DNA from: Naegleria gruberi
Taxonomy: Eukaryota
Direction: 5' to 3' (one strand)
Assembly: GCA_000004985.1 (NCBI GenBank)
Contig: GG738868.1
Length of the DNA: 64,000 nucleotides
Shown here: positions 1-64,000 of the stretch, one piece after another
How the letters are laid out: each line of letters begins with the position of its first letter
Numbering within the stretch: the stretch's first letter is position 1
Position numbers and translations under genes: made by a program
The notes under the pieces: model-generated
Told to the model about the DNA's origin: nothing
Database searches by the model: none
What the model saw: only the letters and a program-made list of their open reading frames with translations

Positions 1-69
1 TATTTAAAATGTAAAAATATAAATTAAATAATATTTAAAATTCAAATATAATTTTAAATTCAAATATAA

Positions 70-792
70 TCAAAATTTAAAATAACAAATTAAATCAAAA
101 CATACCATTACATTAAATAATATAAATACAGTTATTAATCTGACAATTACACATGACATCCATCCCAGTAATGAAAATAATACAATCCAAATATTGATCA
201 GTGCACATAAATCAGGATGATTAGTAATCATATTATTGGTATAGGCATAGGACACGAATGAAATCGATCCAAGAATGACACTGACAGTCATCAGTTTAGG
301 CTGTTTAGTTTTAACCACTCTAAACCTCTGATTTAGTAATACAGCAAATCCAAAGAATATATTTACAATACAAATTACAAGTCCAATCGAAAAGAAGGTA
401 ATATCACCAACTGACATGGGCATGGTTGTTAAATTAAATACATTTACAGGAAATCCTATTGATGAAGAATCATTCCCTTCCCGATACGAATAATTTACAT
501 CATAAATTCCTCCTATATTATTATTATTATTATTATTAAATTCCCAATAATAATTATTATGATGATGATGATTAATTGATGATGGCAATAAGGATGATGA
601 AATCAAACTCTTCATCCACGACCCAAAAATCATGGAAAATATATTACTAAAATTCATAGAATGATCCATCGAATAATATTCTTGTTGTTGCTGTTGTTGT
701 TGGTGGTGATCAATAATTGAGAATAACACTCCCTGCTGCTGATCATCCCGATCATTGAGATGATGAAAATTAAAATCGTCGTCCTCAAGCAT
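70..792 (-). CDS. hypothetical polytopic membrane protein with polyQ/polyN/His-rich tracts
   Basis: 723-nt ORF starting at a real ATG (revcomp of 790-792). Hydrophobic TM-like segments such as GFAVLLNQ and ITFFSIGLVICIVNIFFGF, plus Q7 and N7 homopolymer runs. No recognisable catalytic motif. The 3' end is very AT-rich, so further exons may exist. Confidence 0.4.
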   Translation of the reverse strand: MLEDDDFNFHHLNDRDDQQQGVLFSIIDHHQQQQQQQEYYSMDHSMNFSNIFSMIFGSWMKSLISSSLLPSSINHHHHNNYYWEFNNNNNNNIGGIYDVNYSYREGNDSSSIGFPVNVFNLTTMPMSVGDITFFSIGLVICIVNIFFGFAVLLNQRFRVVKTKQPKLMTVSVILGSISFVSYAYTNNMITNHPDLCALINIWIVLFSLLGWMSCVIVRLITVFILFNVMVCFDLICYFKF

Positions 793-2284
793 TTTTAAAT
801 TTTGCTTTTTCCGGTTAATTAGAAGGAAATGAGAAAGATCTTAAGTGGTCGTGACCTCTCTCATCAATTTATATTGAGTAATTTGAATAATTGGCTGGGA
901 ATTGGCTGATGAAAAATTGTTTTACTTTCAGTATGAAGAAGACAAGAGTGGAGAGATTGTGAAGGTTTGTAATCAATATCAAGAAGAAGGAATTGTGGAA
1001 GAAAGGATATCAGAATAGTCGTTGATGGGTAACTGAAATCAGTGTAAAGCGTTCATTCTTAAATTTCACTTTTAGCCTAGTGCGTTTTTCATGATGTTGA
1101 AAGTGAAAAACTAACAACAATTAAAGACTTTTGACTTTTGAATAGTTTACAAGAGGTCAATTACTGATCTACTGTAAATTGTTATACAAAATCAATCTAC
1201 AGTAACAACAATCTCTCTTAGTTGAGCCTCCACACAAAACATAAATCTATAAATGAATATGATGCAAGAATACATCAACAAACATCATCCTTTTACAGAA
1301 GTATACAAATGGAAGTTAATATTAAGGGTGCGAAACATGAACTTTTAGAATCGTATTGGAGGTATGCAATGTAGTGCATTGAGACATGAAAATATAAATG
1401 GAAATTTTCTTCGTGCATGATTTTTGGGTAATAACTACTTTCCTTAAAGATTAGCGACAAGCTACTAATACGAAACCAAATATTCGAACAGCTAAAATTG
1501 TAATATGTACAAAAGGTGGAGATGTATCATGCAAGTTTAAATACTTAATATCCAAAAGAATTGAAAGTTGTTCACTTCCTCAAATTGTAAACCACCTAAC
1601 CCTTCTGGTATTCATCTATTCGAAAGCAGACTAAACTGTATTTCAAAATTAAAGTGAAACACATTGAGAACCTTAGTTGAAAGGAGATACAATGACTCAA
1701 TGAACATTATAAAATAATCAAACGAATTCATTTCCTTTCCAATAAAAATACCAATTTGTCCAATTTTAATATCCTTAAAAAAATCTCTTAAATGTTTTAA
1801 AAAACCAATCCAGACAAGTAGTTTTCTCTTTGGGCCACGTCTCTCCTGAATCAGATACCACTTCCATTTCTAGTAATCATCTCTATTTTTAACATTTCCT
1901 TAACCATCTGATGCAGTAAACCTCCTTCGAAATACCAATCACTCACCATCAACAAACAGACAACGAGAAAAACAACCGCCATTTTCGCACGTTGGTCACC
2001 ACCTCTATGGTATTTCACTACTGCTGTAAAACACTGAAGACGCTGCATCCATTCTCCTTGAGGTACAATACGAAATTTTTCATGCTTGCGTTCTTTTTGC
2101 AAAGCAAGTGCGAAGCAATACACAAGACAGCAAACAACAAAATTGACTTTCCGTGTTTGATGTTGCCGAAGTGACTTCGCACACGAATCAAGGAAACACA
2201 ATAAATAGTTCCACGAAGCCTTTTCATCATAATAACCCAAAAAAAAACATAAAAATCTCAAACTCTTCAACTAGCACTAGTAAA

Positions 2285-2614
2285 ATGCTCATGAATTCAA
2301 TTGTTCTCAATAATAACATGATGATGATGAGAATGAATACTCAATCGAATCAGGTTTATCAATTTCCTTCTCATTTTCAACAACAGGAAATGGAGCAGTC
2401 GAACAATTACTTTACCAGTTTGCTCTTATCAAATGAAAGCAAAACAAGCCTTGATGAAGTTCAAATCAATTCACCTCTTTTCTTAAAGTTGGATATTGAT
2501 GACTTGTTGCTCACCTTGCAAGAAATGAATCTTGTCAACAACCATACTCAACAAGAGGAACAACATTTGCCAACAACTCCTTCTTCAAATCTTAACACTT
2601 CCACTGATATGTAA
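2285..2614 (+). CDS. hypothetical N/Q/S-rich low-complexity protein; start uncertain
   Basis: The table ORF 2153..2614 begins at GTG. The first in-frame ATG is near 2285 (MLMNSIVLNNNMMMMRMN...). Composition is low-complexity and an antisense ORF (1851..2270) overlaps it. This is a weak call. Confidence 0.2.
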   Translation: MLMNSIVLNNNMMMMRMNTQSNQVYQFPSHFQQQEMEQSNNYFTSLLLSNESKTSLDEVQINSPLFLKLDIDDLLLTLQEMNLVNNHTQQEEQHLPTTPSSNLNTSTDM

Positions 2615-3190
2615 TTTTACTCTCAAACTCCTTGATAACAATCCAAACAATTCATCATCAACAACCAATAGATTACATTAACAAGATCGTGATATCAAAG
2701 AAAAACCAAACTAACTGTTTGTCAATTAATTGATTCACACAACTGCTTTGATTGACAAACACACAACAAACAGGCAAAAACACTCTGGGTATTATGCTGT
2801 ATGAACTCTTTAAAATATTTGAGGTGACTAGAACCATTCTAAAATATCTCAAAATCATGGTCCTTTTAAGTTAGTTTCCGTTTGTGAACATTAAATAATA
2901 AAAATGTAATAAAAAAGATCTAGTTGACTCTTATCAGATTATAATCCACAACACATGAAAATAATCTTAACGTCTGGGATTAAAGAAACCAATTTGTAAA
3001 TCTACAGTTATCGGCTTGTTGATTTAAGGCCATTTCCAAAGTCAACTCAGTTCCTTCAGTGTGTGGCTGAGTAATATTCGAAACAAAACACTAATTTATT
3101 TCACAATGAAAAAACATCTTTTCATACAAAATTCTAATCAACACAAAACTGTCAAAAACAACTCACAAAATTTCACTTCCAATTTCAAAT

Positions 3191-4609
3191 CTAAGCCCTC
3201 TGAACGTCCAAATTCTTCTTCTTATTCTGCTGTTGCTGCTGTTGTTGATCTCTAAAACATGGACACAATCTCCTCTTTCCATACATATCATTCTGACATC
3301 TGAAACGACTCTGTCTAGATCCTAGGATACAGTACTCACCATCCAATAATGGAGAACTGGAATCTAATACTGGATTTCTCTCATAGGTACAAACACAATT
3401 AGGTGCATATCGTTTCAATTCATCACATCGATTGATATACGAAAAGAATCTTGCATCACAAACTGAATCAAATCTTTCACAACAATTGGAACAACTTTCG
3501 CCTGCATCACATGGAACACTTCTCACTTTTTTCAATTCACTGAGTGGAATTGGATTTGAGGAAGGAAATGATGGTAATCTCAATGTATCATGATTAAATT
3601 CATATTCCTCATCATCTATATATGGAAGCATGAATGCTAAACTAGATTTTGGAATTCTCTTAGTGACAGTATTAGGACCCACGAGAGTATCATTACATGG
3701 GAAAAAGTAGGAATTTGGACAACCCTCCACTTGAAAGAGAACCAATAATTGAGATTGTGTTTGAGGTTCCATACAATTAGGGAAATCCAAATTATTTCTC
3801 TCAATATTTCTTTCATTTCCAACAGATGAAGTCACTCCAATATGTTTCATTAATTGATATCTATAAATATAGAATAATCTCTCTTTAAATCTCATTTTTC
3901 CATAATGATTCAATTGATGCCAATACTGTTCCAATAACCAATCAATTGGAGTATCAGTTTCTGCTTCTCTTTCTAAAAATCTCAATAAAAATCCCAAATC
4001 CTTTCTCTGAATTAAAACACCATTTAAACCGAATGAAAATCTGAATCCAACCCAATCCTTTCCATTCGATTCCAATTCATGAATCTTTTCAAATATTCTT
4101 CCAAAATGATAATGAGCTCCTTCACACATTATAAAATCATCTTCCATAATTGCAATTGGAGTATTATCCTTAATTCTCAATTGTTCATTGACAATTTTAA
4201 TCATATCATAAAAATCATTCGATTGATGCTTCTTTTTCGGTGATAATTGTGAATTATCAAAGTTATAACTTTCCCATTCCTTCTTTTTATGATAAATTGT
4301 CACATGTGCATCAAGTGCCGAGCTCTGAACCATAAATTCAACTTCTTCTTTAAAAGCTTCTCCTTTACTATTGAAAATTATAATACAAGGATTGAATAAT
4401 CGTTGTTTTAATTTTGCAATACTATTAATTGTTTGTCCTAAATAATGAAAACTATTTCCTTCCATTTGACGAGGAGCTGTCAGAATTAAAAAAGACATGG
4501 AACATTTGACATTATTTTTGGAGGATAGATAGAGTCTGAAGGTGAGTGCGGATAGGAAGAGAAAGAGTGCCTGCGAAAAGAAGAATATTAAAATTGTGGA
4601 TGATTTCAT
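3191..4609 (-). CDS. signal-anchor/secreted Cys-rich protein with glycosyltransferase-like luminal domain (family unassigned)
   Basis: ATG at 4607-4609. N-terminal hydrophobic segment ILIFFFSQALFLFLSALTF. A central acidic motif IAIMEDDFIMCEGAHYHF resembles DXD-type sugar transferases. The C-terminal region is Cys-rich (about 16 Cys; CSNCCERFDSVCD...CPCF) and ends in a Q7 tract. Confidence 0.45.
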   Translation of the reverse strand: MKSSTILIFFFSQALFLFLSALTFRLYLSSKNNVKCSMSFLILTAPRQMEGNSFHYLGQTINSIAKLKQRLFNPCIIIFNSKGEAFKEEVEFMVQSSALDAHVTIYHKKKEWESYNFDNSQLSPKKKHQSNDFYDMIKIVNEQLRIKDNTPIAIMEDDFIMCEGAHYHFGRIFEKIHELESNGKDWVGFRFSFGLNGVLIQRKDLGFLLRFLEREAETDTPIDWLLEQYWHQLNHYGKMRFKERLFYIYRYQLMKHIGVTSSVGNERNIERNNLDFPNCMEPQTQSQLLVLFQVEGCPNSYFFPCNDTLVGPNTVTKRIPKSSLAFMLPYIDDEEYEFNHDTLRLPSFPSSNPIPLSELKKVRSVPCDAGESCSNCCERFDSVCDARFFSYINRCDELKRYAPNCVCTYERNPVLDSSSPLLDGEYCILGSRQSRFRCQNDMYGKRRLCPCFRDQQQQQQQNKKKNLDVQRA

Positions 4610-5353
4610 CTGATGACAATTTTTTTTTGATTTTTTGAAAGGTGGCAGCTACAATTTCTGAAGAACATGATGAGACTTGAAAGGAAGATTTCATTGAATT
4701 TCGATTGATTGGAAGGCAAGAATGGTGCGGAATTGTTGAATGGATAATTCGGTTAGTTTAGTTTTGATTACTTTGCATCTTTAAACGATTAACTTTGTAT
4801 TGAAAGGAAAGTATTCATAATAAAAAGAAGGAAGGTAATCTTTGATGATGGCAAATAAGAATGTTACATCCTTCCATATCCAATAAAAACAAGAACATGT
4901 CATCCAACATTGACTTTTTCACACTACAAGAAACTCTTCAATTTCTGAATGTTTTTCTTTACAACCAAACTACGGTTGTATCACCAACATGACAGTTGGC
5001 ATCTCTTCTCCATTACAACCCATTGTGGAATATTCTCCTTTTTCAACTCGATTGCAAATCACAAAAAGTCGTTTGATGTGAAATTTATTTTTAAATCAAA
5101 AAAAATAACAAAAATCAACAAACTAAAAAAATTTGACGATTTTTTTCATCATCATTAATTTTTGTTAATCTTGAAGGAATTAAAAAATCAACAACCTTGA
5201 ATTCAGAAAATAATAATATCGGAATACAAAGATTACATTCTATACAAGAAGAAGAATATCATCATCATCACGATCTAAATTATCAAATTAATATTTTAAA
5301 TATTAAATACAATTAAATATCATCATAATAATATTTATACAAATAATAGAAAA

Positions 5354-6106
5354 ATGGGGAGATTGGTAACACCAAAGAGAAAAATAGCAGCTACAGGAGT
5401 TCTATTCATCATTTCTATAATCGTTTCAATTGTTTGTTTGGGAGTTGGAGCATATTTTGCCAAATCATATTGGGATTTCATTCATGATGCTTTTCATAGT
5501 ACAGAAAAACCACTCCTTACCGAATCTACACAATGTACTGTATTGAATGATAAGGAAAATTGTCGAATTGAAGAAGGAAAGACAGTTGATGGTGTTAAAA
5601 TGGATGTTAAATATTGTCATCTTGCAGTTTCTTATTCATATAATGGTCAAGTGCATCATAATACTACTTTGGATGATTTTGCTAAATACTATAGAATTTC
5701 TAATCAATCTTCAGATTGGATTGAATTGAAAGCTGACCAATATGGATTTACTGTTTATTCCACTAATAGTACAGTTGCTTGTTATGCTAGTAAGGAATAT
5801 CCTGATTGGTTTGTTGGAATTGCTGAGAGAACACTCTTTTATTATTACACTAATATTCAATCCTTCTTGACTTCTAGTTCAATAATTGCAGTTGTTACAT
5901 TAATTCCTGCAGCTTTATGTATTATTTTTGTAATGATTCCAGCTTTTATTTGCTTGATTTATCAATGTAGAAGAATTAGGAAATTATTACCTGAAAACTT
6001 GGTTGGTGAACAACACTTTAAACATCAAGCAATGGGTGGTCATGAGGATGAAATCAGTGATGAAGAAGATGATCATCACACTAAGAGAAATAAGAATTAC
6101 TTTTAA
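5354..6106 (+). CDS. hypothetical membrane protein (N-terminal TM + C-terminal TM, acidic tail)
   Basis: ATG at 5354. TM1 is GVLFIISIIVSIVCLGVGAYF and TM2 is IIAVVTLIPAALCIIFVMIPAFICLIY. An ectodomain with N-glycosylation sequons lies between them. The tail is acidic (EDEISDEEDD). Confidence 0.45.
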   Translation: MGRLVTPKRKIAATGVLFIISIIVSIVCLGVGAYFAKSYWDFIHDAFHSTEKPLLTESTQCTVLNDKENCRIEEGKTVDGVKMDVKYCHLAVSYSYNGQVHHNTTLDDFAKYYRISNQSSDWIELKADQYGFTVYSTNSTVACYASKEYPDWFVGIAERTLFYYYTNIQSFLTSSSIIAVVTLIPAALCIIFVMIPAFICLIYQCRRIRKLLPENLVGEQHFKHQAMGGHEDEISDEEDDHHTKRNKNYF

Positions 6107-6282
6107 TCTAAATGTGAAGGGAAATTCAAAAATAAAAATTAATTTATTAAAATTGTAAAAATTTTGATTTTATTTGGAAATTTTGATTTTCAAAATAATA
6201 AAACTTAAATAAATAATTGGGTTTTGTTGTGGGATGTGTTGTTGTTATTAATTAATTTGTGAAGGCGGTCGTATAGCAGAAT

Positions 6283-7185
6283 TTAAATCCAAGAACGACG
6301 ATTATTGTTATTGTTGGCACTATCTTCAAAGTAAAGGAAGTCAATCAAGAACAAAGCTCCCAAAAGAACAGCCTTTTGTTGAGGTGTAGCAGTAGCTGGA
6401 AGTTCAATACCAAAGTTGTCAGCATCTGTGAAAGCTTCCTTGAGGAAACCACTCCACTTTTTACGAATTTCACCAACTCTTTGACCATCCTTTTCAATGT
6501 GGAAAGTCCAACATTCACAACATGGTGAAATAATGTCAAACATTTTAACTCCTGAAGCATCAAAAACATTCATTTCTCTAGAGAATAAACTACATCTCAA
6601 TTCAATCTTACCCAACAAGGTGTTTGTTGCAGTTTCAAAAACATTAACTTCATGGAAGAAGAAACAATATGGTCTATCCAATGTGATGAATTCTTGACCA
6701 TTTTGTTTCAAAGCAATGTGCATCTTGAATGGTCTTCTTGGACCACAATATTGTCTAGCACAACAATCAGATTCTTCCAAAGCAACAGCTTGATATCCAT
6801 TTTCAAAATGGACATCATATCTATTCTCAGTTTCAAATCCAGTCAATAATTCAAAAGCTTCAATTCTTTGCTTGACCTGAATCTTTCTATTAGGAGCAAA
6901 GATTTGTTCAATCAATGATCCAGTAGTAGTAGTGGTTGTTGTAACTTGTTGTTGCATAATTTGTGGTTGTTGTGGTGGCATATAGACTCCTTGTTGTGCT
7001 TGTGGTGGCATATATCCTTGTTGTGGTTGTTGTGGAGGAATGTAGCCTTGTTGTGGTTGTTGTTGAACATATCCTTGTTGAGGAGGATAACCTTGTTGTT
7101 GTGCATAACCTTCCTGTGTTGTTGGTGGTACATAGACTCCCTGTTGTTGAGGTGGATAGCCTTGCTGTTGTTGTTGAGGAGGCAC
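6283..7185 (-). CDS. phospholipid scramblase (PLSCR family)
   Basis: The C-terminal core matches scramblase hallmarks. It has an EF-hand-like Ca-binding segment FTDADNFGIELP followed by AVLLGALFLIDFLYFE, which matches PLSCR1 FTDADNFGIQFPLD...FLIDFMFFE. A Cys-rich palmitoylation-like ISPCCECW motif is present. The N-terminus carries Pro/Gln-rich QGYPPQQ repeats, as in the PLSCR proline-rich region. The table ORF starts at GTG and the open frame upstream has no ATG, so the true 5' end or exon is unresolved. Confidence 0.85.
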   Translation of the reverse strand: MPPQQQQQGYPPQQQGVYVPPTTQEGYAQQQGYPPQQGYVQQQPQQGYIPPQQPQQGYMPPQAQQGVYMPPQQPQIMQQQVTTTTTTTGSLIEQIFAPNRKIQVKQRIEAFELLTGFETENRYDVHFENGYQAVALEESDCCARQYCGPRRPFKMHIALKQNGQEFITLDRPYCFFFHEVNVFETATNTLLGKIELRCSLFSREMNVFDASGVKMFDIISPCCECWTFHIEKDGQRVGEIRKKWSGFLKEAFTDADNFGIELPATATPQQKAVLLGALFLIDFLYFEDSANNNNNRRSWI

Positions 7186-7687
7186 GTAGGCTTCGTTATT
7201 TGGTGGTGGTTGGGCAGATGAGGTTTGATTTATGGATAGCGAACAATATCATGTTTTATTGGTTGTTCTTGTTCTTGTTGTGAATATTATCTTCTTCATC
7301 AAATATATTGTCATATTATATATAGGTCTCATAATATAAGCACAATGAATTCATCCAATATAAAATATCGGATATGATGTAACATTGCATCACAGTTAGA
7401 AAAAAAACCATCATGCCCATTATAATAATTCTGCATTTCACCTCGGCTTTGAGACAGCCCTTTGAATTTTTCGTCTCCAAGTTGATTCTAATTAGAAGGA
7501 GGAAATGTTGATTCGATTGGGCGATGAATGTTTTTCAAATAGAAGATTTTTAAACTGTAAAGTTCAGAGTTAATGGGAATGTGAGGTTCATTACAACATG
7601 CAAATTGTCTTTCCTTATTAAAAATTGTACAATGCAGGTGATCTATATTGTAAAGGTATTGTAACATGTGAAAAAATGAAACTCTTT

Positions 7688-8716
7688 TTATTTCAACAAT
7701 TTAACAAGATAATAATTGGCTTCCTCATTTCCTCCTCTAGCCGATTTTCTAAACCACTTAATAGCTTCCTCATTATCCTTCTCCACTCCATCTCCATTCA
7801 AATACATGACTCCCAAATTAAGCTGAGCATCAGAATGTCCTTGATTGGCTGACATTTCAAAATACTCACGTGCCTTCTCAAATGATTGAGGAATTCCTTC
7901 ACCACCACTTGCATAAATACATCCCAAATCACATTGAGCTCCAGAATTTCCTTTTTTGGCTGCTTTTGTGTAATATTTAACGGCCAGTTGGAATTCTCCA
8001 AATACTTGTTCGTAGAGAATTGCTAAATTGTATTGAGAGGCATTGTATCCTTGTTCAGCTGATAATTTGAACCATTTGAGAGCTTTCGAATATGATTGTG
8101 AAATGTCTCCCTCGCCATTCTTATAGAGTAATCCTAAATTATATTGAGCCATGGCAAATCCTTGCTTGGCAGCCTGTTTAAACCAACGCTTAGAATCCTG
8201 ATATGATTGTTTCACACCATATTCACCTTCCAGACAAATATTTCCCAAAGTATTTTGAGCTAGGAAGTTTCCATTCTCTGCTGATTTCTTGATCCATTCA
8301 ATTGCTAATTCGTCAGATTGTTCGACTTCTTCTCCATCCATAAATAATCGTCCAAGTTTGTATTGGGCAATGGCAAGATTGTGATTGGCAGCTTTTTCAT
8401 ACCATTCGAAAGCTTTCGTATTTGATTGTTCGATACCTTCTCCCTTTTCATACAGTACACCTACATTAAATTGTGCTTCTGGATAATCTTGATGAGCAGC
8501 TTTTTCCGTCCATTCGAATGCTTTCGAATAATTACCCTTGTCATGATAAAGATTCGCCAATTTAAATTGATATTCAGCATTTCCTTCAACTGCCAATTTT
8601 TCACATAATTCTTCTTCTTCCCTCTGTTTCTCCAATCGTTCTTCAACAATTTCTAACCAATTATTAAAAGCTTCAATTTCTTCACGTGTCGTTGACCAAT
8701 GGATTTTATCTTGCAT
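7688..8716 (-). CDS. Sel1-like repeat (SLR, TPR-like) protein
   Basis: At least 8 tandem 36-aa Sel1 repeats with the canonical pattern, for example AQYNLGLLYKNGEGDISQSYSKALKWFKLSAEQG and AQCDLGCIYASGGEGIPQSFEKAREYFEMSANQG. The table start is GTG; the first ATG is at 8714-8716 (MQDKIHW...). Confidence 0.8.
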   Translation of the reverse strand: MQDKIHWSTTREEIEAFNNWLEIVEERLEKQREEEELCEKLAVEGNAEYQFKLANLYHDKGNYSKAFEWTEKAAHQDYPEAQFNVGVLYEKGEGIEQSNTKAFEWYEKAANHNLAIAQYKLGRLFMDGEEVEQSDELAIEWIKKSAENGNFLAQNTLGNICLEGEYGVKQSYQDSKRWFKQAAKQGFAMAQYNLGLLYKNGEGDISQSYSKALKWFKLSAEQGYNASQYNLAILYEQVFGEFQLAVKYYTKAAKKGNSGAQCDLGCIYASGGEGIPQSFEKAREYFEMSANQGHSDAQLNLGVMYLNGDGVEKDNEEAIKWFRKSARGGNEEANYYLVKLLK

Positions 8717-8889
8717 TTTTTTTGTGTGCAATTTTAGAGCGACACAACATGTCACAATTTAAATATCAAAAATAGAACGCAATTCAAATTGCTACTTCTA
8801 CTTTACAATAATTATTGAGATTCGAATAGTTTATATTAACTTTATACAAAGGAGGAGTTGGCGAAAATGAGTCAAACTAATCCAGATAA

Positions 8890-10387
8890 TTATTCCCGAT
8901 GTTGTTGAGTCATGATAAATTGTTTAACTTCCTCAAAAACTTGTTTCGAATTATCATGATCAATTGCTGATAAAGTTTTCACAGAAACTGTATCAAGTGG
9001 ATGTTCAGTAATCTCATTCAGGAATAGTTTAGTCATATATTCGATACATGCCACTGGATTCTTCTCCTCTGCTTCATTAAATCCTGAAAAGTATTTTGAA
9101 AAACTCTTAGTGGCAATCTTCTTTTCGAATAAATCTCTCTTATTGAATAATAATACGAAAGGTACCTTGTAGAAGAGTGCATTATTTACAACTTCATTGA
9201 AAACTCGTAAACTTTCCTTCACTCTCCAATAGCCATTATCTTCGTAGAGATTTAAATCAAATTCTGAGAGACTTGTTAAAAAGACAACAGCATCTACTGT
9301 ATTGAAAAAGTGAATCCTGTATATTTCATTATTAATATAAATTCAATATATTTAAATAGTTGATTACAATATTTTAAATATTTTAAATATTGTTAAATTA
9401 CAATAAATTTAAATGATTCAAAGAATGAGTGCAACATACCATTTACGACGTTCATTTCTCTGACCTCCAACATCAACTAAACGTAACTGTTTTCCATCAC
9501 CAACGTCAAATTTCATATCTGTTATTCCAATGGTCTTGGTACGAGTTCTGATCACATCCACAACTGTTGGAACATATTTATCGGAACAAATTCTATCTAA
9601 ATTCTCAAAGAGACTGTCATTTTCCAATGGAAATATTGTAGAAAAAGGTTGAGAAGATGTTAAACAATTCGTCGAATATTTCCAAATTTGATTAGATTTG
9701 AAATTATTTGCATCAATTCGAATCATTAATTGTCATCATGATTATTATCAATTTTTTCAAAGTGAATACACAATAAACTGGTCAATTAATCAAGAAACGT
9801 TCAAACTTACTATTCAGTTGAATCATATAATTGAAATTTCTCTCTATTTTCATATGCTTTTTGAATTCCTGCATCTTTCCACAGAGAATACAATCGTTTA
9901 GACCAAGAAGGATCTTCCAAATCATTTGTATTCAATGAATTTATAATTAATTTTGCAGTTTCTCTATTTTCTGGTTGTTCAATTGGAATATTCAAGTGTT
10001 GTGTTGCTGCCACAAGATTTTTAGCATTTTCCAACACGTTTAATCGGACAATTTCTATTAATTCAATTCTCTCCTGATCGTGCGTTATTCCTACACCATG
10101 AAAGAATTGTACTTGTTTGAAAAGTGTTGATTTTCCTATTGGAATTGGGTTGAATTTTTGAATAGAATTGATTATTTGCAATTTTATATAAAGAATTTGA
10201 TTAATATTAGTCATGATTCGAATAAAAAGAACTTACCTGATTCACCAGCTCCCAGAAGAAGAACTGTAATCTCTGATTTGTTTTTTGCTGTGGCTGCTGA
10301 TCCTCCATTAGGATTGTTGGAAGTTGGAGTAGCCATCATATGATGTTGGCCTTCCTTATCATGAGGCGAAACTACAATATTACCCAT
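8890..10387 (-). CDS. heterotrimeric G-protein alpha subunit (4 exons, about 358 aa)
   Basis: Exons on the minus strand: 10237..10387, 9811..10135, 9440..9613, 8890..9316. Introns: 10136..10236 (GTAAGT), 9614..9810 (GTAAGT), 9317..9439 (GTATGT), all ending in AG. Phases are consistent, with total CDS 1077 nt. The spliced product starts MGNIV (myristoylation Gly2). It contains the P-loop GAGESGKSTLFKQ, DVIRTRTKTIGI (switch I), RLVDVGGQRNERRKW (switch II DVGGQR), and FVLLFNKRDLFEKKI (NKxD). Confidence 0.85.
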
Positions 10388-11521
10388 TATTATTAAGAAA
10401 ATAGACGAATGATGATTCTATTCGAAAGAGAGGTTTTTTTGATGTATTGAAAAATTGTATTAATAATAATACTTTGATGTAATGTTGTTGTGATGCTACT
10501 TCAGAGAGATGCTCAGTCGCTATCCAATTCTAAACAATTAATACCAATAAAGAACACAATTAGAAATTATTCGAAACGATGTGTTGTGATGGCAGTCCAA
10601 AGAAAAAGATACCAATTTTCCAAACAAGCACCTATATTAACTGACTAGCAACAGAAGAGTACTCTGTGATATTTTAATTTTTTTACACTTGTCAAGTGAC
10701 AAACAACCATCACCGTGATAGTGCACAACACCAACGAACAGCTTATTGATAACAGCTATTTTCTCACAACTAGCATTTGTGGTCACATACTGCCATTTAA
10801 ATGGAGAGATGAAAAATTTCAGTTTGTGAGCGTACAATTAGGTGAATTGCAAAGCTAGTTGAAACTTACAATATGACCACTCATATAACTTTGCTCATTG
10901 GAAGAAGAAGAGATTGAAGATTCAATGAGTATAGGACACAGTTGATGGGGAGGACAAAATATCTAAAAAATGTTAAAATGTTCATTACATTGTCATCATT
11001 TGGTTGAAAAATTGTTAAATAATTTGAAGATCATATTCGGAATGGCTTAGCAAAAAACTATCTCTCACCTGTGTTACATTTCAAGAACTTATCATTCCAA
11101 CAACAACTTCAAATCACATTTTTTATAGATGCATTTCCAGCCTTATTATTAATAATTCAAATACACACCATCACCTTCCCGATACATCAAAAAACCCATT
11201 CATACAAAACAAGCCTTTAAAAATTGTGCGGGAGATGACGAACAAAATGATGATGATTTGATGTGTTTGATATTTTGCCGGGGTGATGATGATTTAAGGA
11301 AACCCTCAACAATACAAAAGGGCAACAAGTTGGGATGAAACAATGTGTGGAAAGGCGAAAGTCTCATCTGAGAATTTTGTGTTGCCTTTGCTGCAACCGA
11401 ATCTGAATAATGCTGCAGGCAACAGTTAAAAAACAAATTCATTCCAAGGCTTGAATTGTCAGCATCTTTGCAGTCAATATTTCCAATAGAAAGGCTTGGT
11501 ACAATTATCATCACAAGAGGA

Positions 11522-13561
11522 ATGAATTTTAATTGGCGCCAATTATTTGGTTTATTAATTGCACTTGTTTCAGTAATAATATTATTGGAAAGTAATCGTG
11601 ATGGTTTAGTATTGAGTGTTGGTGCTGTTGGTGTTGTGAATATTACAATTCCTTCTTCAGGTCCTAAATTTCCCAAGTACGAATGTATGACACAAACACC
11701 AGTCAATCAAAAGTATTATCCAACCATGTACACTATCGATACTGATTATTATGAATTTTGTCAGATTGATGACAGTGCAAAGGTGCCGAAAATTGTGAGA
11801 GAATTGAATAGATTGGATACTTGTGCAGAGTTTTTCTGTCGATCGGATAAGGTTTGGGATTTTAGAAATAGTACACAGCTGTCATTGTTTGGATTCATGT
11901 TAAATCATTGTTTGTATTGTGAGAGTAATGAGTCAATGGCTAAGGAATTTAGAAATCAAGTGAGAAATGGCTCTTGTCCTGCAATGGTACTGCCAAAAGG
12001 GTTAAATTTTGTGGATGCTTTTTATGGAGTTGCTTCAGTTCATTGCAATTTGAATGATTTGAATTCGAATGGATTTGTGAACTTTCCACTTGTGGATTAC
12101 AACTTGTTCCTCTCTGAATACTTTATGAACGATTTTGCCAAGTATAGGAGGCAAGTCTTGTTGGAGAAAATTCCAGACAGCTACAAGGATGCCCTCAGTA
12201 ATGTCACTCTCAATTCCCTCGTAAGATATTATTTCAGAGATTATTCCGATTATTCATATGCCAATCTCACTCAAACAATCAAGTCACCAACTGACCTACC
12301 ACTCCTGTGCTGGTGCAGATATCAAGAACCATCAGTACAATCGTTCGGATATCAATGCAATGAATTCTATCAAAATGGCTATCTTTCCTTCATTTATCAT
12401 TACAGTGCCATCTTCTTTTCAATCATTTTCAGCTTTTACTGCTATGGAATTGTAATATTCATCATTATTCCAAGAGTTTATGAACGATTCTCCTCATTCA
12501 AACAAAGAACAGACATCAAAATGACATCATCCATTCCAAAAAAGATTTTAATGACATTGAGACACTTTATGGATATTGTCACTCATCCTCCTGTATTTTT
12601 TGCATTGGGATCTTTATGTGGATTTTTAGAAAATTTTGCAAGAAACATTTTCAACTTCAAGTCCACAAATCCATTCTATCAAGTTTACTTTTTCGGAATT
12701 TTCAGAGCACTCAGTTGTGCCTTACTATTGTGTGGCTATTCTTCATTAGTTATTTCATGGGCTCATGTTATTGATCTATCAAAGAGAAAGGCTGTTGTGG
12801 AGGAGGGAAAGACAGAAAAGAAAATCAAACTCAGAAAGGGATTGTCTGTCTTTAATCTTTCAGTTTTAATCATTTTCTATGTGGCTGTAATTGTTGTGAT
12901 TATTATTTCCCTGGGAATGTTTGTAATCTTCCAGAACGACACTACAGCTTGGATTTTGATGGCTGCTGCCATCTTGTTCTACTTATTGACCTTTGTTGCT
13001 GGGTTTTCATTCTATGGTATCAAAATTCTAGTAACTTTGAGAAAGACAAGCAACTTTGGAAGTTTAATAGAGTACAGATTCACAAAATTCATCATGGCTG
13101 AAACTTTTCTCTTCTTTATTGTGTGGGCTATTTGTTTCCTCATGTTGTTGACGTACATGTTTGGATTTGACTTTTTGTCACTCTTCTATGGATTGAGTAG
13201 AGTATTAGTTGGAGATGCTTCCCTTGTTGCCATGTTGGTGCTCTCCTCATACATTACATTCAATGAACCAGTGTTTGCAAGTTTGTACGGATGGAGAGCA
13301 TTGAATGTTTGGAAAATTGTAACATCATGTGGATATGAAATCTACAGAAAGAAGAAGGAAGCAAATGAACAATTAACAGTGAAGGAAATAGATTTGAAAC
13401 AAACCAAGGTCGTTGAAGACAAAAACGACAATTTACCAAACGACACAAACCTCAATTCGCCAGAAAATTCAAAATCAGAGAGTGTACCCAATCAAGTTGT
13501 GGATAGTAATCCCGAGGATTCTCAACAAGCCAATCAACACGAGCAAGTATCAAGTATATAA
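11522..13561 (+). CDS. 7TM receptor-like protein with signal peptide and about 290-aa Cys-rich N-terminal ectodomain
   Basis: The table ORF starts at TTG 11456. The first ATG is 11522 (MNFNWRQLFGLLIALVSVIILLE), a signal peptide. The ectodomain has about 14 Cys and N-glycosylation sequons. It is followed by seven hydrophobic helices, for example IFFSIIFSFYCYGIVIFIII and FLFFIVWAICFLMLLTYMFGF. The C-terminal tail is S/N-rich. It is transcribed divergently from the G-alpha gene. Confidence 0.6.
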   Translation: MNFNWRQLFGLLIALVSVIILLESNRDGLVLSVGAVGVVNITIPSSGPKFPKYECMTQTPVNQKYYPTMYTIDTDYYEFCQIDDSAKVPKIVRELNRLDTCAEFFCRSDKVWDFRNSTQLSLFGFMLNHCLYCESNESMAKEFRNQVRNGSCPAMVLPKGLNFVDAFYGVASVHCNLNDLNSNGFVNFPLVDYNLFLSEYFMNDFAKYRRQVLLEKIPDSYKDALSNVTLNSLVRYYFRDYSDYSYANLTQTIKSPTDLPLLCWCRYQEPSVQSFGYQCNEFYQNGYLSFIYHYSAIFFSIIFSFYCYGIVIFIIIPRVYERFSSFKQRTDIKMTSSIPKKILMTLRHFMDIVTHPPVFFALGSLCGFLENFARNIFNFKSTNPFYQVYFFGIFRALSCALLLCGYSSLVISWAHVIDLSKRKAVVEEGKTEKKIKLRKGLSVFNLSVLIIFYVAVIVVIIISLGMFVIFQNDTTAWILMAAAILFYLLTFVAGFSFYGIKILVTLRKTSNFGSLIEYRFTKFIMAETFLFFIVWAICFLMLLTYMFGFDFLSLFYGLSRVLVGDASLVAMLVLSSYITFNEPVFASLYGWRALNVWKIVTSCGYEIYRKKKEANEQLTVKEIDLKQTKVVEDKNDNLPNDTNLNSPENSKSESVPNQVVDSNPEDSQQANQHEQVSSI

Positions 13562-13702
13562 CTTTTTATTGCATCCAACAATGTCAAATGTATTTAATTG
13601 TGAAAAATCCAAAGACAGCAAATTCCTTAACATGACAATCTTCATTATTGCTTTAAACCAACATGAAATTTCATTCAATTAGACTCAAACAATCAAAACA
13701 AA

Positions 13703-14272
13703 ATGGACGGAATTAATTTACTCGAAACTGATCATACCAAGCTTCGTGACAAGATTTCACAATTCAGAAATAATGATAACTGGACAAGTCGTCAACTGTT
13801 GATCAAGGAAATTATTTCAAATGTGTGCCAACACACTTCTGCTGAGGAAAGATATCTCTACGATTTGATTACCCAAAAATTCGACAATGGAAAATTCCTC
13901 TACGATAAGCAATTGATCGACAATCAAGTCCACAAGGAAATGATGCAATTCTTACTCGACAAGATTGATATTCTCTCAGTTGGAAATATGTCATTCCGTG
14001 ATTCCTATCAACAAGAATGTGAAAAACTCTTCTCAGTTCTCGAAGATCACATGAAGGAAGAAGAACAATTAGTTTTCCCTAAACTTCGTGAAACTCTCAA
14101 CACTACTGAATTGAGTGATTTGTACAAGAATTTGGAATGGGCAAAACAAAATGCTCCAACCAGACCACATCCATCAACTCCAGTTGTTGGATCAAAGATT
14201 TTACATCCAGTTGCTGGACTTGTTGATTCACTTACTGAAAGTTTGACTGGAACTACTAATGTTAACAAGTAA
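13703..14272 (+). CDS. hemerythrin-like (HHE cation-binding) domain protein
   Basis: ATG at 13703. His/Glu spacing (HTKLRD...HTSAEE...HKEMMQFL...HMKEEEQLVFPKL) fits the four-helix H..HxxxE pattern of hemerythrin-like domains. This assignment is moderate only. Confidence 0.4.
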   Translation: MDGINLLETDHTKLRDKISQFRNNDNWTSRQLLIKEIISNVCQHTSAEERYLYDLITQKFDNGKFLYDKQLIDNQVHKEMMQFLLDKIDILSVGNMSFRDSYQQECEKLFSVLEDHMKEEEQLVFPKLRETLNTTELSDLYKNLEWAKQNAPTRPHPSTPVVGSKILHPVAGLVDSLTESLTGTTNVNK

Positions 14273-14631
14273 TTCAATTGAATCAACACAGTTGTGAACT
14301 AGAATAGATTGATTTAAATTGTATTGATAATATTAATAAAGTAAAGGTGTGTCAAGTGTTGTTTACAATAAGAATGTTATTGGAAAGGGCAAGAGAATTA
14401 AATGTCAATCAGTTGTTTAACCTTCCATGAATGTCTTTACAAACGAAGGAGCGTTCCTTTTCATCTAATGCCCTTCTAATTACTCTGTGTTTCGCTCACT
14501 TCAGCAGAACAATTATGAAGTATCGGATTTTGAAAACTAAACTTAAAAAAAAAATACGCAAACATCTTCTGCTGCTGCTATTAGAATTTAAACAAATAAT
14601 TAACGGTTAATCCTTCATCACTCACAACACA

Positions 14632-16120
14632 ATGAATCCCGTAGATCCGAATTGGATTGAAACTCAACATCGTTCCTTTTTAAATTGGACGAATAGTCAA
14701 CTACGAAACAAACATGTTCAATTGACTAATTTAACAGAAGATTTAAAGAGTGGAGTCCATTTACTTGAATTACTCTCCGAATTACTTCATACTCCAATAC
14801 ACATTCCAATTACAAATCCACAGTTTAGAATACAAATGATGAATAACTTGACAGAAGCTTTGGAAATTATTCGAAAGGATTGTGACATTTCCTTGATAAA
14901 TATTGATTCGAATGATATAGTAGATGGAAATACCAAGTTAGTTTTAGCATTAATTCACTCATTGATGTATAAATATCAAGTATGTAAAGCAATGAGTGAT
15001 GACAGAAATGTCATTGACAAGAATACGCCAATGACAGTTGTTGAAAAGCAATTAATTGATTGGTTGAATTCAATTTTATATAATTCTCAACCTGTAATTA
15101 CAAATATTACAAATGATTGGACAAATGGTGAACATTTGAAAAATCTAGTTCATTATTTTCTTCCACATAATTTCGAACAAGTATTCGAAAGTTTGAATTC
15201 AATGAATCCGACTGAGAAAATTGCAGAATGTATTAAATTAGCTGATCAAGAATTGAAAATTCCAAAGATTTTAGAAGCTCAAGATATTTCCAATGGTCCA
15301 GATCAATTTTCCATGTTGGCTTATTTATCCTATTATAGAATGGCAATTAAGAAACAATTAGATCAGAAACCACCATTGGTAGAAACTGTTTCTAATACTC
15401 CTCCTCTTCCTCAACCAACAACCAATAGAAGTGGTACAAGTTCCTCCTCCTCCTCAACAACAACCATCATTGGTAGCTCAACAAGTTCCTCCTCCACCAA
15501 TTCAAGTCGAAACTAAACCAATTTCACAGCCAACAGTTTCTTCTATGAATTTTGATGATATTTCAAGTGCTCCACCATTGTCTCCTCCTTCCATTGATGA
15601 GCAAAAATTTAATTATCAACAACAACCTCCAGTCCAGAATTGGAATTTACAACCAAGTCAACCAGTCCAACCAGTTCAATATTATCCACAATCTCATCAA
15701 CAATCATTGACCAAATCAACCTATCTTCCAGATCAATCCAATCAAGCAAATTCTCACATTTCTTCATTATATTCACCTGGAAATTCAAATTCTGTTCAAC
15801 TCATTCCACAAATTCCTTCTCCAAATCAACAAGTGTACGGACAAGAAAACAATCATCAATCATTGATGGTTCCACCACCTCTAATGCCAACACAATCATT
15901 GCAACCATACATGGATCCATATCAACAGTTTAATGGAATACCAACTCAACACATGATGATGATGAATCAATATTCTCCTCAAATGCAACCTCCTCCACAA
16001 ATGCCTCCACAACAGCAACGACAACCAATGATTATCACCACAACTACTACTACAAATAATCATCAAGTATTCACATCGGATAATATGCAATATGGATATT
16101 ATCAACAACAATTTTATTGA
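14632..16120 (+). CDS. tandem calponin-homology (CH1-CH2) actin-binding-domain protein with Pro/Gln-rich tail
   Basis: CH1 is WIETQHRSFLNWTNSQLRNKHVQLTNLTEDLKSGVHLLELLSELL. CH2 is VVEKQLIDWLNSIL...NITNDWTNGEHLKNLVHYFLP. The reading frame shifts by +1 between table ORFs 14632..15516 and 15431..16120, which overlap at 15385-15516. Either a short intron (for example donor near 15383/15395 and acceptor ...cattggtAG near 15476) or a frameshift joins the CH domains to the P/Q-rich tail (QVPPPPQQQP...QMPPQQQRQP). Confidence 0.6.
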
Positions 16121-16467
16121 GTAAATTGAAAATTTGAAATTCAATAAATTTTTATTGTAAACTTTCAAGTATTGGGAAATTTCCACTTTTTTGATATGTT
16201 TGTGGTATTGATAGATACGAATCTGAATATGAATCTCTGAGAATTCGAATATTTTTCTTGTAATTTCCATTTTTGAATTCTTTTCAAACCTCATTTAGAT
16301 CTAATACAACATTTCACATTCTTTCATTGTATTCGATAGTAGTACAATCCTATTCTAGCTGATTAGTATTGATTTTGGCGCGTTGTAGTTTTATATTCTC
16401 TGACACAAAATTCCTTAAATACTGAACTTTCGGCAGATTTCTTCCAGAACAGTTCCAAAAAAAACAA

Positions 16468-18339
16468 ATGACCCCATTCAAGAATCTAGTGCTTGCACTA
16501 TTGGGTCTTGTCTGCTTGACACTTATTACAAACTCTGTACAAAGTTCAAGCATGCCATCCATCATTAGAAGACAATTGACATATAAGAAATGTGAATCCA
16601 TTGGTGATCCACATTATCTTTCATTCACTGGTCAACGTTTCGATCACATGGGTTTAGGAGATTACGTTCTTGCTCAATCATCTGATAATCAATTCACTGT
16701 TCATGTCAGAACTAGTAAGTGGGGAGGTGCTGCAGCTGTCAATTCCAATGTTGCTGTCAGATTAGGTAAAGGAGAAGATGATACTTTCGAATATGATGTC
16801 GAACAAGATGTTTTTTACATTTCTGGTGTAAAGGCAAGTGTAGCTGTCAATCAAAAAGTTTCACTTGGAACAGGTGACATTCACAGATTGAATTCTAACA
16901 CTGCTGTCATTTCTGCATCCAATGGAGTCAAGATGACAATGTCTTGGTATCGTCATGCTGCTTGGAAACAACAATTAGGTTCGGTTGGCTACATTTCAGC
17001 TGTCATTGATGCTCCAAGTGATGTCAATTTCAGTAAGGGAATGTGTCTTGGCATTAATCAAGCATCTCAACAAGCAATTGACATTTTGCACAATCACGTT
17101 CAGAGAAGAATTGCTAGAAAGGCAGAACTCTTGAAGGAAACTCCAAAGAGAAAGAGAACTGCACGAAAGGTCTGTAAGAAAGCTGGTTTAAAGAAGAAAC
17201 AAAATCCATTCGCTTGGAAGTCATGTGTCAAGGATGCCATTCAATCAGGTGCCAAGATTGGTTTGGCAATTGGTAAAACCATTAAGAAGGTTAAAGTTGC
17301 TGAAAAGAAAGTTCTGAAAAAGGCAATGAAGAAGAGAGGCAAGAAAATTGTTCGAAAGGTAAAGAAGGGAATTAAAAAGGCAGAGAAACAAGTTGACTTG
17401 TTGAAGAAGAAGGCTGATCAAGCTCAAAAGAAGGCAACTGCAAAGAAAAACAAGTGTGCTAAGCGTGCTTCCAGAAAGGCCAGACGTGCTGCTAGAAGAG
17501 CCAGACGTGCCCAAAAGAAACTTGCAAAGAAACAACAAATTCTTGAAAAGGTCAAGAAAACTGTCAAGAAAACTATCAAGAAAGTTGGTCGTCGTGTGAG
17601 AAAGGTCAGAATTGTCAAGAATTGGAACAAGCTCATCAAGAAGGTCAGAAGGGACAGAAAGAGAGCCATGAAAGCTGCTAAGAAAGCTAAGAAAGCTGCT
17701 AAAAGAGCCATCAAGGAAGCAACCAGAAAGGCAAGACAACTGGCAGAAGAAAAGAAGAAACAAGCTGAAGAATTAGCTAAAAAGCTCCAAAGAGATGCTG
17801 AAGCAGCTGCCAAGAAATTGAGAGATGCTGTCGAAGCTGCTGCAAGAAAGGCAAGAGAGGCTGCCGAAAGAGCCAGACAACAAGCTGAAAATGCCAGATT
17901 GAAAGCTACTCGTCGTGCTAGAAAACAAGCTGAAAGATTGGCCAAGTTGGCCAGAGAAGCTGCTGAAAGAGCTGCCAAGCAACAAAGAGCCATTCTTGAA
18001 CAAATTCAAAAGCTTGCCAAATTGGCTGCCATCAAGAAAGCTCAACAACAAGCTGAAGCAAAGAAGAGAGCTGCCAAAGCTTTGAGAAAGGTTGAACAAG
18101 CCAAGAGAAAGGCAGCTGAAGCTCTTGAACGTGCCAAAGCGGAAGCAACCAGAAGATCTATTGAATTGGCTGATAAATTGAGAAAAGCTGCTGAAAGAGC
18201 TGCTAAAGAAGCAGTTGAAAGAGTCAAAAAAGTTGAGGAATTGAAGAAGAAGGCCATTAAGGAAGTTGAAGAAAGGGCCAGAAAACTTCTTACTGGAGGT
18301 GTTTCAAAGGGAAAGACTGTTTGTTTAAGACTTCCATAA
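16468..18339 (+). CDS. secreted protein: signal peptide + VWD-like domain (GDPH motif) + about 420-aa polybasic Lys/Arg/Ala-rich helical tail
   Basis: ATG at 16468. The signal peptide is MTPFKNLVLALLGLVCLTLITNSVQSS. KCESIGDPHYLSFTGQRFDHMGLGDYVLAQSSDNQFTVHVRT matches the N-terminal signature of von Willebrand factor type D domains (C-x3-GDPHY-x-[ST]F-x-G...Y-L). From about aa 200 the protein is more than 50% K/R/A (KKAMKKRGKKIVRKVKKGIKKAEK...), grading into mixed-charge KAAE/ERAR heptad-like helices. Codon choice is strongly biased (aag/aga/gct/gtt). Confidence 0.7.
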   Translation: MTPFKNLVLALLGLVCLTLITNSVQSSSMPSIIRRQLTYKKCESIGDPHYLSFTGQRFDHMGLGDYVLAQSSDNQFTVHVRTSKWGGAAAVNSNVAVRLGKGEDDTFEYDVEQDVFYISGVKASVAVNQKVSLGTGDIHRLNSNTAVISASNGVKMTMSWYRHAAWKQQLGSVGYISAVIDAPSDVNFSKGMCLGINQASQQAIDILHNHVQRRIARKAELLKETPKRKRTARKVCKKAGLKKKQNPFAWKSCVKDAIQSGAKIGLAIGKTIKKVKVAEKKVLKKAMKKRGKKIVRKVKKGIKKAEKQVDLLKKKADQAQKKATAKKNKCAKRASRKARRAARRARRAQKKLAKKQQILEKVKKTVKKTIKKVGRRVRKVRIVKNWNKLIKKVRRDRKRAMKAAKKAKKAAKRAIKEATRKARQLAEEKKKQAEELAKKLQRDAEAAAKKLRDAVEAAARKAREAAERARQQAENARLKATRRARKQAERLAKLAREAAERAAKQQRAILEQIQKLAKLAAIKKAQQQAEAKKRAAKALRKVEQAKRKAAEALERAKAEATRRSIELADKLRKAAERAAKEAVERVKKVEELKKKAIKEVEERARKLLTGGVSKGKTVCLRLP

Positions 18340-18480
18340 ATCTAATTCACCTAAGTATCAATTTGTAAATAAAACACGTTAAGATTTGTTTGTTGTAAAC
18401 TAGACACAAAAAAATTTGTGTCAAGCCAAAACCAATAAATACGTTGTTTCATCAACACGATCAAAAATTTTCAAAAAAAA

Positions 18481-19053
18481 ATGGCTAAAGCAACAAGAGG
18501 ACCTCGCATTCATCTACCAACTGATTACAAACACAAAAAAATTGACACTTTTTGTAGAAATCTGGCTTCGCAATCCAATACTACTCAAGCTTCCTCCCCA
18601 ACAAGAGATTTAGATGATTGTCAACCATTGGCAGATGACATTCCACTGGAAGAATGCGAGCATGATAATCAAGTAACAATGGCTGAGCAACAACTCATCG
18701 ACAGTACCAAATTATCACCGTGGCTAAAAGCAGCTGTTGAGAAATTGTGGAAGTTATCAATCAGAAACATCTATTTGAAACAGCTCTATAGAGAATACAA
18801 GCTAGGAAGATTGTTCTTTGAGCTAAAGAAGCAATGGGTATTCAATTTAGATATAGAATCGGTTGATCCTGTTGTGGAGAGTTGTAAGTTGTGTGGCCAC
18901 AAACATGTCAGCAAACATTTCCACATTCAACACAAGAAAAATGGAACAATCATCAAAGCAGGCTCAGAATGTGTAAAGAAGTTTAGAGTTGATGACTTGT
19001 CAAAGGAAGATTCCTTAATGGTTATCAAGCACTTGATTGGTTCCTTGCCATAA
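18481..19053 (+). CDS. hypothetical protein (possible C-terminal Cys/His zinc-binding motif)
   Basis: ATG at 18481. 190 aa. CKLCGHKHVSKHFHIQH...GSECVKKF may be a Cys/His cluster. No family assigned. Confidence 0.4.
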   Translation: MAKATRGPRIHLPTDYKHKKIDTFCRNLASQSNTTQASSPTRDLDDCQPLADDIPLEECEHDNQVTMAEQQLIDSTKLSPWLKAAVEKLWKLSIRNIYLKQLYREYKLGRLFFELKKQWVFNLDIESVDPVVESCKLCGHKHVSKHFHIQHKKNGTIIKAGSECVKKFRVDDLSKEDSLMVIKHLIGSLP

Positions 19054-19109
19054 CGAAAGAAAGAAAGGACTCTTATAATTATATGAAAATTAACCTTGTG
19101 TTCAATAAT

Positions 19110-19874
19110 TTATTGTTCTGCTTCTAACTTGTTTTCTTCCTTTGCTTTATGTCTTTTCAATTCTTCTTTGATATAATCATTATAAATAGCCTCTGTCTCA
19201 ATGAATACCTTATTATATAATGTAAAGTTATCTTTGTTATCTTTGATATCCTTCTCAGCAATCATATACTTGGCTTGCAAAATTTCAACAGTTTGTCTTC
19301 TGACACTTTCCAAACTAGTTCTCATCATGGCATTAATCAAACCAATTCTGAACATGGATTGTGGAACAACCTTAATAATGGTACCAGTACACAGGACACC
19401 TGTTTTGAAGATTGTAGCATCAAGTTTACTTTCGTAAACAGTGGAGGCAACACACATGATCATTCCATTATTGAGATCTGTCATCATGCATGTGTTATTT
19501 TCACCTGTGGAAATACTCATCTTGAGATTCTTGGCAACTGTTCTCAAAGCAGAAATGGCAAGAGCTTGATAACTCTTACTGTTGAATAATTCTAACAAAT
19601 CTACCAAGAGATCTGTCAAATTGACATCAATTGACTTGGTGAAAACGACAGCTTTCTTATAAATGATAGCACCACTTGCATCAGTTGGCATTGCAAAAGA
19701 ATCGTGGAATAGCTTGCAGGTTTTTTCATCACAATCTTTAATCCACTTTTTCACAGAATTGTACGTAGTTTCGTCTGTAGTACTTGGGTGAGTACCTGTT
19801 GTAATAGCATTGATGGCTCCAGTAACTCCTGACTGAATGTCTTCAATAGGAATCTTATCAAAAACGTTTCCCAT
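19110..19874 (-). CDS. hypothetical protein with N-terminal MGN (candidate N-myristoylation)
   Basis: ATG at 19872-19874. 254 aa. The C-terminus is a charged coiled-coil-like region (EELKRHKAKEENKLEAEQ). No family assigned. Confidence 0.45.
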   Translation of the reverse strand: MGNVFDKIPIEDIQSGVTGAINAITTGTHPSTTDETTYNSVKKWIKDCDEKTCKLFHDSFAMPTDASGAIIYKKAVVFTKSIDVNLTDLLVDLLELFNSKSYQALAISALRTVAKNLKMSISTGENNTCMMTDLNNGMIMCVASTVYESKLDATIFKTGVLCTGTIIKVVPQSMFRIGLINAMMRTSLESVRRQTVEILQAKYMIAEKDIKDNKDNFTLYNKVFIETEAIYNDYIKEELKRHKAKEENKLEAEQ

Positions 19875-20206
19875 TGTTTCTAATTGTTTGTTCTTGTGTG
19901 ATTTTTTTTGTTTTGTTTGGTGAAGTTATTAGTATTACGTGAGATGAAACATTCCAATACATGTGATTTTTCGAACAGTTTGGGAAATGGTTTACAATAT
20001 CGTGTGAACTGTTAAGAGGAGTTTTCATCATTTTTGAATTAATAATCAGGCATGGAGCTGAATTTTGATCAATGATATCCTAATACACGGAGAGGTCCTC
20101 ATTTGTTTTGGATTACTGTTCTGTTTAAATCAAAGTACTTTACAATGAAGCATTTACAGTTTATTTACTGTAAAGCGTCCTAGATCAAAAGATAACCCAT
20201 AAAAAA

Positions 20207-22463
20207 TTAATGTAATTGACCATCTTGTGTATCCAAATCAATATTGGATGATATTTCAGATCTAGTATCACCAAAATCAGAGTATGAACTATATAAAGGT
20301 TGTTTCAAACTGGATGAATCAAGTGAATTGGCAAATTCTTTAACTTCATCTCCTCCAACTTCGTCCCTCTCCCTAACAGAAGGCCAAACTCCAAATATTA
20401 CAAATACAAATAAACATGAGATGACCAACATCCACCCCAAAACAAGTGACAAAATGTCATATTCATAAACAATCTTTCCATCAGGTGATTGATTTCTATG
20501 ATTGGTAGAAAATGGTTGAATGCACTCAGTTACAATATTCCAAACAACGAGTATGAATAATAGAACAGGTCCAATGTACTTGATGGAAATGCTCCACAAA
20601 ATGTAAGGTCCAAATGAAGTTTCCTTGGAGAATCGTTCCCTTACATGTTCAATAGAAAAGAAGGAAACCTGTTTGAAATTATTCCAATTCTTTTCCAAAC
20701 GGAATTGATTCCAACGTTTTGAAAAGTATTGGCAAATAGAAATCCAATAGGTTATTGATTTGGTTCTTCTGAGTGCCTTTTTCTTTTTTCTATTGACTCC
20801 TCCATCTTGGTTGGAAGAGAACCATCCAATCATGACACATTCCATCATGGCAATCATTCCCATTCCATAATTTCCAACATAGTGATCTACAATTTCCAAA
20901 ATATAATACCCATTGGAGAGTGTGAATGGCACTGCAATCACACAAATGAGACAAACCACAATAATTGAAACAACTAATCGTCTGGTATTTCTACGAGGTA
21001 TTTGATTCTTGACAATATCAATCATGGACTCTACAAAACACATTATACTGTTAAATCCAACAAAGACTAGAGAAAGCAAGAGAATGAACACAAAAATTTG
21101 TGGTGTTGGGAATAATCTAGAAACTACTTCAATCATGACGAATAGAGGACTCGCAATCGCAGGAGTAAAGAGTGAATTGATTTCATAAGGACTGGTCCTA
21201 GTAGTCGAAAGATAACCTAAACTAGCATAATAGGTCAATCCACTAATTAAGGAAAATAACAATCCAAAGAAAATGATAGTCCACGAAGTGAAAATAGTAT
21301 CCTTCTTCGTCTTGTACTGTGAAGCATGAATAGCAAGAGCACCATTGGCAATACCATATGTGAAACATAATTGTCCAAAAGCTCCCAACCATAAATCTCC
21401 CTTTGCTAATAAGCTCCAATTTGGTCTGAGGAATTGCAACATTCCTGAACTAGCTCCAATTTCCAATGACACTCTAACCAATACAACAATCATAACCACC
21501 AGATACGACAAGCTCAATAATGAAATGATGACTCGAGAAAATCTATTGATGTACTGGGCAAAAACGAGCCAATAGGTAAGAAACCAGAAACAAACTAGAG
21601 AAACCAGTATTGGCCATGAAAGGAATCCTGAAAGATCAAATGAGTGATCTGAGAGATGCAATATTTCATCGTGAAAGAAGGTTTCTGGTTTATCAGACCA
21701 TGGAAATCTATATTTTCATCCAAAATATTGAAAAACAATGTTTCCAATTCAAATTAAATTGAAATACGTACTGTTCCATAAAAACATATCCAAAATAAGT
21801 TGCAATCCAACAAGTAATCACAGAATAATAAGAAGCAATAATCAAACTTCCAAAAACAATTGCTGCCATTCCAATTCCACTAGCTCTCCTATTCCACCTT
21901 CCCAATGCAAAGACAATCGATTGCTTGGCAATAGAACCCAATGTGAAATCCAAAATAATCAAAGGAGCTCCAATGATCACTAATAATACAATATATGGTA
22001 TAAAGAATGCACCTCCCTCGAATTGGTGCACTAAATAAGGGAATCTAATAACACTTCCAAACGTCATTGAGAATCCCACTGTTAAAATCAATGATTCCAA
22101 CATTCTTGCAATGACAAGGCTCTTCTTTTCATGTACAACAGAATTGCCTTGATCATTAGCAGCAGATGAGTAATAGTACAATGATGTCTGGTTATTTCCT
22201 CCGATTCCATGTTTGACAAACTTGTCATCAGCACCATGAGCACCACCACCATCATTAATACTCATCATTGAAGGAGAAGAATTTACAAAATGATTAGATG
22301 ATGAAATTCTGTGATTTGTTGATGGCTTATCTTCATGACTATCAATGGAACCATAATGAGTGGTGGGAATGTAATTGTGTTGTGAGGATTGCGAAAGGGC
22401 CCTTCCTCTCTGCTTATCATAATATTCATCATCATCATAATACAATTGATTATTATTCATCAT
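20207..22463 (-). CDS. SLC6 (SNF) sodium-dependent neurotransmitter/amino-acid transporter, 2 exons
   Basis: Exons 21772..22463 and 20207..21707, with a 64-nt intron 21708..21771 (GTACGT...ATATAG). The phase was checked: 692 nt, then 2+1501 nt. TM1 signature IRFPYLVHQFEGGAFFIPYIVLLVIIGAPLIILDFTLG (compare [22 protein letters not shown]). Downstream is a polytopic region ...GAFGQLCFTYGIANGALAIHASQ..., about 730 aa in total. Confidence 0.85.
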
Positions 22464-23119
22464 CTTGTGTTATTATGTACAATTATGTGTTCCGGTGATG
22501 AATTTGTTATTAAATTAAAATTATAAATATATTCTCTCAATAGAAGTATAAAATCCTTCTATGAATTATTATTGTGTAATAACAAGAAGTTTCCCTGATT
22601 GAAACTCTAATGAGAATCTTGACAAAAAAACTTTGAAAAAAAGGCGCCAAAGTGGAGATGTTTTTTTAGCTTTGGAAAGAAGAGAGAAAATCTTGGAAGA
22701 AAATCTTGCAAAGTTCCAAAAAACTGTAGTTGGTTTGAAATTCTCTGCTAAATGAAAGGTTCCTTATTACAACTTGAAATGCTGCTGAGAATATAATGGA
22801 AACAAGATGGACACTTTACAATGCTTTACAAAATTCAACGATTATCTTTTCATTTCACAAATTTTCCTTAATGATCAATATGAATTCAACAGCTCTTAGT
22901 TTTTCCTAATCAGTTCAATTCCACGCCATAGCACAACGACTAGCATTGATCCGTTACCACACAACAATCTGCATGCACTAAATTTCCCGCCAAAATAAAA
23001 ACCAATAATCAAAGCCTTGCTCAATCCAAAGCAATAGCAAAAAAAAATGAGCGCCAACAATACTAAACAACTTTGCTGTTCAACTCTTCGAGATTGCTCA
23101 CTTGAAAAGTGCTGGGGAG

Positions 23120-23716
23120 ATGAGTGCTCGGGCCTTTGAGGAAGATCCAGGCTGTTCATACATGTTTGTTGATTTTGAAGGAAAGGCCAAGTTGGATATT
23201 TTAGCTTGGTTCTGGGAAAGATATTTGTGGTTGAGTGTTGCTTTTAATCCTGAGAATTATGTAATTATGAATGGAGAGGATGTGATTGCCGAGACATGTA
23301 TTTTGTTTCATGATGGACATGTGGTCACATTTTGGGATAAGATGAGAGCTGGAATTTTGAAGATGCCATTCGTGGCTGGCATGAACGCTGTCAATAGAAT
23401 GTTGAAGAATGGAAATTTATCATTGGAAGATGATATATTGTGGGGGAAACTTGGATTGGACAAGACTAAATTCTCAAAAATTGAACATGTTGCTGTGGAT
23501 CCTAAATTTCAAGGAAGAGGACTTGGAAGAAAGATTGTCGAACATAGTATTGAGAGAATTAGACAGAAGGGATATTCTGGATGTTTTTTGGGAACTCAGA
23601 AAAAGGCAAATGTTGATTTTTACACCAAATTAGGATTTGAAAAGGTTGGAGAACAATTAGTTGATGAAACTGCTGAAGATTCTCCTTATAAGTATCTCAT
23701 GTTGATGAAATTTTAA
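23120..23716 (+). CDS. GNAT-family N-acetyltransferase
   Basis: The table ORF starts at TTG 23102; the first ATG is 23120 (MSARAFEEDPG...). Acetyl-CoA-binding motif A: HVAVDPKFQGRGLGRKIVEHSIERIRQKGYSGCFLGT (Q/RxxGxG/A), followed by FYTKLGFEKVGE. Confidence 0.7.
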   Translation: MSARAFEEDPGCSYMFVDFEGKAKLDILAWFWERYLWLSVAFNPENYVIMNGEDVIAETCILFHDGHVVTFWDKMRAGILKMPFVAGMNAVNRMLKNGNLSLEDDILWGKLGLDKTKFSKIEHVAVDPKFQGRGLGRKIVEHSIERIRQKGYSGCFLGTQKKANVDFYTKLGFEKVGEQLVDETAEDSPYKYLMLMKF

Positions 23717-23812
23717 AATCACCTCCATTCCTTAATATTAATTATTTAATTATTTATAGAATTAATTATTTAATAATTGTAAATTATCCACAAAATTAAT
23801 TTATTAAAAAAA

Positions 23813-25597
23813 ATGCTCAACAATAATCAGGCAATTACTACGAATACAAATCCACGAGTACTTTGCACATGTTTGTATCGTGCTCTGTGTGGAATGAATT
23901 CATCAACAAGACTCAAATTAAATAATGAACAAGATCCGAAGGCTTTTCTCAGATCAAGTTGTTTATTTACATTCATAGGAAGATCGGATGGAACAATTTC
24001 TATTTGGATTAATGATAGAGAGGAGTTTGTTTTGGATTTGATGAAAGAATTTTCTAAAGGCTCGATAAAGAAGAATTTAATGCCGAATGAAATTTTGATT
24101 TTGGAAAATGTTTCCATGAAGAATAATAACAAATCTAATTTGATAGTTCATTCTTTTACTATGATTGTGAATAGTAGATACTCGGAAGGTGGAGGAAGTG
24201 TTCATATATTTCAAATTGATATTTTGAAAGGAGAAGGTGATAAAAGATTTAATTTAACAATTTCCAAGTGGAATAAGTTATGCAATGGAAAGAATCTTAT
24301 TGGATTGAAAGTATTAAATTGGAGTAAAATGGTTGGAAAGAAGAAGGTTATTGATAGATATTTGGTGGGAATAACTCTGAGTGGAGAAATGATGATTTGG
24401 GAGGAGAAGAATTTAGAAAAGCCACTTGAAATAGTGCCATTAGATTTGGAGTCAATTGTTGTTGATTTTGGTTTGTGTGATAATGCAGAACTAGGAGAAA
24501 ATGAAAGGAGAGGAGCTGTAATGGTGGTTTTAGATTCACAACAAAATTTAAAGTGTATCAGTCTTGATATTTGTGCAAAGAATGCAATAACTATTAATGA
24601 TAATTGCAATATTTCGTTGAATATCAAATCAGTAATTACAAAGATAACATCTTTAAACAGTTCTGTATTTATTTATGAAAAATCCAATCAGACACACATA
24701 ATATCCAATCAACAAGAACAACAAATTAATATTTCATCAATGGAAGGAACTTTATTGAGAGAAATGAATGAAACACCACTCAATTTGGATACTATTTTGA
24801 AAATTATTGAACATGATGAAAATTCAATTCTAAAATTTAATATTACTAGAGATGGAATGTACATTCATCTTATTAACAAATCAAATCAATTATTAATTCT
24901 TGAAAGAGACGATTCAGCATATGCCCCTCTTTTCAAACTTGATTTAAGTGATTCCAAGTCAGCAAGTGCAATTTCATTCACAAGACAATCAGAATTCATA
25001 CAAATCATTCCAGCTAACTTACTTTCCAGATTCCTCTACACAAATCCAGTTTGCATTCTCTCGAGTAATCATGAAAACAAGAGAAATCTCATGACCATTA
25101 CTTGGCTCACACCTACCGACAATTCTGCTCATTTCATTTGCAGTATGAACAAGTCCAGACACTCGGCTTCACTCGTTCGAAGGAGTAAACAATTCACCCT
25201 CAATATTCCAACTCTTCCATTGGCAGATTATGTTTTGAAAATTGGAGGATGTTCAGGATCTGAAATAGACAAGTTTGCAACCTTTGTGAATAGTGACCAT
25301 TCAACACCTAACAACATGAAACCACTCACCTTAATAGAAAGAAGAAATTCTAATGGCCTCTTCCATTGCTTTGAGGAATGTTGTGCACACTTGTGTTGCG
25401 TTATTGAGAAGGAAATGGAAGAAACATGTCCAGGTCATCATTTATTTTATTGCAGAATTGTTGAAGGTTATGTGAAGGAAGGATATTGGAAAGATGGAAA
25501 ACAATTCATTCACATCAATGATTCTTATCCTCCATATCTTTCCTTTTTAGGATCTCAAGAATTTGCCCTAACAAGTTTGAATTCTTCAATTAAATAA
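23813..25597 (+). CDS. protein with C-terminal flavin-reductase-like (FMN-binding split-barrel) domain; N-terminal about 400 aa unassigned
   Basis: The C-terminal region NPVCILSSNHENKRNLMTITWLTPTDNSAHFICSMNKSRHSASLVRRSKQFTLNIPTLPLADYVLKIGGCSGSEIDKFATF resembles HpaC/flavin-reductase-like domains (V..s....N.MT.sw...vs..PP......S.T...I...g.F.vN.L......l...c.......DKF). Confidence 0.5.
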   Translation: MLNNNQAITTNTNPRVLCTCLYRALCGMNSSTRLKLNNEQDPKAFLRSSCLFTFIGRSDGTISIWINDREEFVLDLMKEFSKGSIKKNLMPNEILILENVSMKNNNKSNLIVHSFTMIVNSRYSEGGGSVHIFQIDILKGEGDKRFNLTISKWNKLCNGKNLIGLKVLNWSKMVGKKKVIDRYLVGITLSGEMMIWEEKNLEKPLEIVPLDLESIVVDFGLCDNAELGENERRGAVMVVLDSQQNLKCISLDICAKNAITINDNCNISLNIKSVITKITSLNSSVFIYEKSNQTHIISNQQEQQINISSMEGTLLREMNETPLNLDTILKIIEHDENSILKFNITRDGMYIHLINKSNQLLILERDDSAYAPLFKLDLSDSKSASAISFTRQSEFIQIIPANLLSRFLYTNPVCILSSNHENKRNLMTITWLTPTDNSAHFICSMNKSRHSASLVRRSKQFTLNIPTLPLADYVLKIGGCSGSEIDKFATFVNSDHSTPNNMKPLTLIERRNSNGLFHCFEECCAHLCCVIEKEMEETCPGHHLFYCRIVEGYVKEGYWKDGKQFIHINDSYPPYLSFLGSQEFALTSLNSSIK

Positions 25598-25629
25598 TTT
25601 ATCTAATATTTACAATAATTTACAAAATA

Positions 25630-26451
25630 TTATTGTTGTGGAAACCAAGGAATAAAGCTCGAAGTCTTTCGAATATATTCAACATATTCAGGTCTCTTTT
25701 CCTTCAAGTGTTTTTCTAAGAGTGGTCTTCCAGTAACATTCATTAACAAGTAAACCATGGCAATTGGACCCAAGAATAAGTGATACCACGAGACTGCAAA
25801 ATTAATTCCCAAACTCATCACTCCAAATCCAATCCAAACCATAGAATCTCCAAAATAATTTGGATGTCTTGTATATCTCCATAATCCAGTATTTAAAACC
25901 TTTCCCTTATTTTCAGGTTTAGATTTGAATGATTCCAATTGTAAATCTCCAAAAGTTTCAAATAAAACTCCAATCAACCAACAAATAGCATCAATCCAAA
26001 ACACTGCGGAACTAGTCAACTCACTTCTCAATGTTTGACACAACACACTTTGTACAACCTGTGAAAATATCCAAATCAACAATCCCTGCAACCAAAACAC
26101 CTTCATCAAACTCTTCCACCAATAACTCTCTGGATCATTCTTTCTGAAATTGGCATATCTATAATCCTCATGCTCAACCCCCTCTCTCACAAATCTCCTC
26201 CCCAAATACAAACTCAATCTCAACCCCCAAGCCATCATCATCCCGATCAACATCCACTGATGAACATTCCACGAATAATCATTCACCATCAAATGCACCA
26301 ACCCAACAAGAACAAATCCAAACCCCCAGAACGGATCAATTATTGCTGTATTCTTCAATCGCACTGAAAGAAGCCACAACAGTGAAACAGCCAACACGAC
26401 AACGATCAAGGCTAAAAGACGCGGCGAAGAGGAACTTTCAAATTCTTGCAT
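25630..26451 (-). CDS. DUF1295-family polytopic membrane protein (steroid 5-alpha-reductase / ICMT-like fold)
   Basis: The table start is TTG at 26544; the first ATG is 26449-26451 (MQEFESSSSPRLLALIVVVLAVSLLWL...). The conserved C-terminal motif GLWRYTRHPNYFGDSMVWIGFG is typical of DUF1295 and related reductases. Confidence 0.65.
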   Translation of the reverse strand: MQEFESSSSPRLLALIVVVLAVSLLWLLSVRLKNTAIIDPFWGFGFVLVGLVHLMVNDYSWNVHQWMLIGMMMAWGLRLSLYLGRRFVREGVEHEDYRYANFRKNDPESYWWKSLMKVFWLQGLLIWIFSQVVQSVLCQTLRSELTSSAVFWIDAICWLIGVLFETFGDLQLESFKSKPENKGKVLNTGLWRYTRHPNYFGDSMVWIGFGVMSLGINFAVSWYHLFLGPIAMVYLLMNVTGRPLLEKHLKEKRPEYVEYIRKTSSFIPWFPQQ

Positions 26452-26736
26452 TTTTTTAAGATTGTTTTTTTGAGATTGATTCTTTTTGGCGCGCTTTTTA
26501 AATTGTTTCTCAAGTTCAAGTTTAAATATTTTTGACTTATTCAATTGTAATACTTGAAGATGTTAAATGGTATTTTTTAAATAGAGTATATTACAATGTT
26601 TTTACAGTAAATATTTTGTAAAGTATTTAATGAAGAAGTTTCTTTTCTGAACTGTAGTTAATGAGGAAGATTTTTGAGTGCAATCTTACGCAGCCGTTAT
26701 TTCCATAAAAGTTTCGTCCAATGAGATGAAAAAAAA

Positions 26737-26792
26737 TTTCTGCGTCTTACTGGATACACACAATCGAATTTCTGCGTCTTACTGGATACACA
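26737..26792. repeat. perfect 24-nt direct repeat x2 (tttctgcgtcttactggatacaca) separated by 8 nt, about 40 nt upstream of the predicted ATG of the 7TM-RGS gene
   Basis: Copies at 26737-26760 and 26769-26792 are identical in sequence; the spacer is caatcgaa. Confidence 0.8.
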
Positions 26793-26829
26793 GTCGCTTT
26801 GTGTTAAAAATTGTCAAGAAATTAAAAAA

Positions 26830-28948
26830 ATGGCCTCTCCAACAGTTCTTTTATCAACAACAAGGGCACTTTTGTTTCTTTCATTTCTTTTTGGTATCCA
26901 CCACTTTCGAATACATAAATGCCACCAATCAAGATCCATTCTTCTTATTTCTCGATAGTAACTTGTATACGGGACATGCATGGTCTGGATTACATGCTTT
27001 TTATTGGAAAGACTCTTTCAATTTTACGGATTCGGCAAGTTTCGTAAAGTATATGCAACAAGAACAAAATATCAAGGTTGCATTCATGGGAGATGATGAT
27101 TACAGAAATTATCTTCAAAAAATGTGGAGCGACTATTCGAAACTATATCAATTAGAAAATCTGCAATTTACCTATCTTCCAACAAGTGTTGGAACTTGCT
27201 TGACATATCATCCATTCGATGATTTTGATATTCTTATTTCATTGGATAGTTCTTTCTATGTTTCTATTCGAAAGTTCAATACTGGAAGAAGGAAACCTGA
27301 TGGTCAACTCTATAATTTTACCGATTTTTCATCAGTTTATTTGGATGCACCATTTGCCTTATATCAATACGATTCGGATAACAGTACAGGGTATCAATAC
27401 TATTCGAAACCTAATTGTACGAATGTCCAATTAGTTGCTGCCTATGAATCAGAAGTGCATATGAGTTATCTCTATTTGAAAAGAAATAATTCACTTTTAT
27501 CAGAAAGAGAAATTGAGTTTCTAAAATTTGCAAATTCCTTGACGAATCTCAAAACAATTTCTTCTACAATGCAAGAAAGAGCAAATATGGAGAAGGCATA
27601 TGGATTTGGAAATAATTCCTCTTTAGAATATTATCATTCATTATTCATGCCAGATTGTCAATGTGCGAATTCTGCATGTGCTTCAATTTCTTTTCAAGAA
27701 TCAGATTATTGGATTATACCAGCTGTAGCTTTGATAGTGGTGCATTATTTGGTATTATTCATTTCGAAATCTTTCTTGACACCTTCCTTAAAAAGTAGAC
27801 TTTTAATTCCATATTTGCCATTTATAGTAATATTTTTTGAAGCTAATAATTTTGGATTAATTTATAACTTGTGTTTTTATCCAAGAATGTTAATTTTTTC
27901 ATTTGTTATTACTTGGTACATTATGATCTATTCCTTGACAATTATAAGAATTTACTATTTAAGAAATTTATATCATTTACTTTCCAAAAATAGAAAGAAT
28001 ATTGAAAAGAAACTTAGGTTTCAGAAAACAATTTCAGGTCCTCTCATAGGTCTACTATTCACTTTTGTGGGCGGATTTGCTCTATGTGCCTTCCTTTCCC
28101 TTCCATTTTACTTTGTCTTTATGTACATCCCAATTGGAAACGCAATTTACGTGAATATAATTATTGGAATTTATGTTGCAGTTGCATGTTTGGTGGGTTT
28201 ATTGGCAATTGGCGCCGATTTGATATTTAATAGGAAGAAGATTAAGGAGAAGGGATTGAGATACTTGTTCTTCTTTGATGATCCTTATATGATTCGTATA
28301 GAGTTGATTCTAATTTCCATGATTATTGTTTCGATTATTATTGTATCGACGATACCTAATTCACATGGAGCCAGATTCGTTTCTTTTGTGATTTATGTTT
28401 GCATTGTGTTGATATCAGGAGGAATGGCCACACTCAAGAATATCTTCAACAAGATTCTGATAACTATTCGAAAGAATAAGGCAAATCACCACACAAAAGA
28501 TGAAATTGAAATCATGTTACAAAACTCTGATTTTAGAAATATTTTAAGAGAATACTGCACCAAAGAAATGTCTTTGGAAAATTTCAACATTTTCACACAA
28601 TTATTAGAAATGAAGGAAAAGAAAATTAATCTAACTTTTGAAATATTGAAAAATATTGAGGAACAATACATGGCACTGAATTCCTTATTCGAATTGAATG
28701 TTCCTTCTCATGTAAGAAGGGAATTTTATGTATTTTTGAAAGAAATGGAAAGTGGAAATAATTCGAAAGAAAACGAATTGAAGGAAAGTAAGGAAGAATC
28801 AAATTCCAATTTGGATAGATTAAATCTCATTCTGAAAGATTCAATTTTGCAAAATCTTGGAGATACACTCTCAAGATTAGAAACAACAAAGGAATATGAA
28901 ATATGGAATGAAATTTATTCGATTCAATCCAAAACCTTACAACAATAA
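26830..28948 (+). CDS. 7TM-RGS protein (signal peptide, N-terminal ectodomain, 7 TM helices, C-terminal RGS domain)
   Basis: The table ORF 26678..28948 starts at GTG and lacks a signal peptide. The +1 frame has ATG 26830 encoding MASPTVLLSTTRALLFLSFLF. A 40-nt intron 26894..26933 (GTATCC...CAAG, phase 1) joins it to the main frame (D-PFFLFLDSNLYTGHAW...). Seven hydrophobic helices span about aa 340-640. C-terminal RGS-like segment: NSDFRNILREYCTKEMSLENFNIFTQLLEMKE...IEEQYMALNSLFELNVPSHVRREF (compare RGS F..F..SEFSEENL.FW...E.Y......P.EVN). Confidence 0.6.
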
Positions 28949-29089
28949 AGTCAAAAGATTATCAAGAACAATTATTACAACAATAAACTTCTTTTTTCAA
29001 AGTGTGATTCTTGAAAAATGGAAATATTTCTGATATTTTAATTTTAAATGAAATTTAACATTTCTATTTTAGTAAATTCGAATATTTGA

Positions 29090-29974
29090 TCAAAGTTTGA
29101 AATTGAGAAATAAATTAGTTTGGTTTGTTTCATTTTGTGAAAATCCATTAGAAAGAAGATTAGTTTCTTTATGTAAAAATTCAGCGAACGTATCAAACCA
29201 AGAATATGTAAGAAACCCCAAATCCTCTTCTCTAGTGCAAAAATCCAATGAATTGTCAGTAAATGAAACTCTGCTGTTTCCAGAATATTCCTCATTTTGC
29301 ATGAAAGCTTGATTCGAATAAGAATGTTCATTCGAATAGATTTGTTCGGTAGATGGAACATGTTCACCAATGTTAGAACATGTAGTATTGTTTTGAATGG
29401 AGGCGTGTTGTTGGTCAAAATCAGAAACGCTTTCGAATGAATTGTTGTTGGAACATGTAAGTGAGATGTTATTCGAAATATTTACATGTTGCTCACTCAA
29501 CTGTTGGCATGGGTTACTTAGTAGCATGTTTGCTTTGATTGGTACTTTGGAGGTTACCACTCGATTAGTTTCTTCCATGTTTCCATTCGAAACTTCTTGT
29601 TGTTCAAGTCTTTGTGTGTCGACCATCTTGTACACAGTTAGGTCATTGTTATGTTTGTTATTGGAAACAGCAAACTCAAAGTAATTATTCAACAGCTTAT
29701 CGTTTTGTAATGTCTTTCTTAATCTTGTGTTTCGAATATTTAATTGACGATTCCTCTTCATGACTTTTGCCTTCTCTTTGACATGGGTAGTTTCGTCCAC
29801 GAAGGACATGCTGCAGCTCTGATTACTGCTAGCTGAAGATTCTTTCCAACAACCATTCACCATTAGGATAAAAAGAGATTCGAAAGTGTTTATATTTTCT
29901 TTTTTTTGAGAGAATATTCTTTCAAATATTCTATTCACTCCAAAAGCCTCAACAATTGGCATCTGCTTACGCAT
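29090..29974 (-). CDS. hypothetical N/S-rich protein with basic stretch (KEKAKVMKRNRQLNIRNTRLRK)
   Basis: The table start is GTG; the first ATG is 29972-29974 (MRKQMPIVEAF...). Low complexity. No family assigned. Confidence 0.3.
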   Translation of the reverse strand: MRKQMPIVEAFGVNRIFERIFSQKKENINTFESLFILMVNGCWKESSASSNQSCSMSFVDETTHVKEKAKVMKRNRQLNIRNTRLRKTLQNDKLLNNYFEFAVSNNKHNNDLTVYKMVDTQRLEQQEVSNGNMEETNRVVTSKVPIKANMLLSNPCQQLSEQHVNISNNISLTCSNNNSFESVSDFDQQHASIQNNTTCSNIGEHVPSTEQIYSNEHSYSNQAFMQNEEYSGNSRVSFTDNSLDFCTREEDLGFLTYSWFDTFAEFLHKETNLLSNGFSQNETNQTNLFLNFKL

Positions 29975-30447
29975 TAATAACACATGAAATTAAACTAATC
30001 ATTATTTCTATTCGAAAAAGGCTCTACCTACCCTAAGAATGCAGCTCAAAATTTCAAATCTTACATCACCTCTAGAATTGTTCAAAGCGATGCCATTACA
30101 ATAAAATTTACAAAAAATGAACTAACTTGTAAATTTGCCGGTTGTGTTTTGGATTTATCATTGTTAGAGGCAAATTAAGCTTCTTCCTCTCACCTAATGA
30201 AGGTGAAGAAGATGAACCTTTGAGATTAATTCTGAAAAAAATTGAAATTAAAAGATGATATGTACCACAGTAGCTTTGATTGCTCACACAAAACAATATT
30301 ATTAAGGAATTCTTTTTCATTCTTTTTTAATTTGCAAATATCTCCCTCATGAACCCAATTACCAATACTACTACTTCTCCTTCTATGATACATTGATAAT
30401 ACTTTATTATTCAATCAATTTCCCAACTCGCTTCTATTATCAAAAAA

Positions 30448-31128
30448 ATGTTCAAGTCTTCCAATCTCAAACTCTTCAAAAATTCTTCTTCCATTCTCCG
30501 TTCCTCATCATCGTCATCACCAATTATTAATAATAATAATATTAATAATTTTAAAAAATATTCAACAACAGCAACAACAATGGAATGGATTCCAGTTTCT
30601 AAGGACGGTCAAGTCAAGAAGAGAATTATTACTCAAGGTTCAGGTGCTGAACTCCCACCACACGGATCAAAGGTCTCTGTTCACTACACTGGTACTTTGA
30701 CTAATGGAAAGAAGTTTGATTCTTCTGTTGATAGAGGCACTCCATTCTCCTTCAACTTGGGTCTCGGACGTATGTAGTATTTATTATTGTGTTGTTTAAC
30801 AGGCTAACTGTGTTTGAATTTGTATTATGATATTATACAAATATTATTATGATATTGGATTTTGTTGATTTATTATTGAATTCAATAATAACGTCGTTTG
30901 ATTATAATATTATTATTGAATAACATCGTTTAATTATAATATATTACTGGCTTAACAACAATAGAGGTTATTAGAGGTTGGGATTTGGGCGTCAAGACCA
31001 TGAAGAAGGGTGAAAAGGCTATTCTTGAAATTCCATCAGAGTACGCATATGGCTCTCAAGAAATTCCAAAGTTAATCCCTGCCAATTCTACTTTGATCTT
31101 TGAAGTTGAATTGTTGTCATGGAAGTAA
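30448..31128 (+). CDS. FKBP-type peptidyl-prolyl cis-trans isomerase (FKBP12-like core), 2 exons
   Basis: Exons 30448..30769 and 30965..31128, with intron 30770..30964 (GTATGT...AATAG, phase 1). The spliced core is [94 protein letters not shown]...[11 protein letters not shown], close to FKBP12 (VHYTG.L.DGKKFDSS.DR..PF.F.LG...VIRGW..GV..M..G......IP...AYG). A 44-aa Ser/Lys/Asn-rich N-terminal extension precedes the core. Confidence 0.85.
30880..30950. repeat. imperfect tandem duplication (about 32-nt unit) inside the FKBP intron
   Basis: aataacgtcgtttgattataatattattattg followed by aataacatcgtttaattataatatattactgg. Confidence 0.5.
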
Positions 31129-31369
31129 ATAATTGGAAAATGATAATAATTAAATATTTAATAAATATTTAAAAATATTTATTTAAAATAATTCAAAAAT
31201 CTGTGGATGGGATTATTCAACATTTGTATCAATGTCGAGGCAAGAGAAGAAGAGGATCAATGGTCAAACAACAACCAATACGCCGATTATTAATCAATAA
31301 TAATATAAATGAACATATTGAACGGATTCATATCAAGAAGGCTGCCGACAAGAATATAGAAACAAAAAA

Positions 31370-31837
31370 ATGTTCAATAAACTTGGAAGCCTTGTCCCAA
31401 GAGGCAACAAAATTCTCTCATCAACGCTATCATCATCAAGAACAAGCATTAAATTAAATAGTATCGGATGTAATAACTTTTCATATTCCTTGACTAGATT
31501 TGATAAAACAAGTGCGGAAACAAAACAAGCACCAACAACAGAGGAAAATACTGTTGCTACCACAACAATAAGTGAAAATACAGAATCAGCAGTTGCTGCT
31601 GCTCCATCGGAAGATAAATCAACACTCACATCAGGAAAATCATATAATGGAATTCCTCTTCATAAACCTCCTCAACACATTAAGAAATTGAGTTTCGTGG
31701 GTGCTTTGGCTAGATATACCTTCTACTTTGTCTTCTTTATTTGGATTTTCAGTGGTTATCCAATTTATACTGCTTGTCAATTCATTTATAGATTAATTCA
31801 TGGAGAACCAGAGCCAGAACCAGTTGATGAAGAATAA
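31370..31837 (+). CDS. hypothetical small membrane protein (basic/Ser-rich N-terminus, one C-terminal TM)
   Basis: ATG at 31370. MFNKLGSLVPRGNKILSSTLSSSRTS is presequence-like. The TM is FYFVFFIWIFSGYPIYTACQFIY. The C-terminus is EPEPEPVDEE. Confidence 0.35.
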   Translation: MFNKLGSLVPRGNKILSSTLSSSRTSIKLNSIGCNNFSYSLTRFDKTSAETKQAPTTEENTVATTTISENTESAVAAAPSEDKSTLTSGKSYNGIPLHKPPQHIKKLSFVGALARYTFYFVFFIWIFSGYPIYTACQFIYRLIHGEPEPEPVDEE

Positions 31838-32106
31838 ATTCAATCCTTCATTACTGGAATGAAACCTAACAACACAAAATACGAAAACACTTAGTAGAGG
31901 ATTAAGCAATTTGTACAAACTCGCATATTTTAATTTAAGGAATATTTCACATAAACACACAATAAAAGAACACAACTTTCTCAAATGAACCATTCCATGT
32001 ATGTGAATAGGAAACTCAATTCAACAAATCCTTGCTGGACACGTTAAACATCACCCATTATTACTGAGGTTTTGAAACTTGCAAATTAATTTCCAATTAC
32101 AAAAAA

Positions 32107-33672
32107 ATGCCACCACGAAGAAAGGGACGAACTCTCTCGGTAGTTGGTTCGAGTCGTGGTGATGAAGCTGATCAGAGTAATTCATCCTCATCATCCACAT
32201 CGACTGAATTGCAAGCTTATCTATCACCAACTAAATCAACTTTGGATGAGGAGGAAAATTCTTCTACAAATTCACCAAATCATATTAGTAATAATAATAA
32301 TAATAATAGCCATAATAACTCTCCCTTGACAGCTATAACAACACGAAATACCAATAATAATAATAATTTATTTGTGAATAATAATTTAAATAATCAACAA
32401 CAACAACAACAATATCAGAGGAGTTTTATGAGTTCGAGTCCAAGTGCGAATAGTCTTCTTTTTGGAGCCAATCATCATGTTATTCGTCCTACTAATTTTA
32501 CAATCCACCAACAACAACAACAACAAACAACAACAAACAATGATAGGACAGATTCAGATCATTCCGAATCATTTTTGAGTAGGAGAACATTTTCAGTAGA
32601 TTCATTTTCGGATAAAGGTGATAATGATGCTTATTTATCACCATGCTCGGATGAGGACGATTCAAATCCAAGTGGTTGGAAATCACCACTCTCTGCTCCA
32701 GTTAGGGTTGTGGATATTGCATCTCTCATTCCAGAAGAAATTGAGTATCCAGAAGATGATGACGTGGATGTTGACCCTGAATTGTTGGTCATTCGTTCCA
32801 AGTTGAATACTTCCGATATTCATGACTCAGATGCAATTGATCTCGTCATTGAGAATTCAAAGAAAAAGATTCCTACTAAAAGTCCAAGATCCAAAATAGT
32901 TGATGAAACACCATTCTTCCAAGCTCATATTCACTACGACGATGATGATAAGCAGACGAATAATATTGAAAAGGTTACCACAACTTGTTGTGGTTGTTTT
33001 CTTGAAAAAATCCCAAAAGGAATTAGAACTAGAGTTGGATATTGTGGAAAGAAAGTTTGTGCACCTAGATTTAGTGTCAGTATTGGACTATTTATTGCCT
33101 TTAATACAGTAGCATTTATTTTGGCTGTCTTTGGTATTGCTGTACTAGGATTGAGTTATGGAGATTATCCTAAAATGCAAAGGGATCCAAATGCTATTGC
33201 TTACCTACATAGGGGATGTTGTGAAGTTTTTCTACAGGAAAAACACAGTACAGTCGATAATGGATATCCCTACGATGTCTATTTAAGAGTACCCATTCTA
33301 GGATTTTCATCAATGACTGAGGAACAGCTTGAAAAAAGAGGATATGATATTAAATGTGAATATAATCAGTATTCACATAGAATATTCGATTTACACATTG
33401 CTGGAAGTGCTCAAAATTTTACAAATAGATCCTTTGTCGATTGTTTTACAGATAAGGAGGAATTAGTAGTCTATTTGGAACCTTACAGTTACATGTATGA
33501 GGTGTTTCATTTTGTTGGCATTGTTTCTCTTGTTCTCTCCTTTTCACTATTCTGTTTGGCATTTTGTAGCTTTGGTCTTGCATGTATTGCCTTCAGAAAG
33601 AGAAAGAAGAACTCCTCAGCAAAACGTACAGGTTGTTGCAGTTCAATTCGATTATTCTTGTGTTGTAAATAA
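32107..33672 (+). CDS. hypothetical S/N/Q-rich protein with two C-terminal TM segments
   Basis: ATG at 32107. Long N/Q homopolymers. TM segments are SIGLFIAFNTVAFILAVFGIAVLGL and VFHFVGIVSLVLSFSLFCLAFCSFGLACIAF. The tail is Cys-rich (GCCSSIRLFLCCK), a palmitoylation candidate. Confidence 0.45.
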   Translation: MPPRRKGRTLSVVGSSRGDEADQSNSSSSSTSTELQAYLSPTKSTLDEEENSSTNSPNHISNNNNNNSHNNSPLTAITTRNTNNNNNLFVNNNLNNQQQQQQYQRSFMSSSPSANSLLFGANHHVIRPTNFTIHQQQQQQTTTNNDRTDSDHSESFLSRRTFSVDSFSDKGDNDAYLSPCSDEDDSNPSGWKSPLSAPVRVVDIASLIPEEIEYPEDDDVDVDPELLVIRSKLNTSDIHDSDAIDLVIENSKKKIPTKSPRSKIVDETPFFQAHIHYDDDDKQTNNIEKVTTTCCGCFLEKIPKGIRTRVGYCGKKVCAPRFSVSIGLFIAFNTVAFILAVFGIAVLGLSYGDYPKMQRDPNAIAYLHRGCCEVFLQEKHSTVDNGYPYDVYLRVPILGFSSMTEEQLEKRGYDIKCEYNQYSHRIFDLHIAGSAQNFTNRSFVDCFTDKEELVVYLEPYSYMYEVFHFVGIVSLVLSFSLFCLAFCSFGLACIAFRKRKKNSSAKRTGCCSSIRLFLCCK

Positions 33673-33964
33673 ACCAAAAAAAGGACAAGTGAGAACAACA
33701 ACAATCACTAGTACAGGTGCATTTGTGAACAAATGTCCAAGAGAAGAGCCGAGACCGATCCACAAGTACTGGCAAAGGAGAGGAAGTTGCCATCCAGCAC
33801 AGCACACTTTATCACCAGATGTTATTCATCAAATTTCATTATTTGTGAATTTCTTTGATGGAAACAAGTTAAAACATGTCGATACAGAGAATGAAGAAGA
33901 GGTTGAAGATGATAATGAAAATAATAGCACACCAACATTTGATGAGCAATTTAATTTGTTGAAC

Positions 33965-35052
33965 ATGATGCTAATTGATTCACAATGGAATCAAGTGTTG
34001 AATTCCGATGAATATTACAAGGATATAATTTCAACGTTCTTATCCCAAGATGTAGCACCACACTATTTCAAAGTACCAGGTTATGGAAGAAAGAAATTGG
34101 ATGATTATGAAGTTTTAATAATGAAGGGAATTTATCAATCATGGAAAGAATTATTTGTTAATTTGTAAGTTTTTCATGTGTTCAAAATCTGATTAAACAT
34201 CTTGATAGATTCTTTAGAAAATTCGAAACATTTAATGAACAATACCATCAGGCAGAGACTATTCTTGCATTTGAACAAAATATCAGATACGGAAGTGAAA
34301 AGGAAGATGACGAAGAAGAAGTGGAGGATAATCAAGACGAGGAGAGCAATGAAAAAACCAACTTGACCCTATTATTGAAAGAAGAGGCAACTCTTTGCAT
34401 TAAAGCAATTGAACAATCCAATGACACAACAGATTCCCTTCCTATTGGATCTTCTAAATTTGGAGGTAGACCTGATTTACCAAATGATTGTGTGTGGCCA
34501 ACTATGAAGAATGATTCAACAACACACATGATTTTTGTTGGTCAAATTAACTTGAAAGACTTGAAAAATTGTCATGCACCTAAGGGTGTATTACCAGTAA
34601 CTGGTTGGATGTTCTTCTTTATGGATTGGGGAGTTAATGGAGATTACTTTTCATTTTATTGGAATGGACCGGAATCTGAACTAAAAAGACATGACATGCC
34701 AGAGAAAGTGTACAACGATACCAAGTCTTTAAAATCAGTTTCCTTAAGTTTTGAAGAAATTGTTCAACCTTTAAAGAAGAGTTCTATTGAAGAGCATGAA
34801 TTACCTGAGGATGAAGAAGTTTTACTGCCTGTTGGTGGTTTTTCCTCAATACTGGGCTATCCTATGGCTTTCCAAGATGATGGAAATTACCTTCATACTA
34901 GTGGAAAGGTTTTCCTTTTCCAATTCAGTGGTTCAAACCAAGTAGACATTGATATGGGTGATGCCAACTTTTATTATTGTGCAAATATTGAAGATTTTTG
35001 TGGAGAAAAGACCCAGTCCAAGGTTGGTATTTATTCTGAATTCCAATCTTAA
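33965..35052 (+). CDS. DUF1963 (YwqG-like) domain protein; predicted 5' exon joined by a 44-nt intron
   Basis: Main exon 34209..35052. DUF1963 signatures: SKFGGRPDLPNDCVWPT...HMIFVGQINLKDL...LPVTGWMFFFMD ... VGGFSSILGYPMAFQDD...LFQFSGSNQVDIDMGDANFYYCANIEDF. The upstream ORF (frame ending ...SWKELFVN) terminates at a TAA that overlaps a GTAAGT donor at 34165. The acceptor ...cttgatAG at 34207-34208 restores the frame (phase 2). The upstream exon start (ATG 33965?) is uncertain. Confidence 0.5.
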
Positions 35053-37250
35053 GCTGCTAACACGACATCCATATCATTCTTATCTACTTGAATTCTAATT
35101 GGTTCCATAAATCCATAATGGATCATTAATCTATACCATACATTCCATAACCATTGCTTGTATTCATAAATAAAGAGAATGGTTTCGAAATGTAAATATT
35201 GAGAATGTTGTTGATATTTCAATTTCATGTAATTCCACATTGACAAATTTTCACTCAAAGGTTTGCCTTCTTGACAAGCACTAAGAGTGTCTGGAAGAGA
35301 TTTAGAATGATACATTCCTCTTGATGCAATTCTTGCATTAATGACATATCTATTAACAGGAACTCCCATCGATTGATTAACATATCTCAATAAATTATTG
35401 GTTCTCATAATTAACAACATTTCTGTTGGCATATTTCTGACCATTTGTTGGAACTTGTCCATTCTGTGCTTGATAATTCCCTTAAAGAAGGTTTCAAATT
35501 CTGCCTTTGTTCCATGAGATGACAATCCAATACCACTCTTCTCATCATAACCTCTCATTAAAATCAGAGAGGCATACAATTGAGAATCATCAATACCCAA
35601 ATCTTTACAATATTGGTCAACAACTGGCTTGTCATGCATTACCAAAGCTCTCCAAAATCTTGCAAATTTCACTCTGAAATCTGGATCCAATGTCTGATAC
35701 AAACCATGATCGAGTAGGACAACCTGTGAATGATTTGGATTTTTGGGATGAGCCCTCACTAGAATATTCCCAGGATGTGGATCAGTGTGGACGAAACCAA
35801 ACACAAAGATCATCTTGGCAAATATACTCATAGTTGTCTTGGCAGATTCGACCATTCTCTTATGATCCATATGTTTGGTAATAGATTCAATGTCACTAAT
35901 TTTCCATCCATCGATAAATTCCATTGTGAGAACTCTTTTTGAAGAGAGTGGTGAAACAATTTTAGGAATGTAGAGACTTTGGGTGATTCCTTCTTCCTCC
36001 TTCTCAAATAATTTTCTAATCTTGTTTGAATTTTCATGTTCAATGTGAAAATCCAACTCTTGATTCAGAGTATCGTCCAACATTTTGCCCATCCATGAAA
36101 TGTTATAATGAGGAAAGAAGAAGTGAATAATCTCCATGGCAGCTTGCTTGGCAATCATATCTCCCTTATAGAAATAACGAATGGATGGATATTGAATTTT
36201 CACAGCAACTGTCGATCCGTCCAATTCAGTTCCTTTCAGTGATTCAATAGCCCCTTTTCTGAGCTTTGCCTTGTGTACTTGTGCCAAACTTGCTGCAGCA
36301 ATTGGCAATTCGTCAAATGACTCGAAAATATCTTCCAATTTCCTATCCTTCAATTCTGGATGTTTGTGAAATTCTTCCTCAAACATGAGCCTGATTTCTG
36401 ATAAATCTGCCTGATAAGGAACCTTATCTTGCAAGACTTGGAGTGTCTCTGTCCATGCATCTGGTAAGAAATTGGTCATTGAGGACATGTACTGACCAAC
36501 CTTGATGAAAATTCCTCCCAGATCAATAAACAAGTTCAAAAATTTGGTGGCACTTCTCTTGTGGGTCTGATAGATGAGAGTTTTTGTCTCATCAAACTCT
36601 TGATACTTTCCTTCGAGTGAATCTTTCAATCTCTTTTCACTTTCGATTAATTCCTTATCCCACTCATCACTTCCCATATTGTTGAGATAATCGTACAAAC
36701 AACTAATTCCCACAAATCCCACTCGTGAAAATCTATAAGTTCCCTCCAATAATTGAATGAAATTTGCAACTAGATGCATAATTTCATGTTCCACCTTGTC
36801 AAGAAAATCCAAATTTGAATGATGCTCTCCTTTCACATCATGTTGTGAATAATGCCAAAGAAAATTTCTAAATTTCATCATGTGTGGTTTCATTGGTTTT
36901 TCTAAATACTTTTCATAAACCAAAATCAAGTAATAAATAACAAATAAATTAAACAGTAAATTATTAAATCTCATAAATTTTGATTTCCTTCTTGAATTTT
37001 GTTCGGACTTTTCATTGTTTTTTGAAATTTGTCCATCATTCAATTTATTCTCTTCTCTTGGTTGATGATTATTCAAAAGGATTTGCTCAGAGTTATGAAA
37101 CTCTCTCGTTCGGAACAAATCAAACTTTGTATTCATGAATAATTTTGTCATCTTTGAATTATTCTTCATTAAACATGATAATTTTCTCTTCCCTAATCCA
37201 CTCAACACTGCATTTGAAAGTGAGAGGGTATTTCCTTGTCGTTTCATCAT
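35049..37250 (-). CDS. ABC1/ADCK (UbiB/aarF-domain) atypical protein kinase
   Basis: ATG at 37248-37250. ABC1 motifs present: IAAASLAQVHKAKLRKG...VAVKIQYP, and GFVHTDPHPGNILV ... VVLLDHGLYQTLDPDFRVKFARFW (catalytic HxDxHPGN and DHG). Confidence 0.85.
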   Translation of the reverse strand: MMKRQGNTLSLSNAVLSGLGKRKLSCLMKNNSKMTKLFMNTKFDLFRTREFHNSEQILLNNHQPREENKLNDGQISKNNEKSEQNSRRKSKFMRFNNLLFNLFVIYYLILVYEKYLEKPMKPHMMKFRNFLWHYSQHDVKGEHHSNLDFLDKVEHEIMHLVANFIQLLEGTYRFSRVGFVGISCLYDYLNNMGSDEWDKELIESEKRLKDSLEGKYQEFDETKTLIYQTHKRSATKFLNLFIDLGGIFIKVGQYMSSMTNFLPDAWTETLQVLQDKVPYQADLSEIRLMFEEEFHKHPELKDRKLEDIFESFDELPIAAASLAQVHKAKLRKGAIESLKGTELDGSTVAVKIQYPSIRYFYKGDMIAKQAAMEIIHFFFPHYNISWMGKMLDDTLNQELDFHIEHENSNKIRKLFEKEEEGITQSLYIPKIVSPLSSKRVLTMEFIDGWKISDIESITKHMDHKRMVESAKTTMSIFAKMIFVFGFVHTDPHPGNILVRAHPKNPNHSQVVLLDHGLYQTLDPDFRVKFARFWRALVMHDKPVVDQYCKDLGIDDSQLYASLILMRGYDEKSGIGLSSHGTKAEFETFFKGIIKHRMDKFQQMVRNMPTEMLLIMRTNNLLRYVNQSMGVPVNRYVINARIASRGMYHSKSLPDTLSACQEGKPLSENLSMWNYMKLKYQQHSQYLHFETILFIYEYKQWLWNVWYRLMIHYGFMEPIRIQVDKNDMDVVLAA

Positions 37251-37454
37251 TTTTTTATTTTATTTATTTGATTGTGTTGTTTTTAAGAATGTATCTGGAA
37301 TTAATCTCAATTTCGGAGGAATGGATTGGAATTGAAGCGACACAGTAGCGAAAAATGTCATCAAGTATGCCACAATTTTAACAAGAAGTGTTTTGAAGGA
37401 TAATAAAAAAGCCAACTTCCTTCAAGTATCATTCCTTAATCAATCCAAAATAAT

Positions 37455-37528
37455 TGCCTCCCTTGGGAATCGAACCCAAGACCTCTGTCTTACTAGGACA
37501 GCGCTACTGCCAACTGAGCTAGGAAGGC
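37455..37528 (-). tRNA. tRNA-Thr (anticodon AGU)
   Basis: The revcomp is GCCTTCCTAGCTCAGTTGGCAGTAGCGCTGTCCTAGTAAGACAGAGGTCTTGGGTTCGATTCCCAAGGGAGGCA. The acceptor stem has 7 bp (one G-U). Anticodon stem CTGTC/GACAG with loop CTAGTAA gives anticodon AGT. T arm is TTGGG-TTCGATT-CCCAA. Confidence 0.8.
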
Positions 37529-37576
37529 TTACATTCAAGTTGAAAATTAACCTCTGATATTCCTGGCAAATACTAT

Positions 37577-39157
37577 TTAATTTTTATTAAGAAAAGTATT
37601 TTCCCATTCTTTCATTGGAATATAACCTCTCGTTGATTTTTCTCTCATAACAGATAAATATTGTACAGGAAACTCAGCACAAGCTATTAAATGTTTTGGA
37701 AGATACAATTGCCCACCATATTCATGTTCCATTCTGATTTGATACAATTCTTGAAAGTAATGGTTATTTTGAGCATATCCATTTTGCTTGACCGCTTCAA
37801 TTCTCATTTCTAAAGTTGGTGAATTAACATATCTTAGAGCTAGACCATTTTGTTTGACAGCTATTATACAAAGTTCTGGATCAGATCTCACCGAATAATT
37901 AAAATACTGAATACTGGTTCCATTCTGTTTGAGCATTTTCTTAATAAAATCTCTATCTTTTCTAATTGGATTCTGACTTGGAATAAACTCTATAAAACTC
38001 TTATTCGCATGTCTAGACGCCATTTCAATCATATCAGGATCATTTCTTAAATCCGTACAAGCAAATTCATATATTATACAAGAGCTCTCCAAAGCTTTCA
38101 TCAATAATTTCTTATTGTTAAGAACTAAACTCTGAATTGTTGCAAGCCTATTGTAAAACACAAAGCAAGGCCAGGAATCTTGCTTGTAATACTTACTAGC
38201 AGCTTCAAGTGCTTCAATATTCATATCATGATTGGACTGAAATTCCTTGGAGGCATGGCACACTTCTAAGGCACATCTATTGATTGCTTTGCTCACTAAT
38301 TCTCTATCATTTTTGAATTCTTCTGAAACATATTTCAAGAAGTTAATCCCATCTGGATGACATGGTTGAATTAAATCGAGTAGCTCCATCACCATTTGTT
38401 TGTTGTTTCTTATTCTTTCAGAAACATGGATTAAACTTGGTAATTTGATCATGGAAGCACGGACAATCTCAATATCGTCTTTAAATTGTTTTGGAAAATA
38501 ATGCAAACAATCAAAATTTGAAACCAGTAACAGAGCACACTTCTTACTATACAGTACACTATCGGGAAGCCAATTAAACTGAATTTCCTTCCTCATATCA
38601 ATGGCTTGTTTGATAATTTCCACACTTTCATCTTCATTCTTTCCATTAAAGTCTTGAAATTCTAAACGACCTCTGTGAAAGAGTTTCAGAGCATCCTTAT
38701 TCAAAGCAACATCGTAATCTGTCAAATTATTCTCTAATGCAGCCTTGCAAATCATATAATTCTCGCGAATTCTCTTGGAACCATATGCAAGTGCTTTTCC
38801 ATCAAATGAAACACTATTAAGCATAAATTCATCATTATCCAATAAACAATCTGTTGAGGAATATAACTGAATAGCCTGTAATAGAGATCTATTGGTAGAA
38901 CTATCTCCATCGCTTGATAAGCTAGTTAATTGCTTCCTTAATATCATTCTATCGTTATGAAACTCTATCGGAATGTGAAATTCACTCATTTCTCGATAAT
39001 CTGTACAAAAAGCCTGTGTAAGAACTTCATCCCTCCGATTATTCCACTTGATAAACATTTTTCTCTGCTGTGAAAACTTGTTTAAAAGTAACCGATTAAG
39101 GGTTTCGTTTTTATGAGTCGTTTGTGTGAAATCGACTAGTAGAAGACAAACAGTCAT
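37577..39157 (-). CDS. DUF4116 repeat protein
   Basis: ATG at 39155-39157. The C-terminal half has tandem roughly 30-aa repeats of the DUF4116 type (PELCIIAVKQNGLALRYVNSPTLEMRIEAVKQNGYA; MICKAALENN...; ELVSKAINRCALEVCHASKEF). Confidence 0.55.
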   Translation of the reverse strand: MTVCLLLVDFTQTTHKNETLNRLLLNKFSQQRKMFIKWNNRRDEVLTQAFCTDYREMSEFHIPIEFHNDRMILRKQLTSLSSDGDSSTNRSLLQAIQLYSSTDCLLDNDEFMLNSVSFDGKALAYGSKRIRENYMICKAALENNLTDYDVALNKDALKLFHRGRLEFQDFNGKNEDESVEIIKQAIDMRKEIQFNWLPDSVLYSKKCALLLVSNFDCLHYFPKQFKDDIEIVRASMIKLPSLIHVSERIRNNKQMVMELLDLIQPCHPDGINFLKYVSEEFKNDRELVSKAINRCALEVCHASKEFQSNHDMNIEALEAASKYYKQDSWPCFVFYNRLATIQSLVLNNKKLLMKALESSCIIYEFACTDLRNDPDMIEMASRHANKSFIEFIPSQNPIRKDRDFIKKMLKQNGTSIQYFNYSVRSDPELCIIAVKQNGLALRYVNSPTLEMRIEAVKQNGYAQNNHYFQELYQIRMEHEYGGQLYLPKHLIACAEFPVQYLSVMREKSTRGYIPMKEWENTFLNKN

Positions 39158-39427
39158 TTTTTTAAAGTTGCTATTATTGATTTTACAACTATTTTATTGG
39201 TAATAAGCGAAGTTAAAAAGACTACAGCACCACAGGTTCCCAAGTTGTCTCCAACCTCAGTACTGATGTGGCTCGACGATGCTTAACTTCTCAAATCGGA
39301 CGGGATGAGGTGCATTCATCGTGATATGGCCGTAGCCATCCATAACACCAATTTTTCGATCTTCAAATCATACCAAGGTCAGAGCGAAAGATAAGGATGG
39401 GATGAAGGTTGTGAAAAATATTACAAT

Positions 39428-42329
39428 TTATTCATCATCTTCATAGTCATCATCTTCATAATCACCTTCCTCATCATCCTCATCGTGATTAATACTGTGT
39501 TTGAAAGCAGCTTCTTCCTCCAATTTCTTTACCTTCATTTCAATAGCTCTTTGCTCCAAAACACAATCTGAGAAAATTTCGGCAATCTCTGCCAAGACTT
39601 CAAAATCCACTTTTTGTAACTCTTTTGCTGCACCTTCTAACTCATCACAGCTGAATGCTCCACTCGATACAAGTCTTCTGACATATTGTAACAAACTCTC
39701 TTTCAAAGAAATGTCTGCTATAAAATCGGCCATTGAATAAATATCAATAATGTACTGAGTAATGGTTTCTTGATTAATCTCAAAGGAAGGATTAATGTCA
39801 GTAGTGTCGCAAGTTGGAAAAGCAGATTTACATAAGATTACATTTTCAAAATCCACATCGTTAGTGTATGCAAAGTATACTAAGGCTGCTACAGAAATTA
39901 ATGGATGGGCTTGGTCTTGCAAATAAAATATCATTGAGACATCTGAAATATCAATCACATTACTTTCATCCACAACCATATTGTTGAACAAGTTGTTAAA
40001 ATATTCATAACGAATACAAAGGAGTGCCTTTGGTACTGTAATTTTCCAAGTTTTGTCTTCAAATGTCAAAGATAAAGTAGCGTTAGTGTTGATTTGTGAA
40101 TATTGAAGAGAGCTATCCATAAGCATGGAGAAATTAGTGTACATGTATTCTCTTGCCAATCTTACTCTCTTAGTTTCATAGCTATCGATCTGAGAAGTGC
40201 AACAGAGCTTGAAAAAGGAAATTTCTTCTTCTGAGAACCCTTTTTGACTGAGGAAGATATCAATATGTTTCTCTCGTGTTTCGTTGATTGTTGGGAGTAC
40301 ATTAAAGGATAAATAATTAGCAGTTAAAATTGCCAAATCTTTCAAGATAGCATCATTTGAAAGTTTAAGCTTGTCCCAAATAATCTTGAAAAGAGAAATA
40401 CCCTTCCTGATATCAATTGATATATATAATAACTTTCTTAAATAATCAATCATTTCTTGAATGCCAATAGAACAGACAGCTGAATATATCTCTATAAAGT
40501 CTTTAAAAATTGGCGTGTCTTTTTCATGATATGGAAGACTGACATCATTTGGGGTTAACTCAATACCATAGCAATACCTTAGTAAACACTTCAATGTCAA
40601 TGTAGTAAAGTGTGTAGTGTCAAGCTTTTTCTCAAACAATTCTCTAAAATATTGAATATGGGATAGCATGAATTTGTGGCATAGGAATCTGTCACCATCA
40701 GTTGATACTAGGGTATAATCTGAATAATTGTTTTCTTTAAGTAACTTCATGGACAATTCCTCAAACACAGCATCAGTAGAAGCACTTTTAGTTGGATCAA
40801 TAAGTAGAGAAGGGTCGTTTTGATAATCAAAGTGAGTCAAATCAAAAGTAAGAAGGGAAGAATCATAATCAGAATAACCAGTTTTGCCAGTTTTACCTCC
40901 AAAGCTAAGAAATTTCTTAGATAATGTTGTAGGATAAGAAGAAATCATTGGTCTGGAAAATGTGGTCATACTATCTCCATAATCATAGAATAAGCAGTTA
41001 GATTTAAAGTTAATATCATTATAACCAATACATAATCCAATATTTCCTCCTCTGTAAATTATTTCATCGTCGGTCAGTATTTTCTTTTTTAATTTTCTCT
41101 CCTTGCCTAGAGTAATTCTCTTCAAAGAAGATTTTTCATTCTCTTCTTCTCTCTGAATATCAAGCATTGAAAGTGAATCATCAACTAGTTTACAATTTTT
41201 CCAAATTTCTTCCTCAATGTTATATATTTGAGTATCTTTAAATCTATTTATGTCGTTTCTTCCACCATGAAGAATTAGGTATTCATATTGTGATTCAAAG
41301 TTATGATTGAACTTCATAGTCTTTGAAATAAACTTTGGTTTTCCATAAGATTGAAATGATGATAATCCAGCTGCAAATCTAGCATCTGGGAAAGAGTAGT
41401 TACAATCAACACTGAACCAAGTCTTACAATTAAAGTCAAAATATTCCAACAAGTTAAGTGAAGAGCTACTCGCATAGTAATGGTCATTACTTGTTCTTCC
41501 ACCAAAAATAAAGAACTTATTCAAGACCATTGCAGAACAAAGTACATGCCTGGAACTTGGTTTCTTACCTGCCAACACCTCGACATCCTTCCAAAGCAAA
41601 TCTCTAAAATCAAATTCAATAAAATCATCGAATTCAAAAAGTGATCCCTCACCCCCAAACACTACAAATCCCGATTGATCTGATTTCAATTCCATAGCAT
41701 GAGCATATCTTTTACAATCACCAATAGGAACAACTGTCTCAAAAACACTTTGATAATGGACTTTCCTCTCGTGTGGATAAGGGTAACCAGTTAGATTTCC
41801 AGTTGCTTGCCTCCAGTTAGTTAATCCTGTGTCACCAAGATGTGTTTTCCACTTGAATGTATTCAAATCCAATTTAAAAACGCCAATATCTAGAAATTGA
41901 TATCCCATATTGCTCTAAATGAATCATTCAGAAATGCAAAATGAAAAATAAACTCACCACATTACCACCAAAGAAATAGATTGCATGATCAGCTCTTCTA
42001 TAAACACATTTCATTCCCCATGCCTGACGAATTGCTGAATTATTAACAGAGTGTTGTTGCCAAACACCTGTTCTCAAATCTAATTCAAATACTTCAAGAT
42101 CTCCACTCACAACATGTTCTTCAACAACACCACCCATACAGAAGAGTGAATGTCTCGGAGGACAAGCCACAAGAGCAATTTGAGATCTTTGTGAAGGAAC
42201 TTTGCCTCGTTGTTGTTCCGCTGTAAATTTTCGATAGGGAATAAATGGATCGGAGCAAATATCATTCATGAAGCGAGACGAAGTGGTCGAACCAACACTA
42301 ACACTCTCGCTTTGATAATTTGATGACAT
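39428..42329 (-). CDS. Kelch-repeat protein with two C-terminal BTB/POZ domains and acidic tail, 2 exons (about 952 aa)
   Basis: Exon 1 is about 41958..42329 (ATG 42327-42329; MSSNYQ...IYFFGGNV). A 43-nt intron (GTGAGT...CATTTAG) follows, then exon 2 is 39428..about 41914 (SNMGYQFLDIGVFKLD...). Kelch blades have GG/W spacing (FVVFGGEG, FIFGGRT, LILHGGRND). BTB1: DYTLVSTDGDRFLCHKFMLSHIQYFRELFEK. BTB2: WKITVPKALLCIRYEYFNNLFNNMVVDESNVIDISDVS. The tail is DEDDEEGDYEDDDYEDDE. My base count disagrees with the ORF table by 1 nt in this stretch, so splice coordinates are accurate only to +/-1. Confidence 0.75.
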
Positions 42330-42381
42330 TTTTTTAAAAATAAAAATAAAATTGAAGAAGTGATTATTAGACTTATTACAT

Positions 42382-43270
42382 TTATTGATTGGAATTTGAT
42401 TCAGTTGGAAGGAAGCGTTGAAGACAATTCGACACCATCATTTTACAACTCAATATGTGTCTGCCAATGAGAGCCAACTCTTCATTTGTAAGATCAGAGA
42501 AATCCTTTTGGTCAATATCAAATCTGTTCATGGGAGCTTTGTAAATTTTGAGGTCATCATTGTGCTCTCTCAGTTTTTGCAAATTTTCAACTGCTCCTGA
42601 CAATACTTCACATAATTTACCATCATCAATATCTTCATCTTTCTGGAGAAATTGGCATTCGTTCATCACCAGTATTCACTCTTTTAGCTTTTCTAAACAA
42701 CCTTAAATTCAATTCAATTGAAAAATTCTTCTCTCTATTGGTCAAGAGTTCGTACAAATTCGCCAAGTAATCTTTTCTTTCTTTTTTCAATTCTTCCTCT
42801 GTGAGAGTCATTTTGTTGATCAATTTGGATCGTTCACGAATACTTTGCTCCACTTTTTCTGTTTCTTGTTGCAAAGATGTAAGTTTTGTAATTAATCGTT
42901 GCAAGCTGAGTTTTGTGAAATTAAGTGAAGAATAAGGATGAAAGACTTCTGCTTGCAATGGTGGAAATGATGATTCTGAAGCTTCTGATGATGGAGAATA
43001 AGAAGTATCATCAGATTCATTGTCTTCATCGTTAAGTACTTCCTCCTCGCTTCACCTTCATCAGAGGAAGAATCATTTTGTTGATGTTGTTCTTGTTGTA
43101 TTTTACTCAAAGGAGGTTCTTTTGTGGGATTGATCATCTGTGTAGCAATGTTCCTCTTTGATTGTTGTCAAAAAACAGCTATTATCAGCAGAAACGTCTG
43201 CCTTCTTCAATTTAGAAGGCTTTTCTGCGTGATCATTGTCGGATACAGAAGCACTCTTTCTTTTGACCAT
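42382..43270 (-). CDS. hypothetical charged/coiled-coil protein; coding sequence broken across 4 frames (short introns or frameshifts)
   Basis: ATG at 43268-43270 (MVKRKSASVSDNDHAEKPSKLKK...). The table then shows successive ORFs 42892..43137, 42635..42958 and 42382..42669 in different frames. A candidate 37-nt intron (GTGAAT...TCTCCAG) would join ...RLFRKAKR to KDEDIDDGKLCEVLSGAVENLQKLREHNDD.... Other junctions are ambiguous. Confidence 0.3.
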
Positions 43271-43341
43271 TTTTTTTTAGAAAATATTTAACCAATTCCG
43301 CCCTTCATACACAAAATTTTGTTTTTCTTACGGAATTAAAT

Positions 43342-44358
43342 TTAGTTGTGCAACACTTGACCAAGAATTGAATGTCGTAGTAGTGCATATTGTAGAGGTA
43401 GTATTACCTGAGAATATGAATCCTCAGCAGAACCCAATTCAAAATAATTTACTCTGCATTGCAGTAAGGGAATACCTTTAGAATAAATTTCGTCATTAGG
43501 AGTCAATTCTCTCATCAATTCCTCAATCATTTCGGTACTCACTTGTCTTTTCAATTCCTTCTTTAATCCAATAATTAAAAAAGTAATGTTTTTCTTACTC
43601 AACCAATCCATAATTGAATTTTCATTTAATTTTGAAAGAAAAAATGGAAGATATTTCATTCGTAAACTTTCGAATGATTCTTTCGAGCTCAAATCGAAAC
43701 AATATACAATAACATTACTTGATGGTATTTGAGATGATATTATTCCTTGATAAATCCACTCTCCTGAACAATCCCACAATTGAATTGAAAATGTTTCATT
43801 TAAAGCTGAAAATCTTACAAATTCCACTTCTGAACTTATTGTTGGTTCTATTTTCGTTTTAAATTTAGAGTTTGGAATTATCAATCTATCAACAAAACAT
43901 GATTTTCCACATGATTTAGGTCCCATGATGAGGAATTTCAAAAGTTTCCCACTTTCGGTAGTGTATTTAATATTTCTATTGAGAAATGGAAGAAAGGTTG
44001 AGTGAAAATGAGTAAAATATTCACTTGGTGAATTTTTGGGAATTGGTTTAAACCAAATAAAAGATCCATATTCTGAACTATCCCTCTCTTTCCAATTTAA
44101 TCGAATCCAATAATTTCTAAAATTCCTGCTAACTTGTTTTAACTTTGTATATTCAATATTATCCAAATATGATAATATTAAACTGAGTAATTCATCAGGT
44201 AATTGTTTTTCTAATGTGGAAATGTTGTTGAAATTGTAAACTTTCCGTTTATCAATATCATTATCAACATTAGTTTCGTATTTTGCAAGAAATAAATTTT
44301 TCGGATAATGATCAATTATTTCTGATGGTGACGGAGCGAGTGTTAGTGATTGTCCCAT
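43342..44358 (-). CDS. F-box domain + Ras-like small GTPase domain protein
   Basis: The table start is TTG 44379; the first ATG is 44356-44358 (MGQSLTL..., Gly2). F-box: LPDELLSLILSYLDNIEYTKLKQVSRNFRNYW. GTPase motifs: LKFLIMGPKSCGKSCFVDRLI (P-loop), IQLWDCSGEW (DxxG), LIIGLKKEL. Confidence 0.6.
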   Translation of the reverse strand: MGQSLTLAPSPSEIIDHYPKNLFLAKYETNVDNDIDKRKVYNFNNISTLEKQLPDELLSLILSYLDNIEYTKLKQVSRNFRNYWIRLNWKERDSSEYGSFIWFKPIPKNSPSEYFTHFHSTFLPFLNRNIKYTTESGKLLKFLIMGPKSCGKSCFVDRLIIPNSKFKTKIEPTISSEVEFVRFSALNETFSIQLWDCSGEWIYQGIISSQIPSSNVIVYCFDLSSKESFESLRMKYLPFFLSKLNENSIMDWLSKKNITFLIIGLKKELKRQVSTEMIEELMRELTPNDEIYSKGIPLLQCRVNYFELGSAEDSYSQVILPLQYALLRHSILGQVLHN

Positions 44359-44547
44359 TTTTTTTTTAATAATTTTCAAGATGACGTGTTATTGATTGTA
44401 AAATAATTTTCAATAATTACAAAATTAATAAAATGATATTGGAAAAATCAAAGAATAATTAACAAGAGTCTGCATACCTTATTGAAAGAAGGAATTTAAT
44501 TTACTGAAAATAATGAACAAACTTGAAAACTTAGATTTCTCAGTTTT

Positions 44548-45174
44548 CTAATTGGTAGTGATTGTCCAAAAACCATTTTCATCCTGACCAACAGCAACAT
44601 CAACACTGTCTTTGTGAAATGTACTCAAATCAATACAGGATACAGTGTTTGGATGAGATCTGATAATACCACCAGCTTCAAAATGAGTTTGATTGACAGC
44701 CAAATAAATCTTTGGAGACATTTTGATTTCGACATTGTTTTCAGGACCAACATTGGGAAATAAAACAGCTGGAGTGCCACTAATCATCAAACCAAGACTT
44801 TGGAAGGATCCAGTATTGTTCTCAATGTGAACAGTTGCTCCTGGAACGGCTACTCCACTTGATTCTTTGAAAATTGGAGCATCAAGATTTCCAGCCATCA
44901 CAACAGACACCGATTGACCTTCAGAAACATCCTTTGAAGTTGCAGCTCGGACCACATTTCCTTGAGTTTTATGCGAAACAAAAGCTTTCAAATTCATTTC
45001 AAACACGACCGAGGCATGAGAAGAACTATCATTGAAAGTAATTACTTTCCAGGCCACTGGGAACAGATCATTATAAAGTATGTATGGTTTAGTTTCAGGT
45101 TGAGTGAAAATCATCAAAGTGAAAGGTTGTTTAGCTTCCTTGGCAGTAAAATTAAGAACTCTCCTAAAGACCAT
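44548..45174 (-). CDS. hypothetical protein
   Basis: ATG at 45172-45174. 208 aa, Gly/Val/Ser-rich and likely beta-rich. No family assigned. Confidence 0.4.
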   Translation of the reverse strand: MVFRRVLNFTAKEAKQPFTLMIFTQPETKPYILYNDLFPVAWKVITFNDSSSHASVVFEMNLKAFVSHKTQGNVVRAATSKDVSEGQSVSVVMAGNLDAPIFKESSGVAVPGATVHIENNTGSFQSLGLMISGTPAVLFPNVGPENNVEIKMSPKIYLAVNQTHFEAGGIIRSHPNTVSCIDLSTFHKDSVDVAVGQDENGFWTITTN

Positions 45175-45557
45175 CTTTGCTTTTTTTTGAGTTTGAACTA
45201 ATTTGGCCTTTAAATATCGACTATCACAAAGTCATCCAGAAAAGTCAGAGAAGAATTGCTGGCTTTTAAAAAATGTCAGTGAATGTATAATATTAAGGTG
45301 CTTTCAATGATTTTAACAAAAATGTTCAGATCCTATCACAGTCATTCACTCTTTGTAAAGAAATAGTTGTTGCCTTGACGACTTCAGTGAATGGACCAAA
45401 AACTCTTTGTAATTCTTCACTACTGCCTCTACTGTATTCACTGACTGCCTCAATGAGGAAAAGTTTGAGTGAATGGAAAATGAAATAATGTTGAATTGAC
45501 AGTCAACTATAACAATTCTGAAATTGAAAATCATATGGCTGCAAAATATTTAAAAAA

Positions 45558-46538
45558 ATGTTTCAACCACCAACTCTCGATGAATGCCAACAAGCTCTCG
45601 AATTTACTTCCCTCTCCGATCATGAAAAAACATGTAAATGTTATCAATCACAATATTTTGATCAATTGACAGAACAATTGTGGGGAAATTGGTTGAATCA
45701 ACACAAGGAAAGTGGGCAAACTTTTAGAAATTTCATGGATAAACATCAGGATGATGATTTATATTGTAAACAGGAGGAAAGACGAGTGGTTTATATTTAC
45801 CTGTTGGATAATGTATTGATGGATGGACAGGTTGACACAACAGCTCAGGAAATTCAATTCAAAGACAGAATTGGAAATCATCCATGTTTGAAAAAGGTGA
45901 TTGAGTTTCTGAGAGCTTTTTATTGGGGAGTTACTGTGAAAGCCATGCAACCATCCGAGAAGCAACTTTCTGATTATAGAAATCAATTCAAATTTACGAA
46001 TAGAATAACTTCGTTTGGGAAGAAACAGTTTCTAACAAGTGATATTATCAATTTTCTAAAACAAGTGAAACCTAAAGACTGTTATTGCATGTTGGCATTA
46101 ACAAGTTTTGATTTGTATCCAAAGGAAGATTGGAATTATGTCTTTGGAATTGCAAATATGACCCATCAAGTTGGAGTTATTTCTCATTCGAGATTTGATC
46201 CAAACTTTATGAACAAGTTTTATCCGATTCTTTCAGAAAAGGAGAAGGAAGAATTGATTTTGAAGAGAAGTTGCAAATTGGCTGCCCATGAGATTGGCCA
46301 TTTGTTCAAGTTCAAGCATTGCATTTATTATGATTGTCTAATGAATGGATACAATAGCTTAGAGGAGGTGGATGGGACTTTTATTGATATATGTCCGATA
46401 GAGATTAGAAAGTTGAAAGAGTCAATTGGATTTGATGAGCAGGAGAGATTTGGAAAGATGAGAGAATTTTTCAAAGGCAATGAGGAGTGTTTTGGGAAAG
46501 AATTGGAGTTTGTGGAAAAGATATTGAGTAAACCTTAA
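45558..46538 (+). CDS. archaemetzincin-like zinc metalloprotease
   Basis: ATG at 45558. AHEIGHLFKFKHCIYYDCLMNG fits the archaemetzincin signature HExxHxxGxxHCxxxxCxM. Confidence 0.75.
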   Translation: MFQPPTLDECQQALEFTSLSDHEKTCKCYQSQYFDQLTEQLWGNWLNQHKESGQTFRNFMDKHQDDDLYCKQEERRVVYIYLLDNVLMDGQVDTTAQEIQFKDRIGNHPCLKKVIEFLRAFYWGVTVKAMQPSEKQLSDYRNQFKFTNRITSFGKKQFLTSDIINFLKQVKPKDCYCMLALTSFDLYPKEDWNYVFGIANMTHQVGVISHSRFDPNFMNKFYPILSEKEKEELILKRSCKLAAHEIGHLFKFKHCIYYDCLMNGYNSLEEVDGTFIDICPIEIRKLKESIGFDEQERFGKMREFFKGNEECFGKELEFVEKILSKP

Positions 46539-46588
46539 TAACTGCTGTTATAGCTCAGGAATGTATTTTTAAGATATAAAGTGTGAAA

Positions 46589-46659
46589 TCAGGTGTGGTA
46601 TAGTGGTAGCATTCCAGACTGTCACTCTGGCGACCCGGGTTCAATTCCCGGCACTCGAG
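46589..46659 (+). tRNA. tRNA-Asp (anticodon GUC)
   Basis: TCAGGTGTGGTATAGTGGTAGCATTCCAGACTGTCACTCTGGCGACCCGGGTTCAATTCCCGGCACTCGAG. Anticodon stem CCAGA/TCTGG with loop CTGTCAC (GTC). T arm is CCGGG-TTCAATT-CCCGG. It is close to eukaryotic tRNA-Asp consensus (GTATAGTGGT D-arm). The acceptor stem has an A3-C70 mismatch. The overlapping table ORF 46593..46976 is spurious. Confidence 0.75.
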
Positions 46660-47830
46660 AAGTAATAGTTTTATATTTTAATCATTTCTCAATAATTTTT
46701 TGCACTTTCTTGTGGTATGGTTTTGTATCTTCATTTGATTTCATTTTTATTTTTCAAAAATATTTTGTAATTCCTTTTTTGGAAGCCTCAGAAGAACCAT
46801 CATTTTTTTCACATCCCCTGTACTTTAATTTTCCAAACATTCTCAACCCAAAATCAATTCATCTCTCCACAAACTATTCTCCACCTTCACTTTCACCGAA
46901 ATATCAATTCTACCATTCATCCTTTATCTCGCTCAATTTTAATACAACCAATCAAGCATACTTCAATATTTTGTAAAAATAGCAAAAAAACGCCATACGC
47001 TCGAGTTATTACTTGTTCTTTCCCGCCAAAATCTCAGTTAGTATTTGTGGTAAGTGAGAGGACAACTCATTCTTGGTTTTGGTGTCACTCATCTCTATGA
47101 GATCTTGCAAACTGGAATGCAATCACTCTGTAGATGCAACGATATCTACAGAAATTTTACATTTTCCTCAACAAAATCTTGATAAACTTAGAGATAAATC
47201 TTTAGCCTATACTTTAATGCACTTTCTTCAAGTGTTTATTACAGTTTGTTGTCATGTAACAATATTTGGAATAGAGCACGAATCTTGATTGAGTCACTAA
47301 GTTTTCCTTCTTTACAAAAACCAAGCATATCAAAAAATCCCTGCCTAAATTGTTCCTAATTTTTGCTCTTCAACATTTGATTGGATCTTCAAAAAGAGAC
47401 TGGACGAATTGAATAGAGACACACTCATTACCGACTTTTGATGCTATCAATACACTTGTCTCAAAACTATTTCACATCTTCTATATACTTCATACAAAAC
47501 TTATTCGAAACATATTGTTAAAACTAATCAACATTATCCTTCTCGTTGTATGGAATCTGATACTCCCAATTGATGAACCTGTATTGTCAATTGACTGCTC
47601 CACTACATCGAAATAGTAAAGAGTTATTCTTTCAACATCCAAAATGTCACCCAAACCGCTAATTCAAATGACTTTCTTCTTCGCATCAGTGATTCGACAT
47701 GCTCGTGTCACCAATCCCCCATCATTTCACAACTAGTAATGTGTTCTCTCTGCTGAGCAATATTTAAAATGTCACTCGAGCCAACTGCCAATCAAATCAT
47801 CCACATAAAAAAATTCACAATTTATAACAA

Positions 47831-49064
47831 GATGAATAAGACCCTCTTGTTCGCATTAGCCATGCTTTTCTGCATGGTTGCTTTCGTTTCTGCTGGTCCA
47901 TCTGCCAGTGCTGAAACTCTCGCTGCCACCACATTGTGCAACACTTTAGGAAATAAAACTAAAGGATGTGTCAAGTCATCTAGAAAACTCTTGAAAAGAG
48001 TTCCAAAGAATAAGAGAAGACAAGTTAAGAGATTGTTAAAGAAGGCCAGAAAGAATGCTCGTAAAGCAAAGAAACAACAAAGAAAGCTCAGAAAATTGAG
48101 AAGATGTGCCAAGAAGGCTAAATCTTTGAAGAAGAGAAGACAATGTAGAAGAGCATTGAAGAAGGTTGTTAAGAAGATCAAGAAGGCTAGACGTGCTGCT
48201 AGAAGAGCTGCCAAGAAGGCTGCTAAGAAGGCTAGAAAGGCCAGAAGATCTGCTAGACGTGCTGCTAGAAGAAAGGCCAGAAAAGCTTTGAAGAAGGCTA
48301 AGAAATCCTTGAAGAAGAGAAGAGCTTTGAAGAGAGCTGTCAGAAAGGGTAGAAAGTTCGGAAGAAAGGTCAGAAAGGTCAGAAAGTGTAAGAGATCTTC
48401 CTCAAGAAAGACCAGACGTGCTGCCAAGAGAAGAGTCAAGAAGGCAGTTAAGAAGGCTTTGAGAAAGTTGAAGAAACAATTGAAGAAGGCTAGAAAGGTT
48501 GCTAAGAAGGCTGCCAAGAAGGCTAGAAAGGCTAGAAGATTGAGAAGAAGACCAGCTAGAAAATGTAGACGTGTCTCAAAGAAGTCCATTAAGAGAGCTG
48601 TTAAGAGAGTTGTCAAGAGAGCTGTTAAGAAGGCTACTTTGAAGCTCAGAAAGCAATTGAAGAAGGCTAAGAAGCAAGTCAAGAAGGCTAGAAAGGTTGC
48701 CAAGAAGGCTGTTAAGAAGGCCAGAAAGGTTGTCAAGAAGGTCAAGAAGACTTGTAGAAGAAAGGTCAAGAAGGCTGCCAAGAAGATTGCTAAGAGAAGA
48801 TCTGCTGCCAAGAAGGTCGTCTTGAAGAAGGCTGCTGCTAAAAAGTTGAACAAGGTTGTTAACAAGTTGTTGAAATTGAAGAAGAAGCTCGGTAAGAGAT
48901 TCAACCCAAAGAAACACATCCCAAAGAAGGTTAGAAAGGTCTTGAGAAAATTGAGAATTTCTGCCAAGTGTGTCAAGAAGGTCAAGAAGGCTGCCAAGAA
49001 GGTTAAGGTCTCAAAGGCTTTGTTGAACAAGTTGAGAAAGGTTTCTTCCAAGTGTAGAAAGTAA
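47831..49064 (+). CDS. secreted hyper-basic Lys/Arg-rich protein with regularly spaced cysteines (about 410 aa, more than 55% K+R)
   Basis: The table ORF starts at ATG 47769. A second in-frame ATG at 47831 begins a canonical signal peptide MNKTLLFALAMLFCMVAFVSAGPSASA. The mature protein is nearly pure K/R/A/V/L (KKARKNARKAKKQQRKLRKLRRCAKKAKSLKKRRQCRRALKK...). About 10 Cys occur at semi-regular spacing, and dozens of dibasic sites are present. Codon use is strongly biased (aag/aga/gct/gtt/gtc/ttg). Confidence 0.65.
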
Positions 49065-49295
49065 ATCAATTTCATTTGAATTTGAATCATTAAATTATTA
49101 AATACATATTTGGAAATTCAATTATTAATTTACCCATAAATTTGTTATTGTATTGCGTTTTGAAAAAAGCATGTAGATCAACAAAACTGATATGTATTGT
49201 AATATTATTTTAAATTGATTGGAAAAATTGTAAACTTTCAAAAAACGAAAAATTTGGTAATTCAAGATTAATTTTTTTTGAATTTGATAAAAAAA

Positions 49296-50447
49296 ATGCT
49301 CAACAATACTTTGGATAATAATTTTTCAATTAATCAGAATTCTGGTGATAATAATGATGGAAAAAAGAGAAAATTACAAATTGCCTTTGATGATGAATTA
49401 ATTAATCAACACGTTTCGGAGCAGATGAGTAAGAAGAGAATTCAGAATGATGAATTTGATTCGGAATTAATTCCTTTTTATCTGCAAGATGTATTTCTGG
49501 AAAATGTATTCCCGTTCATGAATGGAAGAGATTTGAATCGGATTCGATTGGTATGCAATAGTTGGTTTAATTTTCAGAAGGGAGATTATTTTGTATCGAA
49601 TCATGTGGCTCGTTTGAAATTAGAACATGATGTATTGAATATTTCAAAGAAAAAGACTCAATTATCTATTGTGAGAATGCATTTGGGATACAAGCAAGGG
49701 AAAATGTTGATTATTCATATAGAAAAGAATGATTCTCTTTCAGAGGATTTAATTGATGAACATGTATTGGATCCTGCTTGTACCAAACAAATAGATGATA
49801 CAATCATTTCAAAATTTGATTTTACAAAAATTAAATCAATTGTTGGATGGAAGGATGGAAAGAAACATGGAGAAGTTATTGATTATTTCAAAACTGGAGA
49901 AATTATGCAAATTGGACATTTTGAGAATGGAAAAAAGCATGGAGATTTTATCAAGTATTTCAACTCTCCTCATGTTGTGGAGAGGACATGTTCCTATAAG
50001 AATGACAAGTTGTGTGGTAAATTGGACGAATACAAGATAGTTCGCGATTTACAAAATCAAAAATTAGTGTTGAAAGATGTAGAATGTTCGTACGAGAATG
50101 GAAAGTATCATGGCGAGAAGATTGTCTATGATAAAGATGGAAAGATTACAGAAATTACCAATCACAAGAATGGAAAATTACATGGTGTTTCCAAATATTT
50201 CGAGGTTGGAAGAGGTTATTTGAAATTGGAAGTAAATTATCAAGATGGAAAATTACATGGCACCCACAAATCATTCTTTGCTAATGGAACACCATTTGAA
50301 ACCAAAGAATATGAAAATGGAAAGTTAATTTCTCAAACAATTGGCTCAACAGGGCGAAGAACTAGTCAAGGATTAGAATCTTCTGATGAAGATCAGGATG
50401 AGGAAATCATCAATTCAGACAATGACAACGAAGAAGATATTGAATAA
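49296..50447 (+). CDS. F-box-like + MORN-repeat protein
   Basis: The table start is TTG 49278; the ATG is at 49296. F-box-like: IPFYLQDVFLENVFPFMNGRDLNRIRLVCNSWFN. At least 6 MORN repeats (GKKHGEVIDYFKTGEIMQIGHFENGKKHGDFIKYF; YENGKYHGEKIVYDKDGKITEITNHKNGKLHGVSKYF; YQDGKLHGTHKSFFANG). The C-terminus is acidic. Confidence 0.65.
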   Translation: MLNNTLDNNFSINQNSGDNNDGKKRKLQIAFDDELINQHVSEQMSKKRIQNDEFDSELIPFYLQDVFLENVFPFMNGRDLNRIRLVCNSWFNFQKGDYFVSNHVARLKLEHDVLNISKKKTQLSIVRMHLGYKQGKMLIIHIEKNDSLSEDLIDEHVLDPACTKQIDDTIISKFDFTKIKSIVGWKDGKKHGEVIDYFKTGEIMQIGHFENGKKHGDFIKYFNSPHVVERTCSYKNDKLCGKLDEYKIVRDLQNQKLVLKDVECSYENGKYHGEKIVYDKDGKITEITNHKNGKLHGVSKYFEVGRGYLKLEVNYQDGKLHGTHKSFFANGTPFETKEYENGKLISQTIGSTGRRTSQGLESSDEDQDEEIINSDNDNEEDIE

Positions 50448-50536
50448 TTGGATTTCTAGATTTGTTTGTTTCAAATTGTGAAATCATCACTTGTTGAAAA
50501 GGAACTTGTTATTTATAGAACTTTCATCATAAAAAA

Positions 50537-51208
50537 ATGGAACCACATCACACCAACATCCATGAATATGAAGAACCGATAGGCGAGTCCACTATTGTAA
50601 CACTTGATCACTATATCGGATCACGTATATTAACCAATTTTTATAGAACATCAGCTAGATTTAATAGTACACTGATCAATTTTGCACAATATCTTCAATT
50701 ATTCAGAGGAGAGTTAAGGACTCAACAATCTCCAAAATTAATATTTAGAGCGAGTAGGGATGGATTTTCAGATGTGACTTTTCATAAACAATGTGATGAT
50801 CAAGGAAAGATTGTAATTATTGTAAAATCAAAGGCAGGAGATTTATTTGGAGGGTACACAACCCAAACCTTGAAATTGGAAGATGATGCAGGAAGTAATG
50901 TAAAGGATGAACATGCATTTACATTTAGATTTGAATCTGATCGATTGCATATTTTCAGATTAAACCCACTTTATTCTGCACATGCATTGTATAGATATTC
51001 CTCCACTTATTTATTTGCATTTGGTTATTGCTTTTGGTTGTGTAACAATGCTGACAAACAAAACCTCTCTAGTTCACACGCTTCTACTGACAATTGCATA
51101 TTACCAGAATGTCAATTGCCTGGTAATTCATCATCGGAAAAGAGATACTATGCAGGATATGATTTTCTAGTTGAAGAGTTTGAAGTTTATAAAATTATGG
51201 ACTACTAA
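50537..51208 (+). CDS. TLDc-domain protein (Oxr1/NCOA7-like fold)
   Basis: ATG at 50537. LIFRASRDGFSDVTFHKQCDDQGKIVIIVKSKAGDLFGGYTTQTL matches the TLDc core (LLYRASRDGFS...FH.KCD.KG.T...IK...G.IFGGYT). Confidence 0.65.
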   Translation: MEPHHTNIHEYEEPIGESTIVTLDHYIGSRILTNFYRTSARFNSTLINFAQYLQLFRGELRTQQSPKLIFRASRDGFSDVTFHKQCDDQGKIVIIVKSKAGDLFGGYTTQTLKLEDDAGSNVKDEHAFTFRFESDRLHIFRLNPLYSAHALYRYSSTYLFAFGYCFWLCNNADKQNLSSSHASTDNCILPECQLPGNSSSEKRYYAGYDFLVEEFEVYKIMDY

Positions 51209-51448
51209 TTTATGTTATTGCTCACCTTTAATGATTGGGATAATGAAAATGTTTGGCTAACGAAAAGAATCACTATTGGTATTATTTGCTGGATAAGTTT
51301 ACAATAACATTTTTAAATAGGTCCATATTTGGAGAGTGTAATTTCAAAACTACCTCCGGGCCAAAATTGGAGAAAAAACCAACACACAAAAAACAACTAG
51401 AATTGCATGCGAAAATTGTGTTTATAATATTTATATTGCAAAAACAAT

Positions 51449-52663
51449 ATGTATACAACAATACTATCATCAAACTCTTCCCTCGGAAATCAATCATCAT
51501 TATATATCGGAAACTGTTTACTGGTTGACCCAGATGGTTATCCCTATATTGAATGGATGTATAGCATAATGGGAGAGTGTGTTCATTCACCATTGGAACA
51601 GAGTTCATTCTACGTTGGATTGGGAAGTATAGTCCTCTATTTATTTGGAGGTATTCCACAGATTGTTCAGAATTTTATAAAGCATCATGCTGATGGATTG
51701 TCGCCTTGGACATTGGCTCAGTGGATGGTAGGGGATGGCAGTAATTTGTTGGGTGCAGTTCTGACAGGACAATTATTCACACAGATATTGTTGGCTGTTT
51801 ACTTTGTTTTGGTGGATATCATTCTTATTGGACAATATGTTGGATATAAATTGAGGGATTGGTACAGAGGAAGGAAAGATAAGAAGAAACAAGTGGAAAT
51901 GAAAGATTTTGAAGAGGATCACCATCATAAAATGGTTTTGGATAAAATAGAGCAAACCAGTAATAATGAATCAACAATGAAGAGAATTACCTCAAAGGTA
52001 ATATCTGTTTTTGGAGAGAATAAGGAGGATGTTCATGATATGCATGTTGAAATGGTACATTCAGATCATTCAGATGATGAGCACCATCATGAAGAAACAA
52101 TTCATGAAGATACTAATGCTGCAAAACTCAATTCTCCTCTCAATATTTCAATTCTATTGGTTTTGATTGCATTTTTCTGTATTTTTCAAATTATCAACAC
52201 AGCTCAATTGAATCCAAATCTAATTGGTGCCGAGTTCACAAATCAAAGAGTTGGCAGGAAATTGCTTACCATTCAAGAAGAGAAGGATCACAATAGTGTT
52301 GAATTTCCTCCAACTTCTGCCAAATCAATCATTGGATATGTTATTGGATGTATTGCAACTGTTTCCTACCTTGGTTCGAGGATTGCACAAACATTCAAAA
52401 ATTTTAAAAGAGGGAGTACCGAAGGAATGAATCCAATTTTATTCCTTTGTTCTGTATCAGGAAATATACTCTATTCGCTCTCGATATTCTTGTTTTCAGT
52501 GGATAGCTCATTCTTAATGTACAAAATTCCGTGGTTATGTAGCAGTTTGGGTAATATTACTCTTGATACAGTCATATTATCTCAATACACTTTCTATACA
52601 TTTATCAAAAAACATATCAAAGCAGGAAAATCCTCTAAGGGAAATCAATCAAATAAGGTTTAA
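51449..52663 (+). CDS. PQ-loop repeat membrane transporter (PQLC2/Ypq/LAAT-like)
   Basis: ATG at 51449. PQ-loop 1: GGIPQIVQNFIKHHADGLSPWTLAQWMVGDGSNLLGAVL. PQ-loop 2: SRIAQTFKNFKRGSTEGMNPILFLCSVSGNILYSLSIF (the KRGSTEG motif is typical of PQLC2/Ypq). There are 7 predicted TM helices. A central acidic His-rich loop (HSDHSDDEHHHEE) is present. Confidence 0.7.
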   Translation: MYTTILSSNSSLGNQSSLYIGNCLLVDPDGYPYIEWMYSIMGECVHSPLEQSSFYVGLGSIVLYLFGGIPQIVQNFIKHHADGLSPWTLAQWMVGDGSNLLGAVLTGQLFTQILLAVYFVLVDIILIGQYVGYKLRDWYRGRKDKKKQVEMKDFEEDHHHKMVLDKIEQTSNNESTMKRITSKVISVFGENKEDVHDMHVEMVHSDHSDDEHHHEETIHEDTNAAKLNSPLNISILLVLIAFFCIFQIINTAQLNPNLIGAEFTNQRVGRKLLTIQEEKDHNSVEFPPTSAKSIIGYVIGCIATVSYLGSRIAQTFKNFKRGSTEGMNPILFLCSVSGNILYSLSIFLFSVDSSFLMYKIPWLCSSLGNITLDTVILSQYTFYTFIKKHIKAGKSSKGNQSNKV

Positions 52664-52685
52664 CATGGTAATTCAACATGGATGG

Positions 52686-55075
52686 TTACATTGAAGTAGG
52701 ATAAGGTCTATCATAAATTACTGCTTCTGGTTGTTCAATTGAAGAAGATGTAGTGGTTGGCTGTATTGGTAATGATTGATTTTTCTCGCTTCTAGGGGAA
52801 ACTATACCTTCTTTAAGCACCTCACTGGATTTGTGTAACTCTTCAATTGCATTATTGACTTCATCTATTGAGGTTCCCGAGGAGGAGGAGGAGGAACTTG
52901 AGGAGGAGCTACTATCATGATTGGTTTCGACCACAGCTGCCGTAGCTGGTACTGTCACTGGTATAATTGGTTCACAAGGAATAATATTACTATTATTATT
53001 AGTATTTTTAGTTGTGCCAACTTTGTTCCTCTTAAGGTTCAAACTAGAGGGCAGATAATGATGTAAGAATAGTAGTTTCCCACCCTCTCTGCTTTGAAGA
53101 GTTTCATAAACCAAACACATAAAATATCCAATCGAAAGGGAAATGAAGAATACACCTATCACAATACCAGATACACCTAGTCCAATAACGTGATCCAACA
53201 TATCTGGTGCCAATACAATTTCCATGTTTGGACAAGTTTTAAGATATTCAATCACACCCCTATGTCCTCCATCAACATTTTCCCAAGGAATATTTCTATT
53301 CAATCTTTCACCATTAATTCTAATGTCATTGTAGAAATTTTGAGTTGTTACTTTGAAATCATCAGACAAGGAACATTTCATACCCAATGGATTAATCTGC
53401 TCTGAGGTCATGTTATTCAAGCAACAAATACGGAATGATGTTGAGCTAGATAGTTTCGATGGCTTAAATTTTATACCATCTGGACCGACCATATTAGAGG
53501 TCATGTAGAGACTCTCAGTAATTTCTCTCAAAATATCTCCATAGACGGCAACAAATGATACAAAACTCAAAAGACCTATCAAAAATGTTAATATACAATT
53601 GAATACAATAGCATATCTATAATTGCCAGCAAAAGTAAATAGTTGATAAATACACTAGATCACATACCTCATTTTCTTGTGGTAATCACTGGTTATTTTA
53701 CCAAAAAGCTTTGAGGTATAGACAGCTACGTATTGTAAATAATTAGTGATACATAAATCAACATACCTCCAATTAAGAAGAAGCCAACAGGCATCACCAT
53801 CATTTTCAAATTATTGCCCTTTGATGTAAGGAGACTTTCATCATAACTAAACCCTTCTTTCCATATTACTATATGGGAAAAAGCAAGATAAATCAGAATT
53901 AAGGCACCAACAACTCCAGTTAGAAAGCCTCCAGTCAATACTGGGCTCTCAATTAGACCAACTCCAAACTTTCTATCGGTTGCAATCGAAGAAGAACGAG
54001 GCGAATAGGAACCAGAATCGTCTGTTGTGTAATAGTCAATTTGTTTATCCTCTTTAAGCCAAATAATCAATGCTTGCCACTCTCCTCCTCTTTTTGGAAC
54101 ATTTCCAGAGATGGTTTCAAATAAATTTATCTTTTTGTTTTCTCTCCATGTTAAAGTTGTCCTGTTTAGCAATGCTTGTTCAAATGTTTTTCCTGAAGTA
54201 AAGAGTAGAGATCCATAAACACTATAGGGAAAAAAGTTAGGTGAAGAAAATTGCAATGTTAGATCGAACCCGTCTACTAGTTCAGAAGATAAATAGTATG
54301 CTTGATAAATATGTTGAGCACTGGATGGGTTTCCTTCTTTGAGATCTGAATAATAGACCGTAAAGAACGGATTTCCGCTTACTACTGTTGATGTTGAATT
54401 TGTTGTAGTATTTGATGAACTAGTTGCTAATTGATTTACAGTGCCATTAATTGCTAATTGATCTATAGTTCCATTTGTTAATGTATCAGGTTTGGATGTA
54501 TCATTAAGAGTTTGATTATTGATCATTGTATCATTCAAAGTGGAATCCATCCATTTCAATGATTCTCTTTTTGCAAATACTGGAGATGAAGTTGTTTTGA
54601 ACAGTATATCAATGAATCCAGAGAAGTCAAATCTTCCATTCATTGAAACAAACTTCATACTTTTAGAATCAACAGTGGCAATTGCTGAATCTCCATTAAA
54701 AAAGAACCTCAAACTGAAACTAGTTGTGTAAGGATATTGATTCATTAATTCCGTTTTAAAATCATAATTTGATGATGAGGCAGTATCTCCAACCTTGATG
54801 AATATTTGCCCTGGCCTATCCAAAAATTGCAAATTAAATGCGTTAAATCCTATAAATAATTGAGCATCAGATGCCCTATTATCCCTAAACGTTAACCTGT
54901 GATGATATTCATTACTTGAAGATGTACTGGGAAGAGAGACCTTACTAACGGAAGACATTCGTGAGCTGATGATGGTCTCAGCACCCATAACTTGCCATCC
55001 TCCCGAGCAATTTGCTATTATTATTACTAATATTGTCCAACTAATAACCACTCCCGACCACAATAATTTGCTCAT
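52686..55075 (-). CDS. large membrane glycoprotein (signal peptide, about 370-aa N-glycosylated ectodomain, multiple TM helices, Ser-rich cytoplasmic tail), 2 exons
   Basis: ATG at 55073-55075 (MSKLLWSGVVISWTILVIIIANCSGG). Exon A 53753..55075 ends ...GFFLIGGMLIY. A 98-nt intron 53655..53752 (GTATCA...GATCTAG, phase 0) follows. Exon B 52686..53654 continues CIYQLFTFAGNYRYAIVFNCILTFLIGLLSFVSFVAVYGD... in the frame of table ORF 52686..53582. No family assigned. Confidence 0.5.
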
Positions 55076-55435
55076 TCTCGTATGTTATTGAATGAGAACT
55101 CAAACTATTGATGTATTGAAGAAGAGGGAAGCGACGCCTTTTTTTCCTTAATTTTTTAAAAAACGACAAATTTATTGTGGCGGTTTTTTACTGTTACGAT
55201 GTTATTCACCTTAGAAAAAGTTCATCCTCCGACGGAAATCAATGAATGGATCAACGAACAAAGCATATGAAATAGGGAACAACGGAAGATGTGATGATGC
55301 AAAAAGATGAAACATTCAATAAGATTTGAAGAAGACCAAGCTTAATGTTACTTGAGATTTGTTTTTAATTGGAAATGGAAATGTTATAATTTAATAATAT
55401 ATATATTAATAATCAGTATAAATAATATTTAAAAA

Positions 55436-57109
55436 ATGGGACAAGATCAATCAACAGTTTCCATTCCGAAGAATAACATGTTTATTTGTGGAGAAAACAA
55501 AGAATGTAATTATATTTAAATACTTACATTTAGAATGAAAACAATTTGATAATTATTTAAATATATCATTGTATTATCAATATGATAAATAATGATCAAA
55601 TAATATTAAAGATCAATTCGGAATTGGATTTTCAAATTATACAACATTGAGAGAAATTAATAATTTCAAACAGGAAAATATTAAGAAGGTGTGCTGTGGA
55701 CCAAACTTTACAATTGTTCTAACCGATAGAGATGAAGTATATGGAACAGGATCGAATATTTATGGAGTTTTGGGTTTAGATTCATTTAGTCAATCGGATA
55801 GTCATCACTTTAATATTAATCGATTTGTAAAATTGCCAATTTCATTCAAGGTACAACATATTTGCTGCTGTAGATCGATGGTTGCTATTATTTCGAATGG
55901 ATATTTGAAAGCAAATAGGGAAACATTGTTGAATAGATCGATTATTTCGAATAGTTCCAGTCCTACCCAATTAAATGCCTATGGGCAAATGTTTTTCTGG
56001 AGTGGAGGTGATATTTCAATATCTGGTTGTCCAATCAATAAGAAATTCACTCCAATATATGATTGGAATTTTAATATAATGGGAAAAGTCAAGTTTTTCG
56101 AGTCGAGTCCATTTTCTTCCTTTTTTATAGTAGTAACAGGTAATTATTAATATTTCATTAGATTATAATTTTCGTTGGAATATATTAGAATTCAATAGGG
56201 TTTACTTTTCTGGACAAAATTGTAGTGGACAATTTGGAAATGGAGAGGAGAAACGAAATTTTAAATCCTTGTACCAATTGACTGATAATTTATTTCCAAC
56301 TTTTAAAGGCATAAAGCATGTTGCTTGTGGATCTAAACATTGTATTATAGTAACAGATGATAATGAACTCTACTCGAGTGGTAGTAATCAATATTTTCAA
56401 TTAGGACACTCCAACAATGCGAAACAAGACACCTTCCAGAAACCTGCAACAGAATTTCAAGGCAAAAAAATTGAACTAGTCAAGTGTGGAGAAAATTATA
56501 CAATGGTTTATTTGAGTAGTAAGTTTTGAGAGTTGGTTCGAATTTTTAATAATGAGGAAATTGTCAGATGGTGATTTATATGCTTGTGGAGCTAATCATT
56601 TTGGACAATTACTCAATAATCAAACTCAAAGGAAGGTTATATTTCACAAGATTCTAACTGATCGATCACTTGTTTCCCTCTCTTGTGGTAATAACTTTTC
56701 GCTCTATTTGACCAGGAATTGCCAAGTAATGAGGGCAGGTTCTAATGAATATGGTCAATTATTCTCTACGAAGAATGGATTTCAAATGCAAACTACAAAG
56801 GTGGATAAATCAATGCGTTTATTTGGATTGACTTGCTCCAACAATCTGACAATACTATATAAACAAAAGGATAATGATTGTGGAGAGATTTATTTGAGAA
56901 GATATTGCTCACAATTTGTCAAATCCTCTCCAAACAATAATAGACAACAGAACAAGGTATTATCACCCACAAAAAAGAGGAAGAAAAACTACCTTATGTA
57001 CAGATCTATCCACGACCATTTCTCGTTCATGTTTGATATTGCTTCGAGCTTGAAAATGGAGAATGCTACCCACCTTTTGTGCGATATTGAGGTGAAAATT
57101 TTGGAATGA
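55436..57109 (+). CDS. RCC1-repeat (regulator of chromosome condensation-like) protein, 4 exons (about 489 aa)
   Basis: Exons 55436..55505 (MGQDQSTVSIPKNNMFICGENKE), 55612..56139, 56189..56518, 56568..57109. Introns: 55506..55611 (GTAATT...AAAG), 56140..56188 (49 nt, GTAATT...TATTAG), 56519..56567 (49 nt, GTAAGT...GTCAG), all phase 1. The spliced product carries repeated RCC1 signatures: CGENKEYQFGIG, VCCGPNFTIVLTDRDEVYGTGSNIYGVLGLDS, IVVTEFNRVYFSGQNCSGQFGNG, VACGSKHCIIVTDDNELYSSGSNQYFQLGHSN, LYACGANHFGQLLN, LSCGNNFSLYLT...AGSNEYGQL. Confidence 0.7.
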
Positions 57110-57561
57110 TGAACAATGAAGACCTGCCCCACTACTGGTTGCAACTCTAATTCAAGAGTGTAATTCAAAGCACATCTTTCTTTTATTAAGGCAAATTGGT
57201 CTATTTCATTGATTAATTTTGAATATTTGTGATAGATTCATTTTAGTATGAATTTCTGAATGGGAAGATCAAAATGGGTGGTATCACTGTTTGGTTTTTA
57301 TGTATTCTATGAAGTATCAACTTTCCAATTTTGATTTTTGGTTTCTACATGGCGAAGGAGGAGGAGCTGAGAATTAGAACATTGCTAATTGGTTAAAAAA
57401 ATACTTGCTAAAACAAGGGTTGGGAATTCAGAATAAATCGACAATTTTCAGGTTTATTCAACAATATCACGGGAGCAAGCGGTATTTACAATAAACACGT
57501 GTCTGTGCAATCAGCATGTGTTGACTTTAGGTTAGTTTAGCCCTGTGCTTTCTTGTGTGAA

Positions 57562-59244
57562 ATGATTTCAAAAATTAAAAAAATGTTTGCAACAGAATGT
57601 CTGTTGAACGAACATAGAATATTCAAAAGAGATTACAGCAATTACCTTCATCAGTTCCATGATGATTCTTCATCAACATGTGGGAATGAACAATTCGAAT
57701 CTTTATCTTACTCAAGAAATTCATCTATGGAAGAAAGCTTGAACATTCAAACTAAAGAACTTGCTAAATCAATGCTTGAACATGCTGAAAGCTATGTTAA
57801 AGGTACTAATGGATATCCAAAATCCAATGAAAACGCTTTCGAATGGTATCTCAAATCTGCCAAACTTGGCAATGCTTCAGCCCAATATATTGTTGGACTA
57901 ATGAACATGGACGGTATTGGAACCTCTATTTCTCATACCAAGGCATTGAAATATTTCAAGAAAGCTGCCAAACAAGATAACATTGGTGCCCAACATAATT
58001 ATGGGAAACTGTTAGAAAGAAATGGTAAGCCTTATAAAGCTTTCAAATGGTTTGTAAGAGCTGCTGAAAAGGGTAACTGTAGGTACTCACAACATCGTCT
58101 CGGTGAATTATATCTGGATGGTATTGGAGTTGAGAATGATGATTCTACAGCTTTCGAATGGTTTCAACGAGCTGCAAATCAAGAATATTCAGAGGCACAG
58201 CTTGCTCTTGCTAGAATGTATTTTTATGGTCAAGGAGTAAGTCGTTCTCTGAAGAAATCCTTTGAATGGGCCTTAAAGGCAGCAACAAGTAATGAAAATG
58301 GAAGAGCCCAATATGAAACTGGCCTAAACTATTTGAAAGGTTGCGGAGTTGAACCATCAACAGAAGAAGCATTAAAATTCTTAAGAAAAGCAGCTGATAA
58401 CGAAGATGCAGATGCTCAATTACTTCTTTGTGTAATGCACTATGAAGAAGTAATACCAAAGACCACTCCTGAAGAAGTAATATTTCAATGGTGTTCCAAA
58501 GCAGCTGACAATTATATTCACCAAATTGCACTATTCATCTTGGGAGAACTCTATGAAAAAGGAATTGGAGTAGAGCAAGATAATGAAATGGCATTTGAGA
58601 AGTACATGTCTCTTGAAGTATCAACATCAAATTTTATACTGTTTCCTTATCATTATTACAAAGAGTTATTGTTTCGTATAGGTGATATGTATTTGAATGG
58701 AAAAGGTGTTGAACGATCAAGTAAAAAGGCAGGGGAATGGTTTAATAAGGCAGCCAATAGAGGGCACTCAGAATCCAAATTTCGATTTGGGGTTTTAATG
58801 TTCCTTATTGGAAAACATTCAGAAAAAGCTCTATATTGGATTTCACAGGCAGACCAAGATGGCCATGTATTAGCCTCTGTTTTCGAAATGTGGACACAAG
58901 ATATCCAAGACCTATTAGAGACAACTTCTTCATTCAAATTAGCTTGGATAATTAGAGAATGTTGCAATTTCTTTCTCTCCAACAAATATGAGACAATAAG
59001 GGATGTCGAGGAATATTTAGCAGGGAGGTTTCATGATGGAGGCTTTTATGAGCAAGCTTTTAAATGGTATAATATGTCTGCTGAAAAGGGAAACATACTA
59101 TCACAATATAACATAGGAGTTATGTATAAGAAAGGTATTGGTGTGGCTCAATCCTATTCGAAATCTGCTGAATGGTATGAAAAAGGATTTTACAAATTAT
59201 TACTTGAAACAGATTATTTATCAGGAAAGGATTTGGATTTTTAA
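57562..59244 (+). CDS. Sel1-like repeat (SLR) protein
   Basis: The table start is TTG 57553; the ATG is at 57562. About 12 Sel1 repeats are present (AQYIVGLMNMDGIGTSISHTKALKYFKKAAKQDN; SQHRLGELYLDGIGVENDDSTAFEWFQRAANQEY; SQYNIGVMYKKGIGVAQSYSKSAEWYEKG). Confidence 0.8.
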   Translation: MISKIKKMFATECLLNEHRIFKRDYSNYLHQFHDDSSSTCGNEQFESLSYSRNSSMEESLNIQTKELAKSMLEHAESYVKGTNGYPKSNENAFEWYLKSAKLGNASAQYIVGLMNMDGIGTSISHTKALKYFKKAAKQDNIGAQHNYGKLLERNGKPYKAFKWFVRAAEKGNCRYSQHRLGELYLDGIGVENDDSTAFEWFQRAANQEYSEAQLALARMYFYGQGVSRSLKKSFEWALKAATSNENGRAQYETGLNYLKGCGVEPSTEEALKFLRKAADNEDADAQLLLCVMHYEEVIPKTTPEEVIFQWCSKAADNYIHQIALFILGELYEKGIGVEQDNEMAFEKYMSLEVSTSNFILFPYHYYKELLFRIGDMYLNGKGVERSSKKAGEWFNKAANRGHSESKFRFGVLMFLIGKHSEKALYWISQADQDGHVLASVFEMWTQDIQDLLETTSSFKLAWIIRECCNFFLSNKYETIRDVEEYLAGRFHDGGFYEQAFKWYNMSAEKGNILSQYNIGVMYKKGIGVAQSYSKSAEWYEKGFYKLLLETDYLSGKDLDF

Positions 59245-59369
59245 GATTTTAATAAATAAGGTGTGTTGGTTTTTTATTGTTTTTAGAGTTTTGTGGTTTT
59301 TTGTGTGTGAGCTATTTACAAACCTTAGGCTAGTGATATGTTTGAGCTCAAAATGAGTCAAACAGTTAG

Positions 59370-60491
59370 TCACTCGGCCTTTGGAGATTCATTTTGTTGT
59401 TTTGGTTTCAGTTTGGCCAAACAGCCTGCAGAGTTTTGGAGGCATTGATTAAAGAGGCCAGCATTCCCAAGACTTGTTTCCAAAGTATGAGGAAGAATTT
59501 GTCGTGTATCCACAACACGATGACTTCCATACTCGAATGCATAAGGATCTAATCCAAATGAAGGGAAACATTCTAAAAGTGTGACATTATCCAAAGAAGA
59601 AATATCCCACTCAGTTTCAGGTTGAATCAAGATTGAGATTGGAACCCCTTCTTCATAATCGTAAAAGGTTTGAACTGTGATACTAGTGTCAAATTTACAG
59701 CAAAGTTCAGGGCTTTGTACTGACTTTTGATAGATATAAATAGTCTCTGAGGTAAGGAGAACTCTTTGCATGTGGAGACTGTCGTCTTCATCAGAATCTT
59801 CATCATCCTCATCTCTGACACTAATGACTGTATCTTCGAGGGCTTCCCGTACAATCTTTCCAATGAAACGAATAGGGATTCTACTGTTTGGTTGTCTATC
59901 CTTATTCAATTGAAGGAATGAGGAATATTCCTTCATGACGAATTCAATATGTTTTGGATCTTCATTGCCATACCAGAATGGAATTTCAATATCTACAAAT
60001 TCATCGTCTTCGTCCATTTCTTCATTGTCCTCTTCTTCGTCCTCCTCATCACTTTCATCGTCACTTTCTTCAGAATGTCTAAAGTAAAAATGTTTAGATT
60101 TAGGTTTAGATGGGACGACATTATCATCTTCATCGACATCGATCCAATCATCGTCATTATCGTCTTCCATTGAATCTTGTTGATTTGATTCTGTTGTGGA
60201 ATGTTCCTTTCCTTTGATTTTCGATGGGACTAGTTTATGTGAGTTGGCTAATTCGCCACTCACTTGTTGATTCACCACTGTTGTTGTGATAGTTGAGTGT
60301 TGGTGCACTACTGATGAAGAAGAAGGTGCTTGCATCATCTTAAAGTAGATAAAGTTAGTTGTAGTAGCTTGCTGATTCATAAACGGGTGCTGAAAGCCAA
60401 TGGCAATATCTGTTCTTGGAGCATAAAATGTTTGGTTCATTGTCAAGGTCATTGTTAATAATACTATTAATGTTGTTGTTGTTGGTGACAA
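59370..60491 (-). CDS. hypothetical acidic (D/E/S-rich) protein with conserved-looking C-terminal globular region
   Basis: The table start is TTG; the first ATG is 14 codons in (MTLTMNQ...). Long acidic runs (EESDDESDEEDEEEDNEEMDEDDE; DEDDEDSDEDD). The C-terminus is ...SPELCCKFDTSITVQTFYDYEEGVPISILIQPETEWDISS.... No family assigned; the 5' end may lie in an upstream exon. Confidence 0.4.
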   Translation of the reverse strand: MSPTTTTLIVLLTMTLTMNQTFYAPRTDIAIGFQHPFMNQQATTTNFIYFKMMQAPSSSSVVHQHSTITTTVVNQQVSGELANSHKLVPSKIKGKEHSTTESNQQDSMEDDNDDDWIDVDEDDNVVPSKPKSKHFYFRHSEESDDESDEEDEEEDNEEMDEDDEFVDIEIPFWYGNEDPKHIEFVMKEYSSFLQLNKDRQPNSRIPIRFIGKIVREALEDTVISVRDEDDEDSDEDDSLHMQRVLLTSETIYIYQKSVQSPELCCKFDTSITVQTFYDYEEGVPISILIQPETEWDISSLDNVTLLECFPSFGLDPYAFEYGSHRVVDTRQILPHTLETSLGNAGLFNQCLQNSAGCLAKLKPKQQNESPKAE

Positions 60492-61526
60492 TAGAGAAGA
60501 ACATAGGATTATAGAATTGAGTCAAACGATATAAATCGTGAGTGCGGAATAGTTGGTTGGTTTGGTTGTTGTTTTAAATATATAGTCTTGTCTAATTAAT
60601 TGTAGAAGCTCTTGATAATAATTGTATTGGGCTTTCTACTAAGTTCAAAGAGGTATGAATAATACTACTAATGATGTTGTTGAGTTTTTTTAAAATTATC
60701 AAATTCCAGATGCAAACCCGCCTACTTAAAACAATTGCTATCGTAACGGCTGTAGTTGAGGTTAAATTTAGAATAATAAGCGAAAGAAGAGGAAGAATGA
60801 AAACGTGAGGATTATTTTTAAACGCCAGAGTTCCTTTCGCAGCAGATATGGTGTTGATGGTATTTGCTTGTTGTGTTACACAAATATGCAATGATGGTGA
60901 TGATGGTCGAATGATTGTTGTATGAAAGATTCAACAATACTTAATGTGATGTTTTTCATTATCTATGTTATACTCAAACACAAAATACCTACACTTTCGG
61001 AAATTAAAATGTGATGGTGAATGTAGTGTTGTTATATGCTTGCTTCAATGTGCAATATAAACAACCTAGTTAGAAACGTAGGGTAGTACAGTTTACTAGT
61101 ATTGATAATGTTGTCGAATCAAATAACACACGCTTGTCTAAATGTGTGTTTCGTTCCGTGGCGAAGAGTTTGATGATGTGGTTAATCACTCTTTTTTTTT
61201 CAATGTTCCTCATCACTTTTCGCAACTTTGACGAAAAAAAGTCTAGTGGTAAATTAAAGGTTCTTTGCCATTAAAGACCAGCTTGTAGAATTGCCAAATG
61301 GAAATTTAGTTTACAATTGGCTTTACAGAATTTACCGATGAATTAAACTGCTACTCAAAGTTGAAATTGAGATTTCTTTTGGTTCTTTTCTTTATCCTGA
61401 TCATTCATATTTGATCAAAATGTAACAAAGTTAAGATTATTAATATTACTGTCTCTCGAACAAAAAAACGAATTGAGACTTTTCTAATCAGTGTAGCAAG
61501 AACAAACAGAATAAAGATTAAAACAA

Positions 61527-61613
61527 TCCGATGAGACGGAATCGAACCGCCGACCACAGGATGACAGTTTTTCTTGCTACAGTCCCATGCTCTACCAGCT
61601 GAGCTATCATCGG
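61527..61613 (-). tRNA. tRNA-Tyr (anticodon GUA) with 14-nt intron
   Basis: The revcomp is CCGATGATAGCTCAGCTGGTAGAGCATGGGACTGTAG[caagaaaaactgtc]ATCCTGTGGTCGGCGGTTCGATTCCGTCTCATCGGA. It closely matches the eukaryotic tRNA-Tyr consensus (CCTTCGATAGCTCAGCTGGTAGAGC...GACTGTAG...ATCC...GGTTCGATTCCGG). The intron lies immediately 3' of anticodon position 37, the canonical site. Confidence 0.8.
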
Positions 61614-61733
61614 TTACATTCCATTGGTAATTAAGGAATCTGACCCTTAGTACAATAATATGTTATCCATGCCTGTTACCTATGCTTAATAGTGGTAGAT
61701 ATTTAATATTCATCATTAATAATGTACAATTTT

Positions 61734-63829
61734 TTACTTCTTAAGCTTTGGGAAAATGGATCCAAGGTGAGGAATGAGTTCAGTGTGGAATTGGTATGAT
61801 TGACCAGTTGCATAAATTACAATTTTTCCTGCAGGATTAATTCTAAAAACTAAAAATCATATATAAATTAAAATATGAATGAGTAACACTTACTTCTTTC
61901 TGGAGCAATTCCTAATTGTGACATGGCAACATCATCAGTAGCTCTATTACCAAATCCAGAATAGAATGGAGTGACCTTCTTTAGAGCTTCATGACGTTGT
62001 TCTGTGGTAGTTGACAAAAGCCCTGGTACAAAGGTCTTTAACACAATGTCCAACATGTAAATCTTGAATGTATCTGGTCTCTTTAACACAATTTCTCTCA
62101 CAAGAGCATTTCCTCCTGAATTGTAAGCAGTAAATACAGCACCCTCAGGTAAATCCACTGACTTTCCATTCTTGGAGTATTTTTGTTGCAATCTTTCAAT
62201 GAAAAATCTAGTGCTGGAAGACATTGTAATTGGACGAGCTGTCAAGTAGAGCATCTTGTAACCAGCTTGATGAATTTCAGAGTATGCTTCAGTGATATCC
62301 TTGTGTACATAGTCCTTTCCAATTCTACAAGCAACATGACCTCCCAAATCAGATTTTGTAATAGTGCCGTCAATGTCCGAAACGATAATCTTGTCAGTAT
62401 CTTTCCACAAGTAGAGTCTTCCGAGAGCAAGTTGTTCCTTATTGGTACCACTGCTTTCCTTTTGCTTGGCACCTGCAACCTTGGCAATATTGCTGCCAAA
62501 CATTGAAAATTCAGGTAATTGTTGTTCTAACACCTTGGTTTTGAAAATCAAAGTCAACTTGGTTTCACCCTTTTCATAGAACTTGTTCAATTCAGTTTCG
62601 ATAGCTTTCAAGTGACTTCCGGCTGGAATAAACCATTCGTGTGGGTAGAGCAATTCATCGTGAATATTCTTCAAAACCTTCTTCTTGAGTCGTTCTCTTC
62701 TAGAAGACTTTTCCTCATTGGTTTCACTTGGTGTGGATGGAGTGTTAGATTTTTTGAGTTTTTGTTTGAAACTGGATAAACGGTGTTTCAATCCCTTCTT
62801 TTGTGTTGGTGTTTCTGGAGTCAATGTTGATGGAGAAGAGCTTTCATCGTCAGAAACTGGTGTTACAGGTGAGGAAATATCATGATGCATACTGTTGGTA
62901 GAACTAGTGTGAATGCTTGGAGTTGTAGAGTCAGAGAAACTTCCAAATCCCATAGAGAGGGCCATCTCTCCAGCAAAGTGTTTAAGCATGTCTCTCTTTT
63001 TCAGCTTTTCCTCTTCTTCCTGCTTTTCATCACGTCTCTTCTTTGTCATTTCTTTCAGGTATTTGATTTTTTCCTTTGGTGTTTTCAAGGAATTGTAATG
63101 TTTGTAAAATTCATTCATTTCCTCTTGGGTGGCATGTTGGAAATATTCAAATTCTTCGCCCTCAATTGGTGATGAATTCAATCCATTCTCCTTCTTTACC
63201 TCTTCAAGAATTGATGCAATATTCAATTGTGGAGCATCATGATCCAAGTCCTCACTTTCAATATCCTGATCAGCATGTTCTGCAATTTGCTGTTCCCACC
63301 TTTGAATCTTTTCTTGTTCTTTCAAATCATCTTCCACAGGTTTAAGTTCATCACCCAAATCCTTACTCAATTCTTTAGTTTCCTTTTTCATTTCCTTCAT
63401 CATGTCGCTAATCTTTCCACCAAATACTTTTTGGTCAAAGAAGGGAATTTTGAATCCACTTTCAATAGTCATGGTAGCAATCAAAGTTTCCTGTCCTCTC
63501 TTTGTGCTTGATCTATAATGTTCAGCAGTTAAATCAGTCTTGGCATCATAAGATTTAACAAATACTTGTACAGATTGATTGACTGTTGATTTCTTTGGAA
63601 ATCTAACAAAGAATGGTGTTGTTTTCACAGAGCATGATTCATCCCTCGACTTGACAGCAATAACATCAATACAATTACCAATCAATAATCGTTTCTGATC
63701 AGCAATCTTTGTAGTTGGTGCAATATTGTGCAAATCCGATGATGAGGCAGACATGTTTTCTTCTTGTTTTATATTAAATAATTTGCTTTTTGACAGTGAA
63801 TGAACAATTTTGCAAAATAAACTTTTCAT
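61734..63829 (-). CDS. lipin/Ned1/Pah1-type Mg2+-dependent phosphatidate phosphatase, 2 exons
   Basis: The N-LIP region is ...LLIGNCIDVIAVKSRDESCSVKTTPFFVRFPK (compare G.IDVIVV...DGS...SPFHVRFGK). The C-LIP catalytic DxDxT motif is IIVSDIDGTITKSDLGGHV, followed by LTARPI...FGNRATDD. The table ORF 61868..63829 reads through a 44-nt 3' intron 61850..61893 (GTAAGT...TTTTTAG, phase 1). The spliced C-terminus RIFRINPAGKIVIY... matches lipin (IFTINPKGE) and ends at the stop at 61734-61736. The start is ATG 63827-63829, or an alternative ATG at 63752-63754 (MSASSSD...). Confidence 0.85.
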
Positions 63830-64000
63830 ACACTATAGTGTTCGGGTAGAGTATCTATTATTATTTTCCCTACAAAATCAAACAACAACAACTTCTTGAT
63901 GAGTCAATATAGACGATAATTGTCGGACAAATGGTTAAACACACAATCAGCAGCTACGTGTGATTTTTGTGAAGAGAGGGTTTGATGAGTTTTTTCTGTT

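What the first reader, a model, noticed from the sequence alone, without database searches (positions are those of the whole stretch)
47769..49064. Second secreted, almost pure Lys/Arg protein (pI likely above 12) with periodic Cys and dozens of dibasic sites
After a textbook signal peptide the protein is more than 55% K+R with A/V/L spacers and about 10 cysteines at semi-regular intervals (RRCAKK, RRQCRRA, RKCKRSS, ARKCRRVS, KKTCRRKV, SAKCVKKV, SSKCRK). It resembles protamines or sperm nuclear basic proteins and histone H1 tails, but those are not secreted. One alternative is a polyprotein precursor processed at KR/RR sites by kexin or furin into cationic antimicrobial-like peptides. Another is an extracellular polyanion- or nucleic-acid-condensing protein. 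This gene and 16468-18339 look like members of one lineage-specific family, sharing a signal peptide and a K/R/A-rich, Cys-punctuated body.
Basis: seen in the sequence. Interest (0 to 1): 0.8.

Follow-up and report, generated by a model that had tools for sequence, protein, structure and literature searches.

The report
Secreted polycationic helical protein of Naegleria
This is a real but unannotated gene of the amoeba Naegleria gruberi that encodes a secreted 45 kDa protein with about 195 net positive charges, built as long amphipathic helices; it belongs to a small uncharacterised amoeba-specific family, and its function is inferred rather than shown.

Summary
ORF 47769/47832-49064 (+) encodes a signal peptide followed by a body that is 53-55% Lys+Arg with no Asp or Glu, 9 mature Cys and pI about 12. 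The window is Naegleria gruberi nuclear DNA, and the protein is absent from a 15-billion-protein collection, so it is probably unannotated. It is not a random low-complexity polymer. Basic residues come as pairs in 78% of runs (25% expected by chance). Apolar residues recur every 3.6 residues (z 14.5), and AlphaFold2 predicts 50-107-residue helices. Codon bias is the strongest of 29 ORFs in the window. A roughly 70-residue C-terminal two-Cys motif is shared with N. gruberi NAEGRDRAFT_59485 and with a Willaertia magna protein (z 14 against shuffles). Synonymous codon changes across that motif show purifying selection. In both homologues the same polybasic body and motif follow von Willebrand D domains. 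This links the target to window ORF 16468-18339 by shared architecture only. Dibasic sites are no more frequent than composition predicts, so the kexin-polyprotein idea has no specific support. My best reading, inferred and not shown, is an abundant, disulfide-crosslinkable extracellular polycation that binds polyanions in a matrix, cyst wall or adhesive. An antimicrobial role is the main rival.

The parts
47832..49064 (+). Coding sequence from the likely start (Met22 of the long ORF) to the stop: 410 aa precursor in a single exon
   Evidence: Continuous ORF. The signal peptide and the conserved C-terminal motif lie in the same frame. Codon bias is the strongest of 29 ORFs in the window (Val GTY 100%, Leu TTG/CTC 89%, Ala GCY 94%, Lys AAG 88%, Arg AGA/CGT 100%). 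Against W. magna, 18 of 33 conserved residues in the motif use different synonymous codons.
47769..47831 (+). Possible 21-aa N-terminal extension if the upstream ATG is used (MSLEPTANQIIHIKKFTIYNK)
   Evidence: In frame with the CDS. The W. magna homologue starts MNKS..., matching MNKT... at Met22, which favours 47832 as the start. This is not settled without transcript data.
47832..47894 (+). Signal peptide MNKTLLFALAMLFCMVAFVSA, with predicted cleavage VSA|GP
   Evidence: Read from the sequence: a short basic n-region, a 16-residue hydrophobic core, and small residues at -3 and -1. All three relatives have equivalent N-termini. No signal-peptide predictor was available.
47895..47969 (+). Neutral N-terminal segment with two Cys (GPSASAETLAATTLCNTLGNKTKGC), a possible remnant of the post-VWD two-Cys linker
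   Evidence: The pattern C-x3-G-x(n)-C-[VI] directly precedes the basic body in the target and in every VWD-bearing relative. This is suggestive only.
47970..48836 (+). Polybasic amphipathic-helix body (residues 47-335): 55% K+R, 33% A/V/L/I, no D/E, 5 Cys
   Evidence: Composition. KK/KR/RK/RR pairs and the 100-degree periodicity (z 12.7-14.5). Periods of 3.44-3.81 in each predicted helix. The AF2 model has helices 59-95, 99-186, 193-243 and 250-356, with mean pLDDT 74 and pTM 0.30. A 12-nt DNA periodicity is seen.
48387..48755 (+). Two tandemly duplicated Cys-bounded modules of about 60 aa (residues 186-245 and 245-308)
   Evidence: Protein alignment score 142 against 71+-8 for shuffles. DNA repeat family D3 has 84% identity at 198-nt spacing. 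The predicted helix breaks lie next to Cys186 and Cys245.
48837..49061 (+). Conserved C-terminal two-Cys motif (..LLKLKKKLGKRFNPKKHIPKKVRKVLRKLRISAKC..VKVSKALLNKLRKVSSKCRK)
   Evidence: Local alignment with the C-termini of W. magna P0003 (score 189) and N. gruberi P0005 (score 155), z = 14-15, with 0 of 500 shuffles reaching those scores. Alignment A2. Also detected by BLASTP and tblastn.
47822..49090 (-). Antisense 422-aa F/L/A/T-rich mirror ORF: not a gene, but a by-product of the AAG/AGA/GCT codon composition
   Evidence: Listed. The same kind of mirror ORF lies opposite the W. magna homologue. In W. magna the basic frame is continuous with a Pfam-supported VWD domain.
16468..18339 (+). 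Family relative in the same window: signal peptide, VWD domain with GDPHY, two-Cys linker, K/R-rich then K/E/A-rich helical tail; lacks the C-terminal motif
   Evidence: Pfam VWD at 2.8e-08. 40% identity to P0003 (E 4e-57) and 38-42% to both VWD domains of P0005. Basic tail periodicity 98-102 degrees. No direct alignment to the target.

Best explanation
The locus is a genuine, probably highly expressed, single-exon gene of Naegleria gruberi that is missing from protein databases. Its product enters the secretory pathway through a cleaved signal peptide. The mature protein is a 45 kDa polycation with about +195 net charge. Its body is patterned to form very long amphipathic alpha-helices with a narrow Ala/Val/Leu stripe and a wide Lys/Arg face. 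The helices are jointed at Cys residues, and the protein ends in a conserved two-Cys motif.

It is a VWD-less paralogue of a Heterolobosea-specific family with the architecture signal peptide, 0-2 VWD domains with a GDPH motif, a two-Cys linker, the polybasic helical body and the C-terminal motif.

Inferred mechanism:
- Outside the cell, or in a secretory compartment, the unpaired positive charge keeps the chain expanded until it meets a polyanion. Candidates are acidic polysaccharide, polyphosphate, nucleic acid, bacterial envelopes or negatively charged substrata.
- Charge neutralisation lets the helices form and pack along their apolar stripes.
- The Cys residues, flanked by basic residues and therefore reactive, together with the C-terminal motif, crosslink the protein to itself and to the VWD-bearing relatives.
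- The result is a cationic, disulfide-stabilised extracellular matrix, such as a cyst-wall, adhesive or prey-trapping layer.

Shown: gene reality, reading frame, family, composition, helical patterning and the conserved motif. Inferred: secretion (from sequence and from VWD fusion in homologues), high expression (from codon bias), polyanion binding, crosslinking and the biological setting.
For: Organism:
- The neighbouring ORF is identical to N. gruberi XP_002677081.

Coding and selection:
- Codon bias is the most extreme in the window, and the W. magna homologue shows the same AAG preference.
- 18 synonymous changes occur among 33 conserved residues of the C-terminal motif.
- In W. magna, the VWD domain, the basic tail and the motif lie in one uninterrupted genomic ORF.

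Family:
- P0003 (E 9e-7).
- P0005 = NAEGRDRAFT_59485 (target residues 67-404 aligned to P0005 residues 599-921).
- Motif z = 14-15 against shuffles.
- VWD confirmed by Pfam in the relatives.
- A shared two-Cys linker pattern.

Helical rod design:
- Paired basic residues make up 78% of basic runs against 25% by chance, and the periodicity is 100 degrees at z 14.5.
- The same periodicity appears in the basic regions of all relatives.
- AF2 predicts helices of 37-107 residues that break at Cys186 and Cys245.
- Only 2% of the body is Gly+Pro.

Polyanion binder rather than membrane lytic:
- The body has 53% K+R, only 19% V/L/I/F/M/W, and no acidic residues.

Not a known family:
- No Pfam, PDB-sequence or fold match.
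Against: - There is no expression, localisation or binding data of any kind, and no literature on the family.
- The signal peptide was judged by eye, because no predictor was available.
- The target lacks the VWD domain, so co-assembly with the VWD-bearing relatives is conjecture.
- The Cys count in the mature protein is odd (9), and only the two C-terminal Cys have counterparts in the relatives (P0005's body carries a single Cys).
- Codon bias could partly reflect amplification of AAGAAGGCT-type repeat units and avoidance of poly(A) tracts, rather than high expression.
- The family was found in only two genera, and no orthologue was detected in N. fowleri. The searches are handicapped by composition filters.
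- A polycationic amphipathic helix is equally the design of killer or antimicrobial peptides.
Confidence: 0.45

Rival explanations
1. It is an antimicrobial or killer polycation. The protein, intact or cut into helical fragments in phagosomes or after secretion, binds bacterial envelopes or enters prey or competitor cells. It kills by membrane perturbation or by condensing their nucleic acids and acidic proteins. This would suit a bacterivorous amoeba.
For: - The cationic amphipathic alpha-helix pattern is the classical design of helical antimicrobial peptides.
- Strong codon bias suggests abundance.
- Naegleria is known to make other antimicrobial peptides from multi-peptide precursors (the naegleriapores; from my own knowledge, and cited in the reference list seen).
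- Preprints argue that highly cationic peptides kill by aberrant condensation, and one shows such peptides acting on N. gruberi itself (title and abstract listed; text read).
Against:
- There is no acidic pro-piece to neutralise the cargo.
- Helices of 50-107 residues have almost no Gly/Pro breakers or spacers.
- Dibasic sites are not enriched over composition and mark no unit boundaries.
- The most conserved element is a single C-terminal motif, and relatives are fused to VWD matrix-type domains.
Confidence: 0.25
2. It is a lumenal packaging or counter-ion protein. It stays inside secretory granules or acidic vesicles, where it condenses an anionic cargo (acidic glycans, polyphosphate or acidic proteins) for dense storage. 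This would resemble basic granule proteins or the polybasic partners of polyacidic proteins in adhesive-gland granules.
For: A signal peptide with no membrane anchor. Extreme charge with no internal neutralisation. VWD proteins in animals are themselves condensed in granules before release (established knowledge of VWF and mucins; not tested here).
Against: No anionic partner was identified in the window (one search found only two K/R-rich ORFs, and I saw no strikingly acidic secreted ORF). There is no localisation evidence. It is not clearly distinguishable from the main explanation, because packaged material is usually released afterwards.
Confidence: 0.12
3. It is a nuclear, nucleolar or ribosome-associated basic protein (histone H1-, protamine- or SNBP-like) with a mis-called start. 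On this reading the hydrophobic N-terminus is not a functional signal peptide.
For: The composition resembles AK-rich H1 tails, and charge density approaches that of protamines. An upstream in-frame ATG at 47769 exists.
Against: - No Pfam match to linker histone, protamine or any ribosomal protein family even at E<=5.
- No internal Met after the hydrophobic segment that could give a signal-less product. Met residues occur only at positions 1, 22, 32 and 36 of the long ORF.
- All relatives start with the same kind of hydrophobic N-terminus, and their identical polybasic tails are fused in one ORF to extracellular VWD domains.
- The body contains Cys and is patterned as an amphipathic helix, unlike H1 or protamine tails.
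Confidence: 0.04
4. It is not a functional gene. On this reading it is an open frame created by expansion of an AAG/AGA/GCT-rich simple repeat, or a decaying fragment of a VWD-family gene.
For: The DNA is repetitive with 12-, 21- and 54-nt periods. Both strands are open. The protein is absent from all protein collections searched.
Against: - An intact signal peptide and an intact conserved C-terminal motif lie in one frame 1.2 kb apart.
- The motif shows synonymous-only divergence from W. magna.
- The residue arrangement is non-random and helix-phased, which simple repeat expansion does not by itself give across the whole body.
- Codon bias in all five amino-acid classes tested exceeds that of every other ORF in the window.
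Confidence: 0.04

Closest known systems
N. gruberi NAEGRDRAFT_59485 (XP_002671385, 'predicted protein') and Willaertia magna KAL9654998 ('hypothetical protein ABK040_008784')
   Same: Each has a signal peptide, a long K/R/A/V/L body with the same 100-102 degree apolar periodicity, a two-Cys linker pattern before the body, and the conserved C-terminal two-Cys motif.
   Different: Both carry VWD domains with GDPH (two and one respectively), which the target lacks. Their bodies contain few or no Cys, whereas the target has five in the body. All of them are functionally uncharacterised.
Gel-forming mucins, von Willebrand factor and other VWD-type extracellular polymers
   Same: At the family level: secreted, N-terminal VWD modules, a long central domain of extreme charge density, and a Cys-containing C-terminal end. 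This suggests end-to-end disulfide polymerisation. Lang et al. 2016 (PMC4948705) note that VWD occurs in Naegleria.
   Different: The charge sign is inverted (polycation instead of a glycosylated polyanion). The centre is helical instead of a PTS domain. No C8, TIL or cystine-knot domains are detected by Pfam. The target itself has no VWD domain.
Protamines, sperm nuclear basic proteins and the histone H1 C-terminal domain
   Same: Charge density is similar: 53% K+R against about 66% in salmine (sequence from memory). Both have AK-rich tracts and are plausible polyanion condensers. Mammalian protamines are also crosslinked through Cys (own knowledge).
   Different: Those proteins are nuclear, lack signal peptides, are short or attached to a winged-helix globular domain, and are S/P/G-rich and disordered. 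The target is secreted, 389 aa, helix-patterned, and has no Pfam match.
Cationic alpha-helical antimicrobial peptides (cecropins, magainins, LL-37) and dibasic-repeat peptides such as molluscidin
   Same: An amphipathic cationic helix. Molluscidins are Lys/Ala-rich with KK/KR repeats (own knowledge; molluscidin is mentioned in the paper read).
   Different: Those peptides are 20-55 residues long, usually released from precursors with anionic or structured pro-pieces, and have 2-3 times less charge and about twice the bulky apolar content. The target is a 364-residue continuous body with no spacers.
Secreted polybasic structural or adhesive proteins: the basic C-terminal tail of Giardia cyst wall protein 2, and the polybasic cement proteins of the sandcastle worm (all from own knowledge, not tested here)
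   Same: Signal-peptide-bearing, strongly basic proteins that work with anionic partners in an extracellular wall or glue. They set a precedent for routing polycations through the secretory pathway.
   Different: No sequence relationship is known. Those proteins are Gly/Tyr- or Leu-rich-repeat-based and far less charged. No helical KKxx patterning has been described for them.

Membership tests
Heterolobosean VWD-polybasic-C-terminal-motif family (uncharacterised; defined here from P0003, P0005 and window ORF 16468) | N-terminal signal peptide | tested here: met
   MNKTLLFALAMLFCMVAFVSA|GP, read from the sequence. Equivalent N-termini occur in P0003, P0005 and ORF 16468. No predictor was available.
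Heterolobosean VWD-polybasic-C-terminal-motif family (uncharacterised; defined here from P0003, P0005 and window ORF 16468) | Long K/R-rich body with alpha-helical (about 100 degree) apolar periodicity | tested here: met
   The target peaks at 100 degrees with z 12.7-14.5. Relatives peak at 98-102 degrees with z 8.9-14. The body aligns with P0005 at z 6.1 over shuffles. phmmer gives E 5e-5.
Heterolobosean VWD-polybasic-C-terminal-motif family (uncharacterised; defined here from P0003, P0005 and window ORF 16468) | Conserved C-terminal two-Cys motif (LG[KR][KR][FW][ND]PKK ... KC ... KC) | tested here: met
   z 14-15 against shuffles for both relatives. Alignment A2. Synonymous-codon divergence.
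Heterolobosean VWD-polybasic-C-terminal-motif family (uncharacterised; defined here from P0003, P0005 and window ORF 16468) | At least one VWD domain with GDPH | tested here: not met
   No Pfam VWD in the target. tblastn with P0003 and P0005 finds VWD only at 16477-17283 in the window, and none near the target. The target is therefore a VWD-less relative, not a full-architecture member.
Heterolobosean VWD-polybasic-C-terminal-motif family (uncharacterised; defined here from P0003, P0005 and window ORF 16468) | Two-Cys linker C-x3-G-x(n)-C-[VI] immediately before the basic body | tested here: inconclusive
   The pattern is present at residues 36-47, but with a shorter loop (9 residues between the two Cys, against 15-16 in the relatives). 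It is a loose pattern with no significant alignment.
Linker histone H1 / protamine / sperm nuclear basic proteins | H1 globular winged-helix domain or protamine family signature; nuclear protein without a signal peptide | tested here: not met
   No Pfam family at E<=5. A hydrophobic signal-type N-terminus is present. Localisation could not be tested.
Kexin/furin-processed antimicrobial polyprotein precursors | Repeated peptide units delimited by dibasic sites and separated by spacers or acidic pro-pieces | tested here: not met
   There are 96 dibasic positions against 103+-5 expected from composition. D+E = 0. Only one pair of diverged 60-aa duplicates is present, bounded by Cys rather than by spacers. 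Actual cleavage cannot be tested with these tools.
Gel-forming mucin / VWF-type polymers | VWD-C8-TIL assemblies, a PTS mucin domain and a C-terminal cystine knot | tested here: not met
   Pfam finds only VWD, and only in the relatives. No C8, TIL or CTCK domain is found in any family member. The central domain is polybasic and helical.
Naegleriapore / saposin-like pore-forming peptide precursors | Saposin-like domains with six conserved Cys | tested here: not met
   No Pfam hit. The Cys pattern is single Cys about 60-80 residues apart.

The most novel reading that the evidence does not exclude
Heterolobosean amoebae possess a 'charge-inverted mucin' system. This would be a family of secreted polymers in which VWD multimerisation modules and a C-terminal two-Cys motif are joined by very long polycationic amphipathic helices instead of anionic glycosylated domains. 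The protein studied here would be an abundant VWD-less filler or crosslinker subunit. The resulting cationic matrix would act electrostatically to glue the cell or cyst to negatively charged surfaces, to trap and agglutinate bacterial prey, or to condense an anionic wall polymer. That would be a kind of extracellular material not described in any eukaryote.
Probability: 0.2. Interest if true: 0.75.

Novelty: new variant of a known kind. Interest (0 to 1): 0.5.

Why it matters
A protein with about +195 net charge that is sent through the secretory pathway without any neutralising pro-piece is unusual in cell-biological terms. If the family forms a cationic extracellular matrix, it would add a new material principle (helical polycation rods joined by VWD and Cys modules) to the known repertoire of protist walls, glues and mucus-like gels. 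It would also give a molecular handle on Naegleria encystment, adhesion or prey capture, for which almost no structural proteins are known.

There is a practical point as well. The gene is missing from the reference protein set, and the protein would be nearly invisible to trypsin-based proteomics. The body would be cut into di- and tripeptides, and the mature protein's single Glu, with no Asp, leaves Glu-C and Asp-N nothing to cut in the body. Proteins of this kind are therefore systematically overlooked.

Tried and rejected
- **Word-index homology search with the whole target.** It found only the W. magna protein.
- **Word-index search with the C-terminal motif alignment.** It found nothing, and missed even a sequence contained in the query.
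- **Word-index search with the VWD half of ORF 16468.** It found nothing, and missed a relative that BLASTP scores at 4e-57. The index and composition filters are therefore lossy for this family, and absence of hits is weak evidence.
- **Exhaustive phmmer over 1.84 billion representatives.** It gave one true relative (P0005) and one spurious hit (P0004, a 5291-aa A/E-rich repeat protein).
- **Environmental and viral scans.** Two metagenome scans (C-terminal motif; VWD alignment) and two viral-contig scans found nothing.
- **Exact look-up and contig look-up of the target, ORF 16468 and P0005.** No genomic context was obtained for N. gruberi.
- **PDB sequence search and Foldseek of the AF2 model.** These returned only designed helical bundles and generic helices, which are not informative.
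- **Synteny between the W. magna locus (GT2 glycosyltransferase and sugar-nucleotide transporter upstream) and the window.** None was found.
- **Literature searches.** Searches on Naegleria cyst-wall proteomes, lysine-rich secreted proteins, VWD in Naegleria and the locus tag found nothing on the family. One supplement look-up was empty.
- **Hypotheses rejected.** These were a giant-virus origin (the genes are ordinary eukaryotic housekeeping genes, one neighbour is an exact N. gruberi match, and there were no viral hits), the antisense ORF being the real gene, a hidden upstream VWD exon, and enrichment of dibasic sites.
Full report
**What is there**

The window is nuclear DNA of the amoeboflagellate Naegleria gruberi. 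The ORF at 45558-46538 is identical to XP_002677081 / NAEGRDRAFT_67562. The other ORFs encode ordinary eukaryotic proteins, including F-box-Ras, Kelch-BTB, TLDc, PQ-loop, a SNF transporter, scramblase, lipin and an ABC1 kinase.

The reported ORF exists exactly as described: 47769-49064 (+), 431 aa, with K132, R68, A63, 10 Cys, no Asp, two Glu and a computed pI of 12.0. The likely start is Met22 (47832). It gives MNKTLLFALAMLFCMVAFVSA|GP, a short basic n-region, a 16-residue hydrophobic core and small residues at -3 and -1. The Willaertia homologue begins MNKS... in the same way.

The mature protein would be 389 aa and 45 kDa, with 196 K+R against one acidic residue. K+R is 55% in residues 47-335 and 53% in residues 47-410.

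**Is it a gene, and on which strand**

Both strands are open. The antisense ORF, rich in F/L/A/T, is the mirror image of AAG/AGA/GCT codons. An equivalent mirror ORF lies opposite the Willaertia homologue.

Three results support the + frame:

- The signal peptide and a conserved C-terminal motif lie in one frame 1.2 kb apart.
- In that motif, 18 of the 33 residues conserved with Willaertia magna are encoded by different synonymous codons. Examples are TTG/TTA, CTC/TTA, TCA/AGC, AAC/AAT and GGT/GGA. This is the signature of purifying selection on the protein.
- In W. magna genomic DNA, the polybasic frame is continuous with a Pfam-supported VWD domain in one uninterrupted ORF.

Codon usage is the most biased of 29 ORFs in the window, in all five amino-acid classes tested:

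| Class | Target | Median of other ORFs |
|---|---|---|
| Val GTY | 100% of 36 | 56% |
| Leu TTG/CTC | 89% | 47% |
| Ala GCY | 94% | 66% |
| Lys AAG | 88% of 129 | 44% |
| Arg AGA/CGT | 100% of 68 | 77% |

The W. magna homologue also prefers AAG (0.61-0.69, against 0.10-0.35 in its neighbours). I read this as translational selection, meaning high expression and/or avoidance of poly(A) tracts. Amplification of AAGAAGGCT-type units may contribute.

The protein is absent from a 15-billion-sequence collection, both by exact look-up and by exhaustive phmmer against its 50% representatives. It therefore appears to be unannotated.

**It is not a random K/R polymer**

- The 96 dibasic positions are what composition alone gives (103+-5), so they carry no information about processing.
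- The arrangement is strongly non-random. 78% of basic runs are exactly two residues long (25+-4% in shuffles). Apolar residues recur with a period of 3.6 residues (100 degrees, z = 14.5).
- The periodicity is coherent within each predicted helix, with periods of 3.44-3.81.
- AlphaFold2, run on the single sequence (mean pLDDT 74, pTM 0.30), predicts helices at 59-95, 99-186, 193-243 and 250-356, with breaks next to Cys186 and Cys245.
- Gly+Pro make up only 2% of the body.
- Two Cys-bounded modules (186-245 and 245-308) are tandem duplicates, with a score of 142 against 71+-8. DNA family D3 shows 84% identity at 198-nt spacing. This explains much of the 'semi-regular' Cys spacing.

**Relatives**

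Only two relatives were found.

- W. magna KAL9654998 (P0003, 575 aa) has a signal peptide, a basic stretch, a VWD domain, a two-Cys linker, a basic body and a C-terminal motif.
- N. gruberi XP_002671385 / NAEGRDRAFT_59485 (P0005, 926 aa) has a signal peptide, two VWD domains each followed by a two-Cys linker, a 300-residue K/R body and the same C-terminal motif.

The C-terminal roughly 70 residues of the target align to both at z = 14-15, and 0 of 500 shuffles reach those scores (alignment A2). The basic bodies of all members share the 98-102 degree periodicity.

Window ORF 16468-18339 has a VWD domain (Pfam 2.8e-8) that is 40-42% identical to those of P0003 and P0005. It does not align with the target and lacks the C-terminal motif.

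A loose pattern, C-x3-G-x(n)-C-[VI], precedes the basic body in every member, including the target. This suggests that the target is a VWD-deleted paralogue. That inference is suggestive and not proven.

No VWD exon lies near the target. No relatives were found in metagenome or viral contig scans. No Pfam, PDB or fold match exists for the target.

**How it most likely works (inferred)**

The family architecture matches that of extracellular polymer-forming proteins: a signal peptide, VWD modules, a long central domain of extreme charge and a Cys-containing C-terminus. VWD is an extracellular domain family, and Lang et al. 2016 (PMC4948705) record its presence in Naegleria without assigning a function.

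The target keeps everything except the VWD. It also forms rods far longer than any such peptide.

I therefore favour a polyanion-binding, disulfide-crosslinkable extracellular polycation. Charge repulsion would keep it expanded until a polyanion neutralises it. Candidates are acidic wall polysaccharide, polyphosphate, nucleic acid, bacterial envelopes or negatively charged substrata. The helices would then form and pack along their Ala/Val/Leu stripes. The Cys residues, flanked by basic residues, and the C-terminal motif would link the protein to itself or to the VWD-bearing relatives.

The biological setting (cyst wall, adhesive footprint or prey trap) is not resolved. The only contextual hint is weak. 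The W. magna gene lies directly downstream of a GT2 glycosyltransferase and a nucleotide-sugar transporter, and this arrangement is not conserved in N. gruberi.

**Rivals**

- **Antimicrobial or killer role.** This is the main alternative and cannot be excluded. Amphipathic cationic helices are its hallmark, and recent preprints argue that highly cationic peptides kill by condensation. Specific kexin-type processing has no support.
- **Lumenal packaging role.** This shades into the main explanation.
- **Nuclear basic protein.** This is unlikely. No family match exists, no internal Met could bypass the signal peptide, and the homologues are VWD fusions.
- **Non-functional repeat ORF.** This is contradicted by the synonymous-substitution pattern, by the phased residue arrangement and by the codon bias.

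**Novelty and verdict**

The gene is a new, unannotated, VWD-less member of an uncharacterised Heterolobosea-specific family. As a secreted helical polycation of this size and charge, it is an unusual variant of known kinds (secreted polybasic matrix or defence proteins, and VWD polymers).

Nothing here demonstrates function. Interest is moderate at 0.5. It would be higher if the 'charge-inverted mucin' reading proved true.

Noticed in passing
window 16468-18339 (+): A second secreted family member: signal peptide, VWD domain with a GDPHY (potential Asp-Pro autocleavage) motif, a two-Cys linker, then a K/R-rich and a K/E/A-rich helical tail. Its exact sequence is also absent from the 15-billion-protein collection, so it may be unannotated or modelled differently.
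   Followed up: partly
window 47822-49090 (-); L001 11255-11746 (-): Long F/L/A/T-rich antisense 'mirror' ORFs lie opposite the polybasic coding regions in both N. gruberi and W. magna. They are a compositional by-product that could mislead gene callers.
   Followed up: yes
L001 5491-9638 (W. magna JBEGDK010000039): The W. magna homologue lies directly downstream, on the same strand, of a TPT/UAA-type nucleotide-sugar transporter and an 899-aa GT2 glycosyltransferase. This hints at a glycan or wall-related neighbourhood but is not conserved in the N. gruberi window.
   Followed up: partly
window 37455-37528 (-) and 46589-46659 (+): tRNA-Thr(AGT) and tRNA-Asp(GTC) genes. About 1.1 kb without a substantial ORF separates tRNA-Asp from the target's start, which is long for this gene-dense region.
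   Followed up: no
window 43342-44379 (-), 49278-50447 (+), 39428-41908 (-): Unusual domain combinations typical of Naegleria: an F-box fused to a Ras-like GTPase, a MORN-repeat protein next to the target, and a Kelch+BTB protein.
   Followed up: no
window 20207-22463 (-) and 55647-57109 (+): A SNF-family transporter is split over two adjacent ORFs, and RCC1 repeats are split over two ORFs. These are probably intron-containing genes rather than frameshifts.
   Followed up: no
(method): The word-index protein search returned nothing for a query alignment that contained a database sequence. It also returned nothing for a VWD query whose database relative scores 4e-57 by BLASTP. Negative results from that tool are unreliable for this compositionally biased family.
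   Followed up: partly
window 47895-47957 (+): Because the body is K/R at every second to fourth position and the mature protein has a single Glu and no Asp, trypsin would cut the body into di- and tripeptides and Glu-C/Asp-N would have nothing to cut there. The only diagnostic tryptic peptide is GPSASAETLAATTLCNTLGNK. This may explain why such proteins go unseen in proteomes.
   Followed up: no

What the first reader, a model, noticed from the sequence alone, without database searches (positions are those of the whole stretch)
53655..53752. A class of ultra-short (37-49 nt) introns, some with GTATC donors, reconciles several 'broken' ORFs
Besides 100-200-nt GTAAGT or GTATGT introns (G-alpha, FKBP, RCC1 intron 1), I find 40-49-nt introns in five genes. 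They are in kelch/BTB (43 nt), DUF1963 (44 nt), lipin (44 nt), RCC1 (2 x 49 nt) and 7TM-RGS (40 nt), plus one of 64 nt in SLC6. Two use GTATCC or GTATCA donors (7TM-RGS; membrane glycoprotein, 98 nt). Each restores a reading frame and extends recognisable domain sequence. A bimodal intron-length distribution with a tight short class is a genome-level property, and automatic ORF callers miss every one of these genes.
Basis: partly seen in the sequence, partly recalled or inferred. Interest (0 to 1): 0.5.

Follow-up and report, generated by a model that had tools for sequence, protein, structure and literature searches.

The report
Short canonical introns in Naegleria genes
The window is Naegleria gruberi DNA whose genes carry ordinary spliceosomal introns, many only 41-64 bases long; the flagged 98-base intron with an odd GTATC start is more likely two canonical short introns around a 58-base exon, which corrects a gene model but shows no new biology.

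Summary
The window is a piece of a 427,589-bp Naegleria gruberi NEG-M scaffold. The short-intron class is real. I confirmed 43-nt (kelch/BTB), 44-nt (lipin, DUF1963), 2 x 49-nt (RCC1) and 64-nt (SLC6) introns, plus 101-197-nt introns in G-alpha, FKBP and RCC1. All have GTAAGT, GTATGT, GTGAGT, GTAATT or GTACGT donors and 13-31% GC. The kelch/BTB, lipin, SLC6 and G-alpha models match deposited 2010 proteins exactly, so the class is already annotated. The GTATC-donor claim is not supported. At 53655-53752 the 98-nt GTATCA intron does restore the frame, but 18% of shuffles offer such a solution. The same locus holds two gaG|GTATGT donors. These define a 41-nt intron, a 58-nt exon and a 51-nt intron, a configuration seen once in 128 kb and in 0.1% of shuffles. 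Only sequence signals support this model; homology does not discriminate and no RNA data were available. The 40-nt GTATCC candidate in the 7TM-RGS gene is 40% GC, has a weak donor and an AAG acceptor, and is unresolved. U12-type splicing is excluded. The useful yield is annotation repair: the glycoprotein gene is absent from the protein collections searched, and the DUF1963 and RGS models are wrong.

The parts
53767..55075 (-). Membrane glycoprotein gene, exon 1 (ATG at 55075; signal peptide, N-glycosylation-rich ectodomain, first TM segments). It ends one base into a codon (phase 1).
   Evidence: ORF. 97% identical to metagenome ORF P0014. Residues 64-152 and 366 onward align to the N. fowleri protein P0015.
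53726..53766 (-). Proposed intron A: 41 nt, gaG|GTATGT...ACTAAT...cgTAG, GC 0.24.
   Evidence: Sequence and table. GTAAGT/GTATGT is rare in ORFs (9 in 45 kb, 4 of them at ORF 3' ends). Identical in strain contig L001.
53668..53725 (-). Proposed 58-nt internal exon encoding (A)VYTSKLFGKITSDYHKKM(R). It is open only in the frame set by intron A. GC 0.34.
   Evidence: It carries one conservative change (Thr to Ser) in L001. The coding-potential test gives only weak support.
53617..53667 (-). Proposed intron B: 51 nt, gaG|GTATGT...ttATAG, phase 2, GC 0.29. It rejoins the downstream ORF at ...YAIVFNCILTF.
   Evidence: It has 2 substitutions in 51 nt against L001, which is intron-like.
52686..53616 (-). 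Glycoprotein gene, exon 3 (TM3, Cys-rich loop, TM4, Ser-rich tail, stop codon at 52686-52688).
   Evidence: 98% identical to P0013. Aligns to N. fowleri P0015 residues about 1077-1248.
53655..53752 (-). It is in frame, but judged a chance alternative that overlaps intron A, the 58-nt exon and part of intron B.
26894..26933 (+). Candidate 40-nt intron of the 7TM-RGS gene (ttG|GTATCC...caAG). It would join ATG 26830 with its signal peptide to the main ORF. Unresolved.
   Evidence: GC 0.40 against a maximum of 0.325 in 586 intron windows. The public model P0016 avoids it.
41915..41957 (-). kelch/BTB intron, 43 nt, GTGAGT...TTAG.
   Evidence: The spliced model of 952 aa equals XP_002677171.1 exactly.
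34165..34208 (+). DUF1963 gene intron, 44 nt, GTAAGT...ATAG.
   Evidence: The public model P0017 reads into it and stops.
61850..61893 (-). Lipin intron, 44 nt, GTAAGT...TTAG.
   Evidence: The LNS2 match extends to 226 of 226. The 658-aa model equals XP_002677175.1 exactly.
56140..56188 (+). RCC1 intron 2, 49 nt, caG|GTAATT...TTAG.
   Evidence: The junction recreates an RCC1 repeat (..IVVTEFNRVYFSGQNCSGQFG..). The Pfam RCC1-like domain match starts right at it.
56519..56567 (+). RCC1 intron 3, 49 nt, GTAAGT...TCAG.
   Evidence: Pfam WD40_RLD matches residues 193-390 continuously across the junction.
21708..21771 (-). SLC6 (SNF) intron, 64 nt, GTACGT...ATAG.
   Evidence: The 730-aa model equals XP_002677166.1 exactly.
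55506..55611 (+). RCC1 intron 1, 106 nt, GTAATT...AAAG.
9317..10236 (-). G-alpha gene span holding three introns: 10236..10136 (101 nt, GTAAGT), 9810..9614 (197 nt, GTAAGT) and 9439..9317 (123 nt, GTATGT).
   Evidence: The 358-aa model equals XP_002677164.1 exactly. Pfam G-alpha matches in one stretch, 16-333 of 333.
30770..30964 (+). FKBP intron, 195 nt, GTATGT...ATAG.
   Evidence: Pfam FKBP_C matches 4-94 of 94 in one stretch after splicing.

Best explanation
The window is nuclear DNA of the heterolobosean amoeboflagellate Naegleria gruberi. Its genes are interrupted by ordinary major-spliceosome (U2-type) GT-AG introns. These have an extended GTAAGT/GTATGT-like donor, are AT-rich, and often sit near a minimal length of about 41-64 nt.

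At the flagged site the glycoprotein pre-mRNA most likely loses two such introns rather than one 98-nt GTATCA intron. They are 53766..53726 (41 nt) and 53667..53617 (51 nt), and they flank a 58-nt exon at 53725..53668.

Shown: the species; the other short introns; the two consensus donors and their exact frame compatibility; and that the two ORFs belong to one gene.

Inferred: that the two-intron form is the one actually spliced. No RNA data were available.
For: Species:
- Six single-exon ORFs equal deposited N. gruberi proteins exactly.

Class of short canonical introns:
- Spliced models of kelch/BTB, SLC6, lipin and G-alpha equal deposited proteins exactly.
- Pfam matches become continuous after splicing for lipin, G-alpha, FKBP and RCC1.
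- The 11 confident donors are GT[A/G][A/T/C][G/T]T with T at +6 in all of them. Their GC is 0.13-0.31 against 0.35 for coding sequence.
- Against a 94-99% identical metagenome strain, confident introns show 2.5% substitutions plus 43 indel columns. Exons show 0.79% and 15 indel columns.

Focal locus:
- Both donors read gaG|GTATGT.
- With donor 53766, every nearer acceptor except 53726 runs into a stop (worked out by reading). The stop is then avoided only through the second GTATGT, whose 51-nt intron lands exactly in the downstream frame.
- A scan of both strands of the window finds this double configuration only here.
- It arises in 0.1% of shuffles, against 18% for an arbitrary single GT..AG solution.
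- GC under this model is 0.24 / 0.34 / 0.29 for intron / exon / intron. The 98-nt interval taken as a whole is 0.33.
- Strain differences fit slightly better. Two changes fall in intron B; under the 98-nt model they would be Tyr to Ser and Ala to Val. My estimate of the likelihood ratio is about 4.
- One gene, not two: N. fowleri P0015 aligns across both ORFs, and in N. fowleri that region is one uninterrupted ORF.
Against: - No transcript evidence was available.
- Protein homology does not discriminate. phmmer against N. fowleri P0015 gives 44.4 bits for the 98-nt model and 42.4 for the two-intron model. Neither model-specific peptide aligns better than its own shuffles.
- Under the two-intron model the second TM segment has only about 17 hydrophobic residues.
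- The controlled coding-potential test on the 58-nt exon is weak; 16% of stop-free non-coding windows score as high.
- The consensus rests on only 11 confident introns from one window.
- No deposited N. gruberi protein covers this locus, so there is no annotation to compare with.
Confidence: 0.75

Rival explanations
1. One reading: a single 98-nt intron, 53752..53655, with a non-consensus GTATCA donor. The two GTATGT hexamers would then be coincidental, one in the exon and one inside the intron.
For: - It is in frame, phase 0.
- It gives a longer hydrophobic second TM segment and scores 2 bits higher against N. fowleri P0015.
Against: - Donor positions +5 (C) and +6 (A) are seen in none of the 11 confident donors.
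- It needs two GTA[AT]GT hexamers to form a complete in-frame two-intron solution by chance, which happens in 0.1% of shuffles.
- A solution of its own kind arises by chance in 18% of shuffles.
- It puts two non-synonymous strain differences within 38 nt of exon, where about 0.3 substitutions are expected.
Confidence: 0.05
2. A single 191-nt intron, 53766..53576, from the first GTATGT to ttgatAG. It would fuse the two hydrophobic segments into one TM helix, and the inner GTATGT would be incidental.
For: - It has a canonical donor, is in frame, has GC 0.28, and its length falls in the window's 100-200-nt group.
- A three-TM topology would place the Cys-rich, N-glycosylation-rich loop outside the cell (inference).
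Against: - The phmmer score against N. fowleri P0015 falls from 53-55 to 45.6 bits and the alignment breaks in two. The homolog has both hydrophobic segments inside one uninterrupted ORF.
- It would leave 26 codons of open, in-frame sequence inside the intron.
- It needs the inner in-frame two-intron arrangement to be chance.
- The 191 nt carry no indel against L001, although introns are indel-prone.
Confidence: 0.08
3. For the 7TM-RGS gene, the 40-nt GTATCC interval is not an intron. Either the assembly or this allele carries a 1-nt indel, for example in the T5 run at 26888-26892. That would give MASPTVLLSTTRALLFLSFL-LVSTTFEYINATNQ.... Or translation starts elsewhere, as in the public model, and ATG 26830 heads a short upstream ORF.
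For: - The interval is 40% GC. No 40-nt window in the 11 confident introns exceeds 32.5%, whereas 28% of coding windows reach 40%.
- Donor +5 and +6 are both non-consensus, and the acceptor is AAG, seen in 1 of 11 confident introns.
- In frame 0 the interval reads as plausible coding sequence with an N-glycosylation sequon.
- The public model P0016 starts at an internal Met.
Against: - ATG 26830 has the AAAAAAATG context seen at other starts in the window and encodes a textbook signal peptide.
- GTATCC..AG is the only GT..AG pair of acceptable length with a GTA start that links that frame to the main ORF (and my enumeration).
- A Sanger-assembly indel in a T5 run is uncommon.
- No independent contig was found to test it.
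Confidence: 0.6
4. The GTATC donors mark U12-type (minor spliceosome) introns.
For: GTATCC is the first six bases of the U12 donor consensus [A/G]TATCCTT.
Against: - The following bases do not match: GTATCCacc and GTATCActa.
- No TCCTTAAC-like branch site lies upstream of either acceptor.
- A survey of more than 3000 eukaryotic genomes found no evidence of minor introns in Discoba, the group that includes Naegleria (PMC10639083).
Confidence: 0.01

Closest known systems
Short ('minimal') U2-type spliceosomal introns of intron-poor protists, including other Heterolobosea
   Same: - GT-AG ends, an extended GTAAGT/GTATGT donor and AT-rich composition.
- Lengths clustered just above the physical minimum.
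- Acrasis kona introns are reported as 9-95 bp (PMC11589745).
- An N. fowleri transcript-mapping pipeline set the minimum intron length to 30 bp 'based on an assessment of predicted genes' (PMC8296547).
- Introns in intron-poor eukaryotes are generally short (PMC3488318).
   Different: Nothing mechanistic. The published mean for the N. gruberi annotation is 203 bp (PMC8296547), while the median in this window is about 51 nt. Part of that gap may come from spurious long predicted introns, such as the 214-nt one in P0017. That last point is inference.
Minimal-intron peak and bimodal intron-length distributions described in animals, flatworms and ciliates
   Same: A narrow short class plus a broader longer class (PMC2856156, PMC4040987, PMC5014332).
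   Different: Here the pattern rests on 13 introns in one 64-kb window, and the 'long' class is only 100-200 nt.
U12-type (minor) introns
   Same: Only the GTATC start of the two candidate donors.
   Different: - The rest of the donor consensus is missing.
- There is no U12-type branch site.
- The lineage is reported to lack minor introns (PMC10639083).
These are not members.

Membership tests
U2-type (major) spliceosomal intron | GT...AG termini | tested here: met
   All 11 confident introns and both proposed glycoprotein introns have them. So do the 98-nt and 40-nt candidates.
U2-type (major) spliceosomal intron | Extended 5' splice site able to pair with U1 and U6 (GTRAGT or GTATGT; G or T at +5, T at +6) | tested here: met
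   The donor table covers 13 donors, including the two proposed ones. It shows A or G at +3, G (11) or T (2) at +5, and T at +6 in all 13. The feature is not met by GTATCA (98-nt model) or GTATCC (RGS candidate).
U2-type (major) spliceosomal intron | Branch-point-like YTRAY motif 10-40 nt upstream of the 3' AG | tested here: inconclusive
   Read by eye. Intron A has ACTAAT about 17 nt from the AG, and the other short introns have CTGAT, TTAAT or CTGAAT. No statistical test was possible with so few introns.
U2-type (major) spliceosomal intron | Removal restores a continuous reading frame and a homologous protein | tested here: met
   Pfam matches become continuous for lipin, G-alpha, FKBP and RCC1. 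Four models equal deposited proteins exactly. For the glycoprotein gene the frame is restored, but homology cannot choose between models.
U2-type (major) spliceosomal intron | Relaxed constraint relative to exons (faster substitution, indels of any length) | tested here: met
   Confident introns show 2.5% substitutions and 43 indel columns in 482 nt. Exons show 0.79% and 15 indel columns in 7550 nt. The numbers at the focal introns are too small to decide: 0 in 41 nt and 2 in 51 nt.
U2-type (major) spliceosomal intron | Spliced junction observed in RNA | not testable with these tools
   N. gruberi RNA-seq exists (PRJEB23822, cited in PMC6142364), but reads cannot be reached here.
U12-type (minor) intron | Donor [A/G]TATCCTT | tested here: not met
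   The candidates read GTATCCACC and GTATCACTA.
U12-type (minor) intron | TCCTTAAC-like branch site 10-20 nt from the acceptor | tested here: not met
   The 3' ends read ...ATGCCACCAATCAAG and ...ATGAGGTATGTGATCTAG.
U12-type (minor) intron | The lineage has a minor spliceosome | not tested
   Literature only: no evidence of minor introns in Discoba (PMC10639083). No snRNA family reached the Rfam gathering score in the window, which says little for a 64-kb sample.
Bimodal intron-length distribution with a minimal-intron peak | Two separated modes in the genome-wide length histogram | tested here: inconclusive
   The window holds lengths of 41, 43, 44, 44, 49, 49, 51 and 64, then 101, 106, 123, 195 and 197. 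That is n = 13 with none between 65 and 100 nt. The 41 and 51 are the inferred glycoprotein pair. A genome-wide histogram could not be made.

The most novel reading that the evidence does not exclude
N. gruberi might genuinely splice a small class of ultra-short introns with non-consensus GTATC donors and coding-like composition, such as the 40-nt GTATCC interval after the 7TM-RGS signal peptide. Gene finders would systematically miss that class. Together with unannotated canonical mini-introns, this would mean the published gene set and intron statistics for this reference excavate are appreciably wrong.
Probability: 0.15. Interest if true: 0.4.

Novelty: new member of a known kind. Interest (0 to 1): 0.2.

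Why it matters
The value is practical. N. gruberi is the reference free-living heterolobosean and is much used in reconstructions of early eukaryotic gene content and intron evolution.

In this one 64-kb window, three genes are wrong or missing in the protein collections searched:
- the membrane glycoprotein gene is absent;
- the DUF1963 gene is fused to its neighbour and truncated inside a 44-nt intron;
- the 7TM-RGS receptor has lost its N-terminus.

If that rate holds genome-wide, re-annotation with RNA-seq and a short-intron-aware model would change gene counts and intron-length statistics. It does not change what is known about splicing mechanisms.

Tried and rejected
1. A chimeric 1457-aa query (glycoprotein plus RGS) to the search for homologous proteins gave nothing. 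One of three searches was lost.
2. The look-up of encoding contigs on exact N. gruberi proteins found no record, so the deposited gene coordinates could not be read.
3. Both metagenome scans, for the RGS N-terminus and the glycoprotein junction, found no relatives. No independent contig exists to test the indel hypothesis for the RGS gene.
4. Homology as arbiter at the focal site is uninformative. The only non-identical relative is N. fowleri P0015 at 26% identity, and it does not separate the 98-nt model from the two-intron model. It does argue against the 191-nt model and against two separate genes.
5. The first coding-potential test looked decisive, but stop codons in the intron background inflated it. 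Against stop-free non-coding windows it is weak, and I give it little weight.
6. U12-type introns were considered because of the GTATCC and rejected.
7. Exact look-ups failed for the 98-nt, two-intron and 191-nt glycoprotein models and for ORF 1 alone. They also failed for both RGS models, DUF1963, FKBP and RCC1. So the annotation status of RCC1 and FKBP remains unknown.
8. The 2010 genome paper (PubMed id 20211133) is not held. I could not check whether it already shows an intron-length histogram.
Full report
**Source of the window.** The window is 33% GC and gene-dense, with long ORFs broken at a few places. Six single-exon ORFs are identical, residue for residue, to deposited proteins of Naegleria gruberi NEG-M on a 427,589-bp scaffold. 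Everything below is therefore about the introns of a published genome.

**The observation at 53655-53752.** On the minus strand, GT (GTATCA) starts at 53752 and AG ends at 53655. The interval is 98 nt, phase 0, and its removal joins ORF 53729-55084 to ORF 52689-53654.

Frame restoration alone is weak evidence. One search lists dozens of in-frame GT..AG pairs at this junction. In 3000 shuffles of the 190-nt junction region, 18% produce at least one in-frame single solution of 35-110 nt. GTATC occurs 33 times in 45 kb of sense-strand ORF sequence.

**The other introns.** I rebuilt each gene model.
- Kelch/BTB with the 43-nt intron (41957..41915, GTGAGT) equals XP_002677171.1 exactly.
- SLC6 with the 64-nt intron (21771..21708, GTACGT) equals XP_002677166.1 exactly.
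- Lipin with the 44-nt intron (61893..61850, GTAAGT) equals XP_002677175.1 exactly.
- G-alpha with introns of 101, 197 and 123 nt equals XP_002677164.1 exactly.

Pfam agrees. LNS2 extends from profile position 192 to 226 of 226 after splicing. G-alpha (16-333 of 333) and FKBP_C (4-94 of 94) become single stretches. The RCC1-like domain runs uninterrupted across the junction of the second 49-nt RCC1 intron (56519..56567).

The first 49-nt RCC1 intron (56140..56188, GTAATT) recreates an RCC1 repeat. The 44-nt DUF1963 intron (34165..34208, GTAAGT) lies upstream of the domain, so it does not 'extend' the domain. It is still required, because the domain begins before the first Met of the downstream ORF.

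These 11 confident introns share three properties.
- Donors are GT[A/G][A/T/C][G/T]T with T at +6 in every case.
- GC is 0.13-0.31, against 0.35 for coding sequence.
- Against a 94-99% identical Naegleria strain from metagenome ERZ929261 (loci L001-L004), they show 2.5% substitutions and 43 indel columns in 482 nt. Exons show 0.79% and 15 indel columns in 7550 nt.

The short-intron class is real and canonical.

**The focal locus re-read.** The minus strand reads ...ttggaG|GTATGTtgatttatgtatcactaattatttacaatacgtAG|ctgtc...aaaatgaG|GTATGTgatctagtg...caattatAG|atatgc.... Two perfect gaG|GTATGT donors sit 99 nt apart.

The first (53766) is 37 nt before the end of the upstream ORF, in phase 1. Reading, every acceptor it could use within 112 nt leads to a stop, except AG 53727-53726 (a 41-nt intron). 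The resulting frame is open for 58 nt. It would then stop, except that the second GTATGT (53667, phase 2) with AG 53618-53617 (51 nt) lands exactly in the downstream frame at ...R-YAIVFNCILTF.

Several results bear on this two-intron model.
- GTAAGT/GTATGT is rare in ORFs: 9 in 45 kb, four of them at ORF 3' ends where they serve, or probably serve, as donors. None occurs inside the 1015 nt of confident introns.
- A scan of both strands finds the double arrangement only here.
- It arises in 0.1% of shuffles.
- GC is 0.24 / 0.34 / 0.29 for intron / exon / intron.
- In strain contig L001 both donors and acceptors are unchanged. The three differences are a Thr to Ser change in the 58-nt exon and two changes in the 51-nt intron. 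Under the 98-nt model those two would be Tyr to Ser and Ala to Val within 38 nt of exon. I estimate this favours the two-intron model about four-fold, which is modest.

**What homology can and cannot say.** No deposited N. gruberi protein covers this locus, by word-indexed search, by a full HMMER scan of representatives, or by exact look-up of four models. The only relative is the hypothetical N. fowleri protein FDP41_000002 (P0015, 26% identity). It aligns across both ORFs, and in N. fowleri that region is a single uninterrupted ORF.

That shows one gene rather than two. It also disfavours a single 191-nt intron (53766..53576), which lowers the score from 53-55 to 45.6 bits and splits the alignment. 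It does not separate the 98-nt model (44.4 bits) from the two-intron model (42.4 bits). Neither model-specific peptide aligns better than shuffled versions. Both the N. fowleri protein and the two-intron model have a basic loop before the third hydrophobic segment (3 and 5 Lys or Arg, against 1 in the 98-nt model), which is only suggestive.

A codon-usage test that first looked strong was an artefact of stop codons in the background. Properly controlled, it is weak.

My estimate: two-intron model about 0.75, 191-nt intron about 0.08, 98-nt GTATCA intron about 0.05, and the rest other or unknown.

**The second GTATC donor.** In the 7TM-RGS gene, ATG 26830 has an AAAAAAATG context and a textbook signal peptide, MASPTVLLSTTRALLFLSFLF. 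It is in a different frame from the main ORF. The only GT..AG pair of acceptable length with a GTA start that links the two frames is 26894..26933 (40 nt, GTATCC...CAAG).

That interval is atypical for an intron in three ways.
- It is 40% GC. None of 586 forty-nucleotide windows in confident introns exceeds 32.5%, while 28% of coding windows reach 40%.
- Both +5 and +6 of the donor are non-consensus.
- The acceptor is AAG, seen in 1 of 11 confident introns.

It also reads as plausible coding sequence in the main frame (VSTTFEYINATNQ). A 1-nt indel in the T5 run at 26888-26892, or a different start as in the public model P0016, would explain the same facts. No independent contig was found to decide. 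I put the intron at about 0.3.

**U12-type splicing.** This is the one known context for a GTATCC donor. It is excluded by the rest of the donor, by the absence of a U12 branch site, and by a survey of more than 3000 eukaryotic genomes that found no evidence of minor introns in Discoba (PMC10639083).

**Comparison with what is known.**
- Short introns are the norm in intron-poor protists (PMC3488318).
- The heterolobosean Acrasis kona has introns of 9-95 bp (PMC11589745).
- An N. fowleri pipeline used a 30-bp minimum intron length 'based on an assessment of predicted genes' (PMC8296547).
- Minimal-intron peaks and bimodal length distributions are described in several lineages (PMC2856156, PMC4040987, PMC5014332).

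The phenomenon is therefore known. The window's lengths (41-64 nt for 8 introns, two of which are the inferred glycoprotein pair; 101-197 nt for 5) suggest two groups, but the sample is too small to prove it.

**What is new is local.**
- The glycoprotein gene appears to be missing from the protein collections searched.
- P0017 fuses a neighbouring gene to DUF1963 exon 1 through a 214-nt GTGAAT intron of coding-like GC, then terminates inside the real 44-nt intron.
- P0016 lacks the N-terminus of the RGS receptor.

The published mean intron length of 203 bp (PMC8296547) may be inflated by such models. That is inference.

**Verdict.** The finding is a real but ordinary feature. Its most distinctive claim, GTATC donors, is not supported, and its focal coordinates are probably wrong. 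RNA-seq junction counts (PRJEB23822) would settle both open points.

Noticed in passing
window 39219-39337 (-): A complete 5S rRNA gene (Rfam RF00001, 105 bits) lies dispersed among protein-coding genes, next to the kelch/BTB gene.
   Followed up: no
window 61527-61613 (-): A third tRNA gene of 87 nt (Rfam 54.8 bits) was missed by ARAGORN. Read by eye, it has a GTA anticodon followed by a short tRNA intron, so it is probably tRNA-Tyr. It lies just 3' of the lipin gene.
   Followed up: partly
window 26736-26760 and 26768-26792 (+): A perfect 25-nt direct repeat, ATTTCTGCGTCTTACTGGATACACA, with a 32-nt period, ends 38 nt upstream of the AAAAAAATG start of the 7TM-RGS gene. It may be a promoter or regulatory element.
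   Followed up: no
window 32107-34168 (+); annotated intron 33356-33569: The deposited N. gruberi protein P0017 (615 aa) looks chimeric. It joins the upstream TM-protein gene to exon 1 of the DUF1963 gene through a 214-nt GTGAAT intron of coding-like GC (0.33). It then stops inside the real 44-nt intron.
   Followed up: partly
window 26830-28948 (+): The deposited protein P0016 (631 aa) for the 7TM-RGS gene starts at an internal Met (MQQEQ...). It lacks the signal peptide and about 60 residues of the ectodomain. Its RGS domain is only a weak Pfam match (E = 0.008, below the gathering score).
   Followed up: partly
loci L001-L004 (ENA ERZ929261) against window 52420-55241, 61698-63954, 9364-10812 and 19019-22200: A metagenome assembly holds a Naegleria gruberi-like strain at 94-99% nucleotide identity. 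The 197-nt G-alpha intron carries most of the intron indel columns in that strain.
   Followed up: partly
window 47769-49064 (+) and 47822-49090 (-): An extremely Lys/Arg/Ala-rich 431-aa ORF with a signal-peptide-like start is mirrored by an equally long antisense ORF. A similar basic repeat forms the C-terminal half of ORF 16468-18339.
   Followed up: no
window-wide, e.g. 26830, 42329, 55436: Many start codons sit in an A-run (AAAAATG), which shows up as 'KKM' in stop-to-stop translations. This helps in choosing true starts.
   Followed up: no
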